Of a stretch of DNA of 64,000 bases, positions 1 through 64,000 are shown one piece after another (position 1 is the stretch's first letter; each line of letters opens with the position of its first letter). Made by a program: the position numbers and the translations under genes. The notes under the pieces are model-generated. The model ran no database searches. It saw nothing but the letters and a program-made list of their open reading frames with translations, and was not told the origin of the DNA. Origin of the DNA: Candidatus Binatia bacterium. GTDB taxonomy: Bacteria; Desulfobacterota; Binatia; Bin18. The stretch is taken from contig OY761159.2 in NCBI GenBank assembly GCA_963664395.2, forward strand, positions 1,536,001-1,600,000. Reading direction: 5' to 3'.

Positions 1-695
1 GCTTCCACATTGGCTTGGCTCTGTGTATGAGTATCGGCCTTTTTCCTTATGTCAGTATGGTCAGTTGGCTCGTCTTTGTGCCGAGCCTGGTGTGGGAGCG
101 CGGTTCCCTACCTTCACTACATTCGCTTCGGCCTGCCCGATTCTCTCAGGCATTGGCAGCATTCTTCCTGGTGTATGTTCTGTTGTGGAATCTGCGTGGT
201 CTTGAAGCCACCTCGCCATACGTGCGTCAGATTTTTCCGCCGTACGCCAACCTTGTCGGCTATCTCCTGCGCCTCGACCAGTATTGGAATATGTTTTCTC
301 CGTATCCACCCAAGGCGGATGGCTGGTTCGTCATGCCTGGAACGCTGAAGGATGGTCATCGGGTCGAGCTATGGACGGGCGAGCGCGTGGTGAGTTGGGA
401 GAAGCCTTCGAATATCTCCGCCCTATACCCTAATGATCGGTGGTGGAAATTCATGGAAAATATCTATCCTGGGCAGAGGGAAAGAGAAGCCGCGCTTGAC
501 GCTTATGCTCGCTATCTGTGTCGGGATTGGAACACTCGCCATAGCGGCCAGGGGCAACTCGAAACGTTCCGGATTTTTTTCATGCAGGAAACAACCCTGC
601 CCAATTATCAAGACATTCAGCCTGAGAAGAAGCTGCTGGGGACACACTCGTGCTCGGTAAACAACTCCCGGGCAACATCGAGCAAGGCCCTCTGA
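1..695 (+). CDS. HTTM (vitamin K-dependent carboxylase-like) membrane protein, C-terminal part; begins upstream of the window
   Basis: Hydrophobic helices followed by LDQYWNMFSPYP...WEKP...YPNDRWWKF, typical of HTTM-family C-termini; the frame is open to the window edge. Confidence 0.7.
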   Translation, partial: FHIGLALCMSIGLFPYVSMVSWLVFVPSLVWERGSLPSLHSLRPARFSQALAAFFLVYVLLWNLRGLEATSPYVRQIFPPYANLVGYLLRLDQYWNMFSPYPPKADGWFVMPGTLKDGHRVELWTGERVVSWEKPSNISALYPNDRWWKFMENIYPGQREREAALDAYARYLCRDWNTRHSGQGQLETFRIFFMQETTLPNYQDIQPEKKLLGTHSCSVNNSRATSSKAL

Positions 696-766
696 GTCTT
701 TTGAGACTGTTCGGCTTTTGATGGTGCGCCCCCCTCACCAAGTCTGTCCGAACCATCAAGCGCTCA

Positions 767-1771
767 TTGACATGCAATCAAGCGGAACCGGATGGCAACC
801 GTTTTACGCTGCCCGGCCTTGAAATCGGGCTGGAATCGCTCAGCCCCCAGTATACGCAGATGACCAAGGAGGAAATCGGCCAGCGCATTGCCGAACTGCA
901 ACAACAGCGGCAGGACTTAGCCGCCCAGGCTGAAACGGCCAGAGCGCTTGACAAAGCCCGCGCCCACAAGACAGAGCTAGAAAAGAACGTCCGCGCTATT
1001 GAGCAGACACTGACGGATTACGACCAACTCGGCAAACTCCAGTCTGACGCTGGTCAACGTACTGAGGAGTTGATACTGACCCAGCGTCAGTTGAAGGACG
1101 TGGACACTGACGTAGCAAACGCCGATAAAAACGCGGACAACTTGCGCCAGAAGCGGGATGACGTCAGTCTGGCTCTCAGCAAGCTCACAGACCAGCACCG
1201 TGATATTGATCAGCGGCGTAACCAGCGGGGGGATGACGACGCACAGTTCGGCTACCTTTGCCAGTTGCCCCATCATCGCTGGCTGGCTGATCCGGGCTTT
1301 GAGCTGGAACAACTGGCCGAACGCTTGCTGCACTACCAGCGCGACTGTCACAATCTTGGCAACCTAGATCGCCAGTTACATACTCTGCTGGCCGACCTGC
1401 ATACCGACGGACTGACCAAGTACCAGTACAGCGATGGTGAGGAAAGCGAGATCAGCCGCATTATCGACTTTAGTCACCAGTTGCCCCAGGAAGCTGAGGC
1501 CCTGGACAAAAAAGCCCGGAGTGCCGTCGTCAACGTGACCGCCTGTTTGCGCGAGCTGCGCGACGGCTTGCGCACCTTGAAAAGCCGGATGCGGGACTTC
1601 AACCGGCTCATCAGTTCTCGTCAGCTGTCCGATCTGAAGGTATTCAAAATTGAACCTCGGGACGAAACCCGCCTGTCAGTAAAGATATGCCTGCCCGTGC
1701 CGCCAATATCGCACGCCAACGCAACAGCAAAAGCGCCGGACACCAGCACTCGTGTTATTACCTCCTACTGA
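767..1771 (+). pseudogene. Internal coiled-coil fragment of an Mks/Wadjet (JetC-like) SMC subunit
   Basis: RFTLPGLEI...KARSAVVNVTACLRELRDGLRTLKSRMRDFNRLISSRQLSDLKVFKI resembles the distal arm of Pseudomonas-type Mks SMC proteins; no Walker A or B; resemblance ends near 1675. Confidence 0.65.
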
Positions 1772-2313
1772 AGGCAATTGATGACAGTGCAAACTGGAAA
1801 AACGAGCAAGAAGGGACCCTCGCTGTGGCTGACTCAACAGTTCGCTATGGTGCTGCGGCCCTGGCCATTGCGCCACACGATAGCTGGCAGAGTCAGGCTC
1901 CGCTGTGGCTGGTAGAGAACCAGGCGCTGTTCGACCGGCTCGACTGGTTACCGACCGGCAGTGGTGGTTCCATCGCCTATTATGGTGGCCAGTTGAACAG
2001 CCTGTTGCTCAACTGGCTGGCCGACAGACCTCGGGCCAGTCAAATCATTCTGTTCCCCGATTACGATGGTGTGGGGCTGATGAACTACGCCCGCTTACGT
2101 GAGCGCGTAGCCTGCCATTTCTGGTTGATGCCCCACTGGCAGGAGAGATTACAACGATGCGGCAATGCGGCGCTGTGGCAGGCGACCCGGAAAGACTTTC
2201 GTGCCACAGCCGAACGTATCCTGCACCTGACTCCCCCGGCACATTTGCGTGCGCTGCTCAACGCCATGCAGACAGTAGGGCTGGCACTCGAGCAGGCCGT
2301 GTGGCTGGAGTGA
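1687..2313 (+). pseudogene. JetD/MksG-like Toprim nuclease, probably 5'-truncated
   Basis: Toprim motifs LWLVENQALF (conserved E) and LFPDYDGVG (DxD), with C-terminal LEQ; directly follows the SMC fragment; short for the family. Confidence 0.65.
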
Positions 2314-2496
2314 TCTCATGCGTTTTCAAAGGGGAATTATGTAATTCTCTTCAGGATGAGATGAAGGTATTTTACCTTCCCTTTAATACGACTCCTTAGG
2401 CCGGACTGGAGATTAGCCGAGCCGCCTTGTGGGTTGGGCTTGCGCAGGCTGGGGGAGCCTTGCTGGTCCCTTGAAACGTCCATTATCGACGTTCTG

Positions 2497-2533
2497 GTTC
2501 AGTCCAAAGCTCCGCTTGTGAGGGGCTTGAAAC
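2497..2533 (+). CRISPR. Solitary CRISPR-like direct repeat (no array)
   Basis: GTTCAGTCCAAAGCTCCGCTTGTGAGGGGCTTGAAAC: 37 nt, GTT start, TTGAAAC end, 3' stem AAGCTCC/GGGGCTT; only one copy found. Confidence 0.4.
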
Positions 2534-2632
2534 ATGCTACATTGATGTGAGAAAGAAATCGACGGAGAGCAGGGCTTTAGGGGTCGAGATCAAGGAAGCC
2601 TACGGGGATTCAGGGAGCGGAAGATAGGATTC

Positions 2633-2778
2633 ATGGCAAGCGAAGTGTACGACGCCTTGATTGATCGGAAGCCAAGGCCAGAGCCGCGGCCGAGATCATT
2701 CCGATCAGCAATGAGTTGGCGGCCAAGGCGGACATCGCTGAAATCAAGGTTTTCGTGATGAAGCCCGGGATTGGGTGA
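2633..2778 (+). pseudogene. Frameshifted small DUF1640/CCDC90-like protein remnant
   Basis: MASEVYDALID in one frame continues as SEAKARAAAEIIPISNELAAKADIAEIK in another. Confidence 0.5.
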
Positions 2779-2815
2779 TCCCCTAGAGGGTGTGATGCTT
2801 TCCGGCATCTGAATT

Positions 2816-3991
2816 TCACAACAATTCACGCTTATACACGCTAATCGCCCGTCTTCGTTTGGGTGCATAGGCGTGCCATTTCGTTGCCGGGACTGCGTCC
2901 GGCGGGACTTGGCGAAAATCAAACCGTTCAAAAAATCGCCGCGCGCCCTCCTGATTCGTACAGGCGAAGAGATAGGAAAGACTGCGTTCCTGTCCTTCGG
3001 TGATAGCTTTCCGAACGAGGCGGCTTCCAATCCCTTCGCCGTGGAACCGCCTGAGTGTGTAGAGCCCGGCTATTTCTGCTGCATTGTCGGCAGTATACGG
3101 CAAGAGAGCACAAAACCCGACGAGGTCGCGCTCTGTACCAAGCCGCGCACCATAGCCGTGCAGCAGCAATTGACTGACCTCGCGGGAGGGCCGTTTTTTG
3201 AGAGCCCCTTCCTGTTCGCCGCGCTCTATGAGCCTCTCGGCTTCGGAGAAATCGTCAAGGGCTAGGCGTTCTGCCTGACAGTAGTCTGTCAGAGTAAAAA
3301 ATGTCCCACACCCTTCGTAGGTAAAAAGCTCTTTTGCCAGGCTCGCCGGCGAACACAGCGAGACTGAAGCGACTCCACCCTCCAAGGCTAAGCGCGCTGT
3401 CTCAAGTTGCAAGCGCCGCGCTTGAGATGTCTCACTGCTCGCGCCACGAGCCGGCAACTCCGCCAGCAACTCTTGCAGGTTTGAACCGTTCAGAAAGGAT
3501 AACGGCTCTCCGCTCGCGGTTAATCCACCCTGCCGGTCAAGGAGAACGAGCTTATAGACTTTGAGGCGATTCGATAGCCGCCGCGCGCCCTGAGGGGCTC
3601 CTGCCTGGGCGGGCCAGAGCCCCATGAAAACGGGAACCGTACGCAGGGTTTCCAGAATGCTCAGACACATCTGGTCTTCATCCGCCTCAGGCAACAGGGT
3701 TACGGGGGCAGAGATGTTGTCCAGCACTTGAGACAACTGCGTGTGCAAGATCTCAATAGCCCGACGTTCTGCTATGGATGCACTTGTTTCCACGAGCAGG
3801 ATCGCTCGGGTTTCATTCAACCCAAGCGCGCACAGGACCTCCCGGACCACGTCCCGGTCCCTGGGCGCTGTAATATCTTTCGCCCGCAGAGCGAACAGCA
3901 GGCTCTTCCCCCGAAATTCCTTGAGGTAGAAATCCTTCTCCGCGGCCGAAAACTTCTCTGTACCTGAAAAACAGGGGGGAGTAGTTTTCAT
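2816..3991 (-). CDS. argA: N-acetylglutamate synthase-like protein (amino-acid kinase domain + GNAT)
   Basis: FYLKEFRGKSLL, ELFTYEGCGT, and GNAT motif AEIAGLYTLRRFHGEGIGSRLV; ATGA overlap with the addA stop. Confidence 0.7.
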   Translation of the reverse strand: MKTTPPCFSGTEKFSAAEKDFYLKEFRGKSLLFALRAKDITAPRDRDVVREVLCALGLNETRAILLVETSASIAERRAIEILHTQLSQVLDNISAPVTLLPEADEDQMCLSILETLRTVPVFMGLWPAQAGAPQGARRLSNRLKVYKLVLLDRQGGLTASGEPLSFLNGSNLQELLAELPARGASSETSQARRLQLETARLALEGGVASVSLCSPASLAKELFTYEGCGTFFTLTDYCQAERLALDDFSEAERLIERGEQEGALKKRPSREVSQLLLHGYGARLGTERDLVGFCALLPYTADNAAEIAGLYTLRRFHGEGIGSRLVRKAITEGQERSLSYLFACTNQEGARRFFERFDFRQVPPDAVPATKWHAYAPKRRRAISVYKRELL

Positions 3992-6900
3992 TTTTGTTCC
4001 AGCAACTGTTCTTGGACAGAGCCCTTCCCATGACCCTCCCATCGAACGCAAATCTCCTGCTGTCGATTAACCAGAAAAAGGAGCAACTCCTGCACAGGAA
4101 ACGGAGTCAATTGCTCAAGGGCCAGCGCGCCGGGTCCAAGCATTTCATAAGTCAAATCATGTTCTTTCCCGGAGAGGTATGCCTCGCCCAGGAAAAAATC
4201 AGCAATAAACCATTTCTCACCTTCGAGAAATGCCAGTGGAATCCTGCCTGTGAGGACACTCGGACCGGAATGGAGCGCAAATACCTCATTCACAAGGCAT
4301 TTCGGGGCAACCTGCATACGTGGCCAGATCGCGGCTCGTGCAATATACTGCTGCACATCGTCAGTGAAAGGGCCGCCTGAAGCATGCATGTATTTCGCAG
4401 ATGATTGCACTTGTAGAGGCACTCCCAGGTCTTTTTCCTGCCTCAGCTGTAATGCCGTCTGAGTAATAAGGCGGTCTAATTGGGCTTGTTGGGCTTGTTG
4501 GGCTTGCCGCCACGATACGTTCTCCCGACGAATCACCCTTTGCGTTTGCCTCTTCCGCCGCCCTTTGGCAATGAGGCGGCGTCTTTCCGTTATCCAGACG
4601 ATATCGGCGATATCGGCGATATCGGAATACTGAGCGGCATCTCTCTCCAATCCTGAAGATACTGGAGATACTGAAAATATGGGTGGTTCAGGTACGGCAG
4701 AGGCAGCCTCCTTTTCCTGGAATCCGGCCGGGTCAGGCAAGACTTGAGGCTGGTCCGGTCGGCTGGGAGCTATAATCACGCCATGCTGAGCGGTATGCCG
4801 CGTTTCGGCTGAGATAGCGCGCAGGACAGTATGCAACACGGTGTCTCCTTTTTTCGCGTCGGATGGCGGGTGCAGAGGAAACACGACATACTCCCGAGCG
4901 CGCGTTGCCGCCACATACCATAAGCGTCTTTCCTCAGCAGCTTCCCGATTGCGTTCTCGGACCTCAGCCTCCTGCCAGCCAAGTGTACAACAATTCAGGT
5001 TGCGTGGGCCAACGTGGAGCTCAAGACGAGCATCTTTCCGGCTCACCAGGCCCATACGGGTCAGGCGGTTGGACTGCGCTCCGGACTCCGCCACAATGAC
5101 AAGCGGAAATTCCAATCCTTTGGCCTTGTGGATTGTCAGTACGTGGAGCGCGTCGTGCAGGTCATCAAGAGTATTATCCTGTTCCGCCGCAAGTTGTCCT
5201 TGCCCGGACTCGGCAAGGGACTCGCCAAGCTCGGACTCATCAAGAGCGGACGTGAGCAGGCGGTCCAAAAAGTCGGTGGAGAAGTCTCCCGCATCTCCGT
5301 CGGAAATCCCGCGTAGCGCTTCAACAAGTTGGAGCAAGTGTCGGACCCGCTGCGGCCCATGCGGACGCTGGGCAAACAGCAGGAGTAACGGCGTGTGGGT
5401 ATATATCTCAGAGAGCAGAGAAGAAAGTCCGGCACCAGCGCCCTGTGCGCTTTGCGCAGTATGGGACTGGTGTAAGGTTCGCAGCAGAGCAAAAGCGGCA
5501 TGGAAACGGTCAGCACAGGCAAGCTGTGCTGGCACTCTGCCGCTGAGATAGTCGAATGCTCCGCCTGCACAGCGAAATTGCGCCAGCTCTTCGTCTGAAA
5601 AGCCGAACAGTGCTGAGCGCAAGGTGGCAACCATGGCGGTGGCGTCAGCCGGGTGGAGCAGCGTCCGTACACACGCCTGAATATCTGTCTGCTCCTGACT
5701 TGACGCAACACGCCGAGTGCCCGTACTCCGGTACGGGATCTGTGCGTCCCGTAAAGCTCTTTCATATATCTCCACGCTTCGATTCGTCCGGCAGAGTATA
5801 GCCATATCGCTATACGTCAGGGGCTGACCTCCTTGTGTAGCCAGTGTCTTGTGTTCAACGATCTCACGGATAAATCGCACGGTACAGCGCGCTTCGGTGT
5901 TCCGGCGCACGTTCAGGTTCACTTGGTTCACTTGGTTCGCCTGATTCGCCTGTTCGTGTGGCTCCGATTGGGGCAGGTCTAAGAGAAAAACAGTCGGCCC
6001 CTCTTGTCCTTCTTGGTCCTCACTGCTCACGGCCCGCAAGGGCAGATAGCCTGGCTGGTCCGGGTCGTCCACATTGTCCAGGACACGGGAAAAGGTGTCG
6101 TTCATCCACTTCACCAACGCGGCACGCATCCGAAAATTCGTCGAGAGGGCGAGGATTTGGCCCTGGCGTCGAATAGCCGAGCGCAGCAGGTGATAGATTT
6201 CGAGATCAGCCCGACGAAAGCGATAAATGGACTGTTGGGGATCACCCACCAGAAACAGTTTCCCGGCTCGAAGCGCGACCTGCGTCCAGCCATCGGCCTG
6301 GGGTTGGTCCTCGGCGAGGAAGAACAGAATTTCGGCCTGTAGGGGATCGGTATCCTGGACTTCATCAACCAGCAGGAAATCGAATTTCTGTTGAAAATAG
6401 CGCCGCAGTTCGCGGTTCTGCTTGAGCCCATTACGCATCAGCACAAGCAGGTCCAGAAAATCGAGGCAGCCCTGTTGCTGCTTTTTTGCCTGATACGCCC
6501 GAAGATATCCGCCCAGCCAGCCAGCCAGTCCAACCGTCAGATCGTGCAGCCAGGCCGCTCGGGCCTTGAGGTGGAGATCCTTTATCTGCGTGAGGAGCGT
6601 TCGGGCTTCGTGGAGCGCAGCAGTCGGCTGCCAGTTCGTCTGTCTCCCTTTTCGAGGCTGAACCGTCAGGCGGTGGAACAGGAAATGCTGCCACGCCGCC
6701 TCATTGTCCTGATAGTCGGCCGTCGGAACGATATCGATCAGGCTGGTGATTTGCTCGAACGCATTGTCTGTAGCGTCTTGGCAACAGTCCTGCAAAGTCG
6801 TGAGCCGGGCCACAGCCGCGTGTATCTCGGCACAGTATATTGGGATACGCGAGGCGACTGAGGCCGGCAGCCATGCCATGCAGTCGCGCTGTTCAACCAA

Positions 6901-7467
6901 AAAATCACACAGAGATTTCAAATGGGACACTGAGAGACCGGCTCGAAACGCCCGGCGTATCAGGTCCGAGCTGGCATTCAGACCTTGCAGCTCTTGCGTG
7001 AGCCAGGCGTGCCAGACTTGGTCGTGCAGCAGGCCTGTCTGGGCCTGGTTTAAGACCGTAAAGGCCGGGTCCAGTCCGACCTCCAGCGCTCGTTCACGTA
7101 AGAGCGCAGCGCACAACGCGTGTATGGTCATCACCATCGCCCGATCAAGCTGAGGCAGCACAGACTGTAAGGCTGTCCGCTCTGCCTCAGGCAGGGACGT
7201 TTGGAGCGCAGACTCAACGGTCGTGCGCAGCCGCGTCCGGAGCTCAGCCGCGGCTTTCTCCGTAAAGGTGATGACAGCAACCCGGCTCAGCGGACTCCGA
7301 CCGGTGCGCAGCAGTGCCAGCAACCGGCTCAGCAACAGTTGCGTCTTGCCTGTTCCCGCCCCGGCTTCAAGCAGAAATGTGGTCTGAAAATCTGAGACAA
7401 CGCACTGCTGAGCCAAGTTGTCCGAGGGGTTGTCCGAGGGGTTGTCCAAGAGGGCAGATGGGGTCAT
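3988..7467 (-). CDS. addA: AddA/RecB-type UvrD helicase
   Basis: EAGAGTGKT, ITFTEKAAAEL, LVDEVQDTD, VGDPQQSIYRFR, LTIHKAKGLEF, RLWYVAATRA; ATGA overlap with addB. Confidence 0.9.
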   Translation of the reverse strand: MTPSALLDNPSDNPSDNLAQQCVVSDFQTTFLLEAGAGTGKTQLLLSRLLALLRTGRSPLSRVAVITFTEKAAAELRTRLRTTVESALQTSLPEAERTALQSVLPQLDRAMVMTIHALCAALLRERALEVGLDPAFTVLNQAQTGLLHDQVWHAWLTQELQGLNASSDLIRRAFRAGLSVSHLKSLCDFLVEQRDCMAWLPASVASRIPIYCAEIHAAVARLTTLQDCCQDATDNAFEQITSLIDIVPTADYQDNEAAWQHFLFHRLTVQPRKGRQTNWQPTAALHEARTLLTQIKDLHLKARAAWLHDLTVGLAGWLGGYLRAYQAKKQQQGCLDFLDLLVLMRNGLKQNRELRRYFQQKFDFLLVDEVQDTDPLQAEILFFLAEDQPQADGWTQVALRAGKLFLVGDPQQSIYRFRRADLEIYHLLRSAIRRQGQILALSTNFRMRAALVKWMNDTFSRVLDNVDDPDQPGYLPLRAVSSEDQEGQEGPTVFLLDLPQSEPHEQANQANQVNQVNLNVRRNTEARCTVRFIREIVEHKTLATQGGQPLTYSDMAILCRTNRSVEIYERALRDAQIPYRSTGTRRVASSQEQTDIQACVRTLLHPADATAMVATLRSALFGFSDEELAQFRCAGGAFDYLSGRVPAQLACADRFHAAFALLRTLHQSHTAQSAQGAGAGLSSLLSEIYTHTPLLLLFAQRPHGPQRVRHLLQLVEALRGISDGDAGDFSTDFLDRLLTSALDESELGESLAESGQGQLAAEQDNTLDDLHDALHVLTIHKAKGLEFPLVIVAESGAQSNRLTRMGLVSRKDARLELHVGPRNLNCCTLGWQEAEVRERNREAAEERRLWYVAATRAREYVVFPLHPPSDAKKGDTVLHTVLRAISAETRHTAQHGVIIAPSRPDQPQVLPDPAGFQEKEAASAVPEPPIFSVSPVSSGLERDAAQYSDIADIADIVWITERRRLIAKGRRKRQTQRVIRRENVSWRQAQQAQQAQLDRLITQTALQLRQEKDLGVPLQVQSSAKYMHASGGPFTDDVQQYIARAAIWPRMQVAPKCLVNEVFALHSGPSVLTGRIPLAFLEGEKWFIADFFLGEAYLSGKEHDLTYEMLGPGALALEQLTPFPVQELLLFLVNRQQEICVRWEGHGKGSVQEQLLEQK
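7419..7447. repeat. 12-bp in-frame tandem repeat (DNPS) at the AddA N-terminus
   Basis: GTTGTCCGAGGG about 2.5 times. Confidence 0.8.
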
Positions 7468-10400
7468 GCCTGTGACCGTACCCAGCGCCATGCGGTTGTG
7501 TGGGGGTCTTGCAGTTTCTGTTCAGCCCATTCAGGGCCATGCGGGTGACAGATTCCGGGAAATGCGCACGACAGACATGCATCAGCAACGGGAAAGAACA
7601 GACCGGAAGTCATGCCTTCGGCCAGGCGTGTGAGTATCGTCCGGAGCGTTCCCAGCGTTGCCGCTAATGTCTCTGCGGTCAAGGACTTTTTGTCATGCTG
7701 AGCAGTCCCGTCAACACTCGTGTACTCCGCACAGACCCAGTGGAGGTCCGGTCGGAGATACTGGGCAGCGTAGAGATAGAGGGCCAATTGGAGCGCCGTT
7801 CCACCGGCAAAGCCCCAAGATGGTATCCGGCCTGTTTTATAGTCAAGAATGCGCGCGGCGTTGTGTTCAGCCGAGACATCGACCCGGTCAATCCGCCCGC
7901 GGAGTTGGACCTCTTCCCCTGTATCGAGGAGAAAGGGGGCGGAGTGGATAGGGAAAAATTCCGCGGCCGTCTTTTCCGTCTCCTCGGCCCCGATACCAAA
8001 AAACACCTCAAAAGCCTCCGGACGGAAATCTCGTGCAGTCTGGCGTTCTCGCTGGAGAAAGGCGTGCAAGCGCCGCGTCAGGTGTTCACGCTCAAGCTCC
8101 CAGAGCAGGGGCAGCCCAACTGGCCGTGTCTGCGCAAACACGGCAAAATGCTCCTCCGCTATCTGGGTGATCTGGGTAAGCAGGCGCCGCTCATCATCAA
8201 CCGGAAGCGTGGACAGGGACAATTGGTCAGTCTGCCGGAGACGGGAGAAAAAATCGTACAGGATAGCATGCACCAACACACCACGATCACGCGGGAGGAG
8301 GGCAAAAATCTGTTCCGGCTCTTCCCACGGTTTGAGATCAAGCACTGTCTCCAGAAAATAGCGAAACGGACAGCGCGCATAGGTTTCGAGGCGGCTGGCG
8401 GACAAACGCAGCCCATGCGGGAAGAGGTGCTGACGCAGCGTGTTCTTGACGGCCTCCGCTTGCATACATCCATCAAAGGCCGTGAGTTGCGGGCTGTCCC
8501 AACGCTGCGCTATCGCCCGAGCGGCGGGAGCAAAAAACGGCAACGTCTGGAGTCCGGCGTGAATCGCTGGGAGAGAGGAGCCATTTTCGACGTGACGGGC
8601 AGGGGCAGAAGCATAGGCCAGGTGAAATTCCAGAGCGTCCACCGCATGCCGAGCGCCTTGTGCATGTACTCCAGCCGTTGCAGGCGTTGGTATTCCAGCT
8701 ATCCAGCGACTCCGGTGTTTCAGATCGACAAGCGTCGCCTGACGGCCACACAGCACACTGACCGTATGTAAGAGAAGCAGCGCGGGAGGACGCGGCAGAC
8801 CGTGTATGCTGCGTGGGTAGGTCAGACATAACACCTCTTGCGCACTTTGGGTCGCCAACGTGAAAAGCAGTTGTTCGCGTTCGGCAACCAGGCGGCGTGC
8901 AGGCACGTCCGTCGTCAGCACTTCGGCAAGGTGCTGGCGCTCGGCATCGGACAAAATAGGGTCACGAGACGGGAGGCTCGGCCCGGACTCTTCCGCAAGT
9001 CCGGGCATGATGACAGCTCGAAAGCGCAGGCCATACGCGTGTGCCAAATCGCCGAGAAAGACTCCGCTCGTCTGCGATTTCCTGGGTCGAACTTTTGCCC
9101 GGGAGAGGAGGGCAAGAACAGCCCCGGCCCATTCCTCAGCGCGCCCTGTCTCATCCGATAGAAAAAGCGGAGAGAGACTCCGCAGAGTCTCCTCAATGTC
9201 CGGACTAGGCTGACCTGCACCTTCCCGGTCCAGTGCCTCGTCACTCCAAGATATATGACTGGAGATATCACTGGAGATGTCACTGGAGATGTCACTGGAG
9301 ATGTCACTGGAGATGTCACAAGAGGTGTTACAAGAAATATCTCTGGACACGTAGTCTCTATACAGCCGCAGGAAGTGTTCAACCCAGCCTCCCCAGGTCT
9401 GTTGGTCTCGAACCATTTTTACGTCAGTCAGAAAACGCGCCATAAATCTGACAAACAAACGGAGCAAACGGAGGGAGTCCGCCGCCTGCCCGGCCACTGC
9501 GTTTTGGTAGCGTGCTTCAAGCGCGGCGAGTCGAACGCGCCATTCCTGGCCGCCGCGCCCTATGCCGGCCTCCAGACAGAGGGCTTCCCACTGGGCGATA
9601 TGCGCCTCTGAAACGGTTGCACCAATAAGGTCCTGAAACGGGGGGTGGGCACGCCATAGGAAGGCAAAAAGACGCTGCCGCGGACAGTCTTCAGACACGA
9701 TATGACACAACGCTTGCACGGCTTTCCCCAGCCGCGTGGCAAGCAACGGCTGCTCCTCAACGGATGTACACGGAATCCCAAGGCGGGAGAGCGTCTCCAG
9801 CAGCAGCGGGCCATAGGTTTTCGACTCGTTGAGAAGTACGCCAATCTCGTCAAACGTGTAGTCCTGCTCTCGAACAAGCGAAAAGATCACCCGTGCAATT
9901 TCACGCGCCTCCTGGGTTTGATCCGGTGCGGAAATGATTTGAAGAGAGGTATCCGGAGAAGTATCCGGAGAGGTATCCGGAGAGGTATCCGGAGAAGTAT
10001 CCGGAGAGGTATCCGGAGAAGTGTCTTGGAGAGTCGAAACAGGACGCGGGCCCGTCTGAGCCGGTGCTTCCCCCTCCCAGGCCCGCTCAAAAAGCCGTGT
10101 TTGTACCTGAGAGAGATCACAGCCTGGGGCCGGCGAACGGGCTAATGGAGAAGACTGAAAACCCCGCCCGTTGAGCCAGCTCAATACGGGAGTCACCGTC
10201 TCGTATGCCGAGCCGGGCCGCCAGGGAAGAAAGACGAGGGCATCACCCTGAGTGAAAATCGCTTCCAAAAAACGACGCTGCCGGGCGGTATACTCAGTAC
10301 AACCATACACAAGCAGCGGCCCATCCCACACCGACGTTGTAGACTGGCCACTTGCGGGTGTGAACAGACCGGCGTCATCAACGAGGTGCCGTTCGTCCAA

Positions 10401-10901
10401 GAACTCTTCATACCGCGTGTAGACGTCCAGCAGATTACGTATTTTCTCTCGATATAATACGTCCTGCGCAGGAATCCGGGTATAAAACACTTGCAGCTGG
10501 GATGGCTGAATGCCCGCCTGCTTGAGGTCTGACAGCGTCTCACTCAAGAACTGGGGAAACCGAGGCTGCCGGGCGAAAGCCTGAAATCCGCCGCCGGCTT
10601 GTTCCTGCAATAGTTTCTTTACCAGAAGCGGAGCTAACGCGGCTGAGACTCGACGTTTCCGCCTCGGCCGCTCTTCAGTCCGGCGCACCGCAAAGTCGCT
10701 CAGCGTCGTAAACCGAAGTCCCAAATGCCCGTCACCCGCCCTGGCGATTGCGGTGCTGAGCTGCGACCCGATCAGGCCGCTGGGAACAATAATCGTGAGT
10801 GGAGTAAGCGCATCGGCAGCTTTCAGCGTTTGTACAGCGGCAATGAGCGCATCTTGCAAAACAGCAAGCGAGTCGGAGACAAATACTCGCTTTTGAGACA
10901 T
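7464..10901 (-). CDS. addB: AddB-type PD-(D/E)XK nuclease subunit with Fe-S cysteines
   Basis: LSASRLETYARCPFRYF, LRGRIDRVD, ILDYKTG, QLALY, CLSCAFPGIC. Confidence 0.88.
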   Translation of the reverse strand: MSQKRVFVSDSLAVLQDALIAAVQTLKAADALTPLTIIVPSGLIGSQLSTAIARAGDGHLGLRFTTLSDFAVRRTEERPRRKRRVSAALAPLLVKKLLQEQAGGGFQAFARQPRFPQFLSETLSDLKQAGIQPSQLQVFYTRIPAQDVLYREKIRNLLDVYTRYEEFLDERHLVDDAGLFTPASGQSTTSVWDGPLLVYGCTEYTARQRRFLEAIFTQGDALVFLPWRPGSAYETVTPVLSWLNGRGFQSSPLARSPAPGCDLSQVQTRLFERAWEGEAPAQTGPRPVSTLQDTSPDTSPDTSPDTSPDTSPDTSPDTSLQIISAPDQTQEAREIARVIFSLVREQDYTFDEIGVLLNESKTYGPLLLETLSRLGIPCTSVEEQPLLATRLGKAVQALCHIVSEDCPRQRLFAFLWRAHPPFQDLIGATVSEAHIAQWEALCLEAGIGRGGQEWRVRLAALEARYQNAVAGQAADSLRLLRLFVRFMARFLTDVKMVRDQQTWGGWVEHFLRLYRDYVSRDISCNTSCDISSDISSDISSDISSDISSHISWSDEALDREGAGQPSPDIEETLRSLSPLFLSDETGRAEEWAGAVLALLSRAKVRPRKSQTSGVFLGDLAHAYGLRFRAVIMPGLAEESGPSLPSRDPILSDAERQHLAEVLTTDVPARRLVAEREQLLFTLATQSAQEVLCLTYPRSIHGLPRPPALLLLHTVSVLCGRQATLVDLKHRSRWIAGIPTPATAGVHAQGARHAVDALEFHLAYASAPARHVENGSSLPAIHAGLQTLPFFAPAARAIAQRWDSPQLTAFDGCMQAEAVKNTLRQHLFPHGLRLSASRLETYARCPFRYFLETVLDLKPWEEPEQIFALLPRDRGVLVHAILYDFFSRLRQTDQLSLSTLPVDDERRLLTQITQIAEEHFAVFAQTRPVGLPLLWELEREHLTRRLHAFLQRERQTARDFRPEAFEVFFGIGAEETEKTAAEFFPIHSAPFLLDTGEEVQLRGRIDRVDVSAEHNAARILDYKTGRIPSWGFAGGTALQLALYLYAAQYLRPDLHWVCAEYTSVDGTAQHDKKSLTAETLAATLGTLRTILTRLAEGMTSGLFFPVADACLSCAFPGICHPHGPEWAEQKLQDPHTTAWRWVRSQA
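9258..9341. repeat. 12-bp in-frame VNTR in addB (DISS)
   Basis: ACTGGAGATGTC-like x5 plus 2 degenerate copies. Confidence 0.95.
9949..10020. repeat. 12-bp in-frame VNTR in addB (DTSP)
   Basis: GTATCCGGAGAR x6. Confidence 0.95.
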
Positions 10902-10955
10902 ACGTTCTTGCCTGAGGCTCCTCCGCTCACCATTGCCATTGTCGCTGGAAGAGTC

Positions 10956-12329
10956 CTAGCGTTTGAAGAGCACGACTTCGAGCGTTTTATCGCTATAGCG
11001 ATGCTTGAAGCTCGATATCGCCCCACTCACATCAATCCGTTTGTTGAAATCAGGGGGAAACGAGGACGAGACCGCGGCGATTTTACGCACATCAAGCTCA
11101 CGGATACTGCCTCGCACCAGGAAAGTGCCATCCTTAAGAGCAAGGCTGTACTCGTAATCGGGCATTTCATCGCCAATCCCCAGCTCGCGCTTGGCCGCGG
11201 AAACCGGGACGCGGCGCGGGAATTCCATACGCAGGAGATAGGCATTGCCCTGTTCTTCAACCGTATAGCGCTCGCCGTAGCGCCGCGAACGTTCGGTCTT
11301 TTCATCAAACTCCGGTGTGTAATAGCCCTCGACAGGTTGGTCGCCCTTATCAGGCGTCCGTCCTCCGGAAGCGGCGAGAAAAGGAGCCATGGCCGGCGCA
11401 AGCGGCAGGCCATAGAACGTCCCACGCAGCGGAGTTTCTTCGGTCGGAACGCCCTGAAAGAAAGACTCGCGCAGACGGATTAACGTTTCCACCGAAGCAA
11501 TGAGCAGGCCAAGAAAGATGAACTTATTCGTCGCCTGACTGAAGAGTTCTCCCCCCAAAGCCACGGTATATACGGCCAGTAGAATAATCGGATACAGGAC
11601 CATATTGAAAAGAATGTTCAGGCCGGTCGCAGTCCCAACATGAAAATAGCGCGTATCCCCAACAGACTGCTCAAGCGCCCGTTTGGTTGAGAGCGGCAAC
11701 GCGCCGAGGATGGGCTGGGCTGAGGCAAGGAGCACCCCAAGAATTGAATTGTTTTGCGGTGGCTGGACTCGGGCAAGAGCCTGTGCATACGTGCCGGCCA
11801 GTTCGCCCTCAAAGACTTTTTCCTCAACAACCTTTTTGGGCGCAACCGGCTTGGGTGTCGGCGCTGCTACGACTGGCGCCACCGCAACGGGGACCGCCAC
11901 CGGAGCAGGAGCTGCCACGGGTGTTGCGGATGCAACAGGTTCAGCCGCGCCATTTGCGGCCGGCGCCTCGGCGGCGACCGGAGCAGCGTCTCCCCCGTCC
12001 CCTTTGAAGCGCGACGGGAAATCCGCGCCAAACGTTTGCTCGGGATGCAACGCCTTGGCCCGCACCAGTAACGCTTCTTCGGTCTCCACAATGTCCGGGT
12101 TGGGCAGGCAGCAGTCTACCGGACACACCGCCGCACATGCCTCCTGATCGAAAAATCCCACACATTCGGTACACTTGTCCGGCACGATATAGAAAATGTC
12201 CTCATCAATCGCCGGGTGCTGCGCGCCGTTAAACTCCCACTCCACGCCCCCCTGATAGATCGCCGTATTCGGACACTCCGGTTCGCACGCCGCGCAGTTA
12301 ATACAGTCCTCGGTGATGATCGTCGCCAT
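10956..12329 (-). CDS. YfhL-like 2[4Fe-4S] ferredoxin fused to an Ala/Pro linker, membrane segment and Hsp20-like C-terminal domain
   Basis: CINCAACEPECP and CTECVG...CAAVCPVDCC; hydrophobic helices; C-terminus ending YSDKTLEVVLFK resembles an alpha-crystallin domain. Confidence 0.75.
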   Translation of the reverse strand: MATIITEDCINCAACEPECPNTAIYQGGVEWEFNGAQHPAIDEDIFYIVPDKCTECVGFFDQEACAAVCPVDCCLPNPDIVETEEALLVRAKALHPEQTFGADFPSRFKGDGGDAAPVAAEAPAANGAAEPVASATPVAAPAPVAVPVAVAPVVAAPTPKPVAPKKVVEEKVFEGELAGTYAQALARVQPPQNNSILGVLLASAQPILGALPLSTKRALEQSVGDTRYFHVGTATGLNILFNMVLYPIILLAVYTVALGGELFSQATNKFIFLGLLIASVETLIRLRESFFQGVPTEETPLRGTFYGLPLAPAMAPFLAASGGRTPDKGDQPVEGYYTPEFDEKTERSRRYGERYTVEEQGNAYLLRMEFPRRVPVSAAKRELGIGDEMPDYEYSLALKDGTFLVRGSIRELDVRKIAAVSSSFPPDFNKRIDVSGAISSFKHRYSDKTLEVVLFKR

Positions 12330-12445
12330 ACTGAACGGTTCTCCTTCTGCAAGTCAGTAGCTATTCAGTAGTTATAGTGTAGCAGCCCTTCATCTAACGG
12401 GTTTATGCTACTCGGTCAACGCGATCTCGATATTGTCTGATAATA

Positions 12446-12474
12446 TTGACAGCTATGGATTGCAGACCTAATGT
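12446..12474 (+). promoter_or_regulatory. Sigma70-like promoter for comEA
   Basis: TTGACA-N17-TAATGT, then SD AAGGAGG and ATG at 12506. Confidence 0.6.
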
Positions 12475-12505
12475 ATTTTCTCATTCTATTTTCCAAGGAG
12501 GAAGT

Positions 12506-12898
12506 ATGAAACATATGTCTGCATGGTTAGCGCTTGGGATTTTCGCTATCGGCTGCTTCATCGGGACGCCCGGCTGGGCGGATCACCATGAGGCTACTGA
12601 AGCGGCTGAGGCTACTGAAGCGGCTGAGGCTACTGAAGCAACTGAAGCTACTGAAGCAACTGAAGCTACTGGGCCGATTGACATCAACATGGCGGATGCA
12701 GCCACGTTGCAGACCCTGCCCGGCATCGGTGAAACAAAAGCCGCGGCCATTATTGCCCATCGCGGAGAAAACGGTCCGTTTCAGGCCTTAGAAGACCTGA
12801 AAAACGTCAACGGCATCGGCGATAAGACGTTTGAGGGTCTGAAAGAGAAAATTACGGTCGGGGCCAGCACACAACCCGCGGACGCTTCAGCAGAGTAG
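12506..12898 (+). CDS. comEA: ComEA DNA-binding competence protein
   Basis: Signal peptide; IDINMADAATLQTLPGIGETKA and LKNVNGIGDKT helix-hairpin-helix motifs. Confidence 0.92.
   Translation: MKHMSAWLALGIFAIGCFIGTPGWADHHEATEAAEATEAAEATEATEATEATEATGPIDINMADAATLQTLPGIGETKAAAIIAHRGENGPFQALEDLKNVNGIGDKTFEGLKEKITVGASTQPADASAE
12590..12670. repeat. 9-bp in-frame VNTR in comEA (EAT/EAA x9)
   Basis: GARGCNRCT repeated nine times. Confidence 0.9.
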
Positions 12899-12921
12899 CA
12901 GCGCTTCTGAACAATGCTGTC

Positions 12922-12952
12922 AGGGCGGCCTCCGTGGTCGCCCTTCTTTTTT
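12922..12952 (+). terminator. Intrinsic terminator after comEA
   Basis: AGGGCGGCC-loop-GGTCGCCCT followed by a T-run. Confidence 0.65.
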
Positions 12953-14828
12953 GAGGATTCGGGTGGATAACGCCTTCTCTCATAGTGCCGAGCTCGAAGC
13001 CAAGCTCATCACGCTACCAGCCGGCCCCGGCGTCTATAAATTCAAGGATCAAGGCGGAACCGTTATCTATGTCGGTAAAGCGAAGAATCTGCGCGCACGG
13101 GTCAGACAGTATGCTCGGGGTGGAGATGGTCGCGCCCAAATCCGCTTTCTGCTCGCCCAACTGGCCGATGTCGAGGTCATTGTTACGAACAGCGAAAAAG
13201 AGGCGCTGCTGCTCGAAGACACCCTCATTAAGCAGTTCCAGCCGCGGTATAATATTCGTCTCAAAGACAATGCTTCGTATTGGCACGTGAAGGTCACCCC
13301 CCATGCCGAATGGCCGCGTCTTGTGTTGACCCGCCAGGTGGCCAAGGACGGCAGCAAATATCTTGGTCCGTTCCATTCCAGCACCGCAGTCCAAGAAACC
13401 CTGGAGATTATTCGGAAGGTTTTTCCCCTCCGGACGTGTACGGACACCGTTTTTCGCAACCGCACCAGACCGTGCCTGGAATATCAGATCAAGCGCTGCC
13501 TCGGCCCCTGCACGCTGCCGGTCAACCCCGAAGACTACCAGCACCAACTGAAAAACGCGCTGCTGCTACTCGAAGGCAAGAGCACCCAACTGGCAGACCG
13601 ACTCAGCCGGCAGATGAACGAGGCAGCCGAGGCCCTTCGTTTTGAAGAAGCCGCGCGGCTGCGCGATCAGATCCGGGCCATGACAAAAACCGCCGAAAAG
13701 CAGCAAGTCGCCACACCCCTTGGCAACGATCAGGATATTTTCGGTTTGTATCGTGAAGGCGGACTCATCGAAGGCCAGGTCCTATTTGTGCGCGGTGGGA
13801 AACTCGTTGGCAATCTGGCCTATAGCTTTGATGATAATGAGTTTCCTGACGAAGAGGTAATGGCAGAATTCCTCAGTCAGTTCTACCAGGGCATCCGGTT
13901 TACACCCGACGATATCCTGTTACCCATTGTGCTCGACGATGCAGCCGTCCGGGCCGAACTCCTGACAGAGCGCAAGCACAAGAAGGTCAGTCTGCTCTGT
14001 CCGCAGCGGGGGGACAAACTCCGGCTGGTTGAAATGGCCCAGGAAAACGCCCGTCACAGCTTTGTCGAAAAACGCCGTGGAGAAGAACATAAAGAGAAAA
14101 CGCTCGACAGCTTACGCCGCGCGCTGCATCTGCGAAACGCCCCAAAACGTATTGAGTGTTTCGACATCTCGAATACCCAGGGCAATCTCGCCGTCGGTTC
14201 CATGGTCGTGTTTGATGAATGCGAGCCGGAGAAGAACCGCTACCGTCGCTTTCGGATCAAAACAGTCCAAGGAGCGGATGATTTTGGCATGATGTATGAA
14301 GTCCTCACCCGCCGCTATCGGCGCGCCTTGGAGGAGCACGACCTGCCGGACCTCCTCATGGTTGATGGCGGCAAGGGCCAACTCGGGGTTGCGGTTGAGG
14401 TCCTTCGAGAGTTGGAGATTACTGAGGTCGATGTGATTGGCCTGGCCAAGATGCGCACCGAACGGGACCCGTTTGCGGAAGAGGTCGCCCATTCCTCTGA
14501 GCGCGTCTTTCTGCCCGGTCGAAAGAATCCGGTCGTCCTCAAACCCAATGCAACCGCCCTCTTCCTCTTACAACGTGTCAGGGATGAGGCGCACCGCTTT
14601 GCCATTACCTATCATCGGAACCTGCGCGCAAAAGAACGACTCAGTTCGCCGCTTGATGCGATTAGCGGCGTTGGTCCGGCCAAACGCAAAGCGCTCCTCC
14701 GGCATTTTGGGAGCCTCAAACGCGTACGTGCCGCCGCGCCTGAAGCGTTGGGCCAGGTAGGAGGGATTACCCCGGCCTTAGCTGAAAAAATCCATCAGCA
14801 CTTGCGGGAACATCCCGCACCGCGCTAA
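12951..14828 (+). CDS. uvrC: Excinuclease ABC subunit C
   Basis: GIY-YIG (PGVY...IYVGKAKNLR), RIECFDISN, VDGGKGQ, RDEAHRFAI, C-terminal HhH; start uncertain (TTG or GTG). Confidence 0.97.
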   Translation: MRIRVDNAFSHSAELEAKLITLPAGPGVYKFKDQGGTVIYVGKAKNLRARVRQYARGGDGRAQIRFLLAQLADVEVIVTNSEKEALLLEDTLIKQFQPRYNIRLKDNASYWHVKVTPHAEWPRLVLTRQVAKDGSKYLGPFHSSTAVQETLEIIRKVFPLRTCTDTVFRNRTRPCLEYQIKRCLGPCTLPVNPEDYQHQLKNALLLLEGKSTQLADRLSRQMNEAAEALRFEEAARLRDQIRAMTKTAEKQQVATPLGNDQDIFGLYREGGLIEGQVLFVRGGKLVGNLAYSFDDNEFPDEEVMAEFLSQFYQGIRFTPDDILLPIVLDDAAVRAELLTERKHKKVSLLCPQRGDKLRLVEMAQENARHSFVEKRRGEEHKEKTLDSLRRALHLRNAPKRIECFDISNTQGNLAVGSMVVFDECEPEKNRYRRFRIKTVQGADDFGMMYEVLTRRYRRALEEHDLPDLLMVDGGKGQLGVAVEVLRELEITEVDVIGLAKMRTERDPFAEEVAHSSERVFLPGRKNPVVLKPNATALFLLQRVRDEAHRFAITYHRNLRAKERLSSPLDAISGVGPAKRKALLRHFGSLKRVRAAAPEALGQVGGITPALAEKIHQHLREHPAPR

Positions 14829-14855
14829 CAGACGCGTCGATCGTTCGTATCAATT

Positions 14856-17378
14856 ATGGTCAGCATGTCTCGTCAGCAATCTTGGCGAGTACGGCTACGG
14901 GATTTTTGTCTGCCCCTCACTGAAGTCCTGCAACAGTCGGTCCTCATTCATCTGGCACTCTTGTATCTCGTGGGCCAGGCCAGCATCGCCTGGGGGTTGC
15001 AGGCGGCTTCGCCCGTCTGGCTGGGCGGGCTGCTTGCATTCAGCGCGGCAAGCTGGGTTATGGGCGGGCTCCGGCTGGCCGTCCTGGTCAGCCTGCTGAG
15101 CGTCTCTTTCCTGACCGGCAATCTCAGCCTGCAGCGGGTCTACGCTCCGGATTTTCCTCCGCCGCACCTCCGGCATCTTTCTTTGCCGCAAAAAGTCATA
15201 CTGGAAGGCTGGCTGTTCCAGGAGCCGGAACGGGGTCCGACCCGTGGCCGGTTGTATCTTGAGGCGCAACGGGTCTGGCAAGACGGGCAGTCCCAGCCGG
15301 CAACGGGCAAGGTCCTCGTCACGGTTCGTCATTTCCAAGACCGCAAAGACCCCTGGCAGTACGGCGATGTGATGAAGCTTCCGCTCAAACTCCGCATCCC
15401 GCGCAATTTTCAGACGCCGGGCAGCTTTGATTATGCCGGCTATCTGGCCCGCCGGGATATCTACCTCAGCGCCTTTGTGTGGGATGCCAAGAAAATCAAA
15501 AAGGTCGAACTGGCCGACAGGGAGGGGACATGGCTGCGTCACCGGATTGAACACGTCCGGCGGACGGTCGGCGGCTTCTTTGACGAGCAGCTTTCAGCAA
15601 AATCCGCCGCCATTCTCCGCGCGCTGATTATCGGCGATAAGAGTCGACTTGATCCGGAGTTGCGCGACAGCTTTACGCGGGTGGGCGTTGCCCACGTCCT
15701 CGCCATTTCCGGGCTCCACATCGGCTTGGTTGCAACGCTGGCGTATGGGGCCTGGTGGTGGCTCCTGGCACGCAGTCAGTATGTGCTGTTGATGTGGTCA
15801 GTGCCCAAATTGGCCGCGCTCTTCACGCTGCCGGTCGTGCTGCTGTATGCCGGACTTGCGGGCGGCAGTGTTTCGACCTTGCGGGCGGTCATTATGGTTG
15901 CGGTCTTTCTCACTGCACGGCTGCTTGACCGAGAAGGGGAAGTCTTCCGCAGCCTCGCCCTCGCCGCCCTGATCGTGTCGCTGATCTGGCCGGGAGCCGT
16001 TTTTGATGTGTCTTTCCAGCTTTCTTTTGTGGCTGTCTTGGCCATCTTTCTCGGTCTGCATCGTTTCCAAACCTGGCGGGATAATCGGGACAAAACACGA
16101 GATGGCGATCCCTCCCAATGGCGACAGCAAATCCGGCGCTGGGCCGGTCTCTACTGTCTTATCACTCTGAGTGCAACGGTCGGTACGCTTCCGCTCGTCG
16201 CGACCTATTTTCATACCGTCCCGCTGGTTGGATTTGCGGCCAACCTGCTGGTGGTGCCTTTCCTGGGAAGTGCCGCCGTTGTGTTAGGTCTGGTTGCGAC
16301 AGCGCTGGTGTTTATTCACACGGGAGCTGCAACCCTGGTCGTGTGGTGTGCCGGAGCCGTGGTCTCGCTCGGTGTGTGGGTGGTCGAAGCCATTGCCGTT
16401 TTGCCCTTTGCCGCCGTTCACTTTGTGACACCAACGCTTTTTGAACTTATTCTGTTTTATACTTTATGTGTTTCCCTCCTGTTCTTTTCACACTTCCAGC
16501 CTCCCTGGTTACGGCGAATCTTTTTCTCCTGCTTGTTCAGTCTCGTGCTCTGTGACTGTACGTACTGGATCACCCAGCGCTATTTTCATACTGAGCTGCG
16601 GGTCTCTTTTCTTGATGTCGGACAGGGCGATGCCGCCGTAGTCGAGTTTCCCGGCTCCCATGTCATGGTCATTGACGCGGGCGGATTTCTGAGTCGGACG
16701 TTTGATTCGGGCCGGGTTATCGTCGCTCCCTTCTTATGGCAGAAGAAAATCGGACAGGTAGATACGCTTGTCCTCAGTCATCCCAACCTCGACCACTACG
16801 GCGGGTTGGAATTTCTGGCTGAGCACTTGGGCGTAACGTCCTTCTGGTTTAATGCTGACAAGCGGTCAAAAAGCCAGCGCTTCAAGCGGCTGATGACAAC
16901 GCTGGAAAGAAACGGTGTCGAAATACGCCCTTTGTGCAGTGGCTCTCAGGACCAGGAAATAAACAGCGTCCGCATCCAAATCCTCCATCCTCCCTGCAGC
17001 CAGACCGGACTGGACACAAACGATGCGTCCCTTGTGCTGCGCCTCAGTCATGGAGAGGTGGATATTCTTTTTTCCGGGGATGTCGAGACGGCCGGGGAGC
17101 GCATCCTTCTCTCAACGTCGGCACAACTTGCAAGTGAGATTCTCAAAGTCCCGCATCATGGCAGCCGGAGTTCAAGCACCCTGCCCTTTCTTGAAGCCGT
17201 GTCTCCCCAGGTTGCGATCGCCTCGCTGGGGCATCACAACCGCTTTCGGTTTCCCGCCCCAAAGGTGGTGGACCGCTATGAGCGGCGGGGCGTAGAATTG
17301 CTCAGAACGGACCAGGCGGGGACGATAACGGTGCTGAGTGACGGGAAGAGCTATCGGGTTGAGACCTTCTTGCCTTAG
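14856..17378 (+). CDS. comEC: ComEC/Rec2 DNA uptake channel
   Basis: HVLAISGLHIG, FQLSFVA, FLDVGQGDA, SHPNLDHYGG, KVPHHGS. Confidence 0.95.
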   Translation: MVSMSRQQSWRVRLRDFCLPLTEVLQQSVLIHLALLYLVGQASIAWGLQAASPVWLGGLLAFSAASWVMGGLRLAVLVSLLSVSFLTGNLSLQRVYAPDFPPPHLRHLSLPQKVILEGWLFQEPERGPTRGRLYLEAQRVWQDGQSQPATGKVLVTVRHFQDRKDPWQYGDVMKLPLKLRIPRNFQTPGSFDYAGYLARRDIYLSAFVWDAKKIKKVELADREGTWLRHRIEHVRRTVGGFFDEQLSAKSAAILRALIIGDKSRLDPELRDSFTRVGVAHVLAISGLHIGLVATLAYGAWWWLLARSQYVLLMWSVPKLAALFTLPVVLLYAGLAGGSVSTLRAVIMVAVFLTARLLDREGEVFRSLALAALIVSLIWPGAVFDVSFQLSFVAVLAIFLGLHRFQTWRDNRDKTRDGDPSQWRQQIRRWAGLYCLITLSATVGTLPLVATYFHTVPLVGFAANLLVVPFLGSAAVVLGLVATALVFIHTGAATLVVWCAGAVVSLGVWVVEAIAVLPFAAVHFVTPTLFELILFYTLCVSLLFFSHFQPPWLRRIFFSCLFSLVLCDCTYWITQRYFHTELRVSFLDVGQGDAAVVEFPGSHVMVIDAGGFLSRTFDSGRVIVAPFLWQKKIGQVDTLVLSHPNLDHYGGLEFLAEHLGVTSFWFNADKRSKSQRFKRLMTTLERNGVEIRPLCSGSQDQEINSVRIQILHPPCSQTGLDTNDASLVLRLSHGEVDILFSGDVETAGERILLSTSAQLASEILKVPHHGSRSSSTLPFLEAVSPQVAIASLGHHNRFRFPAPKVVDRYERRGVELLRTDQAGTITVLSDGKSYRVETFLP

Positions 17379-17511
17379 TTGAACCGCGAGACTGAACCGC
17401 TCCAGGTGAGAGGATAACTTGACAGTCTCTGAGGGAAGGAGGTACCACCAGAGGCGAATAGTCGCGCCTGGGAGGGCGTTCCTTTTACCTTCCTGTTGCG
17501 AAGGCCTCACA

Positions 17512-18222
17512 ATGCCACCACCTCTACTGAAACTCGAAAACGTCTCTCGCCTTCTCGGGGATCGTTGGTGTCTGCGCAACCTCAGCCTCGACATCATGCC
17601 GGGTGAAGTCGTCGCCGTGGTCGGAGCCAACGGTGCGGGGAAGACTACTCTGCTCCGCCTCCTCTCCGGCAACTTGGCCCCGACCCGCGGCCGAGTCACG
17701 CTTGGTGCGGCGGACCTCTACCGCCAGCGAGATCGGGTGCAGACCCGTATCGGGCTGGTGCCTGAACAACCGGCGCTGTATGAGGATTTAAGCGTGCAGG
17801 CGTATCTCGGCTTTATGGGTACCCTGCAAGGATTATCCCCGGCTGGTCTGGCCGCGCGGATTGCGGCGGTTGTGGAAGAGTGCCAGCTTGGAGGGGTGAC
17901 TGCTCAGGTCATTCGCACCCTGTCCCTGGGCTTTCGTCAACGGGTCTCTTTGGCCCAGGCGCGACTGCATGAACCCGACCTGCTCATCCTGGATGAACCC
18001 ACGAATGGACTGGACCCGGTGGAGGGAGAAGCCGTTGCCCGGACTTTCCGAAGAGTCAGCGCGGGACAGACGACGGTGCTGAGCACCCACATGTTGCAGG
18101 ATGTGGCAGACTGGTGTCAGCGGGTGGTGTTCCTTCAGTCCGGTGAAATAATCGCTGACGAACGACTGGAGGAAAACATGGCCGCTCATGACGTCCTTGC
18201 GTTACTGCAACGGACGCTATGA
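17512..18222 (+). CDS. ABC transporter ATP-binding protein (GldA-like)
   Basis: GANGAGKTT, LSLGFRQR, LILDEPTNGLDP. Confidence 0.9.
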   Translation: MPPPLLKLENVSRLLGDRWCLRNLSLDIMPGEVVAVVGANGAGKTTLLRLLSGNLAPTRGRVTLGAADLYRQRDRVQTRIGLVPEQPALYEDLSVQAYLGFMGTLQGLSPAGLAARIAAVVEECQLGGVTAQVIRTLSLGFRQRVSLAQARLHEPDLLILDEPTNGLDPVEGEAVARTFRRVSAGQTTVLSTHMLQDVADWCQRVVFLQSGEIIADERLEENMAAHDVLALLQRTL

Positions 18223-18268
18223 CCAGTCTCCAATCTATCCCTAGCAGAGGCAGACGGACCGAGGACTG

Positions 18269-19057
18269 ATGCGCAAAATTTTGGCGATATGCCGCAAGGA
18301 ATGGCAGGTGTTCTTCTCTTCGGCAACGGTGCTGAGCGTGTGCGGAGGATTCTGGCTCATGGCCGGGGTGTTCTTTTTTGACCGTGTCCAGCGCTATAAC
18401 GAGCTCTTGTTTCGAGCCGAGATGCAATTGGTCTTGCCCGATTTTTCCGGGGCCCTGCCGGCTGAGCTGAATGTCGAGGACCAACTCCTGACCCCCTTTC
18501 TGTTTCAGTTAGTCCTGCTCCTGACGGTCTTCGTGCCCATCCTGACGATGCGGACCGTGGCGGAAGAGAAACGCACCGGGACCTTGGCGCTGCTCTTTAC
18601 CAGCCAAGTGACAGCCGGTCAGCTTGCCATCGGAAAATTCTTCGCCTGCTGGTCGTTTCTGAATGTGATGATTGTCATCGCCTTTGGCTTTCCGCTGGCC
18701 CTGTCCTGGAAGGTTGGCATCGCGGTCGGACCCCTGCTGGGAGTATTTGTCGGTCTGGTCTGTGTCGGGATGGCCCTGGTTGGGTTTGGGATTTTTTGCT
18801 CGTCCCTGACCGCCCGTCAGAGCGTGGCTGTGCTGCTTGCCTATATGGGTGCCGTGGTGTGGTATGATTTCTCCTGGGCGTATAATTTTGTCACAACGGC
18901 AGGAGCGCGAACGCTGGAGTGGCTGGCATTGTCGAGCCATATGGAAAATTTTGCCCATGGGGTTTTGAGCGGACAGGATATGACCTATTTTGTCGGAGCC
19001 ACGTGCTTCTTCCTTTTTCTGACCTCAGGCAGCCTCCTGCTGAGCCGGGCCGGATAG
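18269..19057 (+). CDS. ABC-2 permease (GldF-like)
   Basis: LTMRTVAEEKRTGTLALLFT; six hydrophobic helices. Confidence 0.85.
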   Translation: MRKILAICRKEWQVFFSSATVLSVCGGFWLMAGVFFFDRVQRYNELLFRAEMQLVLPDFSGALPAELNVEDQLLTPFLFQLVLLLTVFVPILTMRTVAEEKRTGTLALLFTSQVTAGQLAIGKFFACWSFLNVMIVIAFGFPLALSWKVGIAVGPLLGVFVGLVCVGMALVGFGIFCSSLTARQSVAVLLAYMGAVVWYDFSWAYNFVTTAGARTLEWLALSSHMENFAHGVLSGQDMTYFVGATCFFLFLTSGSLLLSRAG

Positions 19058-19060
19058 CGT

Positions 19061-20518
19061 ATGAGCCGGATACGCTGGATACGCCTGTTCGGGCTGCTCG
19101 GGCTGCTCTTTGGCCTGTTTGCCGGGGTGGGCTGGTATCTCATGGGTGGCCCCACCCTCTTTGTCCTCCTCCACGCCGGTCTGGCCGCTGTCGGCCTATG
19201 TGGCTGGAGCTGGGGACAGTGGGTTGTTCAGCGAGACCGCTATGCACGGCTCTCCCCCTTTTTTTGGCCGCGCCGCCTGGTGTGGGCCGGGGTGTCCATT
19301 CTCGGCGTACTGGTCGTGATGCTGAGTGGCCAGAAAGTCTGGCTCGATTTGACTCCCGACCGAATGCACAGCCTCACCCCGGCCAGTCTGGCCGTCCTGC
19401 GGACTGTGTCGCAACCAGTCGAGGTCGTGCTGAACCTGTCCGCTCGACGGGAAACCGGAGCGCTGGCGGTGTTGGAGCGCTATCGCCGCGCCTCGGACCT
19501 TATCCGGATCAGGGGCTGGGGTGACCCTGAGCACGCCGTCGCCGAGGCCGTGCTGCCTGGCGAAGGCATTCTTTTGCGTATGGGTGAGCACACGGAATTT
19601 CTGTCGCGCGTGACTGAGGAGGCGGTCACCAATGCCCTTGGCCGCCTGCGTCCGACCCCGCCAAAGCAGGTCTATATTTTGGCCGGCCACGGCGAGCCGG
19701 CCCTTGACGACTCCGGCCCGGCGGGCTTTGCCCAACTCGCCGCCGTCCTCCGCCAAGAGCGCTACCAGCCGCGGCGTCTGGTGTTGGTCAGCACGCTGGC
19801 GATACCGGCTGATGCCGACCTCCTCGTGGTGCCGTCCGGTACCACAGCTCCCCTGGTGGAGGAGCAGGACGAGATCGCCCGGTATCTGCGTTCCGGTGGC
19901 AGGGCCCTCTTTTTTCTCTCTTCGGCTCAGGCGACAGTCTGGCAGGAGCTGTTCGCCGGGCTTGGTATTGTCTGGGACACCCAGTGGCGGACTCAGCGTG
20001 TCGCTGCCCGTCCAGTCATCGGCCATCCCCTTGCCCAGGTCGTGCCCCGCAATAGTGTGGCCCTGCTGTCCGGCTTTTTCCCGCTTCGGGTCTGGGGTGA
20101 GCTGCCTCAGGGGGCTGAGGTGCAGCCCGCCTTGGTCAGTGATGAGTCCGCTCAACTCTCTCCGGCCCTGGCTGCCGCCAGAGCTCCCGGTCAGGGATTT
20201 CTCATATTCGGTATAACCGGGGAATACCCCGCTCCCCAGGCGCCCACCCCGACGCGCCTGGCCATATTCGGAAGCCAGGGCTTTGTGACCAACGCCGGGC
20301 TGTCGCGTCTGGCGAATCAGGACGTGGTGGTCGGGTGTATGCGGTGGCTGACCCAGGCTGCGGGGAGCATACAAATTATGCGGCAACCACGGACACCAAC
20401 GCAGGTGATCGTTGCGCCCGAATCGCTTGAGGACACTTTTGTGTTACTGGTCTTATTCCCGCCGGAACTTATTTTGGTTCTGAGCCTGATTATGCTATGG
20501 AGAAAAGGCCGCATCTAG
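19061..20518 (+). CDS. GldG-like ABC auxiliary protein
   Basis: WLDLTPDRMHSLT, VYILAGHGE, N- and C-terminal TM helices. Confidence 0.8.
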   Translation: MSRIRWIRLFGLLGLLFGLFAGVGWYLMGGPTLFVLLHAGLAAVGLCGWSWGQWVVQRDRYARLSPFFWPRRLVWAGVSILGVLVVMLSGQKVWLDLTPDRMHSLTPASLAVLRTVSQPVEVVLNLSARRETGALAVLERYRRASDLIRIRGWGDPEHAVAEAVLPGEGILLRMGEHTEFLSRVTEEAVTNALGRLRPTPPKQVYILAGHGEPALDDSGPAGFAQLAAVLRQERYQPRRLVLVSTLAIPADADLLVVPSGTTAPLVEEQDEIARYLRSGGRALFFLSSAQATVWQELFAGLGIVWDTQWRTQRVAARPVIGHPLAQVVPRNSVALLSGFFPLRVWGELPQGAEVQPALVSDESAQLSPALAAARAPGQGFLIFGITGEYPAPQAPTPTRLAIFGSQGFVTNAGLSRLANQDVVVGCMRWLTQAAGSIQIMRQPRTPTQVIVAPESLEDTFVLLVLFPPELILVLSLIMLWRKGRI

Positions 20519-20534
20519 TACGACGAGAGTAGGA

Positions 20535-21611
20535 ATGGAGGCCATGGAAGGCGGAGCCGGAAAAGAAGTGCTGCTCGGCGCGTGCTGCCTGGTCGCACTC
20601 CTTGGCTGTCAATCGGCTGGCACACCGGGCACACCGGCCCAGGAGCAGGCCGCAAAACACACCATTTCACGCTACGATCAATACTTTGCTGCAACCGCCC
20701 TGGCAGCCGACCAGATCGTTGCCGTCGGACAAAACGGCAAGATCGTCTTGAGCCGCGACCGGGGCCAGAGCTGGTCTCTCCAGTCTGCCGGCACCGCCCA
20801 GTCGCTCTTTGGGGTGAGTTTTTCGACAGCGCAGGATGGCTGGGTGATCGGGGCGGGTGGCAGCATTTTTCACACGACCGATGGCGGCACCACCTGGTCA
20901 GCCCAAAAGAGCGGGACGGAACACAATCTGTTTGGGATTGCTCTCCTGAATGCCCAGCAGGGCTGGGTCGTCGGCGCGGCGGGCGTGATGCTGAAAACGG
21001 AAGATGGCGGGCGACACTGGCAGGATCGTTCCCTGGGGCAGGATGTCAATCTCAACGCGCTGTATTTTCTCGATGACCGGACCGGCTGGGTTGTGGGAGA
21101 GTACGGAGCGGTGTTGAAAACGCTGGACGGTGGGCAGACGTGGGAACAGGTCGCCGGCCAAATCCCAGACGCCGGTGGAGAGGAATTGTCCTGGGAAGAA
21201 CTCATGGCGGCCGACGATATTGGGGCCGGAGGGGTGAGTACCGTAACCCTGGGAGGCTTGGGGGAGGAAGATATTCTCTTTGGGGTCTACTTTGCCGACC
21301 AGGAGCGGGGCTGGGCACCGTCTACGGGCGGGCGGATTTTTTTGAGCGCGAACGGCGGGCGACACTGGGAGGTGCAGCAGACCGGCTATGAGGCGCCGCT
21401 TTTCGCTGTCGGGTCTGCGTGTCCCACCTGTCCGCTCTACGCCTGTGGCGGCAGGGGGCTGGTGCTTCAGTCGACTGATGGTGGGCATACGTGGAGCAAG
21501 GTCGGCCTGGCCAGACCCGTGTACTCGTATCTGCGCGATCTGGTCTTTCCCGGACAGGGTGAACCCTTCTTCGTTGGCACGCAAGGCACGCTGGTTGGAG
21601 CAGGAGTATAG
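20535..21611 (+). CDS. YCF48/BNR-repeat beta-propeller lipoprotein
   Basis: Lipobox LLGC; repeated T/S-x-D-G-G-x-T-W motifs. Confidence 0.88.
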   Translation: MEAMEGGAGKEVLLGACCLVALLGCQSAGTPGTPAQEQAAKHTISRYDQYFAATALAADQIVAVGQNGKIVLSRDRGQSWSLQSAGTAQSLFGVSFSTAQDGWVIGAGGSIFHTTDGGTTWSAQKSGTEHNLFGIALLNAQQGWVVGAAGVMLKTEDGGRHWQDRSLGQDVNLNALYFLDDRTGWVVGEYGAVLKTLDGGQTWEQVAGQIPDAGGEELSWEELMAADDIGAGGVSTVTLGGLGEEDILFGVYFADQERGWAPSTGGRIFLSANGGRHWEVQQTGYEAPLFAVGSACPTCPLYACGGRGLVLQSTDGGHTWSKVGLARPVYSYLRDLVFPGQGEPFFVGTQGTLVGAGV

Positions 21612-21713
21612 CTGGTCATTTAGAGTAGAAGCGTGAGGCAGGGCAGCCGTCAGCCGAGGGACGGGTTACCGCAGGCTACTGATTCGGACAACGGGCAGCG
21701 AGGAGGGGAGGGC

Positions 21714-24125
21714 ATGTCTGCACAGGAATCCGGTATCCATCAGACCGAGCCTCGCTTTGTCGGCGCACTCATGCGCTACCGTCTGCCCATCCTCGGGCTG
21801 ATTTTTGCGCTGACGGTCCTCTTTGCCGCACAATTGCCCCACCTCAGGATGTATAGTGAATTCAACGATCTCCTGCCGCAGAACCATGCCTATATCCAAC
21901 TCCATAACGAGGTGCGCGATATCTTTGGCGGCGCCAACATCGTGATCTTGGCCGTCGAGGTCGAAAGCGGTGATATTTTTCGGCCCGAGGTACTGGAAAC
22001 CTTGTACCACATTACCCAAGAAGTCGATCTGCTGCCTGGGGTGGACCACAATCAAATCGCTTCCTTAACCCACCAAAAAGTCCGTAAGATCTGGATTACG
22101 GACACGGGGATGGTGCTGTCCGAGTCGTTCTATGAGCCGCAGAACCCGCCTCGCGGAGACGGGCTCGACCGGCTGCGCGAGGACGTCGTCTCGAGTCCGC
22201 GCGTGTATGGGCGCTTGGTTGCGCCGAATTTACGTTCGGCCCTGGTGACCGCCCATTTTCACGAGGGCCAGCTTGACTATGAACGGATTTTTGCCGGCTT
22301 GCAAAAGATCCGCTCCCAATACAGCCGGCCCGGGGTACGAATCTATGCGACCGGTCAGCCTGTCCTGATGGGCTGGGTGTATTACTATCTGGATGAACTG
22401 CTCCTGATCTTCTCGCTGACCGGCGGCGTCATCATCTCGCTGCTGACGTATTATTTTCGTCGTCTCTTCGGGGTATTGGTACCCTTGCTGTGCGCCACGC
22501 TGAGCGCCATTTGGGGACTCGGGTTCTGTGCGTTCATGGGTTATAACCTCGACCCGCTCACCCTGGTCATCCCGGTGTTGGTGTCCGCGCGGGCCATCAG
22601 CCATGCCGTGCAGTTCGTCGAGCGCTTTTACGAAGAGCTGGAGCACTTGAGGGATCGGGAGGCGGCAAGTCGGGCGACGATGGCCGAAATGTGCCTGCCC
22701 GGCTTACTCGGTGTGGTGACCGACGCCACCGGTCTGGTGCTGATTGCGGTCGGAGCGTTCCCGCTCAACACCAAACTCGCGTTTTACAGTACCTTCTGGG
22801 CGGCGAGCATTGCCGCCACGGTCATCCTGCTGGTGCCCTTGCTGCTGGTCTCCTTGCCCCTGCCGCGAGACCTGCGGCTGAAGCATAATGCCCTGCGGCG
22901 GATACTACCGGCTATTGCCCGGGTGTGTACGCAGCGGGGCGCGGCGAAAGTGATTGTCGGGCTGTCGGCCGTGCTGCTCGTGCTGGGGTTATACGCGAGT
23001 TCCTGGCTGGTGGTAGGGACCGCGCGGCCCGGTTCGCCCATCCTCTATCCGGACGCGGACTATAACATGTCGGCGGCGATGATTAACCGGGAGTTTCCCG
23101 GCTCCGAAGAGTTGTTCGTGGTCGTGGAAACGCCTCAGCAGGGCAATATCAAAGACCCCCGCGTCTTGCGCTATCTGGAGAAGTTCCAGCAGTATATGCT
23201 GGACGACCCCGAGGTGGGTGGTACGAAATCCATTGTTGATCTGGTCAAACTGGTCAACCAGATCAACCACCACGACGACCCGAAGTGGGCCCAGATTCCC
23301 CACGATGCCGCGTTTGTGGGCGGCGTATTGTTTTCCTATATGGCCTCGGCGCCCATTCCGGGTAGCCTGGACGAGTATATTGACGCCCATGAGCGCCGGG
23401 CGAATGTTGTGTTTTACTATAAAGACCATCGGGGCCCGACCATCGCCCGGGCGATTGAGCGGGTCAATGCCTTTCTCACCGCCTTCCCGCCGGACGGCGT
23501 GACCCTGCGTCTGGCCGGTGGGCTGATGGGAGTCACGGCGGCCATGAATGAGGAAATCATCGCCTCCAACCTCACGATCACGACGCTCGTCTTCGTGGCC
23601 GTCTTTTGCCTGATGACCGCCGGCTATCGCTCGCTGGTGGCGGCGGTTCTCGTGTCCGCCCCGCTCGCTCTGGCGACGATCTCCGGGGAGGCCTTTCTCG
23701 CCCTGATGGGCGTCGGCCTCAATGTCAATACCGCGCCGGTAGTCGCGGTGGGCATTGGCGTAGGCGTTGATTATGCTATCTATCTAATGGATCGGATTAA
23801 GCAGGAGTACGCCCGATTAGGGGACCTCCAAGCGGCGGCCCAGGAGGCGATCTCCACCGCCGGGATGGCGGTCACCTTCACGGCCAGTACTCTGGTGGGC
23901 GGCATCATCTTTTGGGCGTTTCTTTCGAGTCTCCGCTTTCAGGCCGAGATGAGCCTGTTATTATCGGTTCTTATGGTGGCAAATATGATCGGCGCGATGC
24001 TCCTCTTACCGGCGCTGACCGTCCTGGTTCGACCCGCGTTTATCGTCCAGGCCGAAGGAGTAAGCGAAAAAGGGAAGGGCCGCGTCAATACTACACCAGC
24101 ACAAGAAGCAGGAGGGATAGGTTAG
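21714..24125 (+). CDS. RND/MMPL-family membrane transporter
   Basis: Two-fold repeated TM architecture; IGVGVDYAIY; SD GGAGG before ATG. Confidence 0.9.
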   Translation: MSAQESGIHQTEPRFVGALMRYRLPILGLIFALTVLFAAQLPHLRMYSEFNDLLPQNHAYIQLHNEVRDIFGGANIVILAVEVESGDIFRPEVLETLYHITQEVDLLPGVDHNQIASLTHQKVRKIWITDTGMVLSESFYEPQNPPRGDGLDRLREDVVSSPRVYGRLVAPNLRSALVTAHFHEGQLDYERIFAGLQKIRSQYSRPGVRIYATGQPVLMGWVYYYLDELLLIFSLTGGVIISLLTYYFRRLFGVLVPLLCATLSAIWGLGFCAFMGYNLDPLTLVIPVLVSARAISHAVQFVERFYEELEHLRDREAASRATMAEMCLPGLLGVVTDATGLVLIAVGAFPLNTKLAFYSTFWAASIAATVILLVPLLLVSLPLPRDLRLKHNALRRILPAIARVCTQRGAAKVIVGLSAVLLVLGLYASSWLVVGTARPGSPILYPDADYNMSAAMINREFPGSEELFVVVETPQQGNIKDPRVLRYLEKFQQYMLDDPEVGGTKSIVDLVKLVNQINHHDDPKWAQIPHDAAFVGGVLFSYMASAPIPGSLDEYIDAHERRANVVFYYKDHRGPTIARAIERVNAFLTAFPPDGVTLRLAGGLMGVTAAMNEEIIASNLTITTLVFVAVFCLMTAGYRSLVAAVLVSAPLALATISGEAFLALMGVGLNVNTAPVVAVGIGVGVDYAIYLMDRIKQEYARLGDLQAAAQEAISTAGMAVTFTASTLVGGIIFWAFLSSLRFQAEMSLLLSVLMVANMIGAMLLLPALTVLVRPAFIVQAEGVSEKGKGRVNTTPAQEAGGIG

Positions 24126-24239
24126 CAGCAGCAAGGAGTGGGGAATAACGACGGGGCCGAGTCGAATAGCGTCCGGAGTCAGACAACGCGACTCAGTGTG
24201 ACTCAGGCCTCAACACTGTCAGGGAAAGGAGGGACCACC

Positions 24240-26003
24240 GTGAGTATCAGAAGAAGGGCGAGCCTTTGGCCGCTCGTCGTCACCACGTTCTTCTTGGGAA
24301 CCACTTTGGGATTCAATCCGTCGGTCGTCTGGGCTATTGAGACGACGATCGCCGGGAAATCTGTCAGGGTGAATGGCTTCGTCGAGTCTCTGAATATTTT
24401 CCGTTCCGAAGACTTTAACGACAGTCCCGAGCTCACCCAAAACCGGAACACAGCTGAACTTGAGGTCGATATCGAACTGCTGAACGATTGGAGCCCGCTT
24501 GCCTTCTGGACCGTCTTCTTTGACGGTCGTTTTTCCTACGATGGGGTCTACGACCTGAACGACAACGAATTCGGTAATGATGCCGGGGGGCGCTTACCGG
24601 GGCTGCCCGATCAGATCCCCGGTTTTGGTCCGAACCGGGGGTTTCGTCTGCTGGGGAAACCCCCGTTGCAGTTCGCCGTCCCGGTGCGGCCGGATGACCC
24701 GCGCGGGAGACTGTCCGGCTATATGGCCGACGACCTTGACGATCTCCGCTATCGTTTTGAGCTCCGGGAGATGTATACCGACCTGGAATTCGAGGATGTC
24801 TTCGGGACGGGGGATAATATTTTCCTGCGTATCGGCAAACAGCCCATCGTGTGGGGCCGCGCCGATTTGTTTCGCCTGCTCGATGTCATCAACCCGGTGG
24901 ACTATGGCCGGCACCTCTTTATCGAAGACTATGAGCTGATCCGCAAACCCTTGTGGGCGACCCAGGCGGTGTGGAAGTTCGGACCGGTCGGCCCCTTTGC
25001 CGACCTGAACCTGGAGTTTGACTGGATCTGGCAGGAATTTGAGTTTGCGGATTTGGGTCAGGGCGGGACGCCCCATCCCATTCTCGGGGCCGGCGACTTC
25101 TTCCGAGCCAATAAACTCCTTTTCGATCAGGGCGGGTTTCTCTTTGTGGACGGACAGCCGATTGGGATCGATCCGGCGACCGGCGCGCCCTTGCCCTACG
25201 CCTTTGGCGGCGCGGCTTTTCCCCCCGGCGTGGTTGGCGTCCGGGGCGTGCATAAGCCGACGAACAAGCTCGGCAATAATCAGTTCGGGGTCCGGGTCGA
25301 GGGCGTGTATGGCGAGGTCGGCTTCTCGCTCAACTATTTTCACGGCCGGCAACAACTGCCCTCCTTGCGCGGGCTGGCCCCGAACTTCATCCCCGCCGGT
25401 GCGATCCATTTCCCGACCATCGAGGTTTTGGGCGGTTCGGCCGACTGGGCCGATCACTGGACGGGTTCAACCTGGCGCTTTGAGTTCACCCGCACGCACG
25501 GCGAAGAGTTTCCGAACACGCTCAGCCCGCGTCTCTTCAAGCAGTCGGATACCGTGCGCTATCTGTTTGGGTGGGACCGGCCCACTTTTCTGCACGCGCT
25601 GAACCCGTACCGGACGTTTGTCTTCTCGGGTCAGGCCTTCTTTACGCATCTGATCCATCACGAGAGTTCCGGGTCGCGCCGAGGGATGCCCGACCCGGAT
25701 ATGAATGTGGTCTTTACGCTCTTGGTTCAAGGCTTCTATATGTCAGACCGGATCATTCCTCAGATCGCCCAGGCCTATGACTACCGTGGCAACGGCTATC
25801 TGCTCTTATCCAATGTGCAGTTCATTTGGACCGACCATATCGATTTTACCCTGGGCTCGAATTTTTTCTTTGGCAAGCAGAAGAAGTTTGATACGCTGCT
25901 GGGCTTTCCCTCGGAGGAGCCGTTCGGGCGCTTCCGCGAAGGAGTTATCAGCACGTTTCGTGACCGGCACGAATTCTTTTTCAAGGTGCGCTATCGATTC
26001 TAG
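24240..26003 (+). CDS. DUF1302-family outer membrane beta-barrel
   Basis: LREMYTD, RIGKQPIVWGRAD, DVINPVD; C-terminal VRYRF; context; start approximate. Confidence 0.75.
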   Translation: MSIRRRASLWPLVVTTFFLGTTLGFNPSVVWAIETTIAGKSVRVNGFVESLNIFRSEDFNDSPELTQNRNTAELEVDIELLNDWSPLAFWTVFFDGRFSYDGVYDLNDNEFGNDAGGRLPGLPDQIPGFGPNRGFRLLGKPPLQFAVPVRPDDPRGRLSGYMADDLDDLRYRFELREMYTDLEFEDVFGTGDNIFLRIGKQPIVWGRADLFRLLDVINPVDYGRHLFIEDYELIRKPLWATQAVWKFGPVGPFADLNLEFDWIWQEFEFADLGQGGTPHPILGAGDFFRANKLLFDQGGFLFVDGQPIGIDPATGAPLPYAFGGAAFPPGVVGVRGVHKPTNKLGNNQFGVRVEGVYGEVGFSLNYFHGRQQLPSLRGLAPNFIPAGAIHFPTIEVLGGSADWADHWTGSTWRFEFTRTHGEEFPNTLSPRLFKQSDTVRYLFGWDRPTFLHALNPYRTFVFSGQAFFTHLIHHESSGSRRGMPDPDMNVVFTLLVQGFYMSDRIIPQIAQAYDYRGNGYLLLSNVQFIWTDHIDFTLGSNFFFGKQKKFDTLLGFPSEEPFGRFREGVISTFRDRHEFFFKVRYRF

Positions 26004-26038
26004 GCAGGCGTTGAGCGACGACACAGAAGGAGGGTGTG

Positions 26039-27394
26039 ATGAACAAGGACGCTCAGAATAGCAGAAGATATTTTCGTACGTATGCGGCCATTATGGTGTG
26101 TGCGCTGCTCGGCACGGCCGGCTGGCCGGCTGCGGTGTGGGCCGAGTTATCCGAGGATACGATTCAGGAAACCTTCTATCCCTACCGTCACGGCGCTCCC
26201 CAGGTACCAGGGATCGAGCCGGGTGTGGTGATCAACCAGAGCAACTGGGAGGTGGCCAAGGAGGTCATGTATCCCGAGTATCTCGATCTCGTCAAAAAGG
26301 GCTGGGTGGAGATCAAGGTCGGCGAGACCATACCTTTTAGCCTGCCTGAGGAATATGTCGAGGCGACTCGGAAATATGCCGAGCAAGTGACGCTTTCGCC
26401 CGAGGGCTATTTACAGAATTATGTCGCCGGACTCGCCTTTCCTGGGCAACCCGACCCCAGCGATCCGCAGGCTGGTATCAAGCTGGCGTGGAGTTTTAAG
26501 CGCGGCTTTAACTGGGGCGATAATGCCTGCATCTGCCCCTTCTACTGGTCCTTCGTCAAAGGGGACGGCACGATCGAGAAGACCATCAACTTCGATTTTT
26601 ACTTTCTCAACTTCAAACATCGGGTCAGACACGACCCGATACCCGAGGTCTTGCCCAACCCCCAGGATTTGTTTCGCGGCATCTATGCCCGGGTGTACGA
26701 ACCTTTTGACCTCAAGGATACCCAGGTCTTGATCTGGCAGTATGAGGACGAGCGCAAACGCGACGACTCGTGGCTGTATCTCGGGTTTCAGCGCCGTGTC
26801 CGGCGTCTGTCCCAGGAACAGCGGGCCGATTCGTTCCTGGGAACCAACATCTTTGTTGATGATTTTGAGGGCTACGAGGGCCGGGTCACCGATATGAACT
26901 GGGAGTATAAGGGCGAAAAAATCCTGTTGATGCCCATGTATAAGCATAACGAAATGGAATTCAAGCTGCCCGATTATCCGATCTCCGGTAACACCGATAA
27001 CGAGGGCTATCATTACATCGAGTTCGGTGGTCGAGCCGGATGGTTCCCCAATATTACCTGGCAACTGCGCAAGGTCTACGTTATCGAGGTGACGCCGAAG
27101 GACCCGGCCTATCCGTATTCCAAACGGGTGTGGTTCCAAGACGCGGAACAGTACACGAACCCGCTGAGCTTTATCTACGATCGCAAGGGTGACCTGTGGA
27201 AGATCTTTGTGATTGGCAAATCCCATCCGGATTACCATCTGCCGGTCAATCAGGGGGCGGGTGCCAACATCGACAACTCGGTCCATATGATTGATGTCCA
27301 GCGCGATCATGCCACCCTGCTACGTTTTAAGGGCCATATTGAAAAGCAGCGCCCCGAGCTGTTTACCGTACAAAACCTGCGGCAGGGCCGCTAG
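26039..27394 (+). CDS. DUF1329-family periplasmic protein
   Basis: DSWLYLGFQRRVRR, YPYSKRVWF, YDRKGDLWK; signal peptide. Confidence 0.85.
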   Translation: MNKDAQNSRRYFRTYAAIMVCALLGTAGWPAAVWAELSEDTIQETFYPYRHGAPQVPGIEPGVVINQSNWEVAKEVMYPEYLDLVKKGWVEIKVGETIPFSLPEEYVEATRKYAEQVTLSPEGYLQNYVAGLAFPGQPDPSDPQAGIKLAWSFKRGFNWGDNACICPFYWSFVKGDGTIEKTINFDFYFLNFKHRVRHDPIPEVLPNPQDLFRGIYARVYEPFDLKDTQVLIWQYEDERKRDDSWLYLGFQRRVRRLSQEQRADSFLGTNIFVDDFEGYEGRVTDMNWEYKGEKILLMPMYKHNEMEFKLPDYPISGNTDNEGYHYIEFGGRAGWFPNITWQLRKVYVIEVTPKDPAYPYSKRVWFQDAEQYTNPLSFIYDRKGDLWKIFVIGKSHPDYHLPVNQGAGANIDNSVHMIDVQRDHATLLRFKGHIEKQRPELFTVQNLRQGR

Positions 27395-27404
27395 GAAAAA
27401 AGCG

Positions 27405-27441
27405 GGCCTCAGACGCCTGCCTTGGTCACGCGTCTGAGGCC
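27405..27441. terminator. Hairpin between convergent genes
   Basis: GGCCTCAGACGC...GCGTCTGAGGCC, preceded by an A-run. Confidence 0.75.
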
Positions 27442-27445
27442 GTTC

Positions 27446-29623
27446 TCAAAATCGGTAGGTGTAGCGTACCTTGAAGCGGCCCTCGCGGCCGATGGAGCGG
27501 AAGCCGCTCTCCTCGGCGTCCAGCCAGCGCTGGTTGAAGACCAGAAATATGTCATTGCCCGGTTCGATGATCCAGCGGATGCGCGTGCTGAGGCTGAACA
27601 CGTCCGACACGTTGTCATACTGGATCAGGCTGAACCAGGACAGGTTGGGGTTGACGGCCACATCCAGCCGCAGCCGCAACAGCCGCACGATGAAGTTGCC
27701 TTCGGGCAGCCGGACATCGTTCTGTTGGTATTCAGGGCTCAGGAACAGCCGCGGGCCGGGCTGGAAATTGAGACGCAGTATCCAGCTCTCCCGCCTGCCG
27801 CTGTAATAGTCGCCCCAGTAGTGGGCCAGACTGGCCGACAGTTTGCGTTTATCCGCGGTCTCGGCCTGGGCCATATAGCGGCGGAAGGTGTAGCGGTCGG
27901 GCGCCAGGCTGACGCCACGGCTGATCTCAAAATCTTCGGTCAGACGTTCAAACTGCTGCCAGGTCCGAAACATGAGCGTATCGCCGCTCTCAAAGCGCCA
28001 CTCGCAGGGAAAAACGATATTACGGGTGAGGAGTTGGTTCGTAGCCTGGTCGGTAATATAATTGCCGTCAAAGGCGCACGCGACTTGCCGCGTGCTCCGG
28101 TGCTTGGGACGGGGCGCCGCCTGGACGAACCAGCCAAACCGCCGAATGCCCGTACGCGGCACAAAGCCCAGGCTGGCTTCAAAATCCCGTTGCACCTCGC
28201 GATAGGTACCGAATATATTCCACGTATCGTTGGGAAGATTGATCTGACCACCCCAGGCCCAGTTCTTGCGCGCTGTCGGACGAAAACTCTTTAACACAAA
28301 CGAAGAGACGGTGAGATTTCTCGTTCCCAGAAACCTGGTTGTTTTATACAGGAAGTCGTGTCCGTACAGGCCGCTCGCGTCCCCGTTCTCCGGTGTCCGA
28401 CGGGTCGCGATCAGGCCCAGCGACGCCTGTTCCCCGAGGTCGCGCTTGAGCCGGACCACGCTGAAATTCTCGCCCGGTACGGGATCGCGTTCCTGGGTCT
28501 GGGCGCTGAGTATCCCCAGGGAATACTTGCCAACCCGGCCGCTGAGTTTCGCGCCGCCGATCAGATCAACCGGTTTGCCGTCGTCGGCAATACCGACGCG
28601 CCGGCTGAAAAATGGAATAATCACCAACGGACCCGAGGTCGGGGTCAGTCCGTCAACCGCAAAATTGGGCGCGTCCTCCAGAAAGAACTGCCGCTTTTCG
28701 GGAAAGAAGAGTGAAAATCGCGTCAGGTTGACCTGGGCGTCGTCCGTCTCGGCTTCGGAAAAATCGGTATTGAGCGTCAGGCTGAGTGTCAGGCCGGGGC
28801 TGGGTTTGTAGAACAGGTCAAAACCCGGCTTAAAGGACGCGGCATCGCGGCGCACCTCGGTGGTCAGAAAAGGCGAAAAATCGATCCCCAGGCCCTGGGA
28901 CCTACCGTGCAGTCCGGTGAGTTGGCCGGCGCGCGAGACCCGGTTGAAGTTCAGGTTCTGGAGGTAGCCGCTCCAGACCGTTTCTTCGTTCACCCGCTTG
29001 ATGATGCGCTGGACGTTGAAGCCCCAGCTTGATTGTCCCGGGGCATAGCTCAGGGTCTGAAACGGAATTTCAAATTCCGCGCTCCAGCCGCTCGGCGAGC
29101 GCGCGGTCTTCACGTTCCAGATGCCGTTCCAGTCCCGGTTTTCGGTCTCACCCTCGTCGCCGATGAGTTCATCCACTCGCGCGCCAACCGAGTTGGTTTG
29201 AAATTTGAACGCATTGCGATGATCCGAAAACGTATCGAACAAAAGCGTCACCCGATCGTCGGCGGCCAGATCCGCGTCCCGGTTGAAGCGGGTGGCAACC
29301 GCCGCACTCACGTCCGAGTCGTGACAGCGCACCCCGACGTAGAGATGGGTCGCCGTGTACAGGACGCGCACCTCGGTCGGCTGGGAGGCCGGGGCGCCTT
29401 CGTCAGGTTCGCGTTGGCGGAAGTCGTCGCCGACCGGCGCACTTTGCCAGGCCGGCTCGTTCAGCCGACCGTCGAGGATAATGGACTGGGGAATCCGCAC
29501 GGCCTGCAACGCGACCGGAGCCAGCACCGAGACCTCCATATCCTCAAGGGGAATGGGCTGGAGGGTACGCCTGGCCGGCGACGCTGGCGTATCGGCCGCG
29601 GCCGTGGCGGTCAGCGCCAGCAC
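27446..29623 (-). CDS. CBM9-like + DUF5916 outer membrane protein
   Basis: LDGRLNEPAW, FRQREPDEGAPA, NTDFSEAETD, FFPEKRQFFLE; C-terminal YTYRF; true start may be nearer 29662. Confidence 0.85.
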   Translation of the reverse strand: MLALTATAAADTPASPARRTLQPIPLEDMEVSVLAPVALQAVRIPQSIILDGRLNEPAWQSAPVGDDFRQREPDEGAPASQPTEVRVLYTATHLYVGVRCHDSDVSAAVATRFNRDADLAADDRVTLLFDTFSDHRNAFKFQTNSVGARVDELIGDEGETENRDWNGIWNVKTARSPSGWSAEFEIPFQTLSYAPGQSSWGFNVQRIIKRVNEETVWSGYLQNLNFNRVSRAGQLTGLHGRSQGLGIDFSPFLTTEVRRDAASFKPGFDLFYKPSPGLTLSLTLNTDFSEAETDDAQVNLTRFSLFFPEKRQFFLEDAPNFAVDGLTPTSGPLVIIPFFSRRVGIADDGKPVDLIGGAKLSGRVGKYSLGILSAQTQERDPVPGENFSVVRLKRDLGEQASLGLIATRRTPENGDASGLYGHDFLYKTTRFLGTRNLTVSSFVLKSFRPTARKNWAWGGQINLPNDTWNIFGTYREVQRDFEASLGFVPRTGIRRFGWFVQAAPRPKHRSTRQVACAFDGNYITDQATNQLLTRNIVFPCEWRFESGDTLMFRTWQQFERLTEDFEISRGVSLAPDRYTFRRYMAQAETADKRKLSASLAHYWGDYYSGRRESWILRLNFQPGPRLFLSPEYQQNDVRLPEGNFIVRLLRLRLDVAVNPNLSWFSLIQYDNVSDVFSLSTRIRWIIEPGNDIFLVFNQRWLDAEESGFRSIGREGRFKVRYTYRF

Positions 29624-29658
29624 GACCAGGGTCGCGGTGAGCAGAGAGATGCGCGGCT

Positions 29659-30483
29659 TCAGTCGTCTTCCCTGAACAGCGCGTCGCGCCAGTCGAGCGC
29701 AGCGCGCAGGCCTTTTTCCTTCCGGATCTGGTTAAAGGTTTCCTGCTCTTGCGTCCGGGTTGTGTCAAACATGACAACCAAATCGAGATTCTGATAGATG
29801 CTGTTCAGAAAGCCCATGTTCTCATACGCCCGGTTAATGGCCGCCTTGTTAAACTTCACACCCACCTGAGCGATCTTCACCAGTTTGCGGGCCGTCTTCT
29901 CACACTCGTGCATGAGCTGGTCGTGCGGTACGACGCGGTTGATCATGCCCAGGCGTTCAGCCTCTTGGGCGGAGATCATTTCCCCGGTCAGGAGCAGCTC
30001 TTTTGCCTTGGCAAACCCGACGCTGAACGGCGTGATCAGGACCGGGGGGCCGGTCCCAAACCGGATTTCCGGTTCGCCCAACACCGCTTGCTCAGAGGCG
30101 ATTTTAATGTCGCATAACTGGGCGAGTTCACACGCGCCAGCCAGGGCATAGCCGTTAATCGCGGCGATATACGGTTTGCCGGAATGCCAGATCTTGAGAA
30201 AAATATCGATGTTATACTTCAAATCAGACCGCCAGCTATCCGCGGAGCGGTCGTAGAGTTCGGGCTCACCTTCCGGCGGCGCGATATTGAACCCCGCGGA
30301 AAACGCCCGCCCGGCTCCGGTCAGAATCACGACCCGGATGTCATCATCGGCTTCAATCGCATCGAGCGCCTCGCCCAATTCGGCCATCAGTTCCTTGCTG
30401 AGGGAGTTGAGCTTGCTGGGCCGGTTGAGGGTCAGATAGCCGATGGCATCCTTTTTCTCGAATATCAGGTTCTGATACGTCAT
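29659..30483 (-). CDS. Enoyl-CoA hydratase/isomerase
   Basis: LTLNRPSKLNSL, GRAFSAG, INGYALAGACELA, GEPEIRFG. Confidence 0.93.
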   Translation of the reverse strand: MTYQNLIFEKKDAIGYLTLNRPSKLNSLSKELMAELGEALDAIEADDDIRVVILTGAGRAFSAGFNIAPPEGEPELYDRSADSWRSDLKYNIDIFLKIWHSGKPYIAAINGYALAGACELAQLCDIKIASEQAVLGEPEIRFGTGPPVLITPFSVGFAKAKELLLTGEMISAQEAERLGMINRVVPHDQLMHECEKTARKLVKIAQVGVKFNKAAINRAYENMGFLNSIYQNLDLVVMFDTTRTQEQETFNQIRKEKGLRAALDWRDALFREDD

Positions 30484-30659
30484 ATCCCCTCCTACCCAAC
30501 AAAGAGTAAACGTGTCCGGCAATTACATCTGAGTGGAGGATACGTTCACTCTTTTTGAACCATAGCGAACCAGTCCGAACAGTCTAGCCCGTCTCCGCTC
30601 CTCTTGCCCTCGCAGGAGAAAATCTCCAGACTCGATCACACGAAAGATTGGGACGAGTC

Positions 30660-31891
30660 ATGCTGACCTCAGATCTCCTGCTGACGCGGACCGAAGGGCC
30701 GTATCTCTATCCACGCTATGTGCGGACCGACGCGCCGCGCTTTACGCGGATGGCCGAGGAGCTGATCGCCATCTATGCCGCGCATACAGGCAAACCCAGG
30801 CGGGAGCTGACCACGGCGCTCAACCAGTACGCGGAAGACCGGACCGACTTTCGCATCCAGCGTGGGCTGGCCAAGCTGCTGCGCGATGACCGGTGTGAAT
30901 TTGAGGAGCAGACGATTGCGCCGCCGCTGGAAATCCGCCGTCGCCTGTTCGCCTTGGCTCGCGAAAACCATCCCGTTGTCTTACAGCCCGACTTTATCCA
31001 CCCCGTGACCAAAGACGAGTTGATCGCTGAGGTCGCGCGCGAGTACAAAGCCGAGCCGGAACAGGTCGCGTGGGCACTCTACGCCGACCTGGCCGAGAAC
31101 CATATCCTGACGCGCTTTGACCCGCCCGAGCCGGCGTGGCTGCTCCAACGCTATAATGTCGCCCTGGCGCAGGCGCTGCTGTATCGCTGCGTACGGATGA
31201 AGCTGTCGGTCTTTCGCAACATCCCGAGCCGCTACAAGCAGCTCTTTAAGTTCATCAAATTCTATCAGCTCATGCACGCCATTGAGGGCGATCTTGACAG
31301 TGGCTATGAGATTCTGCTGGACGGGCCGGTCAGCATGTTCCGCTTATCCCAGAAGTATGGCCTCAAGCTGGCCGTCTTCCTGCCGGCCCTGCTGCTGTGT
31401 ACCCGCTGGAAGATGGAGGCCGAGATTGTCACCGCCGAGGGCGAGCAGCGTTACTTCCCCCTCGACGAGAGTAGCAATCTCGTCTCTCACTATCGTGACA
31501 GCACGATGTATGACTCTCTGCTCGAAAAGACCTTTGCCGAACGCTTTCACGCGATTGATAGCGACTGGGATATTGAACGCGAAGTGGCCATCATCAATCT
31601 GAAAGAAACCGTCTTTATTCCGGACTTCGCCTTTCGGCACACAGACGGGCGCACCGCGCTCATGGAAATCGTGGGCTATTGGCGGCCGGAGTATCTAAAA
31701 AAAAACTTATGAAGCTGCGCCGTTCAGGCCGGGAAGACATGGTGATTGCCGTGTCGGCCAACCTGAACGTCAGCCAGGACGACTTCACCGACGTTCCGGG
31801 CAGGGTGTTCTTTTTTAAGAACCGGATTAATCCCGAAGAAGTCATTGCCCGGCTTGAGCAAGTAGGGCGGGATGCCCGTCACGAAACATAG
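30660..31891 (+). CDS. DUF790 (Bax1-like) endonuclease family protein, split by a frameshift at an A9 run
   Basis: LYADL, RYNVALAQALL, LDGPVSMF, YDSLLEKTFA, FIPDFAF, EIVGYWRPEYL; C-terminus continues in the -1 frame (ORF 31679-31891). Confidence 0.85.
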
Positions 31892-31905
31892 AGGAGGAGA
31901 AGCCC

Positions 31906-32697
31906 ATGTCTGTCATCGCGTATGAAAAACGTGATCGGATCGCCTATGTCACCATTAACCGCCCGGAAGCCATGAATGCCCTCGGACCGGCCCACAATCA
32001 GGAACTCATCGAAGTCTGGACCGACTTTCGCGACGACCCGGACGTCTGGGTCGCTATCCTCACCGGGAGTGGCGAGCGGGCCTTTTGCGCCGGGGCCGAC
32101 CTCAAGACCTATACGCCGAGTATTGGCAGCGGCAATCCGTACTCGGTCAGACAGGTTGCCAACGGCCTGGGATTTGGGGGCATCACCCGTGGCCTCGAAA
32201 TCTGGAAGCCGATTATTGGGGCTGTCAATGGCTACGCCTTAGCCGGAGGATTAGAACTGGCGCTGGCGTGTGATATTCGCGTGGCGTCGGACAACGCCCA
32301 GTTCGGCTGCTCTGAGGTCAAGCGGGGGTTTCATCATTGTGATGGTGGAACGGTCCGTTTGCCGCTGATCGTCGGCTTGGCCAATGCCCTCAAGATGCAG
32401 CTCACCGGGGAGCCGATTGATGCCCAGGAAGCCCTGCGGATCGGTCTGGTGAGTGAGGTCGTGCCCACCGCGGAACTCATCCCAACCGCCGAGCGCTATG
32501 CCCGGACCATTCTGCGCAACAGCCCGCTGGGCGTGCGGTCGGCCAAAGAATCCATGCTGCGCAGCCTCGGCCGCGTGCTTGAAGACGCCCTGCGGTTTGA
32601 GAACATCTTATTCTCGACGCTGACGCAGACCCAGGATTATACCGAAGGCCCACGCGCGTTTGCGGAAAAGCGCCCGCCCGAGTGGAAAGGACAGTAG
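31906..32697 (+). CDS. Enoyl-CoA hydratase/isomerase
   Basis: INRPEAMNAL, RAFCAGADL, VNGYALAGGLELALACD, EGPRAFAEKR. Confidence 0.95.
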   Translation: MSVIAYEKRDRIAYVTINRPEAMNALGPAHNQELIEVWTDFRDDPDVWVAILTGSGERAFCAGADLKTYTPSIGSGNPYSVRQVANGLGFGGITRGLEIWKPIIGAVNGYALAGGLELALACDIRVASDNAQFGCSEVKRGFHHCDGGTVRLPLIVGLANALKMQLTGEPIDAQEALRIGLVSEVVPTAELIPTAERYARTILRNSPLGVRSAKESMLRSLGRVLEDALRFENILFSTLTQTQDYTEGPRAFAEKRPPEWKGQ

Positions 32698-32719
32698 GGG
32701 CGAGGGCGGTCGGCCCTAC
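32694..32719. repeat. GTAG-type REP-like palindrome
   Basis: GTAGGGGCGA...TCGGCCCTAC overlapping the stop codon. Confidence 0.55.
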
Positions 32720-32911
32720 TGTCGCCTCGCGCCGGTAACGGTACGATATTGGTATACGGGAACAACTCCGTCTTCCGTCCCAGCCGGCGGTGGTTCCCCT
32801 ATTCAAAGCCCATCGTGTTTTTTTCTCTATCTCTCATAGTTGCCGACGGTAGAGACTATCCGCAGCCTCATTGTGTCAAGTGCCCTGTTCCCAGGGTAGT
32901 GTCTCCCTTCC

Positions 32912-33735
32912 GCGCTTCCAAGCCGCTCCGCAGGACGCCCGCCCGCCCCCACTGCTGGAAGCGGCGCTGGCACGTCTGGTAGGGAGGAAGCCGCTCCGGT
33001 CAGTCCTGCCCCCGCGCCCCAGAGCGGAGAATCCACAAAATCCCACTGTGTCGTAATTTCCTCCCATTTTGGAGGCGACAGGAGCGGCCGGACTGTGTAA
33101 GGATTCACAGCGAAGCACTACCCTGCCCATACCCCTCCACTCCTGCTCGGGAGGCGCGTCTCGGGCGGCGGGCTGACTTCTCCAGGGCTATGGTCTATTT
33201 TTCGGCGCTTTGTCGGCGGCGAGTGATGCCGCATTAACAGTCCGGTCCGGCGAGACCGGGGTGCCGAGGGGCACGTAAGGGAGAGACGATGGTACACGAT
33301 CAGCGAATCCAGCGTGGGGCGGCCCCTTTTTCAAGGTGCAAGGCTGAAGGGGGCCGGGGCGGCTGGTCCGTTGGCGGGCTGGGGGTGGTGCTGTTCCTGC
33401 TGGCGGCCTTCGTGGTTCCCTCTAGCGGAGTAGAGGGGGAGCCGCGGGGGGTGGTCGAGAATCCGGGGGCCAACTCGTATCAGAGTGGCCTCGGCCTCAT
33501 TTCGGGCTGGGTGTGTGAGGCCGACTTAGTGGAGATTGAGATTGGGGACTTTCTGCCGCAAGCGGCTGCGTATGGCACCGAGCGAATGGACACGGCCGGG
33601 GTGTGTGGGGACGCGGACAACGGCTTTGGCTTACTCTTCAACTGGAACCTGCTGGGGGCCGGCGAGCATACGGTACGGGTGCTGGCCGATGGGGAAGAGG
33701 TTGGGCAAGCGACCTTCACGGTGACGACGCTGGAC
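32912..33735 (+). repeat. Duplicated upstream region + 5' coding block, copy 1 (partner 37497-38215)
   Basis: Near-identical sequence at offset 4585, then 4480 after a 105-nt indel. Confidence 0.92.
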
Positions 33736-36700
33736 GCGGAGTTTCTGAGCGGGGCTGAGGGGGAATGTGTGGCCGAGGACTTCCCGGCGATGGGCCGGAC
33801 CGTGACCTTGGAATGGCAACAGACCAGTCAGAATTTTGTGATCGCGGGCGGGAGTGCCCCGGCAAGGGCTCACACCGGCACCCGGCCGAGTGGTCTGACG
33901 GGGTATCTGGAGAATCCGGGGGCCAATTCGTATCAGAGTGGCATCGGAGTGATTTCGGGCTGGGTGTGTGACGCCGACACAGTCGAGATTGAAATTGGGA
34001 CCACCGGGCGGCAGGCGGCCGCGTATGGGACCGAGCGGCTCGATACGGAGTCGATGTGTGGCGATATGGACAATGGCTTTGGGTTGTTGTTCAACTGGAA
34101 TCTGTTGGGCGAGGGCGAGCATGAGGTGGTGGCATGGGTGGATGGCCTTGAGTTGGGGCGGGCCACGGTGCGGGTGACGACGCTGGGGGCGGAGTTTCTG
34201 CGGGATGTGGAGGGGGCATGTATGGTCGAGGACTTCCCGGATATGGGACAGACCGTGACCTTGGAATGGCAACAGAATAGTCAGAACTTCGTGATTGCCG
34301 GGTATGAGGCGGTGGACGAGGGCGGCACGCCGTCCGAGGAGCCGCGCGGGTCGGCAACGGGAGGCGGGTCGGCAACGGGAGGCGGGTCGGCAACGGGAGG
34401 CGGGTCATCGGCGTCGGAGGGCAGGTCGTCAACGGGGGACAGTTCTTCGTCGTCCGGGGGGTCAGGTCAGTCGTCTGAGGAGAATACGCCGACTCCGTCA
34501 AGCGGGTCATCGTCCGGGAGTGAGACCACCACGACCGATGAGGAGGACGGGTCATCTGAGGAGGACGGGTCATCTGAGGAGGACGGGTCGGCGTCCGGGA
34601 AAGGGAGTGAGACCACCACGACCGATGATTCGTCGGTCGCTATCGAATCTCAGGGGGTATTGCTGCCCGTCACACCGACCTACGGCACGGTCGCCCCGGC
34701 GGGAGATGAGAGCTGGTGGGCGGTGGATTTAGGGGCGGATGGAGAATATCTGTTTGAGGTAAAGCCGGGGGGCGCGGACCCCTTGGCCGACCCGCACCTG
34801 GTCGGGCTCTATAACGAGGAGAGGCAGCTAATGGAGGGCACGGGGGCCGCCCCTGCGGGGGCGCGCACTCAAGCCATACTCACGGTCAAGGAGTGGGGGC
34901 GGTACTATATTGCGGTGGGTAGTCGGAGCGGGGAGCAGACTGGCAGCTATGAACTCGCGATGTATGTCATCACGCCGCCGTCGCGAGTCTCGTCGCCCGA
35001 TGATTTTCCGAGGGACACGAGCACCACGGGACGCCTGGTGGTCGGGCAGGAGGTGACAGGGGAGCTTAGCACCTCACCCATCGTGGACGATGACTGGTTT
35101 GGGGTGGATCTGGAGCGGGGCTACGAGTACACGTTCGAGGTGCGGGGTGGGGACACGATGCCGGCCGAGTTTGCGACGGTGAGACGGCTGTCAGACGAGC
35201 AGGGGCGATTCATCGGGATTACGAATACGAACTTTAATCGCCCCCGGCTGGTTTTCACAGCCCGGCGGACGGGGCGCTATTATGTTGAGGTCACCTCGAT
35301 CGCCACCTCGATAACAGCGGCTCTGCGGGACACCGGCGGCAGCTACGTGTTGACGGTGACGGCCAAGGCGGTGACGTTGTCCTCAGTGCCGGAGCCGGAC
35401 GATGACTATGGGGAGGCGACGGATGCCACGACAGCACAACTCTTGGTAGGGGGGACGGTGACGGGGATAGTCAACTATATGAACGACCTGACCTATGGGT
35501 ACGATCGGGATGTGTTTGCCCTGGAGTTGGTGGCGGGTCAGACCTATCGGATGGATATACAGCGAACCAGCGGCACCTACTGGAGACCCGACCTGGAGGG
35601 GATTCATGATGCCTCCGGCACGCTGATTCCCGACACGGCGGAGGCGGACTATCTTGTGTCAGGCGCCTGGCGCCTGTGGTTCAAGGCGACCACGACCGGC
35701 ACACATTATATCGCGGTGAGCGGCACCGCCAGCTCACATTCCGGGGGACAAGTGCACGGTTATCGGCTGTCGGTTGTGGCCATGGAGCTATCCGACGACT
35801 ACGCCGCCGACACCACGACGACGGGGCGGGTTGCGGTGGGCGGTTCGGTGACAGGCAGCTTTGAGCGAGCACGGGATGAGGACTGGTTTGCGGTGGAGCT
35901 GGAGGCCGGCACGGACTATCAGATCAATCTGAAGAAAGACCCCTATGATACCGACCCCCGCTTAGTCGGGGTCTACGATGCACAGGGTACCCGGCTGCCC
36001 CACGTCACGAGAGATGAAGGGGTCCCATACGGGAACCAGTATGGGAGGTATGGGCGCCTGTATGTGACGCCGGCCGAGGCGGAGACGTATTACATTGCCG
36101 TCCGCAGTCACTATGACGAATACGAGTACGAAGTGGAGGTGGTTGAATATACCGGGGAGTTGGCGGACCTCCCGACGGATACGAGCACGCCGAAGCGGGT
36201 TGAGGTCGGGACTGAAAGCTCGGTGACGGGCAGTATTGACCCCATTTTCTTATACGATAAATCAAGCAGCGACGCGGATTGGTGGGCGGTGGAGTTCGTG
36301 GCGGGTCAGACCTATCGGATTGAGGTGAAGACGGGGGGGTGGAGCGGGTATTGGGGTTGGCGTTCGTGGGCTGCCTTCCTGCCGGGGGTTTACAATGCGC
36401 AGGGCACCCGGATTGCCGACACGGCGGGGCCGGATTACCGCCTCAGTCATTTCCACCGCCGTCGGTGGTTCACCGCGACCACGACCGGCCCGCATTATAT
36501 CGCGGTGAGGGGCTGGCTCGATGTCCTACATCCCGGGGCCGGCCCAAGCCCGGCTCATTATAGGCTATCGGTCGTGGCGGATACGCTGCCCGCCGACGAC
36601 TATCCGGCCGACACCACGACCACGGGGCAGGTGACGGTGGGGGGGACGGTGAAGGGCCAAACTGAGCATCCGGGGGATGTGGACTGGTTTGCGGTGAAGT

Positions 36701-37281
36701 TGGAGGCCGCTGTCATCTACCGGATTGAGCTGAAGCGCCAGCCGGATCCTCTGGACCCTGTCCTGACAGGGGTTTACACAGACGAGGGGACCCTGCTGCC
36801 CGGCACCACGGATGACGATGGGGGCCGCAACGGGACGCGGGTGTATGTGACGCCGTCCGTATCGGGGAAGTATTACATTGGCGCTCGCGGGGATGGGGGA
36901 GATGGGGAATATGAGCTGGGGGTGTATATCGCTGACAAGGCGGACGACTTTGCCCCTGACACCACCACGACGGGGAGAGTCACGGTGGGGGGCTCGGTCA
37001 CGGGCGAGATTGAAGCGGCCGACGACCTGGATTTGTTTGCGGTGGAGCTCACTGCCGGAACGACTTACCGGATAGAGATGGAGGGTAGCGCCACGAGCCA
37101 GGGTACACTGACGAGTCCACTGCTAGGTAGTATCTTTAACAGTAGGGGCAAGGTGATCGGCGGCGTGGGCAGAACCGCCGGGGACTGGACGGCTTCGTAT
37201 ACCGGGACCCATTACATCATGGTTGAGGCCGCTTATCAGAGGACCGGGACCTACCGACTGTCGGTGACGGAGCAGGAGTAG
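33289..37281 (+). CDS. Large secreted protein: long signal peptide, two copies of a Cys-containing domain, Ser/Gly/Glu linker, seven PPC-like repeats
   Basis: ENPGANSYQSG..ISGWVC...NGFGLLFNWN x2; repeats DDY.ADTTTTG.V.VGG..TG...D.DWFAV.L.AG..Y.I...YYIA...Y.LSV. Confidence 0.85.
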   Translation: MVHDQRIQRGAAPFSRCKAEGGRGGWSVGGLGVVLFLLAAFVVPSSGVEGEPRGVVENPGANSYQSGLGLISGWVCEADLVEIEIGDFLPQAAAYGTERMDTAGVCGDADNGFGLLFNWNLLGAGEHTVRVLADGEEVGQATFTVTTLDAEFLSGAEGECVAEDFPAMGRTVTLEWQQTSQNFVIAGGSAPARAHTGTRPSGLTGYLENPGANSYQSGIGVISGWVCDADTVEIEIGTTGRQAAAYGTERLDTESMCGDMDNGFGLLFNWNLLGEGEHEVVAWVDGLELGRATVRVTTLGAEFLRDVEGACMVEDFPDMGQTVTLEWQQNSQNFVIAGYEAVDEGGTPSEEPRGSATGGGSATGGGSATGGGSSASEGRSSTGDSSSSSGGSGQSSEENTPTPSSGSSSGSETTTTDEEDGSSEEDGSSEEDGSASGKGSETTTTDDSSVAIESQGVLLPVTPTYGTVAPAGDESWWAVDLGADGEYLFEVKPGGADPLADPHLVGLYNEERQLMEGTGAAPAGARTQAILTVKEWGRYYIAVGSRSGEQTGSYELAMYVITPPSRVSSPDDFPRDTSTTGRLVVGQEVTGELSTSPIVDDDWFGVDLERGYEYTFEVRGGDTMPAEFATVRRLSDEQGRFIGITNTNFNRPRLVFTARRTGRYYVEVTSIATSITAALRDTGGSYVLTVTAKAVTLSSVPEPDDDYGEATDATTAQLLVGGTVTGIVNYMNDLTYGYDRDVFALELVAGQTYRMDIQRTSGTYWRPDLEGIHDASGTLIPDTAEADYLVSGAWRLWFKATTTGTHYIAVSGTASSHSGGQVHGYRLSVVAMELSDDYAADTTTTGRVAVGGSVTGSFERARDEDWFAVELEAGTDYQINLKKDPYDTDPRLVGVYDAQGTRLPHVTRDEGVPYGNQYGRYGRLYVTPAEAETYYIAVRSHYDEYEYEVEVVEYTGELADLPTDTSTPKRVEVGTESSVTGSIDPIFLYDKSSSDADWWAVEFVAGQTYRIEVKTGGWSGYWGWRSWAAFLPGVYNAQGTRIADTAGPDYRLSHFHRRRWFTATTTGPHYIAVRGWLDVLHPGAGPSPAHYRLSVVADTLPADDYPADTTTTGQVTVGGTVKGQTEHPGDVDWFAVKLEAAVIYRIELKRQPDPLDPVLTGVYTDEGTLLPGTTDDDGGRNGTRVYVTPSVSGKYYIGARGDGGDGEYELGVYIADKADDFAPDTTTTGRVTVGGSVTGEIEAADDLDLFAVELTAGTTYRIEMEGSATSQGTLTSPLLGSIFNSRGKVIGGVGRTAGDWTASYTGTHYIMVEAAYQRTGTYRLSVTEQE

Positions 37282-37496
37282 GGCGGGGAAGGGGGACCGG
37301 CGCCCCCATACAGAAGCGGAGACAGGCACGGGGCGGGAGGATTGTCACAGTGAAGGACCCCGAGCCGTGGTCTCATAAAGAGCAGCGGCGCAAGAGAAGG
37401 CTACAGCCCCGTCCGTTTTTTTCGCCCCGATGAAGGGGGCATCGCTGAAACACTCGCTGAGGTCCACCTCGCCCCGCGTCCGTACCTCCTCGGCCA

Positions 37497-38215
37497 GCGC
37501 CTCCAAGACGCCCCGCAGGACGCCCGCCCGCCCCCACTGCTGGAAGCGGCAAGGGCAGGTCTGGTAGGGGGGAAACCGCTCCGGTCAGTCCTGCCCCCGC
37601 GCCCCAGAGCGGAGAATCCACAAAATCCCACCGTGTGGTGATTTCCTCCCATTTTGGAGGCGCCAGGAGCGACCGGATTGTGTAGTGTTTTGCTGGCGGC
37701 GGGTGATGCCGCATCAACAGTCTGGTCCGGCGAGACCGGGGTGCCGAGGGGCACGTAAGGGAGAGATGATGGTACACGATCAGCGAATCCAGCGCAGGGC
37801 GGCTTCTTTTTCAAGGTGCAAGGCTGAAGGGGGCCGAGGCGGCTGGTCCGTTGGCGGGCTGGGGGCGGTGCTGTTCCTGCTGGCGGCCTTCGTGGTGCCC
37901 TCTAGCGGCGTAGACGGGGAGCCGCGGGGGATGGTCGAGAATCCGGGGCCCAACTCGTATCAGAGTGGGATTGGGGTGATCTCGGGCTGGGTGTGTGCGG
38001 CGGAGGCGGTGGAGATTGAGATTGGGGACTTTCTGCCGCAAGCGGCTGCGTATGGCACCGAGCGAATGGACACGGCCGGGGTGTGTGGGGACGCGGACAA
38101 CGGCTTTGGCTTACTCTTCAACTGGAACCTGCTGGGGGCCGGCGAGCATACGGTACGGGTGCTGGCCGATGGGGAAGAGGTCGGGCAGGCGACCTTCACG
38201 GTGACCACGCTGGGA
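37497..38215 (+). repeat. Duplicated upstream region + 5' coding block, copy 2
   Basis: Matches 32912-33735. Confidence 0.92.
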
Positions 38216-41200
38216 GAGGAGTTTGTCCGGGGGGCGGAGGGGCGGGTCAGGGTTGAGGACTTTCCGAGTACGGGGGAAGCCGTGCAATTAGTGTGGCAAG
38301 AAAGTTTACAGAACTTCGTGCTCGCCACGGGGGCCGCGCCCGCCGGGGTGAACCGCGCCGGGGTAGCGGGCGTAGGGTATCTGGAGAATCCGGGGGCCAA
38401 TTCGTATCAGAGTGGGATTGGGGTGATCTCGGGCTGGGTGTGTGCGGCCGACTTAGTGGAGATTGAGCTCAATGGTGCCCGCCAGCCGGCGGCGTATGGG
38501 ACAGAGCGGGCGGACACCGAGAGTGTGTGTGGGGATACGGCTAACGGGTATGGCGTCTTGGTGAACTGGAACGAGTTCGGGGACGGGGCGCACACGGTAC
38601 GGGTGCTGGCCGATGGGGAAGAGGTTGGGCAGGCGACCTTCACGGTGACCACGCTGGGAGAGGAGTTTGTCCGGGGGGCGGAGGGGCGGGTCAGGGTTGA
38701 GGACTTTCCGAGTACGGGGGAGCAGGTCCGGCTGAGATGGCAAGAAAGTTTACAGAACTTCGTGATTGCCGGGTATGAGGCGGTGGACGAGGGCGGCACG
38801 CCGTCCGAGGAGCCGCGCGGGTCGGCAACGGGAGGCGGGTCGGCAACGGGAGGCGGGTCATCGGCGTCGGGGGGCGGGTCATCGGCGTCGGAGGGCAGGT
38901 CGTCAACGGGGGACAGTTCTTCGTCGTCCGGGGGGTCAGGTCAGTCGTCTGAGGAGAATACGCCGACTCCGTCAAGCGGGTCATCGTCCGGGAGTGAGAC
39001 CACCACGACCGATGAGGAGGACGGGTCATCTGAGGAGGACGGGTCATCTGAGGAGGACGGGTCATCTGAGGAGGACGGGTCATCGTCTGAGGAGAATACC
39101 CCGACTACACGTTCGAGGGCAGAGCAGCAGAGTGCATTGCAGAGTGTCTCCGAGCCGGCGGACGCCGACCTGCCGGCCGATACCAGTACTTCCGGGCGGG
39201 TAGTGGTGGGCGAGACTGCCACCGGCACCATCGCCGTGGTGGGCGACCGGGACTGGTTTGCGGTCACGCTCGAAGCCAGGACCGTCTACCGAATCGACCT
39301 GGAGGGCGTGGCCACGAGCCAGGGGACCCTGTCCGCACCCTGGCTGTCCGGGGTCCACGATGCGCAGGGTATTCTGCTGGACGACACCTCGGACTATTAC
39401 TTTACCGAGTCGCCTAACAGCCGGGTATTCTTCACGCCCCAGACTAGCGGCAAGTACCACGTCGCTGCGGGGGGAGACATTGGCTATAGGAATGTGGGCA
39501 CCTATCGGCTGGCGGTGAGTGAATTTCCAGACGACTATGCGGCCGATAGGACCACGACCGGGACGGTCAGTGTGGCCGGGAGCACCACCGGCAGGGTTGA
39601 TTTTCCGAATGACCGGGACTGGTTTGCGGTCACGCTCACCGCCGGGACCGTCTACCGAATCGACCTGGAGGGCGTAGCCACGAGCCAGGGGACCCTGCCC
39701 CAACCCTTGCTGGACGGGGTCCACGATGCACAGGGTATCCGGCAGGGCGGCACCGGGGGCCATTACGGTGCCGTGTCTGACGGCCAGGTATTCTTCACGC
39801 CCCAGACTAGCGGCAAGTACTACGTCGCTGCGGGGGGAGTCGTTGGCTACAGAAATGTGGGCACCTATCGGCTGGCGGTGAGTGAATTTCCAGAAGACTA
39901 TGTGGCCGATAGGACCACGACCGGGACGGTCAGTGTGGCCGGGAGCACCACCGGCAAGGTTGATTTTCCGGGCGACCGGGACTGGTTTGCGGTCACGCTC
40001 AAAGCCGGGACACCCTACTGGATTGGTACGACAGCGCAGAGAGGCTATCCTGTCCGGTACGGGGTGCATGACGCGGACGGCAACCTGATTGCCAATACCG
40101 CGGATGATAACAGTGGCAGGGACTGGGGAATCTGGGTGCTCTTTACGCCGCAGACTGACGGGCCCTATTACATCGTCACCGGGGGCAGTTATAACAGCGA
40201 CTACAGACTGACGGTGATGGACGCGACCGATGATTATGCAGCGAATACGGGTACCACCGGCACGGTGACGTTGGGGAGCGTGAAAAGAGGGGAGATCGAT
40301 CAGCCGGGTGACCGGGACTGGTTTGCGGTCACGCTACGCGCCCAGCGGACGTACCAGATCGACTTGCAGACCGACTTGCGGGTCCCTGTGAACCGTGTAA
40401 CCAATACCCGCCCCGATCCCTATCTGTACGGGCTGTATGACACGAACGGTGACCGGATTGCCAATACCGAGGATGATGCCAGGGTGATTTTTACGCCGGA
40501 GACGGCCGGGAAGTACTACATTGAGGTCGGGGAGGTCGGGACCGGGATTGGCGCCTACCGGCTCACCGTAGTCCAGCAGGACCTGCCGGCTGATATACAT
40601 ACCCCGGCCACGATTGCGGTCGGTGGGTCGACCACCGACTCGACGGATGGCCCCACCGATGTGGACTGGTTCAAGGTCACCCTGGTGGCGGACACGTACT
40701 ATCAGATTGATCTGAAGAGGACTGTTGGAGGAACGCTTCGTGATCCCTCTCTGCGCGGGGTGTATGACATGAACGGTACCCTGATTGCCAATACCGCGGA
40801 TGATGACAGTGGCGAGTGGTCCAATAGCGTCGTGTTCTTCAAGCCCTCGGCTGACGGAATCTACTACATTGCTGCCGGCAGCGCTCGCGGCGGCGGCTAC
40901 CGGCTGAGCGTGCGTGCCGTGCCCGCAGATGACTACACGGCCGATATCAGTACCACTGCCACGGTCAGTGTAGGCGGCTCAGCCACTGGCCAGCTCGAAG
41001 TGCCAGATGACAGGGACTGGTTCCGGGTTACCCTCACCGCCGGGACCACCTACCAGATTGACCAGGTTCACCAGGATGGTTATCGGAGGTGGAAGTTATG
41101 GGGGATTTATGACGCGACCGGCAATCTGATCCCCAATACCCAGGATAATAACGCTCACTTCAAGAGCCGGGTGTTCTTCACGCCCTCAACCACCGGTCCT

Positions 41201-41707
41201 CACTATATTGCCGCCGGCGCCACCGGGAAGTTCGTTGACCACACTCCCATAACCACCAACATACTAGTGGACTACAATGCCGCCCTCCACGTCGGCGGCT
41301 ACCGGCTGAGTGTGAATATCATTACGGATGACTACACGGCCGATGCGACTACCACTGCCACGGTCAGTGTAGGAGGCGCCCCAGTCATTGGCCGGATCGA
41401 AGTGCCGGGCGACGTGGACTGGTGGGCGGTGGAGCTCACTGCCGGGACAAGCTACCGAATTGACCAGAAGAAGCGTGAATATTCGCTTAATCCCTACCTG
41501 CGCGGGATTCATGACTCGTCCGGGATTCTGATCCCCAACACCACGAACGATAACGGGGGCGAGCCGGACAACATTTTTCTCCGGAGCTACAACAGCATAG
41601 TGTACTTTACGCCCTCAAACACCGATACTTACTATATTGCCGCCGGCGCCAACGGCAGTAATCCATACAAAATCGGCTCCTACTCGCTGTCGGTGAAGGT
41701 GCAGTGA
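37769..41707 (+). CDS. Paralogous large secreted protein with the same N-terminal module and a different set of seven PPC-like repeats
   Basis: Same MVHDQRIQR start and SD as the 33289 gene; repeats with DRDWFAVTL. Confidence 0.85.
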   Translation: MVHDQRIQRRAASFSRCKAEGGRGGWSVGGLGAVLFLLAAFVVPSSGVDGEPRGMVENPGPNSYQSGIGVISGWVCAAEAVEIEIGDFLPQAAAYGTERMDTAGVCGDADNGFGLLFNWNLLGAGEHTVRVLADGEEVGQATFTVTTLGEEFVRGAEGRVRVEDFPSTGEAVQLVWQESLQNFVLATGAAPAGVNRAGVAGVGYLENPGANSYQSGIGVISGWVCAADLVEIELNGARQPAAYGTERADTESVCGDTANGYGVLVNWNEFGDGAHTVRVLADGEEVGQATFTVTTLGEEFVRGAEGRVRVEDFPSTGEQVRLRWQESLQNFVIAGYEAVDEGGTPSEEPRGSATGGGSATGGGSSASGGGSSASEGRSSTGDSSSSSGGSGQSSEENTPTPSSGSSSGSETTTTDEEDGSSEEDGSSEEDGSSEEDGSSSEENTPTTRSRAEQQSALQSVSEPADADLPADTSTSGRVVVGETATGTIAVVGDRDWFAVTLEARTVYRIDLEGVATSQGTLSAPWLSGVHDAQGILLDDTSDYYFTESPNSRVFFTPQTSGKYHVAAGGDIGYRNVGTYRLAVSEFPDDYAADRTTTGTVSVAGSTTGRVDFPNDRDWFAVTLTAGTVYRIDLEGVATSQGTLPQPLLDGVHDAQGIRQGGTGGHYGAVSDGQVFFTPQTSGKYYVAAGGVVGYRNVGTYRLAVSEFPEDYVADRTTTGTVSVAGSTTGKVDFPGDRDWFAVTLKAGTPYWIGTTAQRGYPVRYGVHDADGNLIANTADDNSGRDWGIWVLFTPQTDGPYYIVTGGSYNSDYRLTVMDATDDYAANTGTTGTVTLGSVKRGEIDQPGDRDWFAVTLRAQRTYQIDLQTDLRVPVNRVTNTRPDPYLYGLYDTNGDRIANTEDDARVIFTPETAGKYYIEVGEVGTGIGAYRLTVVQQDLPADIHTPATIAVGGSTTDSTDGPTDVDWFKVTLVADTYYQIDLKRTVGGTLRDPSLRGVYDMNGTLIANTADDDSGEWSNSVVFFKPSADGIYYIAAGSARGGGYRLSVRAVPADDYTADISTTATVSVGGSATGQLEVPDDRDWFRVTLTAGTTYQIDQVHQDGYRRWKLWGIYDATGNLIPNTQDNNAHFKSRVFFTPSTTGPHYIAAGATGKFVDHTPITTNILVDYNAALHVGGYRLSVNIITDDYTADATTTATVSVGGAPVIGRIEVPGDVDWWAVELTAGTSYRIDQKKREYSLNPYLRGIHDSSGILIPNTTNDNGGEPDNIFLRSYNSIVYFTPSNTDTYYIAAGANGSNPYKIGSYSLSVKVQ

Positions 41708-41828
41708 GACGGGTGTGAATGCAGCAGGGAAACGTCAGGCCACTGCGGGCCCGCTGCGCGGGCGTCCGCAGCAGGAGGGAGGGATAATGCCTACAGGCAG
41801 GTCAGTTGGAGGCACCCTATGACTTGCG

Positions 41829-43088
41829 TTAGAGCTTGCCTGCCGCTCGCAGCTCTTTGACCTGCGCCTCTTGTACCAGTGCACCGTCTGCATACAACGC
41901 GGCGACCTGCTCTTCCGAATAGGCCAGCTGCTCCTGCAATACCTCTTCATTATGTTCGCCCAGGAAGGCGGCCCGAAAGGGGATCTCGACGTTCGCATTA
42001 GAAAAATGAAACGGCGATTTGGCAATCGGGGTTGAGCCGAGCAGCGGGTGGGGTACGTCTTGAAACAGTCCGCGGGCTTTCAATTGCGGATGCGCCGCGG
42101 CGCCGGGAATATCCAATATCGGAGCGGATGGCACCCGGGCTTCGGCCAGAATTTTCAGTGGCGTGTCGTCGTCCTCAAACGTCTGGAGCCAGTCTTCAAT
42201 ATATTTACGAACCTCTGTACTCCGCTGTATACGACCCTCCATTGTGGCGTAGCGTTCGTCCGTCGTCAGTTCCGGCTTGCCCATCGCCTGGGTAAGGGCT
42301 GGCCATTGGTGACCGGCGACGGCAAAAACGAGATAGCCTTTTTTTGCCTTGTACACGCCATAGGGACATATATTAAAAAAGTCTCCACCAAAACGATGCG
42401 GCACAATGGAGCCTTGACTCATCATAAAAAGCGGGAAGTTGACGTAGTCCAGGTAGACCAGAGATTCGAGCTGCGACACGTCAATATACTGGCCCACCCC
42501 ACTGGTGGCGCGGTGAAAGAGCGCGGCACAGATTGCGAGGGCACCATGAATACCCGCATTCGGGTCACCAAAATAGTTGCCAACATAGGTCGGTGGCCCA
42601 TCCGGTTCACCCGTCATGGCCATCACCCCACTCTGGGCCTGAGCGATAATGTCAAAGCTGGTATGGCTGGCGTATGGCCCATCCTGCCCATAGCCTGACA
42701 CCGAGCACATGATCAGTTTGGCGTTCAGCTCTTTGAGGGTGTCATAATCCAGTCCGTGCCGGGCCATGACCCCAGGACTGTAATTTTCAACAACAACGTC
42801 AGCCTTGCGCACCAGTTTATGGACGATTTCCTTTCCCTTCGGGTGCTTGATCTCAACACAGAGACTTTTCTTGCCGGCGCAGGCTGCGAGATAGAGCGCA
42901 CTTTGGCCATGCTCAACAAGATGGATCTGACGTCCCAGATCACCGCCGGGCGCGCGTTCAATCTTGATCACATCCGCCCCAAGGTCGGCCAGAATCCGGG
43001 TCGCAGATGGGCCGGCGAGATATTGGGTAAAGTCGAGAACCGTGATGCCGGACAGAAGTTTCTGGGGGCCCTTCGTATTGTCAGCCAT
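41829..43088 (-). CDS. CoA-transferase family III (CaiB/BaiF)
   Basis: VLDFTQYLAGP, LADLGADVIKIE, ADVVVENYSPG, SGYGQDGP, LGEHNEEVL. Confidence 0.95.
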   Translation of the reverse strand: MADNTKGPQKLLSGITVLDFTQYLAGPSATRILADLGADVIKIERAPGGDLGRQIHLVEHGQSALYLAACAGKKSLCVEIKHPKGKEIVHKLVRKADVVVENYSPGVMARHGLDYDTLKELNAKLIMCSVSGYGQDGPYASHTSFDIIAQAQSGVMAMTGEPDGPPTYVGNYFGDPNAGIHGALAICAALFHRATSGVGQYIDVSQLESLVYLDYVNFPLFMMSQGSIVPHRFGGDFFNICPYGVYKAKKGYLVFAVAGHQWPALTQAMGKPELTTDERYATMEGRIQRSTEVRKYIEDWLQTFEDDDTPLKILAEARVPSAPILDIPGAAAHPQLKARGLFQDVPHPLLGSTPIAKSPFHFSNANVEIPFRAAFLGEHNEEVLQEQLAYSEEQVAALYADGALVQEAQVKELRAAGKL

Positions 43089-43152
43089 TTCTCCTCCTCA
43101 GAGTAGTCGTAATGAGATGAAGCCTGTTGAATTGTGGCTGATCAATCCATAA

Positions 43153-43180
43153 TTGACAATGAGGCCGCAGGCATTGTCAA
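43153..43180. promoter_or_regulatory. Inverted repeat of TTGACA-containing boxes between divergent genes
   Basis: TTGACAATG-N10-CATTGTCAA. Confidence 0.45.
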
Positions 43181-43280
43181 CTTGACTCTCGTTGCCAGTC
43201 CCCTACGATAATGAGAGGCGATTGAGGGCACCGGGCCAGACACGTAGCAGAAATACATAGCGCAGCAGAAAGGATACAGC

Positions 43281-44255
43281 ATGTTGATCAAAACCCCACG
43301 CGGCTGGGAAATTCCTGAGCGCACGGCAACCCCGGAAGACGTTTTCCTGAACCGGCGCACCTTTCTGCAAACGCTCGGGATCGCCGGTATCAGCACGCTG
43401 GGTGTGTTCGCCGGGTGTGAAAGCTTGGGCGCAAAAGAAGCCCCGCTGATTCGCGGCCTCCCCGAACCAAGTGCCAGCGCCGGCCTCTACCCGGCGCAGC
43501 GCAACGAACAGTTTACCCTGGACCGAGCGTTGACGTCCGAAGTGGACGCGGCCAATTACAATAATTTCTACGAGTTCAGCGCGCGTAAAGAGATGGTCGT
43601 GCGCCTGGTCGAGGGCTGGCAGACCCGCCCCTGGCAGGTTGAGGTGGCCGGTCTGGTGCATAAGCCACAGACCTTCGATATTGACGACCTGGTGCGGAAG
43701 ATGCCGCTTGAAGAGCGCCTGTACCGCCACCGCTGCGTGGAAGCCTGGTCCATGGCCGTGCCCTGGACCGGCTTTCCCATCAAGGCGCTGGTTGATCTCG
43801 TCCAGCCGCTCGCGTCGGCCAGGTATCTGCGCATGATCACCTTTCACGACCCGCAAGCGGCACCCGGCCTGCGCAACGACACCTATCCGTGGCCGTATCA
43901 CGAAGGGCTCAGCATGGCCGAGGCTACTAATGATTTGGCCCTGTTCGTAACCGGCATCTACGGCCATGAGCTGACCAAACAGCACGGAGCACCGATTCGG
44001 CTCGTGGTGCCGTGGAAGTATGGCTATAAGAGCATCAAGTCGATTGTGCGTCTGGAGTTTGTCGCAGAACAGCCCAAGACTTTCTGGAATACCCTCATCC
44101 CCTGGGAGTACTACTTTGTTGCCAACGTGAATCCCGCCATCCCGCATCCCCGTTGGTCCCAAGCGAGGGAGCGCATCCTGGGGACGAGAGAAGTCAAGGC
44201 AACCCTCCCCTACAACGGGTATGGGGAGTTTGTGACGTCTCTGTATCAGACCTGA
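43281..44255 (+). CDS. msrP: Methionine sulfoxide reductase catalytic subunit MsrP (Tat substrate)
   Basis: NRRTFL, YNNFYEF, ERLYRHRCVEAWS, VVPWKYGYKSIKSI, HPRWSQA. Confidence 0.95.
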   Translation: MLIKTPRGWEIPERTATPEDVFLNRRTFLQTLGIAGISTLGVFAGCESLGAKEAPLIRGLPEPSASAGLYPAQRNEQFTLDRALTSEVDAANYNNFYEFSARKEMVVRLVEGWQTRPWQVEVAGLVHKPQTFDIDDLVRKMPLEERLYRHRCVEAWSMAVPWTGFPIKALVDLVQPLASARYLRMITFHDPQAAPGLRNDTYPWPYHEGLSMAEATNDLALFVTGIYGHELTKQHGAPIRLVVPWKYGYKSIKSIVRLEFVAEQPKTFWNTLIPWEYYFVANVNPAIPHPRWSQARERILGTREVKATLPYNGYGEFVTSLYQT

Positions 44256-44269
44256 AAACAAGCTTCTGA

Positions 44270-44357
44270 TCCTTCGACTTCGCCCCTCCGGGCTACGCTC
44301 AGGATGCGCGGATTCTCCCTCCGTCGGTCCTGAGCGTAGCGCAGCAGAGTCGAAGGA
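44270..44357. repeat. REP-like long palindrome
   Basis: TCCTTCGACT..GCTACGCTCAGGA / TCCTGAGCGTAGC..AGTCGAAGGA. Confidence 0.75.
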
Positions 44358-44400
44358 GGACTTTTCCTCTCGGAGAGGGCTGGATAGAGCAAAACCTCCC

Positions 44401-45447
44401 ATGTATACCCGTATCCTCTCCAGCGCTGTTTTGCTTTTCTTTTCCCTCTCCTGTTCGGTTCCCCCCGACCGCACGCCCGAGCTGAACCCCGACCCGTCGT
44501 TGCTGTATGCGGCCCACGGCCAGCCTGGGGCCTGGTTCAACCCCTGGCGACCCTCAAACAAGCGCTGGACCGATCTGTTTCGCTGGGCGGTCTCGCGCAG
44601 CGCCTATAGCGGCGAGTGGCGCGACCCGCCGCTCGTTCGGCGGGTGGACAACGACGGCCGCTCGTTTGCCTCCCCCGAAAACTCGGCCGCCATCACCTGG
44701 GTGGGCCACTCGACTTTTGCTGTCCATGACGCCGGGGATGTCTTTCTGACCGACCCCCACTTCGGAAAGCGGGCGCTTATCCCAAAGCGTTACCATCCAC
44801 CCGGCGTGCCAATAACTTCGATTCCGGGGAACGCCTTTGCTGTGGTTTCTCATAATCATTACGACCATCTTGATGCGTATACGGTTGAGAACTTGCCCCA
44901 GACCCTTACCTGGTTTGTCCCTATGGGACTCGGCGAGTGGATCGAAAAGAAGGGGAGAAAGGCGGTCGAACTCGACTGGTGGCAAACCGCCAAGCACGGG
45001 CGCTGGCAGGTCACCTGCGTTCCGGTGCAACACTGGTCGCAACGCATCGAGCAATCACGAGACTCCACCCTGTGGTGTGGCTGGATCGTTGCCAATGCCG
45101 AACGGACCTATTTTTTCGCCGGTGACACCGGCTATTTTCACGGCTTTACCGAGATCGGAAAAAAATTCGGTCCGATCGATGTTGCCATGCTGCCCATTGG
45201 AGCCTATGCGCCCCGCTGGATCATGCACTATTCCCACCTGAACCCAGCCGAAGCCTATCATGCCTTTCTGGACCTCAAGGCGCGCTGGATGCTGCCCTGC
45301 CACTGGGGCACATTTCGCCTCACCGACGAGCCGTTAGACGAACCACCGCGAGAACTCCGGCGGGTCGTTGAGCAAGCCGGCGGGACGCTTGATCCAATTA
45401 AAATTTTCGCCGTTGGCGAGCGGTGGGAGATTCCGCAAGGACACTAA
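44401..45447 (+). CDS. Metallo-beta-lactamase fold hydrolase (NAPE-PLD/RomA-like lipoprotein)
   Basis: TWVGHST, SHNHYDHLD, FAGDTGY, LPIGAYAP, HWGTFRLTDE. Confidence 0.92.
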   Translation: MYTRILSSAVLLFFSLSCSVPPDRTPELNPDPSLLYAAHGQPGAWFNPWRPSNKRWTDLFRWAVSRSAYSGEWRDPPLVRRVDNDGRSFASPENSAAITWVGHSTFAVHDAGDVFLTDPHFGKRALIPKRYHPPGVPITSIPGNAFAVVSHNHYDHLDAYTVENLPQTLTWFVPMGLGEWIEKKGRKAVELDWWQTAKHGRWQVTCVPVQHWSQRIEQSRDSTLWCGWIVANAERTYFFAGDTGYFHGFTEIGKKFGPIDVAMLPIGAYAPRWIMHYSHLNPAEAYHAFLDLKARWMLPCHWGTFRLTDEPLDEPPRELRRVVEQAGGTLDPIKIFAVGERWEIPQGH

Positions 45448-45526
45448 GAAGCGGAGGGGCACGGCTGCCGAAGGGGGGCGAGGAACCCACCCCTCCAAGG
45501 AGGGGATATCTCCAAACCCCTCTCTA

Positions 45527-46471
45527 TTACTGCGTAAACGTTTCGATCGCCTTCCGGACGGCCTGCGCGTAGGTCTGGTCTCCGACCGGCACTGGATTGA
45601 GGATCGGCAGGTGGATACCGGCTTCGCGGAAGGCGGCGAGCTGTTCCTGGCAACGCGAGGGCGGGCCTATCACTGACAGTTCGTCCGCCATCGAGTCTGT
45701 CACGCCGTGCCCCTGACCGTCCACGAGTTGTGCCGCTTCCCCTTCAAACCCGCTGTCGTGAAACAGCTTGTTATAGAAGGGCAGGCCACCATAAAATCCT
45801 AAGTTGGCTTTGGCCGCCTGCATGGCCATGTCCATATCGTCATGAATGCAGGCCGGAATACCCGTGGTAATATCAATGTCCGCAAGCGGCCGGCCGGCTT
45901 TGGCCGCCCCTTTCTCGACCGCAGCCAACGCCCTGGGCAGCCGACTCTTGGGACACAGATACAGCATGACGCCATCCGCCAGCTCGCCGCTGAGGCTGGC
46001 CGTGCCCAAGGCCAGGGCCGCGATATAGATGGGAATGTGATGTGTTGCTGCGCGCGGTTGCATGGCCATGCCGGGCAGCTCTTTACCTGCGGCCATATCG
46101 CGTATCGCGCCAATATACTGGCGCATGAAGGTGCGTGGTTTGTCCATTTTTTCCTGGTACAACCCTTCAACAATGGGGCGGTGACTCACCCCGAGACCCA
46201 AAATCAGCCGGCCGTGCGAGGTATCGTCAATCGCAATTGCCGTTTGCGCACACAGCGCTGCGTGTCGCAGGTAGATGTTCGCAATCCAGCTGCCGACCTT
46301 AATCCGTGAGGTGGCCTGGGCCATGATCTGGCAGTTGAGCAGAGAGTCGTTCATGAATTCCGGTGAAAAAATAGCCTCAAACCCAGCCGACTCCGCACTC
46401 TTGGCCAAGTCCTGTAACTCGGTGAACGTCAGTCCCGACATATTGGCAGCAACCACTCCGATACGGGCCAT
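45527..46471 (-). CDS. LLM-class (luciferase-like, possibly F420-dependent) oxidoreductase
   Basis: AESAGFE, ATSRIKVGS, GRLILGLGVS, PIYIAALA, GELADGV. Confidence 0.88.
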   Translation of the reverse strand: MARIGVVAANMSGLTFTELQDLAKSAESAGFEAIFSPEFMNDSLLNCQIMAQATSRIKVGSWIANIYLRHAALCAQTAIAIDDTSHGRLILGLGVSHRPIVEGLYQEKMDKPRTFMRQYIGAIRDMAAGKELPGMAMQPRAATHHIPIYIAALALGTASLSGELADGVMLYLCPKSRLPRALAAVEKGAAKAGRPLADIDITTGIPACIHDDMDMAMQAAKANLGFYGGLPFYNKLFHDSGFEGEAAQLVDGQGHGVTDSMADELSVIGPPSRCQEQLAAFREAGIHLPILNPVPVGDQTYAQAVRKAIETFTQ

Positions 46472-46602
46472 AGCAATACCTCCTTTTTCTGGTCATGCAG
46501 TATTTCAATGCGGAGGGTAGCGTATCACCTCTCCACGGTCAGACAAGAGAACTGAGAGGACCTGTTTATTGCTTTATGCTGCCCTTTCCGTTAGCACAAA
46601 GC

Positions 46603-48126
46603 ATGCTTTCTACAGCGATTTCCGGGGCATTGGTTGGCATTGATGGGTTGTTGGTTGAGGTCGAGGTTGATGTGGCGCTGGGTTTACCCCAGTTTACAAC
46701 TGTCGGCCTGCCTGAGGGAGCCGTCCGGGAGAGCAAAGACCGGGTACGCTCTGCCATAAAGAATTCCGGCTACGAATTTCCTGCGCGACGCATTACCGTC
46801 AATCTCGCTCCCGCGGACGTCAAGAAAGAAGGGTCAGCCTACGACCTCCCGATTGCCCTTGGTATTCTTGCGGCTGAGGGCTGGCTCACCAAGGAGCAAC
46901 TCGAATCCCACGCAATTTTAGGCGAACTCTCACTCGACGGCCGAGTCAAGCCTGTCCATGGAGCTTTACCCTTAGCCGTCATGGCAAAGGAAAAAGGGCT
47001 CAAGGGATTGATTGTACCCACAGAAAACGCGGCCGAGGCCGCCGTTGTTGACGGGGTTGCGGTCTTCGGCGTGTCCACCTTGAGTGAGGCGTTTCTGCTC
47101 CTCAACGGCGAGCGGCCCCTCGACTCGACCGTTGTTGACGTCAACGCCCTCTTTACCCAGCACTCCAAGTACGAGGTTGATTTTAACGATGTGAAAGGCC
47201 AAGAGCACGTCAAACGCGCCCTCGAAGTCGCGGCCAGCGGAGGGCATAACCTGCTCTTAGTTGGTCCACCGGGGTCCGGAAAGACCATGCTGGCCAGACG
47301 CCTGCCGGCGGTTCTGCCCACGATGACCCTCACCGAAGCGATTGAAACGACCAAGGTCCACAGCGTTGCCGGCACCCTCAATGGCAGTGCCCTGGTTGCG
47401 ACTCGGCCATTCCGCACCCCGCATCACACCATCTCCGATGCCGGCATGATCGGCGGCGGCAGTGTCCCCAAACCGGGCGAGGTCTCCCTGGCTCATCATG
47501 GCGTGCTCTTTCTGGATGAACTGCCGGAGTTCCGCAAGAACGTCCTCGAAGTCCTCCGCCAGCCCCTGGAGGATGCAAGCGTCACGATTTCACGCGCGAT
47601 GGGGTCAATTACATATCCGGCTGACATCATGCTCGTTGCGGCGATGAATCCGTGCAGTTGCGGGTTTTTCGGGGACCCGCAGCACGAGTGCACCTGCTCT
47701 CCTCAACAAGTCCAACGCTATCGAGCCAAGATTTCCGGCCCCTTGTTGGATCGCATCGATATTCAAGTCGAAGTCCCGGCGGTCAAGTATAAAGAACTGA
47801 GTGACAAAACAACGGGTGAGGATTCGGCGACCATTCGGACACGAGTGAACCAGGCCCGTGAGATTCAGCTCAAACGCTTCTCACAGCGCAATATCTTCTG
47901 TAATGCCCAAATGTCCAGCCGGGATATCCGCACGCATTGTCAGCTCGACGCAGCCGGTGAAAAGCTCCTGGAAAACGCCATGCAACGCCTGGGTCTGAGC
48001 GCCCGCGCCTATACCCGCATTCTCAAAGTCGCCCGCACCATAGCCGACCTCGCCGGCGAGGGGCACATCACCAGTGCCCATATTGCGCAGGCGATCCAGT
48101 ACCGGGCCTTGGACCGGGGTGAGTGA
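46603..48126 (+). CDS. comM: ComM/YifB Mg-chelatase-like ATPase
   Basis: [54 protein letters not shown]. Confidence 0.96.
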
Positions 48127-48224
48127 GGAAATTCGCTCCCACTATCGGGTGACCGGTGTGGTCGCCAAGAAAGAGTACGGCTTTCCACTCCTACACGCTT
48201 GGTCGCCAAAACTCATAACCCTTG

Positions 48225-48953
48225 TTAATCGTCTTCGGCTTCTCGCACCTTCGACAGGGCGCTGGCAATGAGGCCGGCAGGGGCGGCAACCACGCCCAAC
48301 CCGATCAAGAGGATGATAAAGGTGAAAATCCTTCCACCGAGAGAGATTGGGTACACGTCCCCATAGCCGACCGTTGTCAGTGTCACTACTGCCCACCACA
48401 GGGAATGAAAAATAGAACTGAACGCTTCTGGCTGAATGGGATGCTCGAAGTAGTATATTCCTGCTGCCGCTATGAATAGCAGAATGAGTGTCGTGAAGAA
48501 GAACAGAGTAAATTCTTCTTTGGATTCAGATAGTGCGTTCAGCAATCTGTCCGACGCTCTGTTATAGCGAAAAATCTTTAGTAACCGAAAAATTCGGAGC
48601 AGTCGGAGCGCTCTGAAGGCGCGCAGCACCGCTATCTCAGACCCTAAGAAGAGATCAAGGTAGAAAGGGAGGATCGCTACGAAATCAATTATTCCATAAA
48701 AGTTGAAAGAGTAGTCTCTTTTTCGCTCCGCCAGATAGAACCTTAGAATATATTCAAGAGTAAAAAGCGCCGTAATCACTATTTCAGAAATCCGGAGAAA
48801 CTTTCTCGCGTCTTTGCTTAGGGCGGGTTCTGTTTCATAGACGAGTGTGGCTATTGCGTAGAAGATCAGAACAATTATCGCCCAATCAAAGGCTTTCCCC
48901 TCCCATGTATCAGTACCATTAACGATGGTTCTCAGTCGGACTTTGACACTCAT
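48225..48953 (-). CDS. Voltage-gated potassium channel-like ion transporter
   Basis: S4-like LRAFRALRLLRIFRLLK; filter TTVGYGD. Confidence 0.93.
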   Translation of the reverse strand: MSVKVRLRTIVNGTDTWEGKAFDWAIIVLIFYAIATLVYETEPALSKDARKFLRISEIVITALFTLEYILRFYLAERKRDYSFNFYGIIDFVAILPFYLDLFLGSEIAVLRAFRALRLLRIFRLLKIFRYNRASDRLLNALSESKEEFTLFFFTTLILLFIAAAGIYYFEHPIQPEAFSSIFHSLWWAVVTLTTVGYGDVYPISLGGRIFTFIILLIGLGVVAAPAGLIASALSKVREAEDD

Positions 48954-48979
48954 GTGCTACCTTTATTCCAAGCCGAGCC

Positions 48980-49011
48980 GTAGGTCAGGTTAGCATAGCG
49001 TAAGCTGACCT
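48980..49011. repeat. GTAG-type REP-like palindrome
   Basis: GTAGGTCAGGTTAGCATAGCGTAAGCTGACCT. Confidence 0.65.
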
Positions 49012-49094
49012 CCGAGTGAGCAACGGAAAAGCCCGCAGCTTGACAGGCCCAAGAAAAGCGGGCTATGGCTGTCTTCGTTAAGGAGGGAGAGTCT

Positions 49095-49898
49095 ATGCCG
49101 TACGTCGAAAGGGAAAAGGGAGTTCGGATTCATTACAATCACTATGGACAGGGGTTTCCCCTGGTCTTTTTACACGGTTTTTCTGCCAACGCCTGGCTGT
49201 GGGCGTATCAGGCGCCGGTCCTGGCCCACAAATACCACTGCATTGTCATTGAGGCGCGCGGACACGGGCTGTCCTCCAAGCCGCTCACGGGCTATTCCAT
49301 TCAGGACATGGCGGCCGACGATGCCGCCGCCCTGGCGGCGCTGGGCATCGACCGCGCCATTCTGGTCGGCAACTCGATGGGCGGGATGCGGGCCATGCAG
49401 ATGAGCCTCGACTATCCGCACCTGGTCGCCGGGAATGTCATCATCAGCAGTGCGACCAATCTGCACCAGACCCTGGATACCGCCGAACTGATTGCCAGCT
49501 TCCAGAACGATTACGAGGCCGCCGCGGAAAACTTGGTCGCCCGCTGCTTCTCGACCAAGACGCGGACCGAGCGGCCCGAGGTGTGCCAGATGATTAAGAA
49601 CAACTTCCTGAACGAGGGCGGCTTCCCGCGCCGGGTGGCCCTGGCCTGTCTGGAAGACCCCAGCGGTGTGTGGCAGTGGGATATCTCAGACCGCTTACAA
49701 GAGATTACCCAGCCCACGCTGGTCCTGGTCGGGGAAGAAGATCAGGCGACCCCAGTCGCGGCCAACCGCTTTCTGGCCGAGCGGATTCCTGGGGCCGAAC
49801 TCCGGGTGATCAAAGATGTGGGGCACTGCTACGAGATCGAACGGCCGCTCGAATTTAACCAGGTGCTGGAGGAATTTGTCGCTCGGCACGGACGCTGA
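49095..49898 (+). CDS. Alpha/beta hydrolase
   Basis: VFLHGF, RGHGLS, GNSMGG, GEEDQAT, VGH. Confidence 0.92.
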   Translation: MPYVEREKGVRIHYNHYGQGFPLVFLHGFSANAWLWAYQAPVLAHKYHCIVIEARGHGLSSKPLTGYSIQDMAADDAAALAALGIDRAILVGNSMGGMRAMQMSLDYPHLVAGNVIISSATNLHQTLDTAELIASFQNDYEAAAENLVARCFSTKTRTERPEVCQMIKNNFLNEGGFPRRVALACLEDPSGVWQWDISDRLQEITQPTLVLVGEEDQATPVAANRFLAERIPGAELRVIKDVGHCYEIERPLEFNQVLEEFVARHGR

Positions 49899-49933
49899 GC
49901 CCAACGGGTCGGCGGCAGAGCAAGATACCCAAT

Positions 49934-50341
49934 ATGGCGCTCACACCCGACGACAATTATGGACGCGACGCCTGGGAGTTTTCCTGGCGGGTGCTGGGTC
50001 TGGATACCCTGTCCCAGACCGTTCGCTTTCCCAATACTCGGCTCACAATCATGTTGCGGAATAGTCAGACCGGTCAGTTCCAAGAGCGACGGACGGCTGA
50101 GCTAAAACTTATGGGAGACTCCTATCGATATTACACAGCCACTGACGGGGTAGCGTGTTATGTTGTGGAGGCCCAAGCCCAGGTGTCCTCCCCCGCTCTC
50201 TTTTTTTTACGGCCAGCCTTAGAGGAAGAGAAATTTCCCGCTGAGCGTCCGCTGCGGATTCCTCCCGAGGTTGCCGCCCGCGTCCGCGCGCAAGAGGCCG
50301 CGGGACGGCTGGTGTTTGAGATGAGTGGGGAACGGCGCTGA
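49934..50341 (+). CDS. Hypothetical protein
   Basis: 135-aa ORF filling the gap between genes; no recognised motif. Confidence 0.55.
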   Translation: MALTPDDNYGRDAWEFSWRVLGLDTLSQTVRFPNTRLTIMLRNSQTGQFQERRTAELKLMGDSYRYYTATDGVACYVVEAQAQVSSPALFFLRPALEEEKFPAERPLRIPPEVAARVRAQEAAGRLVFEMSGERR

Positions 50342-50393
50342 GGCGATGGCGGCTTCCGTGACGATTCGGACACACAGAGTCAAACGTCCGGCG

Positions 50394-51767
50394 CTACACA
50401 GACGGGCGTTGCCAGCCGCCAAGATTCGTCTCCAGATACTGGGCGACGGCTAACGCGACATCTTCACGCCAGGGGCGGGCGACGATTTGGACACCAATCG
50501 GTAACCCTTCAGTAGACGTCCCACAGCGCACAACCGCGCCTGGCCAGCCGGTCAGATTGTGGGCGAAAGTATACGTAAAGTCCGGGCCGTCTGGGTCATC
50601 ATGGCGCGTGGCGGGTGTTGCGCTGACAGGACACAGCACCACATCGTAAGGCTCCATAAACGCCAGCATTTCACTCCGGTAGACGTTCCATCGGCTCAGT
50701 TCCTGGGTGAACTCCGTGAGCGATATAGGCTGAGCCTCCTGCATCCACTCCAAGGCGGAGGACAGACGCTCAGTCCCGGCTGCGTGGATGAGCCGCCGTA
50801 TCCAGGCCCCTCCATCGGCAAGATAGAGGCTGCGCCACAGCCGCTCGGCGTCGCTCACACCCTGCGGCCGATCTTCTGTGACCGAGACCCCATGGTCGGC
50901 AAGGACGCTGACCGCGGTACGGACGGTGCTGGTTGTGTCCGGGCTCGGGGATTTGATCCCGTTGTCGGTGTAGAATGCGACCCGTAGATTTCTCACACTC
51001 ACGTCCTGGGGGTCTCCCAGGGGAGCCGGCACGACCGCCGGGTCGTGTCCGTCCGGGCCGGCAATAATGGACAAGGTCAGACTCAGGTCTTCGACCTGGC
51101 GCGCCATGGGGCCAATTTGGGTAAAGGCATCCAGGGCGCCGACCTCAAAGGAAATGGCGTGCCCGGTGCGGGGCACCCGGCCCGAGGTGGGTTTGATACC
51201 GGCAATACCGCAGTAGTGGGACGGCATACGAATGCTGCCGCCCGTGTCGCTCCCCAGATCGAGCGCCGAGCCGCCCGCTGCAAGAATCGCCCCGGCGCCC
51301 CCACTGCTCCCTGCGGGCGACCGCTCCACATCATACGGATTATTTGTCCGGCCATAGACGTCGTTGTTGGTAATCCCCGCCAGGGTGAACTCCGGCGTAT
51401 TTGTTTTACCCAGGATGATGGCTCCCGCGGCACGCAGACGCGCCACCACTGTGGCATCCCGCTTGGGGGTAAAGTCAGCGCGTCCCATCGTCCCCCAGGT
51501 ACTGACCATGTCGGCTGTGTCTAACGAATCCTTGAGCGTGATGGGGACACCGTGCAGCCGGCCAACGCTAGCTCCGCGTGAGACGGCTTCGTCAGCCGCA
51601 CGAGCCTGTTGTCGCGCCGCATCAGCCCGAAGCTGTACGACGGCGTTGAGCTTTGGATTGACTGCTTCGAGGCGGGACAGGTGGGCATCCACCACGGCAA
51701 CCGAAGAGACGAGCTTCGTCCGAATAAATCGAGCCAGCGTCGTAGCCGACAATGAGGTCAGTTCCAT
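50394..51767 (-). CDS. Amidase signature family enzyme
   Basis: LHGVPITLKD, GKTNTPEF, GSSGGAG, GSDTGGSIRMP. Confidence 0.95.
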   Translation of the reverse strand: MELTSLSATTLARFIRTKLVSSVAVVDAHLSRLEAVNPKLNAVVQLRADAARQQARAADEAVSRGASVGRLHGVPITLKDSLDTADMVSTWGTMGRADFTPKRDATVVARLRAAGAIILGKTNTPEFTLAGITNNDVYGRTNNPYDVERSPAGSSGGAGAILAAGGSALDLGSDTGGSIRMPSHYCGIAGIKPTSGRVPRTGHAISFEVGALDAFTQIGPMARQVEDLSLTLSIIAGPDGHDPAVVPAPLGDPQDVSVRNLRVAFYTDNGIKSPSPDTTSTVRTAVSVLADHGVSVTEDRPQGVSDAERLWRSLYLADGGAWIRRLIHAAGTERLSSALEWMQEAQPISLTEFTQELSRWNVYRSEMLAFMEPYDVVLCPVSATPATRHDDPDGPDFTYTFAHNLTGWPGAVVRCGTSTEGLPIGVQIVARPWREDVALAVAQYLETNLGGWQRPSV

Positions 51768-51933
51768 GGCGGTCTCCCTCCGTTATAGTCCATACACGTG
51801 GCGGCCTCTCGTTCGTGGGGTAGTGTACGAGAAGTGATTTCTGCTGTCGATGGTGTTATCAGGGTATGGGAGACGAGGAAGGACGGAGGAGAGTCTACCG
51901 GAGCGCAGAGAGTCCCTGCGAAGCGAGGAAAAA

Positions 51934-52128
51934 ATGAGCAATCGTGACCGTGAGATTCGGGACATGCTGGACCGGGCGTGGCGGCAAGAAGAACAAAAGC
52001 AGCGTGTCTTTCTGACTCTCTCAGAAAACGATATGCGCCTGCTTGAGGACTACTATGCGGCCGGCCTGCCGTATGGCAATACCCCAGAAGGCTTTAATCA
52101 GTGGTTGGAAGAGCTAGACTCCGTGTAG
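51934..52128 (+). CDS. Small hypothetical protein
   Basis: GAGG SD, 64-aa ORF ending before a hairpin. Confidence 0.5.
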   Translation: MSNRDREIRDMLDRAWRQEEQKQRVFLTLSENDMRLLEDYYAAGLPYGNTPEGFNQWLEELDSV

Positions 52129-52144
52129 CGCTTGCAAGCGTTTG

Positions 52145-52172
52145 AAAAAATGGGGGCTCCACAGGAGCCCCC
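52145..52172 (-). terminator. Intrinsic terminator of hsp20
   Basis: GGGGGCTCC-ACA-GGAGCCCCC with a T-run on the minus strand. Confidence 0.75.
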
Positions 52173-52200
52173 GTTGCGGGGAGAGAAAGGAAAGAGGTAA

Positions 52201-52692
52201 TCAGGCTGAGGCTACATCTGTCGCAACTTCAGTTTTCACCTCAACCGTAATACGTTTCGGCTTGACCTCTGCCGGGAATGGCACCACGACTTCGAGCGTG
52301 CCGTTCTTTGCACTCGCTTCGATCTTCTCCGCATCTATGCCCTTGGGCAGAATAAACGACCGGGCAAACGAGCCGTACGAACGCTCTTTGTGGAAGTATC
52401 CACCGTCCTTCCCTGCGTGCTCTGCCTTACGTTCTCCCTTGACCGTCAGGCGGTTGCCGTCGAGTGCAATCTCAACATCCTTGGGATCCACTCCGGGCAA
52501 ATCCGCTTTGATATGCAGCGTGTTGTCGTCCATATAACTGTCAATCCTGAACGACGCTTCCGAAGGCACTCCCGGCCGCACTGCGGGCCCACTGCGGGAA
52601 AAGAAAAGATCGTTCATAACAGACTCCAGGTCATTTCTCCATGGATTCATCGCTCCAAACGGTGCGCGCCTTACACTCAGTTCTCGTCTCAT
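52201..52692 (-). CDS. Hsp20/alpha-crystallin small heat shock protein
   Basis: ADLPGVDPKDV, LTVKGER, ERSYGSFARSF, NGTLEV. Confidence 0.95.
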   Translation of the reverse strand: MRRELSVRRAPFGAMNPWRNDLESVMNDLFFSRSGPAVRPGVPSEASFRIDSYMDDNTLHIKADLPGVDPKDVEIALDGNRLTVKGERKAEHAGKDGGYFHKERSYGSFARSFILPKGIDAEKIEASAKNGTLEVVVPFPAEVKPKRITVEVKTEVATDVASA

Positions 52693-52737
52693 CGTATTGA
52701 CCTCCTCTGGGTTCGGGTTCCTGTCTGACACAACACA

Positions 52738-52791
52738 AATCTAAGGACGACCGACTCCGAGTCAAGGGGTCATAATAAAAATTTTGACTCG
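52738..52791 (-). promoter_or_regulatory. Candidate hsp20 promoter with overlapping inverted repeat
   Basis: TTGACT-N16-TAGATT on the minus strand; CGAGTCAA-N18-TTGACTCG. Confidence 0.45.
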
Positions 52792-52835
52792 TTTGGAAAA
52801 AGACAATCTCCTCTTCCCGCCACTATGGGTGCGGC

Positions 52836-53603
52836 TTAGCGGCGGCCCGACTTCTTCAGCACCCGCACCACCGTTCGCGTACCTCCAGACTGTTGGATAT
52901 GCACGGAGAGTGGCCGGCCACGTGACGCAGAGACTTGCGCATAGACGGCCGTTGAGTGAATGGATTTATGCCCCAAATGCGCCTGTACCTCCTCTAGCGC
53001 GTGTCCGGCCTCGAGAAGATGGGTGGCCACCGAATGGCGTAAACAGTGGCTGTGGCGTTTAGACGGCGGCAGCTTGGCGTGCGCCGCATACATGCGAAAG
53101 AGCCGGTCAATACGCTGACGGCTGACCGGACGTGCATTCCGTGACGGAAAGAGATAGGGCAGGGCATCACTCCGAGTTTGTATATAATCGCGCAGCAGAC
53201 GCAGATACTCTGCGGTCATCGTTTTCTCTCCGGCGACACCACCCTTGAGGCGTGGGATATGAATCCGGCGGGTGTGAAAATCGACGTGCTCGCGCAGTAA
53301 GAGGCCAACCTCAGAGGTACGCAGTCCGAAATAATACATGGCGGCAAACAGCGCACGATCGCGCTCGTCTGTGATCTGGGCAAAGAACCGCTCGACCTCC
53401 CGACGAGTCAGCGTCACATATTTCTCGCGGGACTCCCGCTGCCGGGGTTCTGCATCGCGCAGTGTGGCTTGCTCTTGGCGTGTGACTTCAGCCTGGAGTT
53501 CTCGGAGATAACGGGCGACACTTTTTCCCTGTCGGGCGGCCTGCTGCGCGGCAAGCTGAAGGAGTTTTTCCTGTTGGCCGGATTGGTTTGAATCGTCTTT
53601 CAC
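52836..53603 (-). CDS. FimB/FimE-like tyrosine recombinase
   Basis: GLRTSE (R), RLKGG (K), HCLRH, LGHKS, TAVY; catalytic domain only, no core-binding domain. Confidence 0.9.
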   Translation of the reverse strand: MKDDSNQSGQQEKLLQLAAQQAARQGKSVARYLRELQAEVTRQEQATLRDAEPRQRESREKYVTLTRREVERFFAQITDERDRALFAAMYYFGLRTSEVGLLLREHVDFHTRRIHIPRLKGGVAGEKTMTAEYLRLLRDYIQTRSDALPYLFPSRNARPVSRQRIDRLFRMYAAHAKLPPSKRHSHCLRHSVATHLLEAGHALEEVQAHLGHKSIHSTAVYAQVSASRGRPLSVHIQQSGGTRTVVRVLKKSGRR

Positions 53604-53641
53604 AGGAGCTTCTCTGCTTAGAGTACTGGTGGGGAGCCGGA

Positions 53642-54283
53642 CTACGGAATCCCGAGCAGCTTATGCGTTTGCAGGCTGAGTCGCCAGCGCGGATGGGTGA
53701 GACAGTACTCCAGGCACGTGTGGGTATTGCGCTCCCGATCAGGACCATCCAGCGGTTGCAGGAAAAACTCCTGAAAATCGAGTCGGGCAAACAGCTCCGG
53801 CTCCGCACCGGACTGGGGAAAAACGAGTTTGAGTTCCCCGCCATGCGTGAGAACGAGTGTCGAGCCAGCTTTGGGACTGACACAGATCCAATCGATACCA
53901 GGTGGAGGCAGCAGTGTGCCATTTGTCTCAATGGCGATTTCAAAACCTTCTGCATGCAGGGCGTCAACAAGCGCAGCATCAAGCTGGAGCAATGGTTCGC
54001 CGCCGGTACACACCACAAACGGAACACCTTGAGGGGACCGCCGGGTCGGCCAGGTGGCAGCGACAGCCACCGCCAGCTCACGGGCGGACGCGAAACGCCC
54101 GCCCCCGGAGCCGTTCGTACCAACGAAATCGGTATCGCAGAACTGACAGACAGCCGTAGCGCGGTCCTTTTCCAGTCCGGACCATAAATTACATCCGGCA
54201 AAACGACAGAATACCGCCGGTCGGCCGGTATACGTCCCCTCGCCTTGGAGTGTGTAAAAAATTTCTTTGACTGTGTAGCTCAT
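53642..54283 (-). CDS. queE: 7-carboxy-7-deazaguanine synthase (radical SAM, Cx14CxxC type)
   Basis: KEIFYTLQGEG, RFAGCNLW...VCQFCDT, TGGEPLLQ, ETNGT, SLQTHK. Confidence 0.95.
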   Translation of the reverse strand: MSYTVKEIFYTLQGEGTYTGRPAVFCRFAGCNLWSGLEKDRATAVCQFCDTDFVGTNGSGGGRFASARELAVAVAATWPTRRSPQGVPFVVCTGGEPLLQLDAALVDALHAEGFEIAIETNGTLLPPPGIDWICVSPKAGSTLVLTHGGELKLVFPQSGAEPELFARLDFQEFFLQPLDGPDRERNTHTCLEYCLTHPRWRLSLQTHKLLGIP

Positions 54284-54369
54284 GCAAAAAGAAAAGGACG
54301 CCAAAGACGTCCCATGTCGGACCTGGAAGAGGAGAAAAGAAAGGGAAAGTATCCGCGGACACAAGACCC

Positions 54370-54714
54370 TTAGGCTGACTGTTTCTTCCGGGCAACCTTC
54401 TTCGGTGCGGTTTTCTTCGCTACGGCCGTCTTTGCCGGGCCGAGAATGGACTCCTTAAACACTTTTGCCGGGGTGAAGGCGACTTTTTTTCGAGCCGAAA
54501 TTTTAATAGCTTCCCCTGTCTGCGGGTTGCGTCCCATTCGGGCCTTCAACTGGCGGAGCCGAAATGTTCCCAGGTTGGGAATTTTTAGCTCTTTGTCTTT
54601 TTTGACCGTTTTTGTAATAAACTCCACAAAGGAATCCAGCTTGTCGGCCGCCCCGCGGTTTGAGGTTTCTCCCCATGTCTCAGCCAGTTTTTTCACCATC
54701 TCGGTCTTCGTCAT
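54370..54714 (-). CDS. HU family DNA-binding protein with basic tail
   Basis: MTKTEM, LGTF, ARMGRNPQTGE, FTPAKVFK. Confidence 0.93.
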   Translation of the reverse strand: MTKTEMVKKLAETWGETSNRGAADKLDSFVEFITKTVKKDKELKIPNLGTFRLRQLKARMGRNPQTGEAIKISARKKVAFTPAKVFKESILGPAKTAVAKKTAPKKVARKKQSA

Positions 54715-55064
54715 GCTACTAACCTCCTCACCCGATTGGGTTCTACACTACATCCCACACCAGAAGTCGAGAGGTCTTGCCACGAAGAGCCTCCGACTCA
54801 CCATTTGCTTATTGACTTCTCTCTACCAAGTCATTTCCTGTGCCCTGGTCCTCCTCTCATCCTTCTTCCACAATCGCGGCGTGAGACGTCCGGCTCCAAG
54901 CAGAAACGAGAGAAATGTGTCTGGCCCGGATCAAGAGATATCTCTTCAACTCATCCACACGACGTACTAGTCTGCGGTCCTCCCGCCCACTCAGGCTCAG
55001 TTTTTATCCGTCATGCTCGGGAATGTCAATAAAATCAGGCAAAAATCGCAAAAATAGCAAAAAT

Positions 55065-57491
55065 CTAACGATACATCTCGACCAGTTCGATCATGCCGAA
55101 ATCTTTGAGTGCGGAAAACAGGCGGCCTTTCACCTCGCGCGCCGTCCCTAGTTGAATAACCTCCTCGGTGAGGGAGTGTGCGTCCGTATAGGAGAGCGAG
55201 CGAATGAGACGTTTGATAACCGGGACAAAGAAAGGCTCCATACTGAGCTCATCCAACCCGAGACCAAGCAGCAAGAGCGTACACAGCGGGTCGGAGGCCA
55301 TTTCTCCACACATACTGACCCGTTTGCCGGCGCGTTGCGCGGCTTGGACGGTTGCGGCGATGGCATTCAAGACAGCCGGATGAAGAGGCTCGTAGAGAGA
55401 AGCGACCTTACGGTTGTTCCGGTCCACCGCAAGGAGATACTGAATGAGGTCATTCGTCCCAATACTAAAGAAGTCAACCTCCTGGGCGAGCCGACCGGCT
55501 AACCACACCGCGGCCGGTACCTCGACCATCATGCCGACCGGCATCCACGGGTCGAACGCTTTTCCCTCGTGTTGTAATTCATCCTTTGCCTGCGCCAGCA
55601 GGTTCTTGACTTGGAGCAGCTCTTCTACGCTTGAGATCATGGGAAACAAAATGCGGACCGGCCCCTGCGCACCGGTACGGAGAATAGCGCGCAGTTGCAC
55701 TTTAAAGAGGTCAGCCATCTCCAAAGAGATCCGAATCGAGCGCCAGCCCAAGAAAGGGTTATCTTCTTGGGGGAGCTTCATATAGTGGGGATATTTATCG
55801 GGTCCGAAATCCAAGGTCCGGATTGTCACTGGCTTCCCAGCCATGCCAGTCAAAACTCTTTGATACAGCGCCAACTGGGCTTCTTCGTCCGGGAAATCAC
55901 TATAGGTGAGAAACGGCACCTCGGTCCGGTACAGCCCAACGCCTTCCGCCCCATGGCGCTGGGCAAAGTCAACATCACTCAGCAAGCCAACATTGGCTGC
56001 GAGCGTAATACGCACTCCATCTTGCGTTTCCGCAGGGAGATCGTGGATCTCCTCAAGAGTCCGGTTAAACGCCCGATACTCACGGTCAAAGCGGCTATAC
56101 TCGCGCACGACTTCGGCGCCAGGATTGACATAGGCCACCCCGGCATTCCCGTCCACGATCACCGCATCGCCCGGCTGGATAAAGGCGGCGTGCTCGACGC
56201 CAACAACGGTTGGAATTTCAAAGGACTTGGCCAGAATAGAAGTATGGGAGGTTGCTCCGCCGTTGGCGAGGACCACACCTTTCAGCTGACTGTGATCCAC
56301 TCGGCAGAGGTCAGACAGAGAGAGATCGTCCGCAACGAGAATGAGATTCTCCCCTTTTGGCCCGCTCTTCTCCTCCAGGCCGAGCAGATGGCGGAGTACC
56401 CGCTGGCCAATATCCCGCACGTCGGCTGCCCGGTCACGCAGGTGCCCACCCCCTTCCAGGGTCTCTACATAGCCTTCCGTTACCTTCTTGAGAGCGGTAT
56501 CTGCGGCATAGCCGTGTTGGATATGAGTTTCAATCTTTTCGATAAACGCGACGTCTTCCAGCATCATACGATGGACATCAAAAATCGCCCGGTCGATCTC
56601 TGGCAGACGCTCCTGGACTTGTTCTTTGAGTGCCTCAATTTCCCGAACCGACTGCGCAAGGGCGACGTGGAGGCGCTGGAGCTCGGCGTCTGGATTTTCC
56701 GCACGACGCTCTTCAATCGCGTCAAGACGAACAAGGGGATGGACCAGGTGAGCTTGACCGGAACCGATCCCAGGCGAAGCACTGACTCCGGTGAGCCGCA
56801 AACGGCTCGTGCGCCCCTTCGTCTGTGTTTGCTGTGCCCGCTTGCGCTCATAGGCGCTCGGGCGTTGAATGGCCGCCAACATGCGTGCCCGATAATCCTG
56901 ACGCTCTCGCTCTTTTGTTTTGAGTGATTCCTGCAACCGGGCTTGCACAATGACGCCCGCAACCTGGGTTGCAATCCTTTTGAGCAAACGGACCTCTGTC
57001 CGAGGAAAACGGCGGCGACTCCGACTCTGGACTATGAGTGCGCCCAGCACGTTGCCCTTTTCGCTTATCGGAATACCCAAAAATGAATGGAATCGCTCCT
57101 CTCCGGTTTCCGGAAAGTATTTATTCCGTTCGTGCGTCATCGCATCAGGGACGACAACGGCTTCCCTGGTTTCAATCACGAGACCCGTCAGCCCCTCATG
57201 TTTGTCCAGGCTGACTTTCCCAACCGCCGTCCGGTCCAAACCCGTCGTTGCCCAGAGAGTAAGCCGTTCCCCTTTGGTATCTAGGAGATACAGCGAACAG
57301 ACATCGGTCCCCATTCGCTGGGTAATAATCTTTGTAATTTCCTGAAGCGTGGCTTGTAAGTCGTGAGAGCGAGAGAAGAGGGCGTCAATATCTTCGAGCA
57401 GGTGCATACTGTGCTGCTGTGCAGACTGAGGTTCTGGCCGTACCGGCCCCTCGGTCCGTTTTTTCGCAGCAGTTTTTGGAGATCCATTCAT
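55065..57491 (-). CDS. ptsP: GAF-domain PEP-protein phosphotransferase (EI-Ntr)
   Basis: N-terminal GAF; TSHTSILA, GVGLYRTE, NPFLGWRSIR, SIGTNDL, MCGEMA. Confidence 0.93.
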   Translation of the reverse strand: MNGSPKTAAKKRTEGPVRPEPQSAQQHSMHLLEDIDALFSRSHDLQATLQEITKIITQRMGTDVCSLYLLDTKGERLTLWATTGLDRTAVGKVSLDKHEGLTGLVIETREAVVVPDAMTHERNKYFPETGEERFHSFLGIPISEKGNVLGALIVQSRSRRRFPRTEVRLLKRIATQVAGVIVQARLQESLKTKERERQDYRARMLAAIQRPSAYERKRAQQTQTKGRTSRLRLTGVSASPGIGSGQAHLVHPLVRLDAIEERRAENPDAELQRLHVALAQSVREIEALKEQVQERLPEIDRAIFDVHRMMLEDVAFIEKIETHIQHGYAADTALKKVTEGYVETLEGGGHLRDRAADVRDIGQRVLRHLLGLEEKSGPKGENLILVADDLSLSDLCRVDHSQLKGVVLANGGATSHTSILAKSFEIPTVVGVEHAAFIQPGDAVIVDGNAGVAYVNPGAEVVREYSRFDREYRAFNRTLEEIHDLPAETQDGVRITLAANVGLLSDVDFAQRHGAEGVGLYRTEVPFLTYSDFPDEEAQLALYQRVLTGMAGKPVTIRTLDFGPDKYPHYMKLPQEDNPFLGWRSIRISLEMADLFKVQLRAILRTGAQGPVRILFPMISSVEELLQVKNLLAQAKDELQHEGKAFDPWMPVGMMVEVPAAVWLAGRLAQEVDFFSIGTNDLIQYLLAVDRNNRKVASLYEPLHPAVLNAIAATVQAAQRAGKRVSMCGEMASDPLCTLLLLGLGLDELSMEPFFVPVIKRLIRSLSYTDAHSLTEEVIQLGTAREVKGRLFSALKDFGMIELVEMYR

Positions 57492-57606
57492 AAGGCAAGG
57501 AGCCGTATTATATCTGAGGCCCCAGCAGGCCACAAGGCACGGATACCCCGCAGACCCGAGTCTGGCAGGGGATGTATTCCACAAAACCCGAATAGGCGCA
57601 GTCGGC

Positions 57607-58392
57607 TTACAGATCAACTTGATGATTCAGAGGAGCATGCCCATGCCCAATCCGGAACCCCGCGGCGATCGCACGAGTCACAAAGTCTTTCGCATGGGCG
57701 ATCGCCTCCTCGACCGTTTCGCCTTTGGCCAGCTCGGCCGCGATCGCGGCCGAGAAGGTGCACCCAGCTCCATGCGTACAGACCGTTTCCATTTTCTGGC
57801 AGGAGTAGGCCCGAAAAGTGCTTCCGTCGAACAAAAGATCACAGGCATCTTCTTCGAGATGCCCGCCTTTCACCACAACATAGGCGGGCCCTAATGTTTT
57901 GATGCGGCGGGCCGCCTCTTCCATATCAGGCCGCTGGGTAACTTCCATGCCGGACAGCAGGCCGGCTTCATGCAGATTTGGTGTCACAACAAACGCCAAC
58001 GGGAGCAGTTTCTCGGTCAGTGTCTGGCGGGCGTCCGCTTGGAGAAGAGCGTGGCCCCCTTTGGCGACCATAACAGGGTCAACGACCAGCTTCCGGATGC
58101 CATACTCTTCTATCTTGCGACTCACCACCTCGACGAGGGGAATGGAGGACAGCATGCCAGTCTTCGCTGCCTGGATTTGCATATCGCCGAACACACTATC
58201 GAACTCTTGCCCGACAAAATCGGGCGGGAGCTCGACAACAGCCTGGACGCCCAGCGTGTTTTGGGCAGTCACCGCGGTCAGCACACTCAGGCCATACACA
58301 CCGCGCGCCATAAAGGTTTTGAGATCGGCCTGAATACCAGCCCCGCCGCCACTATCTGACCCGGCAATGGTTAAGGCTTTTGGGCGTGTCAT
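57607..58392 (-). CDS. thiD: Hydroxymethylpyrimidine/phosphomethylpyrimidine kinase
   Basis: IAGSDSGGGAGIQADLKT, VDPVMVAKGG, THGAGCTFS. Confidence 0.97.
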   Translation of the reverse strand: MTRPKALTIAGSDSGGGAGIQADLKTFMARGVYGLSVLTAVTAQNTLGVQAVVELPPDFVGQEFDSVFGDMQIQAAKTGMLSSIPLVEVVSRKIEEYGIRKLVVDPVMVAKGGHALLQADARQTLTEKLLPLAFVVTPNLHEAGLLSGMEVTQRPDMEEAARRIKTLGPAYVVVKGGHLEEDACDLLFDGSTFRAYSCQKMETVCTHGAGCTFSAAIAAELAKGETVEEAIAHAKDFVTRAIAAGFRIGHGHAPLNHQVDL

Positions 58393-58431
58393 AACCTCAG
58401 TGTCTCGTACGCACCGGTCGAAAGGTGGAGT

Positions 58432-59109
58432 CTATGGGAACACGCGCAGATCGCCAGTGTTCAGCCCTTGGCCAGTGGAATACCGTCCTGCTTTGAGTTC
58501 ATCAATAAGCTCTCGCGTGGTTGAGAGGGGACGCTCAAAAATTGTGACCGCACAGCCGATTGAAGAGGCCGAGTGGCTGTCGCTGCCTCCAATTCGCTTG
58601 TAGCCACCATGCTCGGCAACAGCCTGGGCGTACCGGTTTTCTTCTTCTGAGCAGGCACCGTTCACCACCTCAATGGCGTCTACATACTCCAGCACTTCAA
58701 GTGCTTTGCTCCCGGACGTAGGATCGGCCCGGTCTATGGGATCGGTTTTATGGATAAACTGGAAGCGTGGATCGAGCTTGTAGCGAAACGGGTGGTTGGC
58801 AATCAGAAAGCCGTCCACCTCATCGATAATGCGGCGTAACTCTTTGACCTTATAGATACCGCCGACATAGCAGTCGAGGCCAAAGGTTCCCACATGGCCC
58901 CATTCGGTCGTGACCTCAATCCCCAGAAATAAGGTCACCCCGCGGGCACGGGCGTACTCTGCAAGGTCCGGGTCCGTCCAGGCATTGTCGTGCTCGGTGA
59001 CGCAAATCCCCTCTAAGCCGATGGTGTGCGCCTGGTCGATCATCAGCACGGGATCAAGGTTGCTGTCGGAGCTGCCGCGGGTGGTATGAACGTGGAAATC
59101 AATACGCAT
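58432..59109 (-). CDS. PHP-domain metal-dependent phosphoesterase
   Basis: DFHVHT, VTEHD, GIEVTT, NHPFR, GGSDSH. Confidence 0.9.
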   Translation of the reverse strand: MRIDFHVHTTRGSSDSNLDPVLMIDQAHTIGLEGICVTEHDNAWTDPDLAEYARARGVTLFLGIEVTTEWGHVGTFGLDCYVGGIYKVKELRRIIDEVDGFLIANHPFRYKLDPRFQFIHKTDPIDRADPTSGSKALEVLEYVDAIEVVNGACSEEENRYAQAVAEHGGYKRIGGSDSHSASSIGCAVTIFERPLSTTRELIDELKAGRYSTGQGLNTGDLRVFP

Positions 59110-59306
59110 GGTTGGTGGTACGCTCCCGTTTCGTAGGCCGCCTTTCTATACCGTCTTCTGCATACGCAGGCAAGAGTGCGAGTCGGCGTCTCCATTCAGA
59201 CCTGGCTCGACTTTCTCATTCGATTCCTTTGTTCTCTGCCCGGCCTATGCTACAGTCCGTCTACCTCAGCTCTGTCACCAGAGCTATTCTAGCAGGAGGG
59301 GAAGCT

Positions 59307-60524
59307 ATGAAGCGACCGTTAGACGGCGTCCGCATTATTGACTGGACGATTTGGCAACAAGGGCCGGTCTCAACCATGATGTTGGCGGACCTGGGTGCTG
59401 AGGTCATCAAGATCGAAGAACGAGTCGGAGGTGACCCGGGCCGGGGAGTGCTCAGCATTGCCGGGGCCTTAGTTGGGGCGACGAGTGGCCCGAATTTCTA
59501 TTTCGAGGCCAATAACCGGCATAAGCAGAGTCTCACCCTCGATCTCAAAAACCCCAAGGCCACAGAGATTGTCTACAAATTGGCTGAGAAGTCGGATGTC
59601 TTTGTCCAGAACTTTCGGAAAGGCGTGGCAGACAAGCTGGGGATCGGCTACGAGACGCTCTCCGAGCGCAACCCGCAGCTCATCTACGCCAGCGCCAGCG
59701 GCTACGGTCCGTTCGGTCCGGATTCCGGTGAGCCGTCCTTTGACTATATGGGGCTGGCGCGCTCGGGCATCATGACCGCGGTTGGTGAGCCCGATATGGA
59801 ACCCCTCAGCATTGCCGGCGGCATCGCCGATCAGATGGGCGCCATCATGTTGGCCTATGGCGTCATGGCCGCCCTGCTGGCGCGCGAAAAATATGGCATG
59901 GGTCAGGAGGTCGATATCTCTCATCTGGGCAGCATGACGGCGCTCCAGGGGCTCAACGTGGCGTGTAAAACAATTTTAGGCAAGGAGTTTAAGCGTATAC
60001 CACGCGCCGCCGCGCCGAGCCCGCTGTGGAACCATTACAAATGCGGCGATGACAAGTGGATCTGTCTGGCCATGCCGCAACAGGAGCGATACTGGGCTGA
60101 TTTCTGCAAGGTCCTGGGCATTGAGCAGGTCATAGACGACCCTCGCTTTGCCACCATGGGCGACCGGGCCGACAACGCAAAAGACTTGATTCCTATTCTG
60201 GACGCCGCGTTTGCCTCTCAGCCCCGAGACGCCTGGATGAAAGCGCTCAAGGAGGGGGGCGATTTCATTTACACTGTGGTCAACAATATTGCGGACCTGC
60301 CCACTGACGAACAAATGCTCGCCAACGAGTATATTGTCGATTACGATCATCCGCGCATCGGCAAGACGCAGCTGGTCGGCGTCCCTGTCCGCCTGAGCAA
60401 AACCCCGGGCGATCCCAAAGGTGCGGCCCCGGAATTTGGCGAGCACACCGAACTCATTCTCACCGAGCTGCTCGACTATTCGTGGGAGGATGTGGCACAG
60501 CTCAGAGAAGAGGAAGTGATTTAA
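59307..60524 (+). CDS. CoA-transferase family III
   Basis: PLDGVRIID, LADLGAEVIKIE, DVFVQNFR, SGYGPFGP, APEFGEHT. Confidence 0.95.
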   Translation: MKRPLDGVRIIDWTIWQQGPVSTMMLADLGAEVIKIEERVGGDPGRGVLSIAGALVGATSGPNFYFEANNRHKQSLTLDLKNPKATEIVYKLAEKSDVFVQNFRKGVADKLGIGYETLSERNPQLIYASASGYGPFGPDSGEPSFDYMGLARSGIMTAVGEPDMEPLSIAGGIADQMGAIMLAYGVMAALLAREKYGMGQEVDISHLGSMTALQGLNVACKTILGKEFKRIPRAAAPSPLWNHYKCGDDKWICLAMPQQERYWADFCKVLGIEQVIDDPRFATMGDRADNAKDLIPILDAAFASQPRDAWMKALKEGGDFIYTVVNNIADLPTDEQMLANEYIVDYDHPRIGKTQLVGVPVRLSKTPGDPKGAAPEFGEHTELILTELLDYSWEDVAQLREEEVI

Positions 60525-60599
60525 TGAGGGAATTGGGGATTAGGGGTTGGGTATTGGGAAAGCTCAGCCCCCAACCCCCAGCCCCTAGCGCAAAGCGCT

Positions 60600-61517
60600 A
60601 TGACCCATTCCTTTACCATCACGCCCAAAGCGCCCTACTCTTTTGATCTCACGGTCGCGCGCTTCATGCGTTTTGCGAGCGAGAACGTCGATTGTGTCGA
60701 AGGGAATCAATACCAACGCCTGCTCGCGGCCGGTCGTCAACTGGCGCTGGCTACGGTGACGAATGTCGGCACGGTGGCCAAGCCCCAGCTTGCAGTTGAG
60801 CTGCGCAGTCCGTCCAAGGCCGCCCTCAAGCAAGCGGAATTTCAAGCCCAGCTCCGTCATATCCTGTGTACCGACTTTGATCTCAGACCGTTTTATCGAT
60901 TGGCGCGCACAGATAACCTCCTGGCTCCACTCACCTCCGCCTTTCGAGGGCTTCGGATCACTGCCAGCCCAACAATTTTTGAAGCCCTGGTGATGGCCGT
61001 TCTCTCACAGCAGGTGAATCTCACCTTTGCCTATGCAATTAAGAAAGAACTGGTTGAAACGTTTGGCCGCAAGTGGCGACACCAGGGCCAGACGTATTAC
61101 GCATTTCCCGAGCCCCAGCGTTTTGCCACAGAATCTGAAGGCGGCCTGCGTCGTTTCCGCTTGAGCGGAGCAAAAGCGGCAACCCTCGTTCGTCTGGGTG
61201 AAGCGTTTGCCTCTCGGGCTTTGCAGCACAGCGAAATCGCTCAACTGCCAGACGAAGCAGCGATTGAAGCCCTGATTCAACTCAAAGGCATTGGCCGCTG
61301 GTCTGCCGAGACAGCGCTGATGCGCGGATTAGCCAGACCCGACGCGTTTCCGGGCGGTGACTTGGGCGTAGTCAAATATCTTGCCCAGGGCATGTTAGGC
61401 AAAAAAGAAAAGGCGACCGAAACCGAAATGCGCAACTTTGCCGAACGTTGGCGTCCGTATCGTGGGCTGGCTTTAGTCTATTGTTACGCAGAACTCGCCC
61501 GGCGGCAGGCCGTGTAG
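60600..61517 (+). CDS. alkA: DNA-3-methyladenine glycosylase II (HhH-GPD)
   Basis: FEALVMAVLSQQV, LKGIGRWSAE, DAFPGGDLG, WRPYR. Confidence 0.9.
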   Translation: MTHSFTITPKAPYSFDLTVARFMRFASENVDCVEGNQYQRLLAAGRQLALATVTNVGTVAKPQLAVELRSPSKAALKQAEFQAQLRHILCTDFDLRPFYRLARTDNLLAPLTSAFRGLRITASPTIFEALVMAVLSQQVNLTFAYAIKKELVETFGRKWRHQGQTYYAFPEPQRFATESEGGLRRFRLSGAKAATLVRLGEAFASRALQHSEIAQLPDEAAIEALIQLKGIGRWSAETALMRGLARPDAFPGGDLGVVKYLAQGMLGKKEKATETEMRNFAERWRPYRGLALVYCYAELARRQAV

Positions 61518-61568
61518 GGGCAGTTGCCCAAGTCAAGCAAGTAGGGCGGGTACAAGACCCGCCCCTCC
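61514..61568. repeat. GTAG-type REP-like palindromes between convergent alkA and fhs
   Basis: GTAGGGGCAGTTGCCC and GTAGGGCGGGTACAAGACCCGCCCCTCC. Confidence 0.65.
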
Positions 61569-61570
61569 GC

Positions 61571-63244
61571 TCAGAACATGCCCGAAATTTTGCCGTTCTC
61601 GTCCATCCGCATCCCGGCTGCCGCAGGTTTTGCGCCCAGGCCGGGCATGGTGAGCATGTCTCCGGTAAGCGGGACGCAGAAGCCGGCCCCGGCTGAGAGA
61701 CGAATTTCACGCACGCTCAGCACAAAGTCGCGTGGCCGGCCGTAGCGTTTTGGATCGTCGGACAGAGACATCTGCGTCTTGGCCATACAAATGGGCACAT
61801 GACCATAGCCCAGATCGTTAATGCGCTTGAGATCGTTGCGAGCGCGTTGCAGCAAAGTAATATCCGCCGCGCCGTAGACTTGTTGGGCAATGGTACGAAT
61901 CTTGTCTTCAATCGGCATTTCTGACGGGTACAGAAAACGCTGAACTGGAGCTGGTCCGTCGCAGGCTTGCACCACCGCTTCGGCCAACGCTGCCCCCCCT
62001 TCTCCCCCCTGGTCGAACACATCAATGACCGTTGCTTCTACGCCCAGGGCTTTACTTTCTTCTACGACCAACTGAAGCTCCTCTTCGGTATCGGTCGCAA
62101 ACCGATTCACCGCAACAATCGGCCGGAAGCCAAATGCGCCCAGACTCTCGACGTGTTTGGCCAGGTTCTCCATACCCTGCTTCAAGGTTGACAGGTCAGG
62201 CCTGTTCACATCTGCCACCGGCGTCCCGCCGTGCATTTTGAGCGCCTTGACCGTTGCGACCAGGACCACCGCGGCGGGCCACAGGTCAGCCTCACGGCAT
62301 TTGATATTGAGGAATTTCTCTCCACCCAGATCAAACCCGAAGCCGGCTTCGGTCACCACATAATCGGCATAGCTCAGGGCGAGTCGCGTGGCGAGGATAC
62401 TGTTACAGCCATGGGCGATATTGCCAAATGGCCCAGCGTGGATGAAGGCCGGCACGCCTTCCACGGTCTGGACCAGGTTGGGCTTGAGGGCGTCTTTCAA
62501 AATAATGGCCATCGCCTCCGGCGCCTGAATCCGGTCCGCGGTGACAGCCTCCCCCTGGGACGAATAGCCCAGCACAATACGCGACAGACGCTGAATAAGA
62601 TCCGTGGGCCCACTCGTCAGAGCCAGAATAGCCATGACTTCCGATGCAGCGGTAATATCAAAGCCTTCTTCGCGCGGGATGCCCATGAGCCGCCCGCCGA
62701 GGCCCATCACAATCTGGCGCAACGCGCGGTCATTCATGTCCATGACGCGCCGCCAGCGAATCTGACGCACATCCAAATCCACCGTGCGGTGAAACATGGC
62801 GGCATCCAGCATGGCCGACAGCAGATTGTGCGCAGAGCTGACGGCGTGAATGTCGCCGGTGAAATGCAGGTTAATATCCTCCATGGGCAGCACTTGTGAG
62901 CGACCCCCTCCACAGCCTCCACCTTTCACCCCAAACACCGGCCCCATTGAGGGTTCACGCACCGCCACTGCCACTTTTTTACCAAGGCGGGTCAGCGCTT
63001 GGCCCAGTCCAATCGTCGTGGTTGTCTTGCCTTCGCCGGCCGGGGTGGGGTTAATGGCAGAAACAAGAATCAGCTTGGCCTGGGTCTGAGCAGGTGCAGA
63101 AGAGAGCGCCTCAAGCGCAATTTTCGCCTTCACGCGACCATAGGGCTCAAGGTGTTCCGGCGCTAACGATAGCTGAGCGGCAATCTCTTCGATCGGCTTC
63201 AAGCGAACGGACTGGGCAACGGCAAGGTTTTGGTCTCGGCTCAT
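61571..63244 (-). CDS. fhs: Formate-tetrahydrofolate ligase
   Basis: PTPAGEGKTTT, NLHFTGD, GFDITAASE, GPFGNIAHG, PICMAKTQ, TMPGL. Confidence 0.98.
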   Translation of the reverse strand: MSRDQNLAVAQSVRLKPIEEIAAQLSLAPEHLEPYGRVKAKIALEALSSAPAQTQAKLILVSAINPTPAGEGKTTTTIGLGQALTRLGKKVAVAVREPSMGPVFGVKGGGCGGGRSQVLPMEDINLHFTGDIHAVSSAHNLLSAMLDAAMFHRTVDLDVRQIRWRRVMDMNDRALRQIVMGLGGRLMGIPREEGFDITAASEVMAILALTSGPTDLIQRLSRIVLGYSSQGEAVTADRIQAPEAMAIILKDALKPNLVQTVEGVPAFIHAGPFGNIAHGCNSILATRLALSYADYVVTEAGFGFDLGGEKFLNIKCREADLWPAAVVLVATVKALKMHGGTPVADVNRPDLSTLKQGMENLAKHVESLGAFGFRPIVAVNRFATDTEEELQLVVEESKALGVEATVIDVFDQGGEGGAALAEAVVQACDGPAPVQRFLYPSEMPIEDKIRTIAQQVYGAADITLLQRARNDLKRINDLGYGHVPICMAKTQMSLSDDPKRYGRPRDFVLSVREIRLSAGAGFCVPLTGDMLTMPGLGAKPAAAGMRMDENGKISGMF

Positions 63245-63264
63245 TCGTACGATTTCCTTTCCCC

Positions 63265-63290
63265 GTAGCAGGTTTGAAACCTGCCCCTCC
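63265..63290. repeat. REP-like palindrome upstream of fhs
   Basis: GCAGGTTTGAAACCTGCCCCTCC, related to the 61541 element. Confidence 0.6.
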
Positions 63291-63401
63291 GGGAGATGCA
63301 ATCTTATACAAAATCAATGCATTCGCCTATCACAAACGGCTGGGGCAGCTCCTGACCATCGGGACCCATCATGCTATGGATACCACAGCGAAGGAGTTGG
63401 C

Positions 63402-64000
63402 ATGGCAGAAGACTCAGCCTCTGGTCGTCGTTTACTGAATTTCGCACTCAGCCTGGTGGTGAGTGGGGGCTTTCTGTATCTCGCGTTTCGCAACGTGCAG
63501 CTTGACGAATTGGGAGCAGCACTCGGACGGGTGAATGGCGGCTGGCTGTGTATTGCCGTCGTCGTCAGTCTGTTCATCATGGTGTTGCGCGCCTGGCGCT
63601 GGCAACTTGAACTCCGCCCGCTCGAACATGTTCCGGTTGGCCGTCTGTGGGTCGTGACCTCGGTCGCCTATATGGCCATCAATCTGCTTCCGGTGCGTCT
63701 GGGCGAAGTCGTCCGCCCCTGGCTCTTAGCCCGTCGCTCTCAGGTGTCAATCTCAAACGTCATCGGCAATCTGGTTGTAGAGAAGATGATGGATTCGATT
63801 TGCATCGTCTTGTATCTGCTGGCCGGCCTGCTGCTGATTGAAAGCCTGCCGGTGTGGGTCCGCCGCGGCGCTCTTATCCCGGCCGTGATTGCCGGAGTTT
63901 TCGTGGCTTTGGTCCTGCTGTTGTGGTGGAAAGGTGAGTCGTTTGTTGATCGCTGGGCGCTCCGCGTTCTCCCGGAGCGCTTGGGCGGTCGGGTGAAAAG
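63402..64000 (+). CDS. Lysylphosphatidylglycerol synthase TM / flippase-like protein (UPF0104), runs off the window
   Basis: Manual translation: MAEDSASGRR...LRAWRWQ...INLLPVRLGEVVR...LVVEKMMD; SD AAGGAG. Confidence 0.85.
   Translation, partial: MAEDSASGRRLLNFALSLVVSGGFLYLAFRNVQLDELGAALGRVNGGWLCIAVVVSLFIMVLRAWRWQLELRPLEHVPVGRLWVVTSVAYMAINLLPVRLGEVVRPWLLARRSQVSISNVIGNLVVEKMMDSICIVLYLLAGLLLIESLPVWVRRGALIPAVIAGVFVALVLLLWWKGESFVDRWALRVLPERLGGRVK

What the first reader, a model, noticed from the sequence alone, without database searches (positions are those of the whole stretch)
34630..41707. Fourteen PPC-like repeats with a fixed framework and four hypervariable, aromatic-rich loops: an antibody-like surface repertoire?
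Seen: each large protein carries seven ~110-140-aa repeats. Framework motifs are kept (DDY.ADT.TT, V.VGG..TG, D.DWF.V.L.AG..Y.I, G.YD..G..I..T, F.P...G.YYIA, Y.L.V), and length and sequence variation concentrates at four fixed positions. Loop 1 precedes DWF (NYMNDLTYGY, DPIFLYDKSSS). Loop 2 follows Y.I (KTGGWSGYWGWRSWAA, QVHQDGYRRWK, TDLRVPVNRVTNTR). Loop 3 follows G..I..T (EGVPYGNQYGRY, DYRLSHFHRRR, GGEPDNIFLRSY). Loop 4 follows YYIA (GWLDVLHPGAGPSPAH, GKFVDHTPITTNILVDYNAALHV). No two repeats are identical and many loops are rich in Tyr/Trp/Gly/Arg, as binding paratopes are. Known: PPC domains are beta-sandwiches normally appended to peptidases, yet no catalytic domain is recognisable here. 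Inference: a multivalent, diversified ligand-binding display system (adhesion, host recognition or decoy).
Basis: partly seen in the sequence, partly recalled or inferred. Interest (0 to 1): 0.8.

Follow-up and report, generated by a model that had tools for sequence, protein, structure and literature searches.

The report
Loop-diversified PPC repeat surface proteins
Two neighbouring genes of an uncultured sponge-associated bacterium encode secreted proteins, each with seven collagenase-type binding domains whose loops at one end differ strongly from repeat to repeat but are fixed in the genome, so they look like hard-wired adhesins and not an antibody-like variable system.

Summary
Genes A (33289-37281) and B (37769-41707) each encode a signal peptide, two Big_7-like Ig modules, an acidic Ser/Gly/Glu linker and seven PPC (PF04151) repeats. 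The framework is conserved, and sequence and length variation sits at four fixed loop positions.

By strand topology the four loops share one pole of a collagenase CBD-like beta-sandwich. No model coordinates were available to measure this.

The loops are unusually diverse. Among 255 homologous PPC arrays, this subgroup has the lowest loop-to-framework identity ratio (0.24-0.30; next lowest 0.42; median 0.69). It has lost loop motifs that are conserved elsewhere.

The antibody-like reading fails on mechanism:
- No template repeat lies near any of the three reverse transcriptases, so this is not a DGR.
- Contigs from three other studies carry the same genes at 97-100% identity with no gaps in the long pieces.
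- Strain-level changes are not concentrated in loops.
- Positional orthologues keep some loops.

One recent internal duplication shows a nonsynonymous-only burst in loop 3 (15 to 0).

The pair is a 9.1-kb island absent from 27 congeners. Standalone PPC arrays are very common (20,262 cluster representatives).

Verdict: a germline-diversified variant of a known but uncharacterised adhesin-like family. The ligand is unknown.

The parts
32718..41829 (.). 9.1-kb island holding genes A and B, inserted between an enoyl-CoA hydratase gene and a family III CoA-transferase gene
   Evidence: Homology to congener G018 stops at 32717 and resumes at 41830. In 12 congeners the two flanking genes lie 32-35 nt apart. 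G+C is 63-65% and GC skew 0.17-0.22, against 56-60% in the flanks.
32912..33288 (+). 5' region shared only by A, B and paralogue C (likely promoter or 5' UTR); A carries an extra ~109 nt at 33100-33208
   Evidence: blastn against the whole genome finds 92-94% copies only upstream of B (37497-37768) and C.
33289..37281 (+). Gene A, 1330 aa (P0001)
   Evidence: ORF and translation; Pfam PPC.
33289..33447 (+). A: N-terminal leader with a hydrophobic segment (putative Sec signal peptide or signal anchor)
   Evidence: Read from the translation. Orthologue-like P0070 and P0080 begin with a classical signal peptide. Inference; no predictor was run.
33448..34320 (+). A: two copies of a ~140-aa two-Cys module (33448-33900 and 33901-34320), Big_7-like Ig
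   Evidence: Direct repeat with 453-nt spacing. No Pfam or NCBIfam hit. Atlas neighbours carry PF17957 Big_7, score 0.97/0.93. The module is shared by 22 places in the own genome and 23 of 24 congeners.
34321..34650 (+). A: low-complexity Ser/Gly/Thr/Glu linker with 18-nt repeats (EEDGSS)
   Evidence: Translation; repeat family D9.
34651..34965 (+). PPC repeat A1 (aa 455-559, degenerate, lacks the N-terminal DDY motif)
34966..35361 (+). PPC repeat A2 (aa 560-691)
   Evidence: positional orthologue of C1
35362..35778 (+). PPC repeat A3 (aa 692-830), with an L1 insertion conserved in orthologues
35779..36144 (+). PPC repeat A4 (aa 831-952)
   Evidence: best Pfam stretch 863-940
36145..36576 (+). 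PPC repeat A5 (aa 953-1096), all four loops elaborate; this repeat was modelled
   Evidence: AF2 model with pLDDT 76.5 and pTM 0.74; PPC/CBD fold
36577..36927 (+). PPC repeat A6 (aa 1097-1213)
36928..37269 (+). PPC repeat A7 (aa 1214-1327), keeps the canonical loop 2
37769..41707 (+). Gene B. The ORF opens at GTG 37685 (P0002 numbering), but the ATG at 37769 is homologous to the starts of A and C.
37928..38789 (+). B: two Big_7-like modules (37928-38374 and 38375-38789)
38790..39127 (+). B: Ser/Gly/Glu linker; the copy number of its 18-nt unit varies between samples
   Evidence: indels at 39046-39065 (table 4)
39128..39520 (+). PPC repeat B1 (canonical loop 2)
39521..39883 (+). PPC repeat B2 (canonical loop 2). 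It is a recent duplicate of B1 except for loop 3.
39884..40219 (+). PPC repeat B3
40220..40573 (+). PPC repeat B4
40574..40915 (+). PPC repeat B5
   Evidence: best Pfam stretch 992-1063
40916..41317 (+). PPC repeat B6 (loop 4 carries by far the longest insertion of the 20 repeats)
41318..41698 (+). PPC repeat B7; the protein ends 3 residues later, with no C-terminal sorting signal
   Evidence: NCBIfam T9SS tail only 13 bits against a cut-off of 23
39365..39424 (+). Loop 3 hot spot inside the recent tandem duplication 39245-39660 / 39611-40023
   Evidence: 18-22 of 30 nt identical here against 27-30 of 30 elsewhere. There are 15 nonsynonymous and 0 synonymous differences; dN is 0.68 against dS 0.10 in the rest.

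Best explanation
A and B, with a third paralogue C 1 Mb away, are exported, non-enzymatic, adhesin-like proteins of a sponge-associated Candidatus Binatia bacterium.

Each has four parts:
- a Sec-type leader;
- a pair of Big_7-like Ig modules that this genus attaches to dozens of exported proteins (a common handle, probably for surface or matrix attachment);
- a flexible acidic linker;
- a string of seven Ca2+-type PPC beta-sandwiches of the collagenase collagen-binding-domain fold.

The four variable segments are the alternate inter-strand connections (beta2-3, beta4-5, beta6-7, beta8-9). They therefore sit together at the pole where the domain's N-terminal acidic segment and the invariant D-x-D motif lie.

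In ordinary arrays of this family, loops 2 and 3 carry conserved Gly/Asp-rich motifs that look like Ca2+-binding turns. In this subfamily most repeats have lost those motifs and carry unrelated loops of varying length that are more aromatic and basic and less acidic.

The diversity arose by ordinary germline evolution: repeat duplication, point substitution, indels and gene conversion. It is fixed within the species.

The most likely function is a hard-wired, multivalent, multi-specific binder of host matrix or surface components (collagen/spongin-like or glycan). Each repeat would offer a different site at its loop pole, on top of whatever the conserved sheet face binds.

Shown: architecture, fold, loop positions, outlier diversity, lack of an active diversification mechanism, stability between samples, island status. 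Inferred: export and surface location, Ca2+ binding, ligand binding by the loops, identity of the ligand.
For: **Architecture and family.**

**Fold.**
- A profile of the 14 repeats hits the ColH collagen-binding domain 3JQW (E 4.9e-5) and the ColG tandem CBD 5IKU (E 0.0066).
- The AF2 model of A5 (pLDDT 76.5, pTM 0.74) matches the B. anthracis collagenase PPC 5SV5 (E 2.8e-5, TMt 0.60), ColG s3b 1NQJ and ColH 3JQW.
- The two-repeat model's best hit is 5IKU (E 1.1e-9).

**Topology.** Strands lie at 26-31, 44-51, 56-63, 75-83, ~88-92 (only residue 89 marked E), 104-110, 115-125 and 137-143. The variable loops fall between alternate pairs.

**Outlier diversity.**
- Among 255 arrays with 5 or more repeats, the eight entries of this subgroup hold the eight lowest loop/framework identity ratios (0.24-0.30; next lowest 0.42; median 0.69). 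They lie at the 94th-98th percentile for loop-length spread.
- 138 other arrays with matched framework identity (0.38-0.62) have loop identity 0.18-0.78 (median 0.38). A and C have 0.10-0.12 and B has 0.18.
- Canonical loop motifs are conserved in 2,214 other repeats: G53 91%, G59 86%, L61 89%, P64 85%, G86 79%, N90 72%, S91 74%. They are mostly lost here.

**Selection hint.** Loop 3 of a recent duplicate shows 15 nonsynonymous and 0 synonymous differences (dN 0.68), against dS 0.10 in the rest of the unit.

**Function is maintained.**
- The ORFs are intact.
- The same genes are 97.2-100% identical in contigs from three other studies.
- Positional orthology A2-A7 = C1-C6 = P0070/P0080/P0093/P0105, with some loops kept, for example L1 of the A3 type.

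**Binding precedent.** PPC domains and CBDs of collagenases bind triple-helical collagen, and Ca2+ rigidifies the ColG CBD linker (PMC6168687 and PMC4356367, passages read).

**Habitat.** Runs labelled sponge metagenome hold the stretch.
Against: - No binding was tested and no ligand is known.
- The one-pole placement rests on strand order, not on coordinates. None were available, and the loops have low pLDDT.
- Loop divergence is also what relaxed constraint would give. Across 11 repeat pairs, loop dN is about equal to loop dS.
- Between samples, nonsynonymous changes are not enriched in loops: 7 of 24, with loops 30% of residues.
- Over short distances loops change only about twice as fast as framework: 15.1% against 8.0% for P0070/P0080, and 3.3% against 1.6% for C/P0049.
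- Tyr+Trp enrichment is modest and absent in B. A is at the 96th percentile and B at the 75th.
- The collagen-binding hot spot of ColG lies on conserved aromatic residues (PMC4356367). The idea that these align to framework positions here, not to loops, comes from my reading of the alignment and was not tested.
- Transcription is only hinted at: short RNA-library contigs, with DNA carry-over not excluded.
Confidence: 0.55

Rival explanations
1. Spacer or stalk with unconstrained loops. The PPC string is a Ca2+-stiffened extender that projects or spaces something else. The loops merely drift, perhaps helped by selection against misfolding between identical neighbouring domains. They bind nothing specific.
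For: - Loop dN is about equal to loop dS in 11 repeat pairs.
- There is no loop enrichment of nonsynonymous differences between samples.
- Loops evolve only about 2x faster than framework over short distances.
- Mean total loop length (37.0-37.1 aa in A and B) equals the family median of 37.1, so the loops are not enlarged overall.
- Standalone arrays of up to 33 repeats are common, as expected of extender modules.
- The two-repeat model gives no confident inter-repeat geometry (pTM 0.59).
Against: - There is no terminal functional head for a stalk to carry. The proteins end 3 residues after the last repeat.
- Loss of otherwise conserved loop motifs in nearly all repeats of one subfamily is hard to reconcile with a purely structural role that other arrays fulfil with those motifs.
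- Loop 3 shows a 15:0 nonsynonymous burst at 6.5 times the neutral divergence of its surroundings.
- Some loops are kept across orthologues that are only ~47% identical.
- Tyr+Trp in the loops of A and C is about twice the family median despite 63-65% G+C.
Confidence: 0.27
2. Actively diversifying repertoire (antibody-, DGR-, cassette- or phase-variation-like). Loop sequences are changed within populations by a dedicated mechanism.
For: - Three reverse-transcriptase genes exist in the genome, one about 5.4 kb beyond the window end.
- Gene conversion is active in the family. A and C are 100% identical over ~750 nt of their 5' parts while their arrays are 50-80% identical.
- The 18-nt linker repeat varies in copy number between samples.
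Against: - blastn of both arrays against the whole genome gives 41 hits, all in the A/B locus (35) or the C locus (6). No template repeat lies near any RT.
- Loop differences include many length changes and are not adenine-specific.
- Long contig pieces from X4, X6 and X10 (three studies) cover the arrays at 97.2-100% identity with 0 gaps.
- No silent cassettes were found.
Confidence: 0.03
3. Accessory substrate-binding or Ca2+-binding lattice protein. For example, it could tether separately encoded secreted peptidases to insoluble protein substrate, or form an S-layer-like coat. The loop pole would then serve protein-protein assembly.
For: - PPC domains in proteases act as substrate-binding or maturation modules (PMC6168687, passages read; PMC3327674, abstract in a search listing).
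- 11 of the 120 best homologues listed carry PF01457. I recall this as peptidase M8; the name was not checked.
- Other large PPC-bearing ORFs exist in the genome.
Against: - No peptidase gene lies in the island; the neighbours are CoA-metabolism genes that are adjacent to each other in congeners.
- Nothing suggests self-assembly.
Confidence: 0.12

Closest known systems
Collagen-binding domains (CBD; s3, s3a, s3b) of clostridial collagenases ColG and ColH, a subclass of the PPC superfamily (PDB 1NQD/1NQJ, 3JQW, 5IKU)
   Same: - Same fold and family-level sequence signal.
- Same D-x-D-aromatic motif before beta3 and an acidic N-terminal segment.
- Tandem occurrence.
- A binding role, not a catalytic one.
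   Different: - CBDs come as one to three copies at the C-terminus of an M9 peptidase. Here there are seven copies and no enzyme.
- Only 12-18% identity in structural alignments.
- The tandem orientation differs: TM 0.32-0.35, rmsd 17.7 against 5IKU.
- The CBD hot spot lies on conserved aromatic residues (PMC4356367, passages), whereas the feature of interest here is the loops.
- Collagen and Ca2+ binding were not tested here.
Standalone tandem PPC arrays annotated 'pre-peptidase C-terminal domain-containing protein' or 'Ca2+-binding RTX toxin-like protein' (for example in Cognatishimia, Ruegeria, Rhodovulum; also Binatia, Prochloron and Entotheonella MAGs)
   Same: - Same ~118-aa repeat subtype in long head-to-tail arrays without a catalytic domain in most cases.
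- 592 hits among the scored candidates.
- 20,262 cluster representatives at E<=1e-3, with up to 33 repeats.
- Record titles are listed.
   Different: - Those arrays keep conserved loops 2 and 3 and have a loop/framework identity ratio of 0.42 or more. This subgroup has 0.24-0.30.
- Many are fused to cadherin, Calx-beta, RTX or M8 domains. Here the partner is the Binatia Big_7-like module pair.
Repetitive bacterial surface adhesins with Ig-like extender arrays (RTX adhesins, Bap-like proteins); comparison from general knowledge, not from a call
   Same: Large exported proteins built from tandem beta-sandwich domains with putative Ca2+ stiffening.
   Different: - Extender repeats are usually near-identical and carry a separate ligand-binding region plus a T1SS signal.
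- Here the repeats are 24-45% identical.
- There is no RTX or T1SS C-terminus.
- Export appears to be Sec-dependent.
Diversity-generating retroelement (DGR) variable proteins
   Same: A protein scaffold with variation confined to a ligand-binding surface; RT genes are present in the genome.
   Different: - No TR/VR pair.
- The variation includes indels.
- It is not adenine-directed.
- It is fixed between samples.

Membership tests
[quoted passage not shown] | Match to the family HMM above the curated gathering score | tested here: met
   57.3 bits (A) and 72.7 bits (B) against a cut-off of 25.9.
[quoted passage not shown] | Beta-sandwich fold of solved PPC/CBD domains | tested here: met
   AF2 model of A5 against PDB: 5SV5 E 2.8e-5 (TMt 0.60), 1NQJ_A E 3.1e-4 (TMt 0.63), 3JQW E 3.8e-4. 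The model is of moderate confidence (pLDDT 76.5).
[quoted passage not shown] | Position C-terminal to a secreted peptidase, as the name implies | tested here: not met
   No peptidase domain in A or B and none in the island. This is not required by the Pfam model, and most of the 120 listed homologues also lack one.
Clostridial-type collagen-binding domain (CBD) | Ca2+ chelation by the N-terminal acidic segment plus the D-x-D before beta3 | not testable with these tools
   The motif residues are conserved: D at HMM 7 in 100%, D33 in 100% and D35 in 95% of the 20 own repeats. The identity of the ColG/ColH ligands is recalled, not read. Metal binding was not tested.
Clostridial-type collagen-binding domain (CBD) | Binding of triple-helical collagen through surface aromatic residues | not testable with these tools
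   Conserved Tyr/His at HMM 70 and Tyr at 103/104 align to the ColH strands. Whether they are surface-exposed was not determined.
DGR variable protein | A template repeat ~80-90% identical to the variable region, near a reverse transcriptase, with adenine-specific differences | tested here: not met
   Three RT genes, but all 41 blastn hits of the arrays lie in the A/B or C loci. Substitutions in the duplicate are of mixed type.
Hypervariable (population-level) surface repertoire | Loops differ between strains or samples more than the framework does, with length changes | tested here: not met
   - Long contig pieces from X4, X6 and X10 are 97.2-100% identical with 0 gaps.
- 7 of 24 listed nonsynonymous differences lie in loops, which are 30% of residues.
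- C against P0049: 8 of 240 loop residues and 8 of 511 framework residues differ, with no loop indel.
- Only consensus contigs were examined, and only 40 of 252 differences were listed.
Binatia tandem Big_7-like end-module proteins (unnamed family from earlier scan notes) | A pair of ~140-aa two-Cys Ig-like modules at one end of an exported protein | tested here: met
   - Tandem copies lie at 33448 and 33901, and at 37928 and 38375.
- There are 22 matches in the own genome, and 23 of 24 congeners have matches.
- Atlas neighbours carry Big_7.
- Record titles of relatives read Candidatus Binatia.
- The fold itself was not modelled here.

The most novel reading that the evidence does not exclude
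In a sponge-associated Binatia lineage, a subfamily of PPC arrays has turned the normally conserved Ca2+-type loop pole of each repeat into a distinct binding site under diversifying selection. One genome would then encode a fixed panel of about 20 different paratope-like sites (7 + 7 + 6 repeats) on three co-regulated proteins. This would be a germline, array-encoded alternative to somatic or DGR diversification for recognising varied host matrix or surface ligands. The genes were recently acquired as an island.
Probability: 0.3. Interest if true: 0.6.

Novelty: new variant of a known kind. Interest (0 to 1): 0.42.

Why it matters
Standalone tandem PPC arrays are abundant in marine and host-associated bacteria: 20,262 cluster representatives. 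My three literature searches found no paper on them.

This locus gives a natural contrast within one family. Canonical repeats have conserved loops. A subfamily has the same four loops freed and diversified, with one clean nonsynonymous burst.

If the loops bind ligands, the PPC sandwich would be another small, Ca2+-stabilised scaffold with a four-loop binding pole. That would be useful for understanding how uncultured sponge symbionts attach to collagen-rich host matrix, and possibly as an engineerable binder.

If the loops bind nothing, the locus is an example of how far tandem-domain loops can drift. It is not evidence of an adaptive-immunity-like system in bacteria.

Tried and rejected
- **DGR or cassette mechanism: rejected.** The genome has RT genes but no template-like DNA.
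- **Orthologues in the genus for a loop dN/dS test: none found.** 0 of 27 congeners match the A2-A7 array at E<=1e-30. The nearest relatives (P0070, P0080, P0093, P0105; 46-48% identity) are available only as proteins, so no codon analysis was possible.
- **dN/dS between repeats and between A and C: inconclusive.** Loop dS is inflated or saturated (0.41 to above 3), so loop alignments are unreliable.
- **Rfam scan of the window: no hits.**
- **tRNA scan: none.**
- **NCBIfam: nothing above cut-off.**
- **Weak Pfam rows: ignored as sub-threshold or overlapping PPC.** These were Filamin, DUF6504 and DNA_ligase_A_C, each with 0 stretches passing.
- **Measuring loop positions on the models: not possible.** No coordinates are delivered.
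- **Two-repeat model for inter-repeat geometry: no confident orientation.** pTM was 0.59.
- **Papers on ColG/ColH CBD structure: not held.** These were Bauer 2013 and its PMC id. The Ca2+-ligand residues are therefore recalled only.
- **Literature on standalone PPC arrays or PPC in sponge symbionts: nothing relevant.** (1 paper, a protease survey; 0 papers). Supplements were not available.
- **Joints in laid contigs linking A to B repeats:** they have short sides (21-47 nt) at 85% likeness, so I treat them as paralogue or relative cross-matches.
- **Parts of B1-B3 (39114-39970) have no long contig piece.** Assemblies break at the recent duplication, so nothing can be said there.

Full report
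**1. What is there**

The region holds two large same-strand ORFs: A (33289-37281, 1330 aa) and B (GTG 37685 to 41707). By homology with A and a third paralogue, B most likely starts at the ATG at 37769.

Both proteins have the same plan:
- a leader with one hydrophobic segment;
- two copies of a ~140-aa module with two cysteines;
- a low-complexity Ser/Gly/Thr/Glu linker built partly of 18-nt repeats;
- seven repeats of 105-144 aa.

Pfam assigns the repeats to PPC (PF04151), at 57.3 and 72.7 bits against a cut-off of 25.9. No catalytic family is found.

Anchoring on the D-x-D-W-F and Y-x-L-x-V motifs and aligning gives 7 + 7 repeats.

Entropy and gap profiles put length variation at four places.
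- Loop 1 carries an insertion in only 2 of the 14 window repeats.
- Gly is not enriched in the loops; it is lower than in related arrays.

**2. Fold and where the loops sit**

A profile of the 14 repeats finds the ColH collagen-binding domain (3JQW, E 4.9e-5) and the ColG tandem CBD (5IKU, E 0.0066) among solved structures.

An AlphaFold2 model of repeat A5 (14-row alignment; pLDDT 76.5, pTM 0.74) matches:
- the Bacillus anthracis collagenase PPC domain (5SV5, E 2.8e-5);
- ColG s3b (1NQJ, 1NQD, 2O8O);
- ColH s3.

CBDs are described as a subclass of the PPC superfamily. In them Ca2+ turns the inter-domain linker from helix to strand, and three tyrosines form the collagen-binding hot spot (PMC4356367, passages read). 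A Vibrionaceae collagenase PPC domain also binds triple-helical collagen (PMC6168687, passages read).

In the model the strands are 26-31, 44-51, 56-63, 75-83, about 88-92 (only residue 89 marked E), 104-110, 115-125 and 137-143. The four variable segments are the beta2-3, beta4-5, beta6-7 and beta8-9 connections. The intervening tight turns (A-G, D-x-x-G, T-x-G) are conserved.

In a sandwich whose strands run along one axis, alternate connections lie at the same pole. By topology, then, the four loops cluster at the pole that also holds the invariant D-x-D and receives the N-terminal acidic segment.

This is an inference. The tools deliver no coordinates, and the loops themselves have low confidence.

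A two-repeat model (A4-A5) has pTM 0.59, with the lowest pLDDT in loops 3, 1 and 2. Its best structural match is 5IKU, but in a different orientation (TM 0.32-0.35). No inter-repeat geometry can be claimed.

**3. Is the loop variation more than ordinary?**

Yes, relative to the family.

The family is very large. The repeat profile finds 20,262 cluster representatives at E<=1e-3 and 2,585 at E<=1e-30 among 1.84 billion, with up to 33 repeats in one protein. A word-indexed search with the A array gives 592 hits among 7,997 scored candidates. Some are named "pre-peptidase C-terminal domain-containing protein" or "Ca2+-binding RTX toxin-like protein" in Rhodobacteraceae, and many are fused to cadherin, Calx-beta or RTX domains.

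I extracted 2,262 repeats from 262 proteins. These were the 259 returned by the two searches plus A, B and C. Every repeat was aligned to one HMM built from the 20 own repeats, and each of the 255 arrays with five or more repeats was scored.

| Measure | Median of 255 arrays | A | B | C |
|---|---|---|---|---|
| Framework identity between repeats | 0.59 | 0.43 | 0.58 | 0.46 |
| Loop identity between repeats | 0.41 | 0.10 | 0.18 | 0.12 |
| Loop/framework ratio | 0.69 | 0.24 | 0.30 | 0.25 |
| Summed SD of loop lengths | 4.0 | 11.9 | 13.9 | 12.0 |

- The eight lowest loop/framework ratios all belong to this subgroup: A, B, C, P0049, P0070, P0080, P0093 and P0105. The next lowest ratio is 0.42.
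- The loop-length spreads lie at the 94th-98th percentile.
- Among 138 other arrays with matched framework identity (0.38-0.62), loop identity ranges from 0.18 to 0.78, with a median of 0.38.

The reason is visible in the columns. In 2,214 other repeats, loop 2 reads G-x-x-T-G-x-G-T-L-x-D-P and loop 3 reads D-D-D-G-G-x-G-x-N-S-R, with single positions conserved at 72-91%. By my own recall these Gly/Asp turns resemble RTX-type Ca2+ turns. Among the 20 own repeats only A7, B1, B2 and C6 keep loop 2, and few keep loop 3.

Loops of A are richer in Tyr+Trp (8%, 96th percentile) and Arg (7%, 93rd). They are poorer in Gly (5th) and Asp+Glu (6th). B is less extreme.

One caveat: the HMM comes from the own repeats, so loop identities depend on alignment. 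The length spreads do not.

**4. Is it a repertoire that varies?**

No.

*(a) No DGR.* The genome has three reverse-transcriptase matches, one about 5.4 kb beyond the window. But blastn of both arrays against the whole 5.04-Mb assembly gives 41 hits, all in the A/B locus (35) or the C locus (6). There is no template repeat and no silent cassette.

*(b) The stretch is stable between samples.* It is held by runs of nine studies, some labelled sponge metagenome. I laid contigs of four runs from three studies. The long pieces cover the arrays with few differences and 0 gaps:

| Region | Run | Differences / length (nt) |
|---|---|---|
| 34630-35831 | X4 | 3 / 1202 |
| 35834-37017 | X4 | 25 / 1184 |
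| 35775-37106 | X6 | 37 / 1332 |
| 39971-40980 | X4 | 5 / 1010 |
| 39971-40600 | X10 | 1 / 630 |
| 40595-40948 | X10 | 0 / 354 |

- The only indels listed are one single-base deletion in the A-B spacer (37435), a deletion/insertion pair in an RNA-library contig in B's first Ig module (38075/38081), copy-number changes of the linker repeat (39046-39065), and one compensating pair at 39943/39946. None lies in a variable loop.
- Of the 252 differences, the 40 best supported were listed, and 34 of these lie in the arrays.
- Of those 34, 24 are nonsynonymous and 10 synonymous.
- 7 of the 24 nonsynonymous ones fall in loops, which make up 259 of 871 repeat residues (30%).

Contigs are consensus sequences and drop rare variants, so within-population microdiversity remains untested.

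*(c) Protein-level comparisons agree.*
- P0049, a metagenome fragment, is a near-identical variant of C. It has 16 differences in 751 repeat residues: 8 of 511 in framework and 8 of 240 in loops, with no loop indel.
- The close pair P0070/P0080 differs at 8.0% of framework and 15.1% of loop positions.

Loops therefore change about twice as fast as framework, as surface loops usually do.

**5. How the diversity arose**

A third paralogue, C (own genome, C1:2594611-2598030, 1139 aa, six repeats), and proteins P0070, P0080, P0093 and P0105 share the full architecture. They also show positional orthology: A2-A7 correspond to C1-C6 and so on.

Some loops are kept across this 46-50% identical set. 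The 13-residue loop 1 of the A3 type is an example. Many others are replaced or resized.

Within B, a recent tandem duplication (39245-39660 against 39611-40023) is 27-30 of 30 nt identical everywhere except loop 3. There, 15 comparable codons carry 15 nonsynonymous and 0 synonymous differences plus one 3-nt indel. That gives dN 0.68, against dS 0.10 and dN 0.086 in the other 121 codons.

This is the one clean sign of diversifying selection, or of a very local replacement process.

Across 11 other repeat pairs, loop dN (0.41-1.19) exceeds framework dS in 9 of the 11. But loop dS is equally inflated, so these comparisons cannot separate selection from relaxed constraint or misalignment.

Gene conversion acts on the family:
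- A and C are 100% identical over about 750 nt of their 5' parts, while their arrays are 50-80% identical.
- A against B is a mosaic of 62-100% identity.

**6. Context**

Neighbours are CoA-metabolism genes.

In 12 of 27 congeners, the orthologous hydratase (96-98% identical) and CoA-transferase (91-94%) genes lie 32-35 nt apart. In the remaining congeners the pair could not be compared: there is no close hydratase orthologue, or the genes lie at contig ends.

Alignment to one congener places the boundaries at 32717 and 41830. A and B are thus a 9.1-kb insertion of higher G+C and strong GC skew.

None of the 27 congeners has an A-type array at E<=1e-30.

A 190 + 80-nt upstream segment is shared only by A, B and C.

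The N-terminal module pair has no Pfam or NCBIfam family. It occurs at 22 places in this genome and in 23 of 24 congeners, often at the end of very large ORFs. Its Atlas neighbours carry Big_7. Relatives' record titles read Candidatus Binatia.

Earlier notes of this scan on other genomes describe the same module as an unnamed Ig-like tandem end-module of Binatia exported proteins. I confirmed its spread and its Big_7 likeness, but not its fold.

**7. Reading**

The best-supported account is a fixed, germline-diversified, multivalent adhesin-like protein family. Its divergent loop pole may provide repeat-specific binding sites, most plausibly for host matrix. Confidence is 0.55.

The main rival, at 0.27, is a spacer whose loops simply drift. 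Active diversification is close to excluded (0.03).

Compared with what is known, this is a new variant within the abundant but experimentally unstudied class of standalone PPC arrays. It is not a new kind of system.

**Literature basis**
- Searches found no paper on such arrays.
- Searches were used for context; only listings and abstracts were seen unless passages are named above.
- Supplements were not available.

Noticed in passing
window 32718-41829: Genes A and B form a 9.1-kb insertion between an enoyl-CoA hydratase gene and a CoA-transferase gene. These two genes are only 32-35 nt apart in 12 congeners. No transposase or target duplication was seen at the borders.
   Followed up: yes
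window 33525-34275 and own genome C1:2594611-2595738: The 5' part of gene A is 100% identical over ~750 nt to paralogue C, 1 Mb away, while the PPC arrays are 50-80% identical. A against B is a mosaic of 62-100%. This indicates recent gene conversion confined to the module-encoding 5' ends.
   Followed up: partly
window 34521-34601 and 38995-39093: An 18-nt repeat encoding EEDGSS lies in the linkers, with 3 copies in A and 4-5 in B. Copy-number or indel differences between samples occur at 39046-39065.
   Followed up: partly
window 32912-33099 / 37497-37684 and 33209-33288 / 37689-37768: An upstream segment 92-94% identical is shared only by A, B and C. It is possibly a common promoter or 5' UTR. 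A has an extra ~109 nt in it. There is no Rfam match.
   Followed up: partly
own genome C1:1605405-1605821 (about 5.4 kb beyond the window end): A reverse-transcriptase-like ORF (440 aa frame, RVT_1 36.8 bits) lies here. There are two more RTs elsewhere in the genome. Their type (group II intron, retron, DGR) was not determined; the only finding is that no template matches the PPC arrays.
   Followed up: partly
own genome, 22 places (for example C1:1757963-1758823 in a 4118-aa frame; C1:4726454-4727329 at the end of a 2517-aa frame): The Big_7-like tandem module pair of A and B recurs at either end of many very large ORFs. The 2517-aa one also has PPC domains. Many matches run a few codons past a stop, which suggests C-terminal placement.
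   Followed up: partly
window 35286-35534, 37128-37408, 38896-39078: Short contigs of a sponge metatranscriptome library lie on parts of A, the A-B spacer and the B linker with 0-3 differences. This is a weak hint of transcription; DNA carry-over is not excluded.
   Followed up: no
window 26036-29623: A DUF1329/LolA-like gene (26036-27394) and, on the opposite strand, a CBM9-like plus DUF5916 gene (27446-29623) lie upstream of the island. They were not studied.
   Followed up: no
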